This document shows, in pieces, positions 1 through 64,000 of a DNA stretch of 64,000 nucleotides. The notes beneath the pieces were generated by a model. The model worked only from the letters and a program-made list of their open reading frames with translations. It ran no database searches and was not told where the DNA came from. A program made the translations under genes and the position numbers. The DNA comes from Macrostomum lignano. Lineage: Eukaryota. The stretch spans positions 6,948-70,947 of the forward strand of contig NIVC01002301.1 of assembly GCA_002269645.1 (NCBI GenBank). Direction: 5' to 3'. Each line of letters begins with the position of its first letter. The first letter of the stretch is position 1.

Positions 1-219
1 GAGGAGAGAAGAGAGGAGAGGAGATGAGAGGAGAGGAGAGAGAGAGGAGAGAGGAGAGGAGAGGAGAGGAGAGGAGAGGAGAGGAGAGAGGAGAGGAGAG
101 AGGAGAGGAGAGGAGAGAGAAGAGGAGAGGAGATGAGAGAAGAGGAGAGAGGAGAGGAGACGAGAGAGGAGAACGGGGCTGAGCCAGTCAGCTCATCACT
201 GAACCTGCCCTGCTGCAAA

Positions 220-1524
220 CAGTCCGAGTCGATGGTGTCGCTGCACGACTTCGAGGCAGATGAGTACACAACGGCCTGTACACCAACGAGCTGCTGGTCT
301 TCGCCCCACTGTCGCACCGGGCCCGCAGAACGGTCGAGTTGCTGAACTTCTACCCCGTGGAGACTGTGCAGTTCGATAACCGCATTCCGTCCATGTGGTT
401 CTGCCTGCTGGACTCCGACATAAACGGGTGAGCAGCAGGTTGCATAGTGGGTCACAGAGACTTCTGTACCAGTATATCTGGACGAGAAGCCTTCTTAATT
501 CAGTCGAGTGTTCAAAACTCGAGTAGCATCACTTTGAAATTAAATGCAGCAGTGTGAAGCTAGACCCACTTCCGGTCCAGGTGTATAGTGCTCTTTGACC
601 TAGTGAGATATTGGGGTGGGGTGCGGGACGACTTCCAGTCCAGGTGTATAGTGCTCTTTGACCTAGTGAGATCGTGGGGTGGGATGCGGGACGACTTCCA
701 GTCCAGGTGTATAGTGCTCTTTGACCTAGTGAGATATTGGGGTGGGGTGCGGGACGACTTCCAGTCCAGGTGTATAGTGCTCTTTGACCTAGTGAGATAT
801 TGGGGTGGGATGCGGGACGACTTCCAGTCCAGGTGTATAGTGCTCTTTGACCTAGTGAGATATTGGGGTGGGGTGCGGGACGACTTCCAGTCCAGGTGTA
901 TAGTGCTCTTTGACCTAGTGAGATATTGGGGTGGGGTGCGGGACGACTTCCAGTCCAGGTGTATAGTGCTCTTTGACCTAGTGAGATCATGGGGTGGGGT
1001 GCGGGACGACTTCCAGTCCAGGTGTATAGTGCTCTTTGACCTAGTGAGATCATGGGGTGGGATGCGGGACGACTTCCAGTCCAGGTGTATAGTGCTCTTT
1101 GACCTAGTGAGATCATGGGGTGGGGTGGGGTGAGGGTGAGACACGAAAAATAAATATTTTATGCTTTGCTAATTACCGACGTACCTGCAGAGTCAAGCAC
1201 TCGATTCCGCATTAGTCTGTGAGGCATTCGGTACTTTGAAAACTAAAAAAGTTGCTACTCGACTGGATTCGAGCAATCCAAGAATTGGTTAGGAAAATAT
1301 TTTTCAAATGAAAATTGTCAACTCGCGTCTCCGCGCCCCGCAGCTGGCTGGATGAGAAGGAGATGGACCAGCTGACTCGGGTGCTGCTGCCGCAGGACGC
1401 CTGCATCGAAGCCTTCCTGACCGGCTGTCTGCAGGGCGGCCGCTCTGCCGGCCTGGCAGCCTGGCAGGGCCCGGACTGCTTCCGGCTGAGAGAGGGTAAC
1501 ATCGCACGGGAGTTGAGGGAGTAA
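220..1524 (+). CDS. 3' end of SPARC/osteonectin-family protein (EC calcium-binding domain); exons ~220-427 and 1344-1524
   Basis: Donor GG|gtgag at 427/428 and acceptor cag|C at 1343/1344 join in frame to ...TVELLNFYPVETVQFDNRIPSMWFCLLDSDING|WLDEKEMDQLTRVLLPQDACIEAFLTGC...AAWQGPDCFRLREGNIARELRE*. This has an EF-hand loop (DSDINGWLDEKE) and matches the invertebrate SPARC pattern W-x-FC-x-LD...LIPMESCIKPFLEGC. An apparent 1-nt frameshift lies near 265; the gene start is outside the window. Confidence 0.65.
568..1130. repeat. 63-bp minisatellite, ~9 copies, intronic
   Basis: Unit acttccagtccaggtgtatagtgctctttgacctagtgagatattggggtggggtgcgggacg repeated head-to-tail. Confidence 0.95.
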
Positions 1525-1554
1525 GCGGATGGGACAGCGAGACTTCCAGGTTGG

Positions 1555-2605
1555 AGTCTGAGGGTTAGAGGGATGGGGGAGAGTCTGAGGATTAGAGGGA
1601 TGGGGGAGGGTCTGAAGATTAGAGGGGTGGGGGAGAGTCTGAGGATTTGAGGGATAGGGAGGGTCTGAGGATTAGAGGGTGGGGAGAGTCTGAGGATTAG
1701 AGGGGTGGGGAGAGTCTGAGGATTAGAGGGGTGGGGAGAGTCTGAGGATTAGAGGGGTGGGGGAGGGTCTGAGGATTAGAGGGGTGGGGGAGAGTCTGAG
1801 GATTAGAGGGGTGGGGGAGAGTCTGAGGATTAGAGGGATAGGGAGGGTCTGAGGATTTGAGGGATAGGGAGGGTCTGAGGATTAGAGGATAGGGGAGGGT
1901 CTGAGGATTAGAGGGGTGGGGAGAGTCTGAGGATTTGAGGGATGGGGAGAGTCTGAGGATTTGAGGGATGGGGAGAGTCTGAGGATTAGAGGGATGGGGG
2001 AGGGTCTGAGGATTAGAGGGGTGGGGGAGAGTCTGAGGATTAGAGGGATGGGGGAGGGTCTGAGGATTAGAGGGGTGGGGGAGAGTCTGAGGATTAGAGG
2101 GATAGGGAGGGTCTGAGGATTAGAGGGATAGGGGAGGGTCTGAGGATTAGAGGGATAGGGGAGGGTCTGAGGATTAGAGGGGTGGGGAGAGTCTGAGGAT
2201 TAGAGGGATGGGGAAGGCTCTGAGGATTAGAGGGGTGGGGAGAGTCTGAGGATTAGAGGGATGGGGGAGAGTCTGAGGATTAGAGGGGTGGGGAGAGTCT
2301 GAGGATTAGAGGGATGGGGGAGGGTCTGAGGATTAGAGGGGTGGGGAGGGTCTGAGGATTAGAGGGGTGGGGGAGAGTCTGAGGATTAGAGGGATGGGGG
2401 AGAGTCTAAGGATTAGAGGGATGGGGGAGAGTCTGAGGATTAGAGGGGTGGGGGAGAGTCTGAGGATTAGAGGGGTGGGGGAGAGTCTGAGGATTAGAGG
2501 GGTGGGGGAGAGTCTGAGGATTAGAGGGGTGGGGGAGAGTCTGAGGATTAGAGGGTGGGGGAGGGTCTGAAGATTAGAGGGGTTTGGGGAGAGTCTGAGG
2601 ATTAG
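1555..2605. repeat. ~24-25-bp G-rich minisatellite
   Basis: Unit gagagtctgaggattagaggggtggg and variants. Confidence 0.95.
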
Positions 2606-2990
2606 GTAGAGGTTTAAGAGTGAGGCGAGGCTTGGATGGATGGTCTAAGCAAGGAGGGGATGGGATGGAGGTGAGGCGGAGGTAGGGAGGGATCGGGGAG
2701 ACGGTGCTACCCTGTAGTTAAGCGTTAGAAGGTGAACTGTGTAAGTTAAAGAGAATTGTAGAAAAAAATTAAATGCAAGGCTTCGGAAATTCTGCTGCAA
2801 AAATTTCTGACAAAGGGCAGTCATGAATTTCCAGCTACAAATTAGCGCTACAACCCAGTCGCAAAGTTTATCGCAACAAAACAATTGCCTCGTGTCTTCA
2901 AAGCGCCGATGAAGTGATAAAAATAGACAGAACTTTTTGCGATGGGGAAGGCTACACAGTACTCAGATGTAGAGCTTGAAGCAGTTGCCT

Positions 2991-3295
2991 AGTGGTTGTA
3001 GCCTAGTGGTTAGAGCGTCTGACTCACGACTGAAAGGTCGGGGTTCGTTTCCCGATCCACTCGGAACAATCTGTGTCATTGAGCAAGATACTTTAACTCT
3101 GCATTGCTTCAGTTCACCCAGCTGTAAAATGGGTGCCAGCATTAGCTGGGGTAATTGAGGGTGTGTGGCGACCCCCCAGTCCTTGGACTGAACAGCCGTA
3201 CGCAGCCTTCAGATGCGCCGCGCAATAGCTGCGGCTGAGCTGTCGGTTGCACATCTGCCCATTTGGGGCAGGTGTAATAAATAATAATAATAATA
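2991..3295 (+). mobile_element. tRNA-derived CORE-type SINE, copy 1
   Basis: tRNA-like head with A box (tagcctagtgg) and B-box-like ggttcgtttc; central tgtgtcattgagcaagatactttaactctgcattgcttcagttcacccagctgtaaaatggg resembles the MIR CORE; (TAA)n tail; two more copies in the window. Confidence 0.85.
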
Positions 3296-3864
3296 TTAAG
3301 CAGTGAGCAATGGATGCCTAGCTGGAAATTAATTTTACATTCTGACCAACAAATAACAAAATTTTTGTTTTGCAGGCGACATCCAGCCGTCCTGCGACCT
3401 TTGATCTGGCCGGCACTGGGAATTCGAATGCGGAACTGACCCCAGCGCAGCAACTGGCCGCTGATACAGAGTAAACACGTCATACTATCTCACTCATCGA
3501 ACACTTTCACCCGTTTGTTGTGCTTCTCTGATTAATCAACAAGATTATAGTTCTATTTGTGTTCTCTCAACATTTTTTTAAACGAAACCGATAGCTAACC
3601 GGAGCTGGAAGGTGGAGTGGCAGCCATGGCCAGCTGAAGAAAAAGGACGCTAAGCTCGATTTTCTTAGAATCGGATTTTTCTAGCGGTCTTGGGTTGATC
3701 AAAGAAGTTTTTTCAAGCTTACACAAACAGCTTCAATCAAGCAGGGGTTGTCGCAACTTTACTAAACAAAATGCAATTAAGAAAATACTACAATGAAATC
3801 AGTCTATTTGTGCCTAGATATGGAGTTTTGGGAATTCGGGAATGTAATAGGGGGATTAAAGGTT

Positions 3865-4060
3865 TTTGGGGCCAACCCTCAAGGCGCAGTGAAGTGTACA
3901 TGCCTAACGATAAATAAAGTTAGGGCTGCTGTACACTCCTGTGTGAGTGTGTGCCTGTGCGTATGACTGCGTACGTATCCGCGCGCTTGTGCGCCTGCTC
4001 AGGGGAGTCGGCGGAATGGGCAGCAATGCCTCTCGCCGGTTGTGTGACAATGTCGCTTAA
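3865..4060 (+). repeat. Unclassified ~150-200-bp dispersed repeat (copies also at ~4272-4385, ~21160-21365, ~46965-47125)
   Basis: Shared core gtgtacatgcct...gcgataaata..agttagg..gctgtacactcctgtgtgagtgtgtgcctg in four places. The 3894-4023 and ~21186-21313 copies are near-identical. Confidence 0.8.
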
Positions 4061-4397
4061 AGTGCGGGTGCAGGGTGCACACAAAGTATTATAATTAGCT
4101 AAAACCAACGAATTGCGAGTTTTTTTTACAGAGATTTGATTTCACCTGAAACGAGTCAGGCGGTAAATTATAAGCTTAAATCAGTACAGAAAATACACTA
4201 AGAAACGTGCGCAAATATTCATTTAAGGCTTTTATGCTCGAAAATTTGTTGTGCGAGTCATACCCATTAGAGCCAACCCTCAAGGCACACAGAGTGTACA
4301 TGCCTGGCGATTAGAAAGTCAAAGGGCCAGTGTACACCCTGTGTGAGCGGGTGTGTGAGTGTGTGCCTGCGTACAGCATTGGTGCTAACCTATACTG

Positions 4398-4610
4398 CGC
4401 TACCTAAGGGCTACCGGGCGAGCGACAATCCACCTCCTGGACTCTCCGGAGGGGGACCGCGCTGCGGACACCGGCGCCACCGGAACTCCCTGCGCGACAC
4501 CGCAGCACCAGCTGCCCGTGGTCGCCAGGGGCTAGCGAAATGGGCGGCAACGCCTCCTCGCTGTTTCCGGACGCACGGAGCCCCCTGCAGCTGAGTCTAA
4601 GTCTAAGTCT
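4398..4610 (+). mobile_element. 3'-end fragment of a non-LTR retrotransposon (LINE)
   Basis: Reverse complement of 30301-30510; ends in an (agtcta)n-type tail. The longer copy encodes a CCHC knuckle. Confidence 0.7.
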
Positions 4611-4865
4611 CCTATCTCTACAGCACTCTACTTATTAAAACAGCACCCTCCTATTCTAGACTATTTTGGGTGGCCACTAGCCTACCTCACGGGCAGCAAA
4701 ATGGCAGTGCGAAAAAAACATAAAAAGGTCATATTCTTATCAAATACAGTCAACAGGATTCTGGGAGCAAAAATTTACAAAATCGTGTTAGGTATTTTTG
4801 GTCATATCAAGGAATGCACTTTATGACGCTCATCCCATGACCTTATAGTTGGAAAGGTAGCGCAT

Positions 4866-16389
<11,524 letters not shown>

Positions 16390-16616
16390 TTCTGATGATA
16401 ATATAGTGAGCTCTGTGCAGCTACAGAAGGTCCGGGGTGCTCAACGGGATCTCAGCTCTCGGAGGCAAGGCTAAGAACAGAGACTGGCGGTTTTATGTGG
16501 TCTTCTCCAGTCCAACTCGGTTTGAGCTCCCTGGCCGATAGCTGCTCTGATTGGAGCAAGCAAAACTTGCCAAACGCGCAGATTGAGCACCGCAGAACCT
16601 CGACGGCATGACCTAG

Positions 16617-17310
16617 ACTTGACAGTATGACAGGCTCATGACAGTATGACAGGCTCATGACAGTATGACAGGCTCATGACAGTATGACAGGCTCATGACA
16701 GTATGACAGGCTCTTGACAGTATGACAGGCTCTTGACAGTATGACAGGCTCTTGACAGTATGACAGGCTCTTGACAGTATGACAGGCTCTTGACAGTATG
16801 ACAGGCTCTTGACAGTATGACAGGCTCTTGACAGTATGACAGGCTCTTGACAGTATGACGGGCGATCTTGACAGTATGACAGGCTCTTGACAGTATGACA
16901 GGCTCTTGACAGTATGACAGGCTCTTGACAGTATGACAGGCGATCTTGACAGTATGACAGGCTCTTGACAGTATGACAGGCTCTTGACACTAGGACAGGC
17001 TCTTGACAGTATGACGGGCGATCTTGACAGTATGACAGGCTCTTGACACTAGGACAGGCTCTTGACAGTATGACGGGCGATCTTGACAGTATGACAGGCT
17101 CTTGACAGTATGACAGGCGATCTTGACAGTATGACAGGCTCTTGACAGTATGACAGGCGATCTTGACAGTATGACAGGCTCTTGACAGTATGACAGGCGA
17201 TCTTGACAGTATGACAGGCTCTTGACAGTATGACAGGCGATCTTGACAGTATGACAGGCTCTTGACAGTATGACAGGCTCTTGACAGTATGACAGGCTCT
17301 TGACAGTCTG
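16617..17310. repeat. ~19-bp minisatellite
   Basis: Unit gacagtatgacaggctctt and variants. Confidence 0.95.
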
Positions 17311-17829
17311 ACATTTTGGATGACATCTGACAGTAAAACACAGACACCTGTTTACCATGACAGGAATCCTGACAGACAGGTTCCAGTAATATCAACAGGA
17401 CGAGATCTACTTACCTAATAATTCGGGACGGGAACGGAGAGGATTTGGAAAAAGCCACGGATTCAAGCAAATCCTTTTTTATCTGCCTGCGTTCTTTAGA
17501 TTGCTCATCTTTGTTTAACTAAGCTGAAGCTTTTGAAATTTAGCCACTTAGCAAACAGCAAGGCTTTTTATATAAAGGAAGCGGATGGTTTTTTAAGTGT
17601 ATTTAATGAGTTAGTTGAAAAAGTAACCTTTTTTTAACAAGAAACAATAAAAGTAGTTTAGCGTATTGATTTAAAAATAATTTTAGGTTAATTAATACAG
17701 AAAATAATGATAGTATGACAATTTCTACATAAAACCGGGACCTTTTAGTTTTGCAAACGTTATTAATATATTGTTTATGCATTAATATAGGATGTGTTTT
17801 GTCTTTAGGGGTTTGCATAGCATCAACTG

Positions 17830-18060
17830 ATGGGTCAGCCTAGCTCGTAATTGGCCAGATAAAGTTGATTGGGTCAGCCTAATTGGCCAGATAAAATTGA
17901 TTGGGTCAGCCTAATTGGCCAGATAAAGTTGATTGGGTCAGCCTAATTGGCCAGATAAAATTGATTGGGTCAGCCTAATTGGCCAGATAAAAAATTGATT
18001 GGGTCAGCCTAATTGGCCAGATAAAGTTGACGGGGTCAGCCTAATTGGTCAGATAAAGTT
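17830..18060. repeat. ~32-bp minisatellite, ~7 copies
   Basis: Unit gggtcagcctaattggccagataaagttgatt. Confidence 0.9.
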
Positions 18061-18144
18061 GGCATGAAGTTGTCGGTGCAGAACTAATTAAAAACAGTCG
18101 AACGAATGATGCTTATAATGAAGCGAATTGCATTGAGTGACTGA

Positions 18145-20200
<2,056 letters not shown>

Positions 20201-21520
20201 GCCGATTGTTGAAGTTGCTTCGATGCTGGCGCAAAAAGAAGCTGCTAGTAAAACCAACGGAATCGCCACGAGAGGACTAAATAGAATGATTTCATGCCTA
20301 GCACGCGGCAATTCATGATTCTATTTATAGACTTGACGTGACAGTTCCGAGATCTGCAGTTGGTTGTACATGCGAGGACGAAAAGTTGACCCGTACAAAC
20401 TGCTGGGACTGTACATTGCTAAAATTGGCCAAATGCACGCTTGTACATTGGCTAACGCCAAATATTTCGTGGATTTTCCTGGAAAATTTTCACTGAAAAA
20501 GTGCACCACTAAGATTCTTAGCGTGGCGTGAGCAGATATGCTATTTATATTCGGAGACAGTATATTATAGGTAGGCACACAGGTTGAATTGAACTGGTTA
20601 GCTTGGAAAATATTTATTCAGACAAACAGACAGCCAGTTCTGAACTGTAATTTACAAGACAACTAGAGACAAAAGAGTAGAGATCGACTCTGCAAAGCAA
20701 AGTCACTTTTACTGCAACATCAAATGGTACTACTCATTACTACTGAGTCAGCACCCTTAGCGTGCGTATTTAATAATGATAATAATAATATTATTAATCC
20801 ATCTTATCATTTCACTTCCGCTTGCACTCAGGTTAGCGCTTATCCAATTAGCTTGGTAATAAACTATAGTGCACAGACGCACCTGTGTCATGCATCATTC
20901 ATAAGTCATGTCTAACTGAAAAGGCATCAACAATCTATCTTCTGCCTGCAAATGGCCGACGGGTCATTCGTATTGTCGCTCATTCAGCTAAGAGAGACAT
21001 CACCATCAGCTCATGAGGACACCGATGCCCATGGGAAAGGTCACTTCATTTCGACTGAACAGAAGCAACTTATGAGTATTAAAAAGAAAGATATTCAGTC
21101 TGTTGTTCTGTTGGTCAAGTTATGAAAGGCTATTTCATTTTCATTCGTGCACTATTTCAACCCCCAAAACACAGAGAGTGTACATGTACATGCCTGGCGA
21201 TAAATACAGTTAGGACCGCTGTACACTCCTGTGTGAGTGTGTGCCTGTGCGTATGACTGCGTACGTATCCGCGCGCTTGTGTGCCTGCTCAGGGGAGTCG
21301 GCGGAATGGGCAGAATCACTTCAGCGCTGGTTGTTTAACAATGTCGCAGAAGGCAACCTTCCTGTTCCTGCTGTGGTTCTGAATCTGGACAGAAGGATTT
21401 AAAATGTACTTTTGTAGTAGTATGGCGTATTAGAACAAGTAGTATGAAGACGCACACGTCTTTTTGCCACCAGTGAACGGGCTTCTTTTTAGACGTGGGT
21501 CTTCATACTACTTGATAAAC

Positions 21521-23843
21521 CTAGTTCCACCAGTGAACGAGCCGAGCCCGGCGCCGCCGAAGGCGGCGTCGGGCGAGAGCGAGAGAACCCGAGGCCGATA
21601 CCGATGAAAAAGAACTTTGAGAAGCTCAAGAAAAATTTAAATCTCTACTTCTCTCCCATTTTCTCTGTCTGTTCTGTTTCTCTCCTCTCTAATCTCTCTC
21701 TAGTCTCCCCCTCTCGTCTCCTCTCGCTTCTCTCTCGTCTTATCTCTTATCTCCTCTTTTCTCTTCTCTCTATTTTCTTTCATTTTCTCTCTCATCTGAC
21801 CCGCAGCCATGAGCTAGAATCGAATCTTCTATAATAGGCCCTCGAAGGCCTCGATCTAAAAAATTGTCTAATGACTAAAGTCTCCAGAGCGTAGCAGGGT
21901 TATACCACATTAAGCTGGTTGTTTCGGCGCAAGATGCTCAGCATCAGCTGAAGTGCTTGGAAAGTCAGGCAGGTTTTGTGGGACATAAACCTCGTACTCT
22001 CAATCAGATAGTACACTTAAGATACCGCACGCCTCTTCTCCAACGGAGTTGCAAAGAAAGCTATAAATAAAGGTCTTTCCAAAACACTGTACATAGCTAG
22101 CTACTTCATAAGCCGTATCGCCTGACCTTGTAGTCTGGGGGATGATTGTACACGTAGTGACTTGGAGCTTGCCCCCGCCAAACTTTGTACTGGGCTTGCA
22201 AATCAAATGTGCAGTTAAAGAGCTAAATTTAATATTAAGTTCTAATCACATGACGCCTGTTTATCGATCTAATTTTCCTTGGTCTGTGCGTGCGCGAAGC
22301 AAATGAAGCTCTATTGACGCCCCTTCGGCCCAAGCCCTCACGTCGTCACAGCCCCTCACTTAGAAGGGACGGGAGTGTACATTGTATGTACGATTATTCC
22401 TTCCTTTCCTTTCCTTTCTAACCAGCTTAACTCAGTCCAACGCCAAAGCCATGCAAGCAATCTCATGCAAATGCAAATTATGCAAAGCGGTATGCGGCTT
22501 AATCTGATGAATTTTGGTGCAAAAAATGAATTTTTTACCTCAAAAGAACATCGAATGGTTATGAAACTCAAGAAATCTGTTAAATTAGCTGTATGGAACA
22601 CTGTGTGTGCATTGGTTCCAGTGCAAAATTCCTACCATTTCCCGGTTATTTAGCCCCGGAAGTAACAAAAGTATCAAAAATCATGTTTTCAGTTTTTTAT
22701 CGATAATTTTTTACCTAATGAACCGAATCTCTAGGAATTGCACACAAATGTGCCTCATTATGTGAGAAATCAGATTTCATAAAAATATTGTCGTCCTATT
22801 GCGTTATTTTGCCTGATTTTAAGCTAAATATAAAAAAATCACTACTCTGATCGATTTCCAATCACTTTTGACACACGAGCACTTGTTGCAGACACTCAAA
22901 AACTTGGTCGATTTTAGCCAGACATTGTTAAAACTCGCTGCAGCATCCGCCTTTGATCTAGCATTCTTTTAAAATTTTAATCATTTATTTTTCGGGCACC
23001 CATCCAGCCAAAAATCACTAATTATCGGTTTCTGATCGATTTTTCAACCCGAAAGCAGCGAAATCAGACGGCGGTAATTCAAACCAATATAGTACAGCAA
23101 CTATTCGAAGTCGGATTATTCGCAACATTTTCTCAAAATTATAATGAGCAATAATGCGAAAGTCATGTGATTTTTTTTCAAAATCGATCTTTGTCGATTT
23201 TCTCAGCACTGCAGAATCGTAGGAAAACAAAACTTCAGACACTTGTAGATTTTTGCATTGCGCATCTAACTGCACTGCTTTGAAGCCGAAACTCAAAAAG
23301 CTTCGTAGGAAAAAGGGGCGAAATAATAAAATGAGGTTCATTATTTTTACCGAAAAAACCCACCAAAACTGAATAAAGATGTCGAAATAAATTAAAGCGC
23401 CATATACCATTTTGTAGGAAATTTAGTTTTACAACGTTGATCTTCAGATGTCGAAGCCGTATCTCGTAAGGTGTACCAGAATTTTGAGATCTCCCAGAAG
23501 CACTTATGAAAAAATCGTCTTTCCAGTTAATTTTTAATTACGGCTGATTTAAAGAATCTTTGCACTTGAGAGTAAATTCATTCGATAGATCTAAAAGTTT
23601 TCTATCGATCGACACCTCACTCAACTCAATCGGTGCAGTGGTTGCAAAACAGGAGCATTTTTTAGAGAAAAAACGTGAAATTTCAAAATGCATGGGAGTC
23701 TAACTTATTTACTTTCGTGCCCATGTCGGCCGATAGAAATTATTCACTCGCCCTCGGCCCCTGGTGGGGCCTCGGGTTCTCTCGCTCTCGCCCGACGCCG
23801 CCTTCGGCGGCGCCGAGCTCGGCTCGTTCACTGGTGGAACTAG
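21521..23843. mobile_element. Non-autonomous TIR DNA element (~2.3 kb)
   Basis: ~76-bp terminal inverted repeats ctagttccaccagtgaacgagccgagcccggcgccgccgaaggcggcgtcgggcgagagcgagagaacccgaggcc (21521-21596) and the complement (23768-23843). AT-rich interior without a transposase ORF; no clear TSD. Confidence 0.75.
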
Positions 23844-24052
23844 TCCGATACTTGCTTTAAATTAGGTTAAAATTACTATCTAAACAGTCGAAACTTCCAG
23901 TTAACAATTTAAACACCAAAAATGCTGCATTGGCACATTGTGAATGACTTCAAGTCATTTGATTGGCTCACAAGGCGAGCGCAGACAGGTGAATACTGAT
24001 ATATAAAGAGGCACTGTAGACCCTTCCTGGTTGAGGCCAGCATTGCGCCGAA

Positions 24053-27000
24053 ATGGCAGCCGATGGCCTCGCTACCAACCTCAGCACGGTTGGCTACCTG
24101 GACTCGCTCACCGATCTGTTCAACAATTGTCGAAGCAACGACACGTCGAGACAATCGTTCTGCGTCGGCGCCAGCGTTCTTGGAGCTCTGGCCGCATTCG
24201 CCGTGCCGGCCATGCTGATTGTTGGCGTCATTGGCAACGGCTTGACAACCTATATAATGCTTAGCGATCGGTGGCTGCGCCAGTGCAGACAGAATGTCTA
24301 CCTGGCCTTCATTGCCGTGTCAGACACCACCAACCTGCTGGTGTGGGGCCTCGGCTGGCAGTTCCTGGCCAAAGGCCTGCCCTGGGTTAGCGGCGGCACT
24401 GTCGGATATTTTATTGTTAACGCCTCCGACTTCGCGTGCAGGTGAACAGGGCCGGGCGGTTTAATGCCGTTTTTTGAAGAGATTTGAAGTTTTCAACTCC
24501 TTGTAACAAACAATTGGCGAGTTCTCACGTACTGAACTTCTCAATTGCCAATTGAGCAGGTATGCGCAATATGTCTAAAGTTGATTCTGAAGTTTTTCAT
24601 CGTCCCACGCTGTACACTCAATCTACCATTGTCTGCCTCCAAAACCATAGACACAATCTACCATTGTCTGCCTCCAAAACCATAGACACAATCTACCATT
24701 GTCTGCCTCCAAAACCATAGACACAATCTACCATTGTCTGACTCCAAAACCATAGTTATAGTCATAACTTGTGTTTTATTTTATTTCATTTTAGTTGCTA
24801 GTTGATTAGAAGGCTTAAATTTGCTTTTAAAAGGCGTTACAATTGTTTTGTTCCTAACGGATTGTTTGTTGTAAGCCTTATTCAACTAAACGCATTGTAT
24901 AAAAAATGGAAAACTCCGTCTAAGACACATGCATCATGTTCAAGCACATGTCAAGCAAAGAATCTCGCCTGTTGACCATAAAATACTCATAAATGGAATT
25001 GCTTAGTTTCAAAGGCTCATTGAGGGAATGGCTGCAATGCTGTAACTTCAACAGGGTTTGGTTTAGGGTTAAACCATGAAAGAATCGCCCTGTTGAAAAT
25101 AAAATATATGAAATTCTTCCGAGACTTGTTAAGATGTCCAGACCCATAGGGTAAATTCAAGGACCACTAGAAGTTACCGTTACAACTGTAACTTCTAGTG
25201 GTCCTTGTGGGAATTTCTGAGATGCCAAGGCTTAAAATGGGGGAATTTTCTGAGATGCCAAAGCATCTAATTACTGAAATTACTGAAATTCTGTGGCTAT
25301 TAGGGGGGGGGGGTTGCCGAGATGTCAAAGTTCTGTGGAATATTGCTGAGATATCAACTAAGGCTCACGGGTGGAGTTGCTGAGGTATCAATTAAGGCTC
25401 ACGGGTGGAGTTGCTGAGGTATCAATTAAGGCTCACGGGTGAAGTTGCTGAGGTATCAATTAAGGCTCACGGGTGAAGTTGCTGAGATATCAATTAAGGC
25501 TCACGGGTGGAGTTGCTGAGGTATCAATTAAGGCTCACGGGTGGAGTTGCTGAGGTATCAATTAAGGCTCACGGGTGGAGTTGCTGAGGTATCAATTAAA
25601 GCTCACGGGTGAAGTTGCTGAGGTATCAACTAAGGCTCACGGGTGAAGTTGCTGAGGTATCAATTAAAGCTCACGGGTGGAGTTGCTGATGTATCAAGGC
25701 TCATAGTTAAAAAACTATGATGTCAAAGCTTATGTGGGAATCGCCTATCTGGGAAGGGGGGCCGGTTGCTAGTCCACATTAGATTTGCTTTGTAGAACTT
25801 GATCTGTACTGCAGTTGACACCCATAAAGCTTTATCCAGAAACGCAGTGAAAAAGGTGCAAATTCTGTTAAATTCATTTTTACCTATCTAAATTAATCCT
25901 AGGTGAAGCTTCATTTTTCAACGAAATACAGATCCGGTAGGGAAACTCAAATAAAAAATCTACATGTGGCAGTTGCTTTACTTGTTGGGAAATTGCTGAA
26001 ATGCTGTGGCTCGTGTGGGAGGTGCTGAGATGCTTCGGGTCAATTGGGAGTTGTTGGTTGGCCAAGCATTTTCTGATGCCTTTTTGCTTTACATACGAGC
26101 CTACTTTTCCCCACATTCCAACAATAGCGACTGAACAAGGTCAGAAGCTACATGTAGTTTATTCAAACATGTTTTTTTCTTTCTTTGTTGTCTCCCAACG
26201 GGGGGGGGCAGATTGCTAGTTATTTCTAGAAATCAGTTGCTAGAAATCAGTTATTTCCTTTTCGAATTTTTTAAAATATTAAATTTTCGGTTGTAAAAAC
26301 TATTTATGATACTCAGCAACATCGAAAAGTCGCATCACAGAAAATTGCGTCTGTGGTCGCCACTGAGAGTGAGGCGAAGTCTCTCAATCTTGCGAGTGAC
26401 GCAACTCAGCTACTCCGCGGCCGACTTGAGTTGAGAAATGAAGTGAGGGGAGCGGTGTGCTAGGGTTGGACGGATTAAAGCTACCCCGATCAGTTTTCTC
26501 GTATCCTTTAGTTCAGAATGGTCCAAGAGAAATCGCTCACTGGCGCATAGAGTGGCGACTCTTTAATGTTGCTGAGCATATTTTATAAACACTATTCGTT
26601 AGGAATACCCAAAGAAGACAAAAAGCTGTAAAAATTTAGATTTTCCAAAAAAAATAGAAATCTTGTGTAAAAGCGGAGACAGTTGCAAAAAAACATTGAG
26701 TTGCCCGTTTTAATAAAATTTCAACTTTCCCCCAAATCCCAAATCCTCCCTGATCCTCCTCATCAGGCTGTTCCGCTTCTCGCACAACCTGGCGCACACC
26801 CTGTCGGCCAATTGGTTCCTGCTGATGACGCTGGACCGAGTGCTCACCCTGCATTATCCGTTCCGCTTTCGCAGCTTCACCAGTCAGTTTGCCGCCAAAG
26901 CCCTGGCCGTTGGCTTCCTGCTGTCAGTGCTGATCGTTCTGCCTGTACCAATGTTCACCGGCTGGTACGTCCTCGATAACCGCATCGCCTGCCTCGCCGT

Positions 27001-27553
27001 GCCCTTCTACGGTCAGGCCGTGCGCGTGTGGATGATCGTCTGGAACGCGCTGTTGATGATCCCTCCGATGCTGCAGCTGCTGGCTACCACACTGCTGAAC
27101 CTGCTGCTGCTGCGGAAGGTTCTACAGATTATGCGCAACAGGCGCAACCTGATGTCCGCGCCAGCCGCTGCCGTCACTGCCGCTTCTGGCACTTCCGCGA
27201 TTGCCGCAACTGCTGACACAATTGGCCCTTCCGTGGTCGTGATGCTGCTCTCGCTGGTGTACTTTCTATCCGGCCTGCCGCCTTGCATAGCTCGGTACAT
27301 CGTGCTGCAGCTCACCGTGTTCTCAGACAGCCCAGATCCCGGCTTTCTAAGAACCGCCCTGAACCTGGGCGACGTCGGACAGATTCTGCTGCTGCTCAAC
27401 CAGTCCGTCAACTGGGCGGTGCTGGTGTGGAAGAATCGCCAGTTCCGCGCTCGATTCCTGCACCTGCTGACCTGCGGCCTGCGCACCCCGAAGCCGCTCC
27501 CTACAGCGACTTCGGGGATGCACAGCCAGGCTATGAATTTCCCGATGACATAA
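24053..27553 (+). CDS. Class A (rhodopsin-like) orphan/peptide-type GPCR; exons 24053-24441 and 26767-27553
   Basis: TM1 GVIGNGL, TM2 YLAFIAVSD, C at the top of TM3 (FACR|LFRF), LDRV at the DRY position, TM6 FLSGLPPCI, TM7 LNQSVNWAVL followed by helix 8 NRQFRARFL. AG|gtgaac...cag|G splices in frame. TATATAAAG at ~24000. Confidence 0.9.
25355..25700. repeat. ~34-bp minisatellite in the GPCR intron
   Basis: Unit aggctcacgggtggagttgctgaggtatcaatta. Confidence 0.9.
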
Positions 27554-27602
27554 CACCGGCACTGACAAGCTGACGATTCAGAAGTTTCGGCGGAGCGATG
27601 CC

Positions 27603-29400
<1,798 letters not shown>

Positions 29401-30300
29401 ATAAAATGTGGTAAATCTATAACCGATTAGAAGATATACAACTAGAAATATAAAAGAAAAGGTGGAAATAAGAAAGTCTCTTCTAGATTTCAGCTTTCGG
29501 GTTGATCAAACAAGTCTTTAACAGCGCCGGTATAAAAATCTTTCCACTTCTTTCCATCGGAACAGATTAAACTAAATGGATTGCTGCGTGTTTTAAGAAA
29601 GACATTGAACTCGTTAAGGATCTTCGTCTGTTTAGTTAGATGGATTTCATTCGAGAGCAATCCCGACTATGCATGCATTTTCGTGATTTGCTAAGCGACC
29701 CCGGAGCCTGTTGAGAAAATGAAAATTGTGAAAAGTAGTACATTTATTATTAATAGTAACATTAGCTTTACTTTCAAAAAGTTTTGAAAAGCTTGGTGTT
29801 GAGTTTTGCAGCTGTAGGGGCAAATAATGAGCTAGAGAAAAAAATGATAATTCGATTAATTACAATAACACGAATACAACGAAAAAACCTAGCATAAATT
29901 ATTCTAAAGTTTCTTTGCTCTACTAATAGTAGAAATATAAGGGAAATACGCTAAGAAAAGAATCAATAAAACATGTCTGATTTAAGTTAATTAGTGATAC
30001 TATAACTGCTAAAAAACATATTTTATAACTAAAAGCTATATGTGATGAAATATTGTTTAGCAAAAAATGCCTCATTTCGGCTAGCAAATTTCGTAGGCCC
30101 CAGCAATCCAAGATATTTCTTCATTAAAGACGCACGGGAGGGTGTTAGACTATGCTGTTATGCTGCTGTGCTGCTATGCTTTGATGTATCTGCAACAGAT
30201 CTTCAAATATAAACTAATACACTGAATAATATATAGTAATCATTGTCTCTACCTAATTTTAAAAAAATACTGAATCAATCTGTAAAACTTGTAGTGGAGA

Positions 30301-30745
30301 TACTTTGACTTGACTCAGCTGCAGGGGGCTCCGGGCATCCGGATGCAGCGAGAAGGCGTTGCCGCCCATTTCGCTAACCCCTGGCGACCACGGGCAGCTG
30401 GTGCTGCGGTGTCGCGCAGGGAGATCCGGTGGTGCCGGTGTCCGCAGCGCGGTCCCACTCTGGAGAGTCCAGGAGGTGAATTGTCGCTCGCCCGGTAGCT
30501 CTTAAGTAGCGGACGAGCTGGCAGAGATTCTCGGGCCTGAACGTCGGAGAGGTCCGGGTTTGGGCCAAGGTAGGTGAGCCTGTCCTGAGTAAAGGCGAGG
30601 CATTCACAGATGAAGTGCTCCGCATTCTCGACACCGGAGAGGCAGAAGGGGCATTCCTCACTGCGGATTTTTCCATGGTCACCGCCCTGATGTCCCTACA
30701 GATGAGTCCAAGCAGGGCTCGCGGTAGCGGAGATAAGCTACTGAT
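30301..30745 (-). mobile_element. 5'-truncated LINE fragment with C-terminal CCHC zinc knuckle
   Basis: Minus strand reads ...[28 protein letters not shown]..., then (frameshifted) [14 protein letters not shown]. The 3' part matches 4398-4610; agtca-type tail. Confidence 0.7.
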
Positions 30746-31579
30746 AGTGATAATCTCCGCAAGTTTTAAAACTAGGAATAGACAAGGCGAACATTAAGTG
30801 TATTACAGATGGACTAATAACTTTTTAGAGCCTAGCGCCTTTGATACATGCATATGTTGGTCATTCTATGCACTGTGTGGTATAGCATAGTACAGCATTG
30901 AGTAGGAAATAACTATGCTCGATGAAAAGATAAAAATTCCTATTGCACATCGTGAGGCAGCTTTTCCTATCGATAAAGGGAAGAAAGGAAGTCAGAGAAA
31001 AATCTATTAAAAATTCCCCCAGCAACTGCATCGCCACTGAGCCGGTTGCTACAGCAAACAATGAGCCAGTAAATCGATTCATCAAAGCCGTTCAATTATT
31101 TTGTCATTTTTTCTGCTAAAAGCAACACAGATTCTCGCCTCTAGGAGACAACAATCCTTCCAAACGCATTTTGTGTCTACACTAAAATTGAATCGAATCA
31201 TTTTTGCTAAAAGCTCATCCATCCATCCAGCCATCCGACACAATGGGTCCCGATAACAATAGCCCGCTAGATAGCTGAAATCCAGATACAAGATCCCCAT
31301 TTGTATTCCCCTTCCTTTAGCCCCCATCCCTCCCGTTGCCAATAGCAACCGGTAAACAATCAAAGCCCCGCTCCAATGTCAGCAGCCAGATTGTCTCGCC
31401 CACTCCTCGCCCTACCAAAATCGATAAAGAGTGGCGCAATTCCGAGCCGTCATCTTCCTGTGAGGATTTGAGAATAAAGTTGAGACGATTTCGCGTTTTT
31501 TCTCGAAAATTATCTTCCCGTCCCGTCCTTAAGCTGATATTTGTCCTAAGTTTAAGTTTGAAAAGTTGAAGACAAGCAG

Positions 31580-34500
31580 ATGGCTTTGGAGCAGTTGCTG
31601 CAGTTTCTGCTGCTGGTGCTGGTAGCCTGCGGGAACTTTGTCGGTTTTGCAGGTGAGAGCCATTCACTCTAGGCTTTTAATGTGACTGTTCATCACTCCT
31701 CTTCTATGCGCGTTTCTTTTGCATTTCCAGACGGCTCCCCGTATCCCTGCAAGCAGCTGCACACTGCCGGCAGCGCTATGCGCGAATTCCGTGCTAGCCC
31801 CGGTGTTGTTGCCATGGCAACCAGCGACCCGACTGACAACTGCCTGCTCGCCTGCCGGCAGATTGATTACAGGTAGGGTATTGACTAGAGCTTCTCTGGG
31901 CTATAGATTAGCAATCCGTTTTATTCCTTCATCCGTGATGGCTATAGATTAGCAATCCATTCTATTCCTTCATCCGCGATGGCTTTAGATTAGCAATCCA
32001 TTCTATTCCTTCATCCGTGATGGCTATAGATTAGCAATCCATTCTATTCCTTCATCCGCGATGGCTTTAGATTAGCAATCCATTCTATTCCTTCATCAGT
32101 AATGGCTATAGATTAGCAATCCGTTTTATTCCTTCATCCGCGATGGCTATAGATTAGCAATCCGTTCCAGTTGTTTCTCCATGGACTATAGATTAGCAAT
32201 CCATTCTGTTCCTTCATCCGTGTTGGCTATAGATTAGCAATCCATTCTATTCCTTCATCCGTGTTGGTTATAGATTAGCAATCCATTCTATTCCTTCATC
32301 CGCGATGGCTATAGATTAGCAATCAACTCCGGCACCTCATCAGCACAGCAGCATCAGCTCTCTCTCTCCCCTCCGTCCAGCTTCGCCCTGTGGAACAAAC
32401 TCACCTGCCAGTGCAGCAACGCCTCCGTCGCTGCCCTGCCCGACGCCGCCGCTGACTACTGCGTGCCGGGCACCTGCGAGGTCGCTGACTGGTCGGAGAC
32501 TGCGGCCTGCTTCATCAACTGGACCTTTGTGGGCACCGTGTTCTCGACGCCGGTCTTCAAGACAGTCGCTATGCGGTTGTCCGGTTGTAAGTGTCCGACT
32601 GCGAGGAGCTATGAAGGGGTTGGAAATCCCAACTTAGTTCGGGATTCGAACACTGGGTTAGAACGGAAAAGTTAGAAACTAAGACGGGATTCGAATCGAT
32701 CAAATAAGTACTGAGATGGGATTCGAATAGAGGAGTCTGGAGCTGAGATGAGATTCGAATAGAGGAGTCTGGAGCTGAGATGCGATTCGAATAGAAGAGT
32801 CGAGAGATGAGATGGGATTCGAATAGAAGAGTCGATAGTTGAGATAAGATTCGAATAGAATAGTCGGGAGCTGAGATGAGATTCGAATAGAGGAGTCGGG
32901 AGATGAGATGGGATTCGAATAGAGGAGTCTGGAGATGAGATGGGATTCGAATAGGGGATTCGGAAGATGAGATGGGATTCGAATAGAAGAGTCAAGAGAT
33001 GAGATGGGATTCGAATAGAAGAGTCGGTAGATGAGATGGGATTTGAATAGGGGAGTCGGGAGATGAGATGGGATTCGAATAGTGGAGTCTGGAGATGAGA
33101 TGGGATTCGAATAGGGGAGTCGAGAGATGAGATGGGATTCGAATAGTGGAGTCGGGAGATGAGATGGGATTCGAATAGAGGAGTCAGGAGATGAGATGGG
33201 ATTCGAATAGGGGAGTTCGGGGCTATAAGATTATAAACTAATTAACTGAATTTGCTACCAACTGCTGCAGCCCCTGAAGACTCCATCACAGCCGGTGACA
33301 CGGTGGACATTGAAATCGACATGAACAGTGGCGAGGCCACTTTGCTGGACCACTCGGAGTGGGCGGACTCGCAGCTGGCGATGCGGCAGCGAAACCAGGC
33401 TGGAACTGAGACCAGCGTGCCTGTCTGGGAAAACTCGCTGGGTCAGTGTTGCCAAGCTGACAGCTACAAGATAACTACTGTAATGACTTGAAGTACAGCG
33501 GTGATCACGTGACCCATGCCCCTCCCGCAGGACAAAAAGCTCTCCTGCACGCAGAGGTGCAGCAGCCCAAATTTTACGACTCTCCGATGTCGCTGACCGC
33601 GGTGCGCCGGGTTCAGCAGCGCGTCAGTGCAGCTGGCAGCATCGAGGTCTCGGCCGGCGAGTCCACGGACGGCAAAGCCACCTGGGGCACCGAGGTGACC
33701 ATCACGGCGCCGTTCCAGATGGGCTCAAACATGACGGCTCGAATTGACTTTGCGAATGGCAGGACGGTGGCCATCGGAGGGCTCAGTGAGTGAAATTTTT
33801 ATATGTTTAACCTTGGAATAGAAAATACTTGACACGGTATTTTGCAGTTCACACCCTACTGGAAGCCTATCCTATTGCTTATTGCTCATGTTTTAAAAAA
33901 AAAAACTTTATGGACAAACTTAATTCTGTCTGTGGCCTAACCTTGGCTATGTACTCAGCCTGCTACACCTCGAGACGGTCAGTATTGTCAATGGCTAGGA
34001 CCCAAAGAACCCACAGTGAAATCTTTGTGGAAAATATTATGTACAGTATAAGCGACATGTTTCGCCTCGCCTCCGGCATCGTCAGGCTCTTAAAGAATTA
34101 GAAAACAGGTCGATCAGAGTCAGAAAATGTACAGTTAACTGACAGTCGATTGCACAATAAATCCAGTAATTGATTGTCAGTTCATCCACCCAGTATTTCT
34201 GCAAATAACCGCCCGCCTCCTGGACCAACCTGCGATGGCAGACGCGGCTCCGGTGAACTTTCGCCAAGCGGAGAGCCAGCAGTCCTACACAGCGGACACG
34301 CGGCCAGCCGGTCTGGTTCTACTCAACTATGACGTCAGCGTGCCGTGTACCGTCACTGGAGTGGCCTTCCATGCTAATGTGTCGGCTGGTGGCAGCTTCG
34401 ATGTTCAAGTGAGCACTCGTAGCATTGCGTTCACGCCCTGTGCCGCAATAGCTAAATTAGACTGATCTAAGTATGATTTTGATTTTCCATACATCGCTTA

Positions 34501-37500
34501 CTCAATTGCGATTTGTCGAACAGCTAAAGCCAACATTTGCTTTGAAATACAGTAGTGTGAAACTAGCATTTCCTGCTTGTCTCTACTCAGATGTGCTGTG
34601 CAAAGGGCCTGTCAACTTAAGCTCATAAAGTGGAGCCCGAGTAACCTATGTACACAAATGATCCGTCATTCTGTTCACAGTGACACCAGGAAGCTGGATT
34701 TGGCAAAAAGCGACGAATATTGGACTTGGGATGGGGGAGACACACAATGGGATAATTAGGGATTATTATGTAAACTTGAGCGCATAAGGTGGAGTCCTTA
34801 ATTATCCCCTTTCCTGTTCTCTCAACCCAAGTCCAATTTTTGTCACTTTGTTTTCAAATCCAGCTTCCTGGTGTCACTGTAAACAGAATGACGTATCATT
34901 TGTGACATAAGCTACTCGGGCTCCACATTATGAGTTTAAGTTGACAGACAGGCCCTTTGTGATTCCACCTTGGTAAAATAAATAGCTACTTGCTTCATTT
35001 AGGGTTTTGAAGTCCAGAAGGGAGTAATTTGTCTTCTATTTGTGCAATAAAACTGAATCTAACTGTCTCATCAACTTGTCCGCCAGGTCCTGCGGCCCCA
35101 GTGCCCCGACGGCAGCACCTACTGCTACGTGAGCAACGCCTGCTTGGCAGTCGGTCAGTCCTGCGGTCGCCAGCCCAGCGTGCGCAGCTTCGCCTGCATC
35201 GGCGGCGACCGATGGAGCCTTCAGAAGCGGCGGTGCTCGAATGCCGCTGGACCGGCCAGCCAGTTCCCCATCTTTGCCGGCCAGCTGTTGAGCATCAAAC
35301 GGGTGCAGCTGACAGTCGCCAGCGCCGGCTTCAACTCGCTGCAGCTGAACGCCAGCCAAGAGCAGCACCTGCATCTGCTGCCCGGCGACATCTTGGCCGT
35401 GTCCGATCCTGGCCAGGCAGTGTCCGTGCGCGAGCAGCAGCCTCGGCCGGACTACTTTGTTGAGTCATCTGGCATCGCGGACAATGCCACCAGCCTGGCG
35501 GCCACCGCAGCGCCGCCTTCGACGCTCGGCCTCGCCAAGTCGGTCGAGTTTTTCGGCTACCGGGGTGGCAGCGTGAGAGCCAGCGCCGTCCTGGGAAATA
35601 ACACCTGCTCCGGCGGAAGCCACCTGGACTGCCCCGACGAGTACATGTACAACGTGAGCGTGACATTTGCAAATCACCTGGCCGATACGGCTGTGCTCAG
35701 CAGGCTGGTCCGGGTGCAGGTGCCAATACTGGGCGTGAGAATCGTGACTAACGCCACTCACTGTGAGTTGCAAAAATGTTTTTAGACTTCATTTCCAGTT
35801 ACAAGAGGATGCAATAAATTACGAAATCCATTGCAGACAAAACCAACGCAATAGTCAGCTTCTACGTTCTCCAGCACCAAGGCAGCCAGCCATTGTACAC
35901 TTGGAACTTCACGGATGGCACTCGAACAGGTCCGGAGTTGCAGCAGCAGTGGAACTTCACCAGCCCGGGACCCCGAACTGTGCAGACTGAGTCGACCAAC
36001 TATATTTCTGGAAATTGGTCAAACATATTGGTGAGGGAACATCGACAATATAAAGTAACGTAACGTGCATTTTGTTGTATCAAAAACAACCCAATACGAG
36101 TAATAAATTAAATCTGTTTCAGCTCATCTACGTACAAAACCCGGTGACGACCGACAAAGTCTACTGGAACGTCAGCGAGCTGCTCGGGCTGACTTCGTCA
36201 GGCCCAGTAAATGGCGTCGCTACGCTCTTCTGCGACAACAGTGCCGAGTTCCTGCCCACAAACGCGTCAGTCATCCTTGACTTTGGAGACGGAACTCCAG
36301 CGAGCTCTGGCCTGCTTACCTGGGACCCAACAACTGACAGAGAAGCCTTCAATCACCCTTACACCAAGAGAGGAACATACAATGCGACAGCAATAGTTGA
36401 AAATCAGGTTTCCCGCATTGAACTCAAGCAGTCGGTTGTCGTTCAAGAAATTATTTTCGAAGCTCAGATTGAGACACTTAGCTCAACTTTCGCGAAGTCT
36501 CCGCTGCAAACGCTTGCCCAGTTTAATGTTAGCGTGCAGTTCGGCTCGGACTTCACGGCTGATGCTGACTTTGGCGACGGACACACAGTGACGGTGCCAG
36601 ATCAGGGAGCGAACCGGTGGTTCACGCTGACCCACAACTTCACTGTGCCTGGCAACTACACTGTCACGGTTCGGCTGCAGAATCGAGTTGGCTCCGTCAC
36701 CTGTTCAACAGAGATTAGCATTGTGATTGGCGATCCCCGCGAGTTCCTGCTTGCTCTGCGCGATCCATCGCCCCTGCTGCTGCCGGGTCCAACGTACCAG
36801 CTGCCTGTCCCGATACTGCTCTGTAGAAATCGGACTGTCGACACGCCGCAGCCTCTGTTCGACATCAACCTCACACTTTCGCTAAACAATACGGCTGCTT
36901 CAATGAGAACTGAGCACTTAATCCAATGTACAGCAGGTACTGCTGCTCAGGACGCCGCGTGCGCAGCTGTAAATTCGGAGTTCAGATTCTGCTTTGCACT
37001 CGAGCTGACACTGGGAGACCCTGAAACTATTAGAGCGCTGCTCACCATTCCGAGCCGGCTTTCCGACCAGACGTCGCAGCTAATCTTCTTGCTGCTCCCC
37101 GACCTATTGGCAACCACAATCCAGGCCAATTTACACCCCGATTTCGCCCTCGACAGTCTGAAAATGTCGGCTGCCGCCAGGCAGATTTTCCCCATGGAGA
37201 AAGCGGTCAAGTTTGTCCTGACGATTCCCTTCTTTGGCAGGAGCCCCGTCACCTGCCAGTGGGACTTTGGCGATAGTAGCTTGGCAACGAATTCTCTCGC
37301 TCAGGTGGAACACTCGTACAATAGGCCTGGAAATTACTCAATTTCTGTCAACGTTTCGAACGCAATCAGCTGGAAAGTTGTCACTATTTCGATCACTGTG
37401 CAAAAGTCCATATTTGGCATCGGCCTGAATGCTGAAGAATCGAATGGTATAAACGCTGCGAATCCGGTCTTGGTCAACCTGGGCACGCCCGGCACAGAGG

Positions 37501-40500
37501 CCTGCTATCAAATCGACTTCTCGGCTTGGGGCTCAGCACTCAGCGACGGGATCAGCTACCATGTATTTGGTTACAGGCCATTCTGCGAGTCAAGCGGCCT
37601 ATTCCAGATGGGCATGAACAGTGTATGGATGACTGACCTAACGGACTTTTACAATCGAGTTTACAACGCCTCTGTCCATGGCCAACCAACTGGGGGAAAC
37701 GGAATCCTCAGCAAAAGTGTAGCACAGGAGGGCGCAAAAAATGTCACATTCTTTGCTGCAAACACGGTTTCCCGTGAGACGCATTCTTGGCTGATGGTGG
37801 TGGGCAAGGGCCGCTGCGTCTATCCGACGTCGTATCTATCCCGCTGGACAGCTCCGAGGTACATGCGGAATACCATGATACAGTTGGAGAGCAACCTCGT
37901 GATCAACTGCTTTAGCACGAGCGTCACTGTTCGCTGGACAATTGAAGTCTACAATGCTACGGAGAATAGTTGGAAAAGCTACGCTCCGGAGTTAACCGCA
38001 TTCTTTAACAACTATCCTGAACTCACTGGCAACATGTCATTCTCATATTACTCTGACGGCGTCATGTACGAAAACCTGAACCTTCATCTCCGCAGTCTGA
38101 ACCTGCCAGCCTTCAGCCTTCGGGCGATGCGAACTTACCGCGTGACCTTTCAAGCATTCATGACAATCCTGCCATTGCTGAAAGTTGAAGAGAGTGTGGT
38201 ATTCGAAGTGATCACTGGCGCTCTGCAGCCCTGTCTCAAGACAGTCGTTTATGACAATGAGCAGAAGCAATGGTTCCAGACGGGAAGTCAAATTCAAACA
38301 ATGTGGGGAAATCCGGTCTCTCTTGACCCAACCTGCAGCTCAAATCCAAATCTGTTTCTCGAAGGTGGCGAGGTCAGCGACCTGAAGTATGAGTTTTACT
38401 GCTACCGCAGCTGCGAGCCCAGGATCATGCTGGACTCGAATCTTCAATACGACATCAACTGGCAGGGCCACGGCTGTCCCGATAGCTCAGCCAGCGGTGG
38501 CTATCTACGCGGCTGCTTTCTGGCGAACATCTGGAGCACGTATGTACACCGGCTGAAGGCCCTGAATCTCTCTAGTTGGCAGGTCGACTTAGCCAACTCC
38601 CAGTTCAGTGATCCGGGCATACAGGCCATCTACGAGGATTCGGCGTTCGCTAACTGGCGCACGGACAGCCTGAGTGGCAAGTACAACCACCTATACTACA
38701 TGGACGGCGAAGTATTGAGATTGAATACGAACTACATGTTTGAACTTGACGACCACGTGCTGCTCATGGTGGTGAGAGACGCAGCACACCCGGATGTTCC
38801 ACCGGTCATGTCCAGGATTACGCTTAGCTTAACGAGGGGACCATCGCCAATGATTGGTGTTCAGTGAGTGCAATCTCCGTGAAAAGTTTTCTGCATATCT
38901 TTAGTTCATGTTATGGAACCCGACCTTCTCTAGTCGGCAGGTCGACAGTTTTCGTCAAAACTGATAGATTCACAATTAAGTACTTTTGCTTTTTTATTTG
39001 CAGGTGCGTGAGCAACTGCATGGCGAGAAATTTCAGCAACTCTTGCAACGCGGATGCCATCATGGTCAACCAGGATATTCCACTGAAGTTCCAATCATTC
39101 ATTTCTAACTATGTGCCCAGCGTTAAGTATCATTTTAGGTGGCAGCTTTCGCGACTCGACACTCCTTTTGGCACCTGTCCGACGGAACTCAGCAGTGCTA
39201 ATATCACTGCGTACCTGGATTCGCTGGAGGCTGATGGCAGCTTGGCTCGTTGGAATATTGTGGGTAAGCATGCCTTTGCGTTTTTGACTTGAAAGGCCCA
39301 AAGGGGTTGGCTGTCCGTGCTAATAGAGGAGTTGCATCCTATATAGTGTTTAGAGCGTCTGACTCACGACTGAAAGGTCGGGGGTTCGATTCCAGAATCC
39401 CGACCCACTCGGAACAATTTATGTCCTTGAGTGAGACACTTAACTCTGCATTGCTTCAGTTCGAATTAGCTGGGGTATTTGAGGCTGTGTGGCGACCCCC
39501 CAGTCCTTGGTCTGAACAGCCGTACGCAGCCTCAGATGCACCGCGCAATAGCTGCGGCTAAGTTGTCTGTTGCATTAGTGCAGGTGTAATAAATTATTAG
39601 TAACATTACTAGGAAGGACATGTTTTGTTTCGTTTTAAATTAAAAACTACGTATTAATTTTTCTACTAAAATTTTTCAGGAGGACGCGACTACACACAAA
39701 CTGGTAAGATTGTTTTTATTTAAAAGTATTCATGGTCTGCGTTAAGTAGTCACGGTGAAATACTGCTATTGTTAATGCATTGAAAATGTAGGCATTGAGT
39801 CATCCGGCATGTCGCTGATCTGCAAAGGCTTCTTCCAGCCGATCAATGGGTACTATATTCTGCGCATCAAGTCCTGGCGAGGCAACTCGTCGGAAAACTA
39901 CGGCTACCAAGTGGTCTACCTTGCTATTAACGACGTACCGAATGTGGCCTCGCTGGCTGTCACCGTCACGCCGAGCCAGGGCGTCTCCGTACTGGACAAA
40001 TTTCAGATTGAGTGCACAGGAGCCTCCGATTCTGACGAACCGCTGACGTACACCATAGGCTACTCGCAGCTACCCAGTCCAACCAGCATGCAGCAGTGCT
40101 CACCGATCGCCATCTGTGAGTTTGATTTGCAGTCGTGGGATTTCTAACGCCGCAACAATGCGCATTGGATTTATAAACTGTTGTAACGCTCATAATTTCA
40201 ACCCTTTCAGCGGAGTCTGCATGCCGCCTGCCGAGCAAAAAGGCGCTGCCGCCAGGACTGATGTTCATCGGGCACCGGCTGTCGATTTGCATCTTGGTGA
40301 CCGACGCCAACCAGGCCTCCAGCTTTGCCACCTTCCAGTCGGTGATAGTAACTCCCGGCGGCATCTCGTCGCTGAACGATTTGAACAACGAAATCACGGA
40401 GATCGAAAGCTCCACCGCTCTGGGAAATATCAATCAGCTAACGGGGGCCGTCTTGCCAATCCTAGCCGTTCTCAACACGGACGCAGCAAATGGGGCGACC

Positions 40501-43500
40501 AAAATGGTAGCATCGAGCACCCTCACTAGTGAGACAATGGCAACGACAATTACTGGAGACTCAACAGCTACTACTGCCAGTAGCACGGTTTCAACCGCAA
40601 CTACTACTGCAAAAACTGCGTCAACATCAGCTAGCAGCTCAACCGGCAGCGCCACAACTGCGCCTTCGACCACGAGTGGCATCACATCGGCCGAGCGCAT
40701 GGCACTGAGGAATAAAATTTTGGACTATATAACAACCACCGTCGAAAACATGCTCAAAACTCTGCCAGCAATAATGCAGCTCAACAATATCATTCAAGCG
40801 ACAGCGATGTACAACTATGCAACCTCTGTGCCGACGGAGCTGACGCCGCAGGGCATCGAGCGCAGCAGCAAGGGACTGTCGCTGGTTAGCCAGAGTCTAC
40901 AGTCTGCAGTAAAGGAAGAGATTGTCACTTTTGACAGCGTGAAAGCCACGACTATCGACTTCATGCGAGCGGCCAGGAATGTGCTGCAGCCGACAGTGGA
41001 AAACCTGAAGGACATCAGCTTCTCGGAGCAATTCAACCAATCGTCAACTGACGCCAAGAAGCAGCTCTCGAAGCCAGCGCTGGACATTATGCAGTCGATC
41101 GAGGACTGCGGCAAAGCGGTGGCAAAGAAGATTGTCACTCGAGACGCTGACACGGTTATGCAAGCAGACGGTCTAGTGCTCAATATCCGTCGAAACCAGT
41201 CGAAGGACATGGAGAAACGTGAGTTCTCACAACACGAGCGTAAATTATGTCGTAGAAACCTCGTGTAAGCAAAGTTTTTTATGTGCAACAAGTACAAGTT
41301 GAATACTGTGACAAAATAACATGCAGTCGCACCTGCAAGTGTCACGGTTCATCGGCTCCGCACTTAGTGGTCCGAAATTAAGAAGTCCCTGACTTTAGCA
41401 TGACATAAAAGTGATCTCAGTAACACGCCCATTCAATTAAAACTGTTTTTGAAACTCCAGTGAAAGTGGCGATTCGAGATGAAAGCAGCAGCGATTGCAG
41501 CTACTTTCGGCTGGGCAACAACGCCAACTCGCAGGGCGACTCGTTTTTCTCGGAGCCGGACCCGACCTTTCCAGGCAGGACGCGGCCCTCTCAGACGGTG
41601 GTAACAACCGTAAGATTGCGCCTATCTGTTTGAAACTACAAGCTTTCATACATCATAAGCGTCAGTTAGAACTTCGAGTTGAAGTTGTGTGTGCTGGCGA
41701 GTTCTTGCCTTCCTTGCTGAAACCAGCTGATTAGTAAAACATAATCTTGTAGACTGAAGCCCTGTATGCGTTGCAAGCTACTGTCTTTAGTGTGCTTAGC
41801 CAAATACTACGGCTTTGATGAGTAAACCATTTTATTTAAGTTTCAACATCTGAAAGCTTATCATTCATTTTTGTCTAATCATTTTTAGGTGATCAAAAGC
41901 GATCTCAATGCCTACCAGCTGGCTACTCCGGAGGAGGCGAGTCCCAGCTACTCCTACTCAATGAGCATGATGAACGAGAACGCGCTGGAATTCGCGGTCA
42001 CCGATCTTGACGACCAGTCCTGGGTTGAGATGCGCCTATTGCGCAATGTGAGCGCCAGCAAGCTCACTGATGTCTACTTGACAACCAGACCGAGGTCTGA
42101 CAGGATGGGAAAGCACGTTATCACTATCAGCAAGGGCTCGTCTCTGTTTGTAAAGGTAGAGCGCTACATCAACTACAGAAGCCTCGCAAGTTCCGACAGT
42201 TTGCCAACGGAAGACTTCGAAATTTTGGTCTTCCTTCGAAAAGACGGCACACCGTCGGAGAGAAACTACGACCATCTGTGCCAACTACCGCTGCTCAGGC
42301 CCAGGGTCGCCTGCGGTCCGCCAAGCCAGGTTGTTGATCAGACGCTCGACTCAAACTACACGATAGGTCTGTGCAACTGCACCAAAGCAGCGGATGGGAG
42401 CTACACAAACTGCCTGTACGCTGGCTAGCCGAACGGCTTATCGCTCCAGTCAGAGGCTGGTTGGGAGCTGGCCCACTGCCAGTGCCTTGAAAACCGCTGC
42501 TTCCGACAAGGCGCCTGCGCCGCTGCTCAGGACTTGCTGCCGGATCCATGGACCTGCTTCTTTCCCAGCGATTCACTTGGCACGTAAGCATTCAGGGGAG
42601 CCTAATTAGCTAAACAGTTTTCGGGGAAAGATTGGTGTTTAGAAGAGAACACAGCTGGTGTTTAGGAGAGAACAAAACTTGTGTTTAGGAGAGAACAAAA
42701 CTTGTGTTTAGGAGAGAACACAGCTGATGTTTAGGAGAGAACAAAACTTGTGTTTAGGAGAGAACACAGCTGGTGTTTAGGAGAGAACACAGCTGGTGTT
42801 TAGGAGAGAACACAGCTGGTGTTTAGGAGAGAACAAAACTTGTGTTTAGGAGAGAACACAGCTGGTGTTTAGGAGAGAACACAGCTGGTGTTTAGGAGAG
42901 AACACAGCTGGTGTTTAGGAGAGAACACAGCTGGTGTTTAGGAGAGAACACAGCTGGTGTTTAGGAGAGAACACAGCTGGTGTTTAGGAGAGAACAAAAC
43001 TTGTGTTTAGGAGAGAACACAGCTGGTGTTTAGGAGAGAACAAAACTTGTGTTTAGGAGAGAACACAGCTGGTGTTTAGGAGAGACGTGAGTTTTTGAGG
43101 ACACAGAGCCGATTTTGGGAAGCTTGCCTCTTAAATTTGCTTGATTTGAATATTCATCTGCAACCCAACGCAGACGAGGTGCGAAACAGAAGTGGCGCTT
43201 CGGCGTGAGAATGCTGAAGATTCCCGCTAGCGGCAGAGAAAAGTTCAGCGACACCTCAATTGGCAATCCGACTGGACGGTTGAACATCGACAGAAGTCTC
43301 TATATCGAAGCTGAAGTGAAGCTGTCGTCTTACATATCAGCCTGCAACTACGTAAATTTGAAGGACTTCCAGCTGGAGAATACGGGATTATATGTGAGTC
43401 AACTTTTATATCATGAACAGGGTGCAGTGAACCCATTGTTGTGAAGGTGTTGCAACATTTTTTCAATTGCCAACCAACTCCGCATCAGGAGGGTCGGTGC

Positions 43501-46500
43501 TCCACGCCCACCATGCTGCACTGCTACTCGCGCCACTTGACCTCATTCATGGCTAATTTCTACGTGCCGCCCATCGAGTTTGACGCGGCCGACTCGTCCT
43601 GGCTGCGGCTCGACACCAACCCCATCGCATTCGCCCTGTGCATTGCCGTTGTCTGTCTTTACCTCATCGTAATAGTCTGGGCCAGGCGCAAGGACGAGCG
43701 CGACCTCATCCAAGTGGGCATTGTGCCGCTCATCGACAATTACCCGGCAGATCCATACCGGTAAACTGCTTGTTGGGGCTGGTTGCTATGAGCAGTGCCG
43801 GATTAAAATATTCTCAGTTTGGAGATTTTACGAGTATTCCAGGCAAAGTAGCAATTGTTATCCTTTTTGAACTGGGATGAAATGTAACTGTGGTTATAGT
43901 TCACGATTATTTATCTTGACTCTGCCTTGATATTGTAGATTGTCAAGAAATATTATATTTTAAACTTTGGGAGAAAATGATCACAACTCACATAACATAA
44001 GAGAACCCAATAAAACGCAGTGACGGAGGCATCCTGCTGTACAACGCGGAGATGCGGATGTTGACAGTTGGCAGTTGGACTCGTGCTCAGCTGCAAATTA
44101 GACCCATCATCCTGCACCTTCACAACTGGAAGATCCACTTGTCGCCCAACCTAGTCAGAAAGTCCTGCCTGTTGCTCACCTTCCAGGGTCCGCCCTTGAC
44201 CCATCGACACGTGGACTGTCTGCCGTGCAATGCAGCCAACGGAGGCTGAATATTTACGCTCAATCGCGCAGCGAAGCTTCCCATCTAACGCTCCCTGGCG
44301 AGCTTAGGGCTGCATATTTTGCTGTTTGCGTCACTGCTAGGAATCAGAAAAAACCCACAATTCAGCTCCAGCTCGTAAGGTCTCTATAGTTGACAAAAAA
44401 AACTGTGATTACTGAAACACCTGCTCCGCAGGTACGAGCTCACCTTCTGGACTGGCAATCAGCGAGGTGCGGGCACCACTGCGAACGTGTGCTTCATTCT
44501 GACTGGCGAGAGCTGCGAATCGGGACGCCGGCCACTGAACACTCCGATTCGGCCGGTGCTGTCCAAAGGCAGCGTGGACACATTCCACATGACCACACCG
44601 CACAGCCTTGGCCGGCTTTCTCACCTGAGAATCTGGCACGACAACAGCGGCTCGGATCCCTGCTGGTACCTCAGCCGGGCGATGATCGTGGACCAGCAGA
44701 CCGGGGAGAAGTACCACTTCATCTGCAACAGGTGGCTCTCGTGCGCAGAGGACGATGGCATGGTATGGATAAAAACCAAAGATTTCTCGATAGATTGCAG
44801 ATAATTTTACTGATTTTAGTAGAATCCATGATTTACTTTTGAGGCGAATATGAGTAGACCCGGATATCCACAAAACGCTTTGCTTGCAGTTAAGTTGTAG
44901 TCGCACCTGACTGTACTCTTTCTAAAACTTTTTTTTCGCGCTATCCCCACTACTACATTCGAATGATCAAGAGCTGCTTGGTTTTAAATGTCCAGCTTCA
45001 CCCATTAGATTTACTTTATCAATCCAAAACTGCCAAACCACCGTCAAGGTTGAACGCGTGTTTCCCGTGGCCTCCGAGGAGGAGCTGCGCGCTTTCAATG
45101 TGGTGTTCTGGAGCAAGGCGCACGTGGGCATGCGCGACGGTCACCTGTGGCTGTCGGTGGTGACCAGGCCGGCTAGGAGCCGATTCACCCGAGTGCAGCG
45201 GGCCACCGCCTGCCTGGTGCTGCTCATGAGCACCATGATGGCCAACATGATGTACTTCGACCAGACTAAGCACGTTGAGAGTCCGCGAATAGTGGAGATC
45301 GGCACGGTGAAGCTCACGCTGAACAGCCTCTACGTTGCCACGGTGTCCACGCTGGTCATTCTGCCAATTAACTTGCTAATCATCGTACTGTTCAAGTACC
45401 GCAGAGTCCGCCACTATGCCGCTGGCAAAAGCGAGGGCGGTTCGAAACCGGGAGCCGCTGACGCGCGTGAGTCGTCGAATAGACGACAGAGTCTGCGGCT
45501 CGAGCTGCTGCTGGCTTTGTACAGCGAGTTCAACACCGGAGACGATTACTGGCAGCCGGAGGTGACACCGCCGCCTACCGATCCAACCAAGCCGCTGACG
45601 CCGGCTTCAGCTCTCTCGGCCGGACAGTCGGCGGCCACTCCGCAGCAGCTGGAGTTGGTTGACCTGGCCGAGTCCCAGCAGCAGCCGGAACAGCCGGCCA
45701 GCTGTTGCCGTCGTCTGGCATCTGCTGTGTGGCCGCTGCCGTGGTGGTCGCACTACGTTGGCTACGTGCTGTCCTTTGCCAGCGTGGCCGCCTGCGTCTA
45801 CCTCATGGTGGAGTTTGGCGGCGTCCTGGGCGAGAAGAAAACAGCAGAATGGCTGGCCGCGATGGCCGTCACCGTGCTGGAGTCCGTGCTGCTTGTGCAG
45901 CCAATCAAGATCGCTTTGGTCATCCTGTTCTATGCTCTGATCTTCGGGAAGGTCAGCGAGGACGAAGACGAGATGATGCAGGAGCTTGAAAAACGCGGCG
46001 TGCCGAAAATTCACGAGGTCCTGCCGTTGCGCGACGCCTCCAACCTGCAGGCCATGCGGCAGTTCCTGAGATCGCTGGCAGTGCGACAGCTCCGAAGCCG
46101 CACGTGCTCCAGCAGATGCGCAAGCTGAGGTGAGCGCGCCGAATCACGTAGCACTTTGCATACTCTGCTCCGTGCGACCAAGGGGGGCTCTAAAGTCTAC
46201 AAAATCAAGAATGTTTTAGAAAGTTAAAGCAGTAAGGAATGGATGAATTGAAGTATGGTTAGTGGACTTGAACGCTTAATGGGATTCTTGAGCACGTTTG
46301 CAATCCGACATTTTAGACTCCGAGAAAAGCAGCTGGACGCCATGATCAGAGACGCCATATTCTATCTGATCTTCCTCACCATCCTCGTCCTGACTGCTTA
46401 CACCAACACGGACAGCAGGGCCTACCTGCAGAACTCCAGCCTGCAGGGCATGCTGCTCGAAGCCAGTCACCTGGCTGAGTCGCGGCTCTCCAAGGGAGCG

Positions 46501-48890
46501 ATCTATTCGATTGATCAGGTGAAAACCGCGCCGGACTTCTGGCAGTACCTGAACAACACGGTCGTCCCCGCACTGTACCCCATGGCGTGCTACAACGGCA
46601 AGGCCTGCGGCATGCTGGCCAGCAATCTGGTTGGCGACTTTGCCGACTATCTGGTTCGGCAGCCGCGGCTTCGCCAGCTGCGCCTGAAGCCGGAAGCGGC
46701 GTGCCGTGTTGCTGGAGTATTCGCCGACTCCGTGCCCCCGTGCATCAAGGATTACGAACTCGTTTACGATGACGAGCGCGCCTACCTGCCAGGCTGGCTG
46801 CTTCGAAACGGATCAGGTAGATGCTGCTCAAGTCCATTAGGACACCCGACAATTTTTAGTGCTCTTTAAAGTGTAATTCTGCGAAACGAGAAAGTGTGGT
46901 GGTACGAGTCTACCAAGCTGTGGCAGTAAAAATTAAAAAAAATGTGGCAGAAAATTGGCCAGAACTGGGACAGAGAGTGTACATGCCTGACGACTAGAAT
47001 GTCAGGGCCGCTATACACTGTGTGAGCGTGGATAAGTGCGTGTCTGCGTACAGTATTGGCGCTTGCATGTGCTGTCGTCGGCGGTGGTTGTTGGACGATG
47101 TCGCAGAAGACAACCTTCCTGCAGTTTTTATTATTATTAATATTGGCATACGTATCTTCTACCTAAATTTCCTAGATTAAAGCAGAAATTTTGAAAAGCC
47201 TCGCGTATTCTCTTTCTTTCTCAGCCGGGCCGGCCTACTCAGAGTGGAGCTACACAAGCGCCCTGGACTCTCTGGGCGTGCCCTTGGCAGGCCTGCTCGC
47301 CACCTACTCAGGCGGTGGATACTCAGCTTACCTTGGCGACTCTCGTTCGAGTGCCAGCGGCGCCATCAAAAACCTGTCCTCGCTGCACTGGCTGGACCGG
47401 CTGAGCCGCGGCGTCGTCCTGGAGCTGCTGCTGTACAACCCGGCCAGCAACCTGTACACCTACGCCAGCCTGCTGTTCGAAGCCTACAGGGGCGGCAGCT
47501 TCGTGGCCAATCCGAGCATCCGCACCATCCGGCTGGACCGCTACAGCGGACCGGAGGCGCTGCTGTACGCTCTGCTGGACCTGGCCAGCCTGCTGCTGGT
47601 CATCGCCTTCATCGTCCGGGAGGCTCGGGCTCTGTGGAGGAAGCGGTGGGCCTATTTCCAGGTAATTTGGAAGCTGTTGTACAGGTATGGAATACAGTTT
47701 TCGGATCTGGGATGGTTCCAGGTAGCTTGCTTGTAGATGTATGACATTGGATAGTGTATAGGATGGAATAGAGTAGATGGGGATGGGATAGAGTAGATGG
47801 GGATGAGGATAGAGTAGATGGGGATGGGATAGAGTAGATGGTGATGAGGATAGAGTAGATGGGGATGGGATAGAGTAGATGGTGATGAGGATAGAGTAGA
47901 TGGGGATAGGATAAAGTAAATGGGGATGGGATAAAGTAAATGGGGATGGGATAAAGTAAATGGGAAGGAGGATAGGATAGATGGGGATGGGATAGAGTAG
48001 ATGGGGATGGGATAGATTTGTGTTGAGTCTAAAATAAATATCGCTTTGGTGACGGTCCATACACGTACCTCGAAAACTTAACTAAAATGTTCCAAATTAA
48101 CAATGCCTTTCACAAAAATGACACCAGGACCAGTTCAAGTGCCTAGACATCTGCCTGCTGCTGTTCTGCACAGCCGAGGTGGTTCTCTACCTGGTGAAGA
48201 TTGCCGTGCAGCAGGCTTTGGCCAGCTTCATGCAGGCCAACCCGGACAAGTTTATCGACTTCCAGTGGCTGATCGTGTACGATGAGGTACGGAGTTTGGC
48301 CTGAGCTACCTGAGTTTATAGAGATATGAGAGCATCTACTTGAGTGTGTAGACATATGAGAGTATCTACTTGAGTTTGTAGACATAGAACATCTACTTGA
48401 GTTTGTAGACATATGAGAGCATCTACTTGAGTTTGTAGACATATGAGAGCATCTACTTGAGTTTATAGACATATGAGAACATCTACTTGAGTTTGTAGAC
48501 ATATGAGAGCATCTACTTGAGTTTATAGACATATGAGAGCATCTACTTGAGTTCGTAGACATATGAGAGCATCTACCTGAGTTTATGGAGATAGGTGTAT
48601 CTACCTGAGATTACTGCCAACTCCGAACCCGCAGATCAACCAGGTGTTCATCGGCATCATTGTGTTCCTCTTCACCATTCGGTTCCTTCGCCTGCTCAAC
48701 TTCAACCGTCGAGGAGTTCTGCTGCTAGAGGTGCTGAAAACCGCGACTAAGCCGCTGTTTACTTTCGGCCTGATGGCCGGCCTTCTGTTTGTAGCGTTCG
48801 TGCTGGCCGGCCACCTGCTGTTCGCCTGCTCGATTCGGGAGTTTCGAAGCTTCACCGCGGCTGCGGAGGCGCTGAGCATCCTGGCTACTA
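31580..48890 (+). CDS. Polycystin-1 (PKD1)-like receptor, multi-exon, 3' end beyond the Polinton insertion
   Basis: Signal peptide exon 31580-31652 (MALEQLLQFLLLVLVACG); WSC-like Cys exons; PKD repeats (DFGDG motifs, large exon ~36123-38863); REJ (VTPSQGVSVLDKFQIEC...DSDEPLTY); S/T-rich stalk ~40520-40690; GPS HCYSRHL|TSFMANFYVPP (HLT at 43534-43542); TM1; PLAT (LRIWHDNSGSDPCWYL, 44431-44762); HLWLSVVTRPARSRFTRVQR; TOP domain (YSGGGY, WLDRLSR, YNPASNLY); channel helices to 48890. Not every internal exon boundary was resolved. Confidence 0.93.
31898..33215. repeat. Two intronic minisatellites (~41 bp at 31898-32325; ~32-36 bp at 32705-33215)
   Basis: Units ggctatagattagcaatccattctattccttcatccgtgat and gagatgggattcgaatagaggagtctggagat. 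Confidence 0.9.
34601..34959. mobile_element. MITE-like element with ~110-bp imperfect TIRs in a PKD1-like intron
   Basis: caaagggcctgtcaacttaagctcataaagtggagcccgagta...gtgacaccaggaagctggattt is mirrored by aaatccagcttcctggtgtcac...tactcgggctccacattatgagtttaagttgacagacaggccctttg. Confidence 0.7.
39330..39597 (+). mobile_element. tRNA-derived CORE-type SINE, copy 3 (internal deletion)
   Basis: Same head, CORE start and 3' body as 2991-3295, with part of the core deleted. Confidence 0.8.
42645..43085. repeat. ~23-bp minisatellite
   Basis: Unit tttaggagagaacacagctggtg and a variant. Confidence 0.93.
47755..48600. repeat. Intronic minisatellites (~21 bp at 47755-48015; ~30 bp at 48320-48600)
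   Basis: Units ggatagagtagatggggatg and gagcatctacttgagtttgtagacatatga. Confidence 0.9.
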
Positions 48891-49106
48891 GTGAGGCTCA
48901 CTGGCAGATGGAGCTTGAGGGTGGGGCTACTAGTGAGGCTCACTGGCAGATGGGGCTTAAGGGGGGGGGCTACTAGTGAGGCTCACTGGCAGATGGGGCT
49001 CAGGGGGGGGGGCTACTAGTGAGGCTCACTGGCAGATGGGGCTCAGGGGGGGGGGCTACTAGTGAGGCTCACTGGCAGATGGGGCTCAGGGGGGGCTACT
49101 AGTGAG
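48884..49106 (+). repeat. ~42-bp minisatellite that repeats the PKD1-like exon end and splice donor
   Basis: Unit gctacta|gtgaggctcactggcagatggggctcaggggggg, ~5 copies; the Polinton begins inside the last unit. Confidence 0.85.
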
Positions 49107-49625
49107 AGTAGTAGGGCGAATTATGATACTGCCGCACTAGCACTGGCGAGATAGGCGGCAATGCAAATGTATAGGGAAAAATACACTGCGGAGATATGAG
49201 CCCTATCTCTGTGCATTGGGGACGGCTAAGCACTGCAGAGATATGAGCTCTATCTCTGTGCATTGGGGACGGCTAAGCACTGCAGAGATATGAGCTCTAT
49301 CTCTGTGCATTGGGGACGGCTAAGCACTGCAGAGATATGAGCTCTATCTCTGTGCATTGGGGACGGCTAAGCACTGCAGAGATATGAGCTCTATCTCTGT
49401 GCATTGGGGACGGCTAAGCACTGCAGAGATATGAGCTCTATCTCTGCTTAACACTGGAGTGATAGGAGAAGAGGCGGCCTATCTCTTTACACTGGAGATG
49501 GTTAACACTGCAGAGATAGGAGGAGAGGCGGCCTATCTCTTTACACTGGAGATGGTTAACACTGCAGAGATAGGAGGAGAGGCGGCCTATCTCTTTGCAT
49601 TGGGGGTGGTTAACACTGCAGAGAT
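49107..49625. repeat. Polinton terminal region with 47-bp and ~53-bp hairpin-forming tandem repeats (mirrored at ~63465-64000)
   Basis: 47-mer gcactgcagagatatgagctctatctctgtgcattggggacggctaa (~5.5 copies), then cactgcagagataggaggagaggcggcctatctct...ggttaa units. Confidence 0.9.
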
Positions 49626-49668
49626 AAGATGTTAATCTATGTAATTGGAAATAATGTTTGCGAAAGAG

Positions 49669-49728
49669 CCAATCACAGAGCCCGGAGTGGGATGAGTGGT
49701 TTGGGGTGGTTCGGTCGAGGGTATATAA
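49669..49728 (+). promoter_or_regulatory. CCAAT box plus TATA box upstream of the first Polinton gene (mirrored at ~63362-63422)
   Basis: CCAAT 49669-49673; TATATAA 49722-49728, ~105 bp before the ATG at 49834. Confidence 0.65.
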
Positions 49729-49833
49729 GCCCCGAAATTGACAAGAAAGAATTCTCAATTTTTCAAATCCAAAATTTCATCCGAACTTTTCCTCAGCTTT
49801 TAACTTTTGTGAGTTTTCAATTGCGAAAGGAAA

Positions 49834-50607
49834 ATGGACATCTGTGAAGGCTATAAGGCACAAGTCCAGGAGTTTGAAGGACAAAAATTTATCGCTATTC
49901 GCAAGTTTTACCGACACGGCAGCACGGCAAGTCTGAAGCCAGGCGTCCCAGGATTCAACCTGAATGTTCACCAATGGAAGAAATTGAAGGAGGTGAAACG
50001 CTCACTTGTGATTTCTGCACGCAACAACGAGCCCAAGGTCGTGAAACTCGGCTTCGATAAGTTTGTGGAAGTCAAAGGCGGCATCATTTGGCTCAAACGG
50101 CTGCCGGAAGATTGCTGCGAGGAGTTTTTGAGACGAAACGCCGTACCACTGACTCCGCCGCTGTGGCAGAAGCTCTGGAAAATCGCCTCCTGGATCGACG
50201 GTCAGCTGGTGGCTCCCTTGAGGAACTCAATGCAGTACGAGCTGGAGTCTGATGAGGAAGAGGAGGAAGAGGACAAGAAGCTCAAGTTGGAGGCTGACCA
50301 GGACACGAAGCCCATAATGGAGACTGATGAGGGCGGAGAGCATGCTGATGACGAGGACGTTAGCTCGCCCACAAGGCCGCGCATTGTGACTGAGCCTATC
50401 ACATCCACACCGATACCTTTGGTTGATTCTGATGCTGGACTGCTTCCGCAGCGGGACACCAACCTTGAGGAAGATCCGGTGTGGTATCAGTTCAGGGCGC
50501 ATGCAGCGGCTTCGACGGTGAGCAGCAGCAGCAGGAAGCGAAAGCTGCCATTTCAACTTCGTCGGCAGGACGCGATGAGGCTGCCCAATGTTCGCTTTGA
50601 TAACTGA
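49834..50607 (+). CDS. Polinton protein with tandem PC4/Sub1-like ssDNA-binding domains and an acidic/disordered tail
   Basis: VQEFEGQKFIAIRKFYRHGSTASLKPGVPGFNLNVHQWKKLKE matches the PC4 pattern VRDFKGKVLIDIREYW...[20 protein letters not shown]. A second weaker repeat VKLGFDKFVEV...VPLTPPLWQKL follows. Confidence 0.75.
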   Translation: MDICEGYKAQVQEFEGQKFIAIRKFYRHGSTASLKPGVPGFNLNVHQWKKLKEVKRSLVISARNNEPKVVKLGFDKFVEVKGGIIWLKRLPEDCCEEFLRRNAVPLTPPLWQKLWKIASWIDGQLVAPLRNSMQYELESDEEEEEEDKKLKLEADQDTKPIMETDEGGEHADDEDVSSPTRPRIVTEPITSTPIPLVDSDAGLLPQRDTNLEEDPVWYQFRAHAAASTVSSSSRKRKLPFQLRRQDAMRLPNVRFDN

Positions 50608-50933
50608 ACAGCTAGAATGCTTTGAATGCATTGGACTAACTAAATTACTTTTAGCTTGCACATGATTATCCAGCCTATATCTGACGGCACTATGCTGTTT
50701 TTTATCTCTGCTATTTCTGAAATGCTGGTGTGCGAGTGTTTTAGTGTTCGTTTTTATGGATTGTTTGCTTTCGGAAAATACACCGACTGTTACGATGTTA
50801 GAGGTTTCAATCTGACAGTAATAAATTAATTTGCCACTCGTTTCTCTATCATTTAATTGGAATATAAATTTCTACTTAAGAAAAAATACTGTACAGCTAG
50901 AGCAGGTGGATAGGCACGTATCTTGATAAACCC

Positions 50934-52004
50934 ATGATGGAGAAAATTTATTTGAAACCTGAGCAACCGGCTAGTTTTTCTTGTGCCTCAAAGTTGCTGC
51001 ATGAAGTGAGGCAAAGAGGTGATCGAATATCTGCAAAGAGCATTGAGCAGTGGCTCAGCGAGCAGCAAGTGCACACTCTGCACAAGCCAGCTAGGAGGCG
51101 ATATCCAAGGGCCCCAATCATAGTGCGCGCAATCGATGATCAGTGGGAACTTGACTTAGTGGAAATGATTCCATTCGCAAAGCATAATAAAGGCTACAAA
51201 TATATTCTCACATGCATTGACGTGCTCTCAAAATGTGCTTGGGCCAAGGCACTGAAAAATAAATCTGCTGCAGAAGTGAAGTCAGCATTCGAGAGCATAC
51301 TGAGAAGTTCAAAGCGCCAGCCACGCACAGTTCGCACAGATCAGGGGAAGGAATTTATCAACTCCACTTTCCGTCAATACTGCATTGACAGAGGGATTCT
51401 GGCTTTCCCAACTAACAGCGAGCAGAAGGCAGCTGTCATTGAGCGATGGAATCGAACTCTGAAAAGTAGAATGTGGCGCTACTTCACCTACAAGAGCACA
51501 CTGCACTGGCTTGATGTGCTGCCTAAGCTGGTAAAATCCTACAACAATACCTACCACAGAAGCATCAAAATGGCACCCACTAGTGTCTGCAAAGAGAATG
51601 AATCTGAAGTGTGGATGAACCTGTACGATGGAAAAGCAGTCGAGACTCTAGAAAAATTAAAGGAGCCTAAGTTCGCTGAAAACCAGTCAGTGAGAATTTC
51701 CAATGCTCCACGGATATTCAAAAAGGGATACAAAGCGAGCTGGAGTGAGGAAGTGTACACCGTGGTGAGCAGAGCCCCAAAACATTATCCATACATGTAC
51801 AAGATTAAAGACATGCGGGGGCAAGAGATTCGAGGACTCTTCCATGAGCACGAGCTGCAGGCTGTCCCGGACTCACAGCGGCTGTATGTGATTGAGAAGA
51901 TCCTGAAAACGGAGAAGCGGAAGGGAAAAATTCGCTATCTGGTGAAATGGGCGGGCTACGACTCGACTGGCTGGGTGGATGAAAAAGACTTAAGAAAGGT
52001 TTAG
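50934..52004 (+). CDS. Retroviral-like (rve) integrase with C-terminal chromodomain
   Basis: WELDLVEM (D), RTDQGKEF (D), AVIERWNRTLK (E); chromodomain YVIEKIL...YLVKWAGYDSTGW. Confidence 0.96.
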   Translation: MMEKIYLKPEQPASFSCASKLLHEVRQRGDRISAKSIEQWLSEQQVHTLHKPARRRYPRAPIIVRAIDDQWELDLVEMIPFAKHNKGYKYILTCIDVLSKCAWAKALKNKSAAEVKSAFESILRSSKRQPRTVRTDQGKEFINSTFRQYCIDRGILAFPTNSEQKAAVIERWNRTLKSRMWRYFTYKSTLHWLDVLPKLVKSYNNTYHRSIKMAPTSVCKENESEVWMNLYDGKAVETLEKLKEPKFAENQSVRISNAPRIFKKGYKASWSEEVYTVVSRAPKHYPYMYKIKDMRGQEIRGLFHEHELQAVPDSQRLYVIEKILKTEKRKGKIRYLVKWAGYDSTGWVDEKDLRKV

Positions 52005-52041
52005 CTTTGGCACATCCCTCATCTTGAAGTTTATCATTATA

Positions 52042-52851
52042 ATGCGAACTATTTTGATTAACAGTGAGCATGCTGAAGGTACTCCTTGTGACTTTAATTT
52101 TTACCTGCCTTCACCTATTTACTTGGATCGAAATGTGGACTATGAGGCAGGTCTGGCTGAAATCCATCTGCCTGCTGCATGGTTCAATGTTGACGAGCCT
52201 TACTGCTTCACTGTCTCAGATGGAAGAGAGCATGAGGCCCTGGTTCTTCAACCCGGACGCTTTGCTAGAGTGGAGGAGCTGGTGGAGCGCCTGAATGAGC
52301 TGCTGGCCAACTCTGATTCGCTGTTCTTTGATGCAATGAGTGACAGGGAGTCTGAGATGGAGGCTGATGAGTCCGGCCTGATGGGGCGTAGTGGCAACAG
52401 GGAATTCGGTATGAAGTTCGAAATCCACAACTCACGAACTGTGGTGCACAACAACACTGCGAGAGCAGAGCTGTTTCTTCCATCTAGTAAAATTCTGCAT
52501 TGGCTGGGATTTGGAAACCAGGCTGTGAAAATCCAGCCAGGGAGCCGCGTGTCCGAGCATTGCACTGGCTGCCCGCGCACCAGCTTAATCAATGTGCACT
52601 GCAGTATCGTTGAGTCAACTAATTGCAACTGGAGCTCCTTGTTGAGAACAGTTGGAATGAAAGCCGGCATTGAATGGGGCAACTATCAAACAAAAATATT
52701 TAAGAAAACAATATTCTTCCCGATTCAACGAATCAGTCTTCTTCACAGCATTCGAGTTCAGCTCCGTGACATCTATGGTTGCCCACTGATTGCACAGACT
52801 CACAGCCCTGTTCTGCTTACAGTTCAAATTCAGGAGAAACGCATTCAATGA
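52042..52851 (+). CDS. Putative minor capsid (penton-like) protein
   Basis: N-terminal INSE...DFNFYLPSPIYLD...YEAGLAEI pattern and C-terminal beta-rich IRVQLRDIYG motif typical of the Polinton mCP; located in the capsid gene block. Confidence 0.7.
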   Translation: MRTILINSEHAEGTPCDFNFYLPSPIYLDRNVDYEAGLAEIHLPAAWFNVDEPYCFTVSDGREHEALVLQPGRFARVEELVERLNELLANSDSLFFDAMSDRESEMEADESGLMGRSGNREFGMKFEIHNSRTVVHNNTARAELFLPSSKILHWLGFGNQAVKIQPGSRVSEHCTGCPRTSLINVHCSIVESTNCNWSSLLRTVGMKAGIEWGNYQTKIFKKTIFFPIQRISLLHSIRVQLRDIYGCPLIAQTHSPVLLTVQIQEKRIQ

Positions 52852-53225
52852 ACTACCAGCAGCTAATCCAGCAATATTCGGGGGTGAGGACAGGACACGA
52901 AAAGCCTGCACTCTATGGCTGTGGGAGCTTCCCAGGGATCATGACATACCAGCCTCCGCCAGCGGCTATATCATCATCATCAGCCTCGACGCTTAGCAAC
53001 GTCAGGCGCAAAAGAAATACTGAAGCAAGTCCGAAACGATTGAAGAAAAAGAAGGGCACCCGAAAGGCAACTGGTGGAAATCGCAGTAAGAGGTCGAGCA
53101 AGGCTAGTGGGAAAAAGCTTAAGAATAGGAAGACGAAAGCAAAGAAGAATAGAGCAGGCGGAGGAAAGCGAAAGCAAAAAGTCAGCAAGAAAACTGTGAA
53201 ACGCGTGCTCGACTCTCTGTCATAG
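52848..53225 (+). CDS. Small Lys/Arg-rich protein, putative DNA-condensing core protein
   Basis: 125 aa; ATGA overlap with the mCP stop; highly basic C-terminal half; LYGC|G matches the adenain consensus (M/I/L)xGx|G. Confidence 0.55.
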   Translation: MNYQQLIQQYSGVRTGHEKPALYGCGSFPGIMTYQPPPAAISSSSASTLSNVRRKRNTEASPKRLKKKKGTRKATGGNRSKRSSKASGKKLKNRKTKAKKNRAGGGKRKQKVSKKTVKRVLDSLS

Positions 53226-53227
53226 AC

Positions 53228-54511
53228 ATGGCTTACGGATTCAATCCCAGACTTGATTTATTTAAGACGCCCGTTCTACAAACCTGCATTGAAAAAGCTA
53301 CTTATGTTGATATTCACCCAGTTAATTCCATTGTTGCAAACTCTCCCATTGAATTTGACTGCCACCAATCTGCCGATGAATACACAGATCTGCTGAATTC
53401 TTTTCTTTATATTCGCTGCCGCCTTGTGAGACTGGATGGGGGTTTGCTGAGGGAGGATGTTCGAGATGGAGATGGCATCATCACCGAGCGCAGAGACAGT
53501 GACGTGCACCCAGAAAATTTTGTTCTGTCTACAGCCTTCTCAGATGTAATTGTGAGCATTAACCAGCGAGTGGTGTCTGGTGGAGACCAGCTCTATCCCT
53601 ACCATGCGTACTTCAAAGCACTAATGAGCTCATCCGATGCCCAGCAACTAAAACTTTACCCTGCTGGCTTCCTGGAGCCGAACTCGGCAGCTGAAGAGCA
53701 CACGGAGAGCCACAGGGAATCCCAATGGATGGAGTATGCGGGGCCGCTCTTCAGCGATGTTTTCCAGTGCCCAGTGTTTCTGCTAAGCAATCTGCACCTG
53801 CACATCAAACTGGTCCCCAGCGATGGGGCCTTTGCCATCAGAACCCCGAATGCAAACAACGCGGCATACCGAATGGAAATCTCTCACAGCATTCTGCATC
53901 TTCGCCGAGTCAAAGTGATGCCCCACATCAGCCTGGCCCATGAGCAGGGGCTGACAAACCAAAATGCACTGTATCCCATCGAGCGAACTGAAATGCAGAA
54001 CTTCATCCTACCCCAGGGTATTCAGTCAAAAAACATTGAAGGATTCACTCATGGAAAATTGCCGAAGTTTATCATGCTGGCCTTCGTGAGCCACCGAGCA
54101 TTCAACGGTCATCATCACGCGAGCCCGTTACAGTTCCAGAGCTTCAACCTTAGCCGATTGGCTCTAAAGAAAGGTGGGGAAACCGTGTGCCACGGCGCCT
54201 TCACACCTGAAAACAATTCCTTTGTAAGAGAATACTTGCACTACCTGAAAAGCTGTCAATCTGCAAGCCACACAAACTCGGTTCCGTGGATCCCCTACCA
54301 GCTCTTCTCCAACAACAGCACGGTGTTTGCATTCGATCTCACACCCGAGGGAGCGGCTCTGTGGTACGGACAGAAGAAGGGCAACCTGCGGCTGGAGATT
54401 CGCTTCCAACAGGCTCTGAATGAAGCGGTGTCCCTGATTGCTATGTGCCTGTATGACTCGCTGATTGAGGTCACCAAGCACCGAGAGCTTTTGCTGGACT
54501 ATTCCTCTTAA
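53228..54511 (+). CDS. Major capsid protein (double jelly-roll, Polinton PY-type)
   Basis: 427 aa; LDLFKTPVLQTCIE...YVDIHP...PIEF...EYTDL..SFLY pattern, LPKFIMLAFV, FAFDLTP, GNLRLEIRF...L.EAVSLI, all characteristic of the Polinton MCP. Confidence 0.9.
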   Translation: MAYGFNPRLDLFKTPVLQTCIEKATYVDIHPVNSIVANSPIEFDCHQSADEYTDLLNSFLYIRCRLVRLDGGLLREDVRDGDGIITERRDSDVHPENFVLSTAFSDVIVSINQRVVSGGDQLYPYHAYFKALMSSSDAQQLKLYPAGFLEPNSAAEEHTESHRESQWMEYAGPLFSDVFQCPVFLLSNLHLHIKLVPSDGAFAIRTPNANNAAYRMEISHSILHLRRVKVMPHISLAHEQGLTNQNALYPIERTEMQNFILPQGIQSKNIEGFTHGKLPKFIMLAFVSHRAFNGHHHASPLQFQSFNLSRLALKKGGETVCHGAFTPENNSFVREYLHYLKSCQSASHTNSVPWIPYQLFSNNSTVFAFDLTPEGAALWYGQKKGNLRLEIRFQQALNEAVSLIAMCLYDSLIEVTKHRELLLDYSS

Positions 54512-54516
54512 TTGAC

Positions 54517-55029
54517 ATGGATGCAATTCAACTACTTAATCTCGCCAGAAAATTTTTGCCTTACCAAAAATTTCTCATAGTTACTTTACATTTGCGCTAT
54601 AAAAATTCTCTGCCCTTGAATGTAAAAAGAAAATTTAGATCATCAATTTCCTTTGAAAACAAGTTTGTTTTTGTCCTACTTCAGCACAATGGCTCATTTG
54701 GTCACTGGGTGGTGTGCTATGTTGGGCAAGGAAATCGCATTGAGTTGTTCAACTCCCTCGGCTGGGAACCTGAAATTTTATCTTTGGTTTATAATTTGTT
54801 TCGAGAGATTAAAACAACTGGCTTTTGGCTCCGAAGCAATATAAACAGATTTCAATGTGCTAACTCTAATAAATGCGGAGTGTTTTGCATCTATTTTGTT
54901 TATCAAAAGTTTCTGTTCAATCGGTCATTTGAGGGGATTTTGAAGCATTTGCATGCTAATGAAAAAAATCATTTGAATGATAGAATCTTACAGAGGTTTG
55001 AAGCCAACTTAAGAAAAAGATGTCCGTGA
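54517..55029 (+). CDS. Adenain/Ulp1-like cysteine maturation protease
   Basis: GHWV (His), FNSLG (Asn at the usual Asp position), Q...CGVFC (oxyanion Gln and catalytic Cys). Confidence 0.88.
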   Translation: MDAIQLLNLARKFLPYQKFLIVTLHLRYKNSLPLNVKRKFRSSISFENKFVFVLLQHNGSFGHWVVCYVGQGNRIELFNSLGWEPEILSLVYNLFREIKTTGFWLRSNINRFQCANSNKCGVFCIYFVYQKFLFNRSFEGILKHLHANEKNHLNDRILQRFEANLRKRCP

Positions 55030-55502
55030 TTTCTAATATTTATGCATTAAACATGGGAGAAAAGCAAGTTTGCTACGATATCCGCCTCAGGCAGGGAAGC
55101 TGCATGATTGTCTGCGGGCCCACCAATGCAGGAAAAACAACCTTTGTCAAACACCTGATCCAGTACAGAGACGTCATGTTTGATGTGAAGCCTGGCAGAG
55201 TTCTGTGGTACTATGGGATCTCACAGGCAGGCCATGCAGAACTGAGCAGCCTAGGTGTGCAGCTGCGCCAGGGATTTCCCACCAACATCGAGGCAGCACT
55301 TAGGCCCAATGACCTGGTTGTTTTCGATGACTTAATAGAGGAAACTTCAAACTCTGCTTCAATGCGAAATTTTTTCACAGGAATCGCACATCACTTGCCG
55401 TGCTTTTTGGTGATGCTGACTCAGAATATATTTTTCAAGGGAAAAGAGTCGCGAACAATGAGCTTGAATGTAATAGTTTTAATTCGAACACAAATTGTTT
55501 GA
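55020..55502 (+). pseudogene. Packaging ATPase, left-arm copy truncated at the arm/spacer junction (55474)
   Basis: Identical in outline to 57398-58078 up to ...RTMSLNV, then runs into non-homologous spacer sequence. Confidence 0.88.
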
Positions 55503-55849
55503 TGAGGCAGCAGTTGAGCCGGCACTCTCCGATGCAGCATAGCCACGAAGCGACGGGCAGCCCTTTTGGCGTCTGCGTGGGTCTTGGCACCGCAGATGCT
55601 CAGTTGCCCAGTAGGGTAGAGTAGGAGAGTCACTCTGGGAATCCGCATCCGCTTGATGAGCACCCGGGGCCAGACGGGCCGGTAGATCACATGAGCCATG
55701 CTGAGAGCCAGTTCCCGTAGAGGCAGCTGAGCGCCCCTGCCACCATCCAGTCTCAGATCTACTCCGCCAACCAGATTGGTCACTCTTAGGGCTGTAGCTG
55801 GTGGGCTCATTTCGATCGTCAACTTCTTCACCAAATCTGCTTCTGCCAA
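55421..55849 (-). CDS. TATA-binding-protein (TBP)-like domain protein (first ATG at 55810), C-terminus broken at the junction
   Basis: LRVTNLVGGVDL...LPLRELALSMAHVIYRPVWPRVLIKRMRIPRVTLLLYPTGQLSICGAKTHADAKRAARRFVAML aligns by eye with TBP repeat 1 ([75 protein letters not shown]). Confidence 0.8.
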   Translation of the reverse strand: MAEADLVKKLTIEMSPPATALRVTNLVGGVDLRLDGGRGAQLPLRELALSMAHVIYRPVWPRVLIKRMRIPRVTLLLYPTGQLSICGAKTHADAKRAARRFVAMLHRRVPAQLLPHQTICVRIKTITFKLIVRDSFPLKNIF

Positions 55850-55859
55850 CTTTACTGCT

Positions 55860-56330
55860 CGTGTGCCACGGACACTGCTCGCTTCTTAAGTTGATGCAGA
55901 ACTTTGGCTTAAGCCAACTGTAGTGCAGCAACGAATTTCTCACTGCACAGCCAGTATCTGAATCTTCAGTCGAGGGTGCTCCCAAATCTTCTAGGTTATA
56001 AACCTGTCTTCCAAGCAGCTCAGTCAGAAAAATCGACTTCCTTTCCCCATTTGACCAGATCGGACCACTGGCAATGCTCAGAATGTCTTCCGCCAGTTCC
56101 ATGTACGGACGGGTTCCATCATTCCACTTAAACTGGTGCAGACTCTTAGATAGCTGTCTGTAGTAAACTCGCATGTCAGGTGAGACTCTCTCCCATGGAT
56201 ACGGAGGTGCGTACACATGGTGAGCAATGTGGTAGCTCCCCGCTCTGATTTGAACAACTGCCAACTCCTTCACAACAAATTTTTTGCTTGTGCTGTTGCA
56301 CGGGAATCCTTGGAAGTCAATGTAGTTCAT
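55860..56330 (-). CDS. DEDD-like exonuclease-fold protein of Polintons (ORF continues without a stop to 55479 in a frame overlapping the TBP-like ORF)
   Basis: YIDFQGF...KFVVKELAVV...APPYPW...HQFKWNDG...NGERKSIFL...NLEDLGAP...CAVRN resembles the Maverick exonuclease-like ORF as recalled; DxQ replaces DxE. Confidence 0.6.
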
Positions 56331-56359
56331 GATGCAGCTTTCCTTCGAAAATTTCGGAG

Positions 56360-57052
56360 TCAGTCCACCTTCTTATATACTTTTCTGGCAGGCAATTTCA
56401 GCCAGGCTGTGTTGCTCCCGTACCCCTTGACTAGACTCTCCTGTTCTTTCTCCAGTTCACCCCCTCTGCTGGTTGCCATTTTCTTCTTAACTGATTTACC
56501 AACAGCGGAAAGCGGAACATTAAGCTTTTTCTGCTGCAGAAAATCGATGAACTCGTTCCACCCAACTGGTTCACGCTCACATGGCGAATCCCTCACTGTG
56601 TGCTGAATCAAGTCCAGTATGTTTGAGGAAGGGATTGACGTGCCTGCGATTTCCACCTCCCCGTTTTCACAAACTCGAATCAGCTCTGGATTGGTGGACA
56701 GGATCGTCCACAGACTGCGAGCCCTGGTTTTGAATTTCTGTGGCACCGACTTGCTGATCTTCTCTTCCCAGGTGCTTATCTGGGGTGTCTCTGTTTTCAT
56801 CAACTTGGCTTCAGTATTGCGTGCTCCTTCTTTTCCAGCGTGCTTGCGCTTGGCCAGCAAACTTTGCATTGCACTTTGGTACATGGCGGTTTTCACATCT
56901 TCTGGACAATCCTCGGCATACAAGATGTCATCGCATTTCTTCTGAGCCTGCTTCAAGTCAGCTTCAGTGGTAGTCTCATTTGGCTTCAAATTCTGCATCA
57001 ACATCTCATACTCTGCTTTAGGAATCAGAACCATTTCTGAAAATTTGTTCAT
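56360..57052 (-). CDS. Conserved Polinton hypothetical protein (230 aa)
   Basis: MVLIP...; ENGEVEIAGTSIPSSNILDLI...PVGWNEF...LNVPLSAVG resembles a recurrent Maverick ORF; collinear with neighbouring genes. Confidence 0.65.
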   Translation of the reverse strand: MNKFSEMVLIPKAEYEMLMQNLKPNETTTEADLKQAQKKCDDILYAEDCPEDVKTAMYQSAMQSLLAKRKHAGKEGARNTEAKLMKTETPQISTWEEKISKSVPQKFKTRARSLWTILSTNPELIRVCENGEVEIAGTSIPSSNILDLIQHTVRDSPCEREPVGWNEFIDFLQQKKLNVPLSAVGKSVKKKMATSRGGELEKEQESLVKGYGSNTAWLKLPARKVYKKVD

Positions 57053-57356
57053 TTTGCTTCTTCTTCTTTACCAGCTTAAGCAGAATCGGGAGTATTTTGA
57101 TGAAGCCAGCCTTCAACAAGTCTGTCTTTCTTCTTTTGTGAGTAATTTTTCGAATTATCTCTTTTGACTTTGCAAGAACAGCTTTTTCATCGAGCGAAAA
57201 CGATAGATTGTTTTGTAAGAGATTATGGCAGGCCTCGACAAGAAAATAACGCACTTCTTTTGGACAATTTTTTATCAACAGCCGCTTGAAGCGCACGGTA
57301 TATTTAGGTGACGCAAGAACCGCAAAAAGACTTGCATATGAATCAAGCACTTCCAT
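57018..57356 (-). CDS. Conserved small basic Polinton hypothetical protein (112 aa)
   Basis: LLIKNCPKEVRYFLVEACHNLLQNNLSFS..EKAVLAKSKEIIRKI pattern recurrent in Mavericks; directly downstream of the ATPase. Confidence 0.6.
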   Translation of the reverse strand: MEVLDSYASLFAVLASPKYTVRFKRLLIKNCPKEVRYFLVEACHNLLQNNLSFSLDEKAVLAKSKEIIRKITHKRRKTDLLKAGFIKILPILLKLVKKKKQNEQIFRNGSDS

Positions 57357-57397
57357 TGCGATGAAAACAATAGCTGATAAAAACAAGCTTCACTTTC

Positions 57398-58078
57398 TTA
57401 AGCAAATACAAGATGGGGTCGCTGGTTGGGCAGAATTCTGGCCCGCACTCGCAGCTCATCGGGAGTTGATGGGTGAAAGTCTAGGAACAGGTAGGCTCCC
57501 CTGCCCTGCGCGGTCACGTGCTTGAACACTGACAGCAGAAAGCCGGGCTTCTCTGTAAAGCACTGCCTGCCCAGTGCTGCAATCTGCAGCTGGTCTCGGG
57601 GGTTTTTCAAGATAGCTAAGTACATTACATTCAAGCTCATTGTTCGCGACTCTTTTCCCTTGAAAAATATATTCTGAGTCAGCATCACCAAAAAGCACGG
57701 CAAGTGATGTGCGATTCCTGTGAAAAAATTTCGCATTGAAGCAGAGTTTGAAGTTTCCTCTATTAAGTCATCGAAAACAACCAGGTCATTGGGCCTAAGT
57801 GCTGCCTCGATGTTGGTGGGAAATCCCTGGCGCAGCTGCACACCTAGGCTGTTCAGTTCTGCATGGCCTGCCTGTGAGATCCCATAGTACCACAGAACTC
57901 TGCCAGGCTTCACATCAAACATGACGTCTCTGTACTGGATCAGGTGTTCGACAAAGGTTGTTTTTCCTGCATTGGTGGGCCCGCAGACAATCATGCAGCT
58001 TCCCTGCCTGAGGCGGATATCGTAGCAAACTTGCTTTTCTCCCATGTTTAATGCATAAATATTAGAAATCACGGACAT
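57398..58078 (-). CDS. FtsK/A32-like genome packaging ATPase (intact copy)
   Basis: Walker A GPTNAGKT, Walker B LVVFDDL, TQNIF, SRTMSLN, KNPRD. Confidence 0.93.
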   Translation of the reverse strand: MSVISNIYALNMGEKQVCYDIRLRQGSCMIVCGPTNAGKTTFVEHLIQYRDVMFDVKPGRVLWYYGISQAGHAELNSLGVQLRQGFPTNIEAALRPNDLVVFDDLIEETSNSASMRNFFTGIAHHLPCFLVMLTQNIFFKGKESRTMSLNVMYLAILKNPRDQLQIAALGRQCFTEKPGFLLSVFKHVTAQGRGAYLFLDFHPSTPDELRVRARILPNQRPHLVFA

Positions 58079-58580
58079 CTTTTTCTTAAGTTGGCTTCAA
58101 ACCTCTGTAAGATTCTATCATTCAAATGATTTTTCTCATTAGCATGCAAATGCTTCAAAATCCCTCAAATGACCGATTGAACAGAAACTTTTGATAAGCA
58201 AAATAGATGCAAAACATTCCGCATTTATTAGAGTTAGCACATTGAACTCTGTTTATATTGCTTCGGAGCCAAAAGCCAGTTGTTTTAATCTCTCGAAACA
58301 AATTATAAACCAAAGATAAAATTTCAGGTTCCCAGCCGAGGGAGTTGAACAACTCAATGCGATTTCCTTGCCCAACATAGCACACCACCCAGTGACCAAA
58401 TGAGCCATTGTGCTGAAGTAGGACAAAAACAAACTTGTTTTCAAAGGAAATTGATGATCTAAATTTTCTTTTTACATTCAAGGGCAGAGAATTTTTATAG
58501 CGCAAATGTAAAGTAACTATGAGAAATTTTTGGTAAGGCAAAAATTTTCTGGCGAGATTAAGTAGTTGAATTGCATCCAT
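58069..58580 (-). CDS. Protease, right-arm copy (1-nt deletion near 58165)
   Basis: Reverse complement of 54517-55029 with gaggga for gagggga. Confidence 0.85.
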
Positions 58581-58585
58581 GTCAA

Positions 58586-59868
58586 TTAAGAGGAATAGTC
58601 CAGCAAAAGCTCTCGGTGCTTGGTGACCTCAATCAGCGAGTCATACAGGCACATAGCAATCAGGGACACCGCTTCATTCAGAGCCTGTTGGAAGCGAATC
58701 TCCAGCCGCAGGTTGCCCTCCTTCTGTCCGTACCACAGAGCCGCTCCCTCGGGTGTGAGATCGAATGCAAACACCGTGCTGTTGTTGGAGAAGAGCTGGT
58801 AGGGGATCCACGGAACCGAGTTTGTGTGGCTTGCAGATTGACAGCTTTTCAGGTAGTGCAAGTATTCTCTTACAAAGGAATTGTTTTCAGGTGTGAAGGC
58901 GCCGTGGCACACGGTTTCCCCACCTTTCTTTAGAGCCAATCGGCTAAGGTTGAAGCTCTGGAACTGTAACGGGCTCGCGTGATGATGACCGTTGAATGCT
59001 CGGTGGCTCACGAAGGCCAGCATGATGAACTTCGGCAATTTTCCATGAGTGAATCCTTCAATGTTTTTTGACTGAATACCCTGGGGTAGGATGAAGTTCT
59101 GCATTTCAGTTCGCTCGATGGGATACAGTGCATTTTGGTTTGTCAGCCCCTGCTCATGGGCCAGGCTGATGTGGGGCATCACTTTGACTCGGCGAAGATG
59201 CAGAATGCTGTGAGAGATTTCCATTCGGTATGCCGCGTTGTTTGCATTCGGGGTTCTGATGGCAAAGGCCCCATCGCTGGGACCAGTTTGATGTGCAGGT
59301 GCAGATTGCTTAGCAGAAACACTGGGCACTGGAAAACATCGCTGAAGAGCGGCCCCGCATACTCCATCCATTGGGATTCCCTGTGGCTCTCCGTGTGCTC
59401 TTCAGCTGCCGAGTTCGGCTCCAGGAAGCCAGCAGGGTAAAGTTTTAGTTGCTGGGCATCGGATGAGCTCATTAGTGCTTTGAAGTACGCATGGTAGGGA
59501 TAGAGCTGGTCTCCACCAGACACCACTCGCTGGTTAATGCTCACAATTACATCTGAGAAGGCTGTAGACAGAACAAAATTTTCTGGGTGCACGTCACTGT
59601 CTCTGCGCTCGGTGATGATGCCATCTCCATCTCGAACATCCTCCCTCAGCAAACCCCCATCCAGTCTCACAAGGCGGCAGCGAATATAAAGAAAAGAATT
59701 AAGCAGATCTGTATATTCATCGGCAGATTGGTGGCAGTCAAATTCAATGGGAGAGTTTGCAACAATGGAATTAACTGGGTGAATATCAACATAAGTAGCT
59801 TTTTCAATGCAGGTTTGTAGAACGGGCGTCTTAAATAAATCAAGTCTGGGATTGAATCCGTAAGCCAT
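58586..59868 (-). CDS. Major capsid protein, right-arm copy (1-nt deletion near 59281)
   Basis: Reverse complement of 53228-54511; split into two ORFs by loss of one base in a C/G run. Confidence 0.87.
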
Positions 59869-59870
59869 GT

Positions 59871-60247
59871 CTATGACAGAGAGTCGAGCACGCGTTTCAC
59901 AGTTTTCTTGCTGACTTTTTGCTTTCGCTTTCCTCCGCCTGCTCTATTCTTCTTTGCTTTCGTCTTCCTATTCTTAAGCTTTTTCCCACTAGCCTTGCTC
60001 GACCTCTTACTGCGATTTCCACCAGTTGCCTTTCGGGTGCCCTTCTTTTTCTTCAATCGTTTCGGACTTGCTTCAGTATTTCTTTTGCGCCTGACGTTGC
60101 TAAGCGTCGAGGCTGATGATGATGATATAGCCGCTGGCGGAGGCTGGTATGTCATGATCCCTGGGAAGCTCCCACAGCCATAGAGTGCAGGCTTTTCGTG
60201 TCCTGTCCTCACCCCGAATATTGCTGGATTAGCTGCTGGTAGTTCAT
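59871..60247 (-). CDS. Basic core-like protein, right-arm copy (1-nt deletion near 60213)
   Basis: Reverse complement of 52848-53225. Confidence 0.55.
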
Positions 60248-61052
60248 TGAATGCGTTTCTCCTGAATTTGAACTGTAAGCAGAACAGGGCTGTGAGTCTG
60301 TGCAATCAGTGGGCAACCATAGATGTCCCGCAGCTGAACTCGAATGCTGTGAAGAAGACTGATTCGTTGAATCGGGAAGAATATTGTTTTCTTAAATATT
60401 TTTGTTTGATAGTTGCCCCATTCAATGCCAGCTTTCATTCCAACTGTTCTCAACAAGGAGCTCCAGTTGCAATTAGTTGACTCAACGATACTGCAGTGCA
60501 CATTGATTAAGCTGGTGCGCGGGCAGCCAATGCAATGCTCGGATACGCGGCTCCCTGGCTGGATTTTCACAGCCTGGTTTCCAAATCCCAGCCAATGCAG
60601 AATTTTACTAGATGGAAGAAACAGCTCTGCTCTCGCAGTGTTGTTGTGCACCACAGTTCGTGAGTTGCGGATTTCGAACTTCATACCAAATTCCCTGTTG
60701 CCACTACGCCCATCAGGCCGGACTCATCAGCCTCCATCTCAGACTCCCTGTCACTCATTGCATCAAAGAACAGCGAATCAGAGTTGGCCAGCAGCTCATT
60801 CAGGCGCTCCACCAGCTCCTCCACTCTAGCAAAGCGTCCGGGTTGAAGAACCAGGGCCTCATGCTCTCTTCCATCTGAGACAGTGAAGCAGTAAGGCTCG
60901 TCAACATTGAACCATGCAGCAGGCAGATGGATTTCAGCCAGACCTGCCTCATAGTCCACATTTCGATCCAAGTAAATAGGTGAAGGCAGGTAAAAATTAA
61001 AGTCACTAGGAGTACCTTCAGCATGCTCACTGTTAATCAAAATAGTTCGCAT
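60244..61052 (-). CDS. Minor capsid protein, right-arm copy (1-nt deletion near 60710)
   Basis: Reverse complement of 52042-52851. Confidence 0.7.
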
Positions 61053-61089
61053 TATAATCATAAACTACATGATGAGGGCTGTGCCAAAG

Positions 61090-62160
61090 CTAAACCTTTC
61101 TTAAGTCTTTTTCATCCACCCAGCCAGTCGAGTCGTAGCCCGCCCATTTCACCAGATAGCGAATTTTTCCCTTCCGCTTCTCCGTTTTCAGGATCTTCTC
61201 AATCACATACAGCCGCTGTGAGTCCGGGACAGCCTGCAGCTCGTGCTCATGGAAGAGTCCTCGAATCTCTTGCCCCCGCATGTCTTTAATCTTGTACATG
61301 TAGGGATAATGTTTTGGGGCTCTGCTCACCACGGTGTACACTTCCTCACTCCAGCTCGCTTTGTATCCCTTTTTGAATATCCGTGGAGCATTGGAAATTC
61401 TCACTGACTGGTTTTCAGCGAACTTAGGCTTCTTTAATTTTTCTAGAGTCTCGACTGCTTTTCCATCGTACAGGTTCATCCACACTTCAGATTCATTCTC
61501 TTTGCAGACACTAGTGGGTGCCATTTTGATGCTTCTGTGGTAGGTATTGTTGTAGGATTTTACCAGCTTAGGCAGCACATCAAGCCAGTGCAGTGTGCTC
61601 TTGTAGGTGAAGTAGCGCCACATTCTACTTTTCAGAGTTCGATTCCATCGCTCAATGACAGCTGCCTTCTGCTCGCTGTTAGTTGGGAAAGCCAGAATCC
61701 CTCTGTCAATGCAGTATTGACGGAAAGTGGAGTTGATAAATTCCTTCCCCTGATCTGTGCGAACTGTGCGTGGCTGGCGCTTTGAACTTCTCAGTATGCT
61801 CTCGAATGCTGACTTCACTTCTGCAGCAGATTTATTTTTCAGTGCCTTGGCCCAAGCACATTTTGAGAGCACGTCAATGCATGTGAGAATATATTTGTAG
61901 CCTTTATTATGCTTTGCGAATGGAATCATTTCCACTAAGTCAAGTTCCCACTGATCATCGATTGCGCGCACTATGATTGGGGCCCTTGGATATCGCCTCC
62001 TAGCTGGCTTGTGCAGAGTGTGCACTGGCTGCTCGCTGAGCCACTGCTCAATGCTCTTTGCAGATATTCGATCACCTCTTTGCCTCACTTCATGCAGCAA
62101 CTTTGAGGCACAAGAAAAACTAGCCGGTTGCTCAGGTTTCAAATAAATTTTCTCCATCAT
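61090..62160 (-). CDS. Integrase plus chromodomain, right-arm copy (intact)
   Basis: 356 aa; differs from the left copy at EQP/EQQ and KLKK/KLKE; DDE intact. Confidence 0.96.
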   Translation of the reverse strand: MMEKIYLKPEQPASFSCASKLLHEVRQRGDRISAKSIEQWLSEQPVHTLHKPARRRYPRAPIIVRAIDDQWELDLVEMIPFAKHNKGYKYILTCIDVLSKCAWAKALKNKSAAEVKSAFESILRSSKRQPRTVRTDQGKEFINSTFRQYCIDRGILAFPTNSEQKAAVIERWNRTLKSRMWRYFTYKSTLHWLDVLPKLVKSYNNTYHRSIKMAPTSVCKENESEVWMNLYDGKAVETLEKLKKPKFAENQSVRISNAPRIFKKGYKASWSEEVYTVVSRAPKHYPYMYKIKDMRGQEIRGLFHEHELQAVPDSQRLYVIEKILKTEKRKGKIRYLVKWAGYDSTGWVDEKDLRKV

Positions 62161-62480
62161 GGGTTTATCAAGATACGTGCCTATCCACCTGCTCTAGCTG
62201 TACAGTATTTTTTCTTAAGTAGAAATTTATATTCCAATTAAATGATAGAGAAACGAGTGGCAAATTAATTTATTACTGTCAGATTGAAACCTCTAACATC
62301 GTAACAGTCGGTGTATTTTCCGAAAGCAAACAATCCATAAAAACGAACACTAAAACACTCGCACACCAGCATTTCAGAAATAGCAGAGATAAAAAACAGC
62401 ATAGTGCCGTCAGGCTGGATAATCATGTGCAAGCTAAAAGTAATTTAGTTAGTCCAATGCATTCAAAGCATTCTAGCTGT

Positions 62481-63256
62481 TCAGTTATCAAAGCGAACAT
62501 TGGGCTGCAGCCTCATCGCGTCCTGCCGACGAAGTTGAAATGGCAGCTTTCGCTTCCTGCTGCTGCTGCTCACCGTCGAAGCCGCTGCATGCGCCCTGAA
62601 CTGATACCACACCGGATCTTCCTCAAGGTTGGTGTCCCGCTGCGGAAGCAGTCCAGCATCAGAATCAACCGAAGGTATCGGTGTGGATGTGATTGGCTCA
62701 GTCACAATGCGCGGCCTTGTGGGCGAGCTAACGTCCTCGTCATCAGCATGATCTCCGCCCTCATCAGTCTCCATTATGGGCTTCGTGTCCTGGTCAGCCT
62801 CCAACTTGAGCTTCTTGTCCTCTTCCTCCTCTTCCTCATCAGACTCCAGCTCGTACTGCATTGTGTTCCTCAAGGGAGCCACCAGCTGACCGTCGATCCA
62901 GGAGGCGATTTTCCAGAGCTTCTGCCACAGCGGCGGAGTCAGTGGTACGGCGTTTCGTCTCAAAAACTCCTCGCAGCAATCTTCCGGCAGCCGTTTGAGC
63001 CAAATGATGCCGCCTTTGACTTCCACAAACTTATCGAAGCCGAGTTTCACGACCTTGGGCTCGTTGTTGCGTGCAGAAATCACAAGTGAGCGTTTCACCT
63101 CCTTCAATTTCTTCCATTGGTGAACATTCAGGTTGAATCCTGGGACGCCTGGCTTCAGACTTGCCGTGCTGCCGTGTCGGTAAAATTGCGAATAGCGATA
63201 AATTTTTGTCCTTCAAACTCCTGGACTTGTGCCTTATAGCCTTCACAGATGTCCAT
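62481..63256 (-). CDS. Tandem PC4-like protein, right-arm copy (1-nt deletion near 63185)
   Basis: Reverse complement of 49834-50607 with cgcaatttt for cgcaagtttt and a 3-nt in-frame insertion (RLQPNV). Confidence 0.72.
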
Positions 63257-64000
63257 TTTCCTTTCGCAATTGAAAACTCACAAAAGTTAAAAGCTGAGGA
63301 AAATTTCGGATGAAATTTTGGATTTGAAAAATTGAGAATTCTTTCTTGTCAATTTCGGGGCTTATATACCCTCGACCGAACCACCCCAAACCACCCATCC
63401 CACTCCGGGCTCTGTGATTGGCTCTTTCGCAAACATTATTTCCAATTACATAGATTAACATCTTATCTCTGCAGTGTTAACCACCCCAATGCAAAGAGAT
63501 AGGCCGCCTCTCCTCCTATCTCTGCAGTGTTAACCACCCCAATGCAAAGAGATAGGCCGCCTCTCCTCCTATCTCTGCAGTGTTAACCACCCCAATGCAA
63601 AGAGATAGGCCGCCTCTCCTCCTATCTCTGCAGTGTTAACCATCTCCAGTGTAAAGAAATAGGCCGCCTCTTCTCCTATCACTCCTGTGTTAAGCAGAGA
63701 TAGAGCTCATATCTCTGCAGTGCTTAGCCGTCCCCAATGCACAGAGATAGAGCTCATATCTCTGCAGTGCTTAGCCGTCCCCAATGCACAGAGATAGAGC
63801 TCATATCTCTGCAGTGCTTAGCCGTCCCCAATGCACAGAGATAGAGCTCATATCTCTGCAGTGCTTAGCCGTCCCCATGCACAGAGATAGAGCTCATATC
63901 TCTGCAGTGCTTAGCCGTCCCCAATGCACAGAGATAGGGCTCATATCTCCGCAGTGTATTTTTCCCTATACATTGCATTGCCGCCTATCTCGCCAGTGCT

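Follow-up and report, generated by a model that had tools for sequence, protein, structure and literature searches.

A variant TATA-binding protein predicted from Polintons of the flatworm Macrostomum lignano and its possible pairing with an element-specific promoter box

The right-hand end of the window (the whole stretch of 64,000 nucleotides analysed here) is occupied by an inverted derivative of a Polinton, consisting of two near-identical arms in opposite orientation around a unique spacer (Table 1). Over 14.5 kb contig C3189 is a 99.7% match to the window element, whose right flank it provides; because the satellite continues there in the same direction and the 6-bp duplication recurs, the inverted form was integrated as such, and an assembly artefact as the origin of the palindrome was rejected on these two grounds. 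The arms may derive from two family members, since they differ by about 1%. The derivative lacks a polymerase. Intact family copies of about 16-17 kb carry pPolB, integrase, double jelly-roll capsid, a putative protease, a putative ATPase and the PC4-like gene, the protein-primed polymerase being a 1152-aa ORF (PF03175 E=2e-12). Inverted ends are present, and 6-bp target-site duplications were found at the window insertion and at copies C114 and C296 and were not seen at C84. No RNA polymerase was found among the element ORFs examined. The major capsid was recognized by fold search, and its profile gave no match against PDB sequences. With an rve integrase, a double jelly-roll capsid and pPolB in family copies, the placement of a TBP-like gene inside a Polinton by a first-pass annotation is borne out, as are the PC4-like gene and the TATA box that it reported in the terminus.

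Table 1. Features of the Polinton derivative and its promoter boxes, in window positions
Feature	Position	Strand	Remark
Target-site duplication, 6-bp	49101..49106	+	Matching copy after right terminus in contig C3189
Left arm	49107..55474	+	Terminus, subterminal tandem repeats, PC4-like, integrase, putative minor capsid, 125-aa ORF, major capsid, protease, truncated ATPase
Canonical TATATAAG box	49722..49729	+	Precedes PC4-like gene
PC4-like gene, 257 aa	49834..50607	+	PF02229 E=5.4e-8
CTTAAGAA box	50875..50882	+	59 nt upstream of integrase; mirror 62212-62219, minus
rve integrase with chromodomain	50934..52004	+	PF00665 E=2e-13
CTTAAGAA box	51989..51996	+	53 nt upstream of putative minor capsid; mirror 61098-61105
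Putative minor capsid protein, 269 aa	52042..52851	+	Named from position; no Pfam match
TTTAAGAA box	52699..52706	+	149 nt upstream of 125-aa ORF; mirror 60389-60396
CTTAAGAA box	53118..53125	+	110 nt upstream of major capsid; mirror 59971-59978
Double jelly-roll major capsid, 427 aa	53228..54511	+	Fold search: PBCV-1, Sputnik and mavirus capsids, E about 1e-13
Adenovirus-type cysteine protease	54517..55029	+	PF00770 E=4e-4, 20.6 bits, just under 21.3 cut-off
CTTAAGAA box	55008..55015	+	45 nt upstream of conserved ATPase ATG; mirror 58083-58090
TBP-like ORF, truncated allele, 129 aa	55421..55810	-	ATG 55810, stop 55421; ORF listing and Pfam
5-nt microhomology at inversion junction	55470..55474		Two places in assembly: C2301, C3189
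Unique spacer, about 2.1 kb	55475..57623	-	ATPase end, 112-aa, 230-aa and 283-aa ORFs, TBP 5' part
283-aa ORF	55479..56330	-	Final ~110 codons share their DNA with TBP repeat 1, in a different frame
CTTAAGAA box	55883..55890	-	80 nt upstream of TBP ATG
Hybrid TATATAAGAA box, canonical TATA overlapping element box	56370..56379	-	47 nt upstream of 283-aa ORF
CTTAAGAA box	57395..57402	-	46 nt upstream of 112-aa ORF
P-loop packaging ATPase, A32-like	57398..58078	-	Weak Pox_A32 E=0.05-0.07; truncated left-arm copy 55020-55502
Right arm, about 99% inverted copy of left	57624..64000	-	Several genes frameshifted; continues to window end

The insertion site of the element lies within a ~44-nt satellite (48900-49106), the element's subterminal region (49184-49630) holds 47-nt and ~54-nt tandem repeats, and exons of a polycystin-1-like host gene with PKD, REJ and polycystin domains lie at 36903-46869. 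The N-terminal 170 aa of the 283-aa product resemble unnamed arthropod proteins. Its frame stays open across TBP repeat 1 (55479-55810, minus strand) in subfamilies A1, A2 and A3 and in family B, with a chance of 0.007-0.03 each under a recoding null, and TBP synonymous divergence is lower where the two overlap; dual coding or translational coupling is possible.

The TBP-like ORF of the window is a truncated allele. Its start lies at 55810 instead of 55849, to which the gene had been extended, within a minus-strand stop-to-stop frame at 55885-55421. Translation from the ATG gives a single PF00352 match at residues 9-93 (E=3e-12, 46.7 bits against a cut-off of 22.9) and matches to PDB TBPs at E about 5e-13, so the TBP-like repeat and its quoted motifs are present. 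Codons 1-114 encode repeat 1, the linker and the first strand of repeat 2; there the 5-nt microhomology joins the gene to the antisense ATPase, from which the last 15 residues come and which are therefore not TBP, in agreement with the earlier view that homology stops at the arm/spacer junction. Of the aromatic residues assigned to the two Phe positions, Tyr65 does occupy the second (yeast F116); Trp47 falls one residue ahead of the first, and it is Pro48 that aligns at F99. The two occurrences of the junction in the assembly look like one insertion represented twice. Contigs from all four public runs (three of them only guessed to be RNA) span the whole element and read on at 55470 into the second repeat, the junction appearing in none. 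The window allele is probably non-functional, and the inverted derivative would rely on intact copies in trans.

Such copies are abundant. The TBP gene has at least 152 matches in the genome (150 of 203 candidates scored), and among 30 fetched loci an identical 215-codon open frame, comprising 190 aa from the ATG with two repeats, is found in 25, the other five being a one-residue variant, the window copy, a frameshifted copy and two loci that the anchor missed. The gene is thus full-length at 26 of the 30 loci and not absent from intact family members; the suspected loss of the second repeat through rearrangement is confirmed, and the alternative of a homodimerizing half-TBP is contradicted. 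Two PF00352 repeats are present in the intact proteins of A1, A2, A3 and B (87 bits for the intact copy against the cut-off of 22.9), an AlphaFold model of the 190-aa protein from a nine-sequence alignment reached a pLDDT of 89.7, and Foldseek aligned this model to solved TBPs with TM 0.76-0.84, so that Pfam and structural comparison both return the TBP fold. The two-repeat saddle belongs to the intact copies and not to the window allele. A database protein labelled M. lignano is 99% identical to the intact TBP, which is TBP core throughout, with no herpesvirus-type N-terminal domain for binding the Pol II CTD. A functional single-repeat window product, acting as a homodimer or dominant negative, could draw on an open ORF with a whole repeat 1, and is nevertheless very improbable in our estimation, given a junction found at two assembly places (apparently one insertion) against at least 26 full-length frames in 30 loci, the disruption of the ATPase by the same junction, and the missing polymerase.

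The TBPs of A2 and A3 are 79% and 75% identical to that of A1, and family B harbors a TBP at the syntenic position that is 38% identical to family A and has 39 genome matches at E<=1e-20. Pairwise dN/dS values of the TBP among the A subfamilies are 0.20, 0.20 and 0.22, a level also seen in other genes of the element; repeat 2 shows saturation at synonymous sites and a dN of 0.23-0.45. Judged from these substitution ratios, the Polinton TBP is under purifying selection.

Identity to the host TBP is 29%, and the host genome encodes separate TBP and TRF2-like genes at three loci each. Trees built by a quick method place the Polinton-context TBPs apart from host TBP and TRF2, and forcing families A and B together with the host TBP was rejected with p-AU 0.002 in a test on 26 rows with a quick tree and long branches. 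The possibility, foreseen in the first-pass annotation, that the gene is a recently captured and decaying fragment of the host TBP gene is refuted by this identity, a dN/dS of about 0.2 and the p-AU value, and retains practically no credence.

Canonical eukaryotic TBP carries four intercalating phenylalanines and two central asparagines, and this set is incomplete in the element proteins, in which F190, F207 and N69 are kept and F116>Y, F99>P and N159>T have occurred (yeast residue numbers, host position + 23). Also kept are V71, T112, L114 and E188, together with E186 in families A and B; changes common to A and B further include A100>R, V122>S, T124>C and Q158>K. Position 159 is Thr or Ser in every aligned Polinton-context TBP, and the position of P191 is taken by Ser or Asn in A and B. 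One study (PMC1636458) assigns recognition of the box's 5' half to the C-terminal TBP repeat, suggests that P191 bars any base but T from position 1 of the box, and reports that the three substitutions I194F, V203T and L205V change TBP specificity. In the element box the first letter is usually C, and P191 is replaced in A and B. One lysine is constant across A and B but was left uncounted, because a 2-residue deletion makes its alignment ambiguous (V203 or K201). The best conserved part across clades is the acidic stirrup of repeat 2 (E-P-E-x-F), whose second Glu forms one of two invariant columns; acidic stirrup residues of TBP face TFIIB. As far as alignment tells, the DNA-facing surface of the element TBP is altered.

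Upstream regions share the motif YWTAAGAA (box 1), which occurs on the sense and antisense strands 8/0 times in A1, 8/1 in A2, 7/0 in A3, 6/0 in B and 6/0 in the metagenome contig L153. Shuffled sequences yielded means of 0.5-1.0 and reached the observed counts in 0/200 cases, and in a both-strand test in 3/200 shuffles for L153 and 5/100 for the whole window; these statistics are optimistic, because the box patterns were defined after inspecting the sequences. Thirteen of the 15 matches in the window lie inside the element, all 13 on the coding strand. Distances from box to listed start are mostly 41-59 nt; the A1 ATPase and the B minor capsid have their first ATG just 12 nt past the box, and for some other genes the gap is 74-149 nt. 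A later in-frame ATG exists in the genes with short distances. In family A no box precedes the protease and 230-aa genes. Upstream genes run through the box in differing reading frames, which points to a signal at the DNA level.

CTTAAGAA differs from TATAWAWR at three positions. Canonical TATATAA precedes the terminal genes, namely the PC4-like and zinc-finger-like ORFs and, in family B, the polymerase, and its place ahead of the PC4-like gene is shared by A2, A3 and family B. The TBP gene of family B is likewise preceded by a canonical TATAAAAG and not by the element box. The earlier proposal that the terminal TATA box at 49722 is the target of the element TBP is probably wrong: that box is canonical, lies ahead of the PC4-like gene and is therefore readable by host TBP, and it is the element-specific YWTAAGAA that lies before internal genes.

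Further Polinton families were collected by a genome capsid search and delimited by our own grouping of the matches. Counting A and B, eight of the nine sampled families carry a TBP-like frame, profile searches of representative copies having found divergent ones in D, E, F, G, H and I; against the Pfam TBP model F and H score above the cut-off, E, G and I just below it, and D gives no match. Profile search detected no TBP in the two copies of family C (22 kb and 20 kb, termini not found). Families C, E, F, H and I share TATAAGYA (box 2) with 4-6 sense and 0 antisense occurrences (C 4/0), and D and G share TATAAATA (box 3, 6/0 each). Boxes 1 and 2 never cross clades, and L153 also has two copies of box 3. 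Each clade pairs its own TBP type with its own sense-strand box, the D/G clade combining the most divergent TBP with a canonical box.

A metagenome scan retained 80 of 580 loci, of which one, L153, has Polinton hallmark genes; this unrelated contig encodes an ATPase, two small ORFs, TBP, integrase and capsid. Most of the other retained loci hold ordinary eukaryotic or archaeal-like TBPs, and scans of viral contigs gave no confirmed relatives. Two Mytilus-labelled proteins, P0241 and P0253, one of them annotated 'TBP', group with the L153 protein and may be Polinton genes.

Several features of the divergent families are recorded here in their own right. In families E, F, H and I the TBP frame restarts in phase 0 after a pyrimidine tract and AG in 5/5 copies (L248:1731, L235:144, L240, L241 and L251), ahead of the first TBP strand, before which E, F and H have no ATG; the tract looks like a splice acceptor. 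Two papers report that a start codon can come from the flatworm spliced leader, whose last letters are AUG (PMC9851317), and that about 30% of genes in this host are trans-spliced (PMC8629364). The very divergent TBP-like frames of G (L229:4080-4613) and D (L221:4409-4999) have no ATG before the first strand and are overlapped by an upstream ORF, so that a frameshift or splicing would be needed. In L241 (G000:C297:261439-262845, minus) the TBP-like frame runs into a deoxynucleoside kinase (PF01712 E=7e-24), and families E and I have a similar kinase-like ORF after TBP as a separate gene. The family C copy L219 contains an ORF that by its motifs we take to be dUTPase-like (G000:C4948:19266-20135), preceded by a canonical TATATAAG, and a second capsid-like gene pair further left (9476-11650).

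Building on the observed fold, selection, residue changes and boxes, we infer a sequence of steps in which an altered-specificity Polinton TBP reads YWTAAGAA and, together with host Pol II, drives a programme of late genes, a reading that we hold to be probable with some reservation. Host TBP would first read the terminal genes with canonical TATATAA, and the 283-aa/TBP unit would be bootstrapped from the hybrid TATATAAGAA or, in family B, from the canonical TATAAAAG. The element TBP would then bind the variant boxes, including in family A the one ahead of its own gene, its retained acidic stirrup would contact host TFIIB, and the recruited TFIIB and RNA polymerase II would turn on the capsid, packaging and integrase genes, resulting in an early-to-late switch. 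We count in favor of this reading the TBP at the same place in family B (38%) and in L153, the strand-specific box before eight internal genes, and the finding that no TFIIB family has expanded together with the element (15 TFIIB matches in the genome). Against it we count family C, with box 2 (4/0) and no detectable TBP, which could be served by relatives in trans, and clade D/G, whose canonical box should be readable by host TBP. Moreover, the match of TBP type and box could reflect shared descent, because only three clades are involved, and without F99 the protein may bind TATA-type DNA poorly or not at all. The boxless protease and 230-aa genes of family A and the very short or long distances of some boxes also count against it. 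A predicted complex with TFIIB, for which an ill-suited archaeal protein stood in, scored 0.31 for a mark of 0.32 and weighs in neither direction.

Several of these observations can be read differently. The boxes might be served by host TBP, TRF2 or another factor, with the element TBP acting as a decoy for TFIIB, TFIIA, NC2 or Mot1 that damps host transcription or relieves repression. The conservation of the E-P-E-x-F stirrup in all clades, the loss of F99 in repeat 1, the box of family C and the canonical nature of box 3 would all fit a decoy, which we nonetheless regard as unlikely, since the DNA-face substitutions are invariant between families just 38% identical, suggesting selection for DNA contact and not for its loss, and since CTTAAGAA departs from TATAWAWR at three positions. 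Somewhat less likely still is that the TAAG core serves as an initiator at the transcription start, as the late TAAG motif of baculoviruses does, its reader being a different protein of the element (such as the PC4-like, 112-aa, 230-aa or 283-aa product), leaving TBP without box specificity. TAAG is indeed common to boxes 1 and 2, box-to-ATG distances range from 12 to 149 nt, and box 2 persists in a TBP-less family; yet box 3 has no TAAG, the distances mostly cluster at 41-59 nt with later in-frame ATGs in the short cases, and no RNA polymerase occurs among the element ORFs examined.

A slim chance is left for re-use of the TBP fold outside transcription, on single-stranded or bent DNA in protein-primed replication, integration or packaging. 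The heavily changed DNA face would suit such a role, for which there is a precedent in the Giardia TBP that lacks three phenylalanines and is reported to bind single-stranded DNA (PMC12209930); the retention of acidic residues on the TFIIB side and the TATA-like boxes ahead of genes in each clade speak against it. Returning to the late-gene reading, a wider version is conceivable and decidedly tentative: an old lineage of viral TBPs in animal Polintons, each co-evolving with a private TATA variant, would provide orthogonal late switches, with three systems (YWTAAGAA, TATAAGYA and TATAAATA) in one genome and with TBP-less or truncated elements trans-activated only by relatives that share their box.

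A bare, altered-specificity TBP with its own box would, if confirmed, be the smallest viral late-gene switch of its type, would support Polintons as viruses with an ordered cycle, and would supply natural variants of TBP/TATA specificity with named residue changes and matching boxes, open to direct testing, in a laboratory flatworm with many near-identical element copies. The first-pass annotation knew of no TBP among described metazoan Polinton genes; novelty is lower than this implied, as a figure legend on related viruses in PMC8502044 and its preprint lists 'TBP' among the genes. Within a literature search to which most subscription papers were closed we found no study of a Polinton TBP, and the Polinton literature searched contained no analysis of its TBP, promoter boxes or a late switch, nor a description of how Polintons time expression without an RNA polymerase. 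Term searches of PMC12220804, PMC11131425, PMC10120064, 10.1101/2023.08.22.554363 and 10.64898/2026.06.19.733378, and of the PMC8502044 supplement, returned no TBP.

Cellular and archaeal TBPs (PF00352) have in common with the element protein the two-repeat saddle (TM about 0.8), N69, F190, F207 and the acidic stirrup; the latter differs in the altered F99, N159, Q158, P191, V122 and T124 positions, in a 6-residue insert in repeat 1 and a shorter repeat 2 hairpin, in the lack of an N-terminal extension and in its location in a mobile element. TBP homologues of Nucleocytoviricota are likewise virus-encoded and are weaker structural matches than cellular TBPs, the BFVD matches including Heterosigma akashiwo virus 01 and an asfarvirus B263R homologue (TMq up to 0.74, 6-20% identity). 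Nucleocytoviricota with a TBP mostly bring their own RNA polymerase. The element, with pPolB counted from its family copies, shares with the Polintons, Mavericks and adintoviruses of PMC8502044 an rve integrase, a double jelly-roll capsid, terminal repeats and a 6-bp target duplication; the protease and ATPase are likely further points of agreement, at borderline or weak Pfam support. A parallel in proposed logic, a TBP-like protein and a non-canonical box that direct host Pol II to late genes, is found in beta- and gamma-herpesviruses, which likewise have no RNA polymerase of their own, use canonical TATA for early genes, and transcribe late genes from TATT promoters with viral TBP mimics (KSHV ORF24, EBV BcRF1). 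Those mimics are larger, possess a Pol II CTD-binding domain and work in a six-protein complex (PMC7498053), whereas the Polinton protein is a bare 190-aa TBP core recognizable by sequence, and the likeness is one of functional analogy only, not of family membership.
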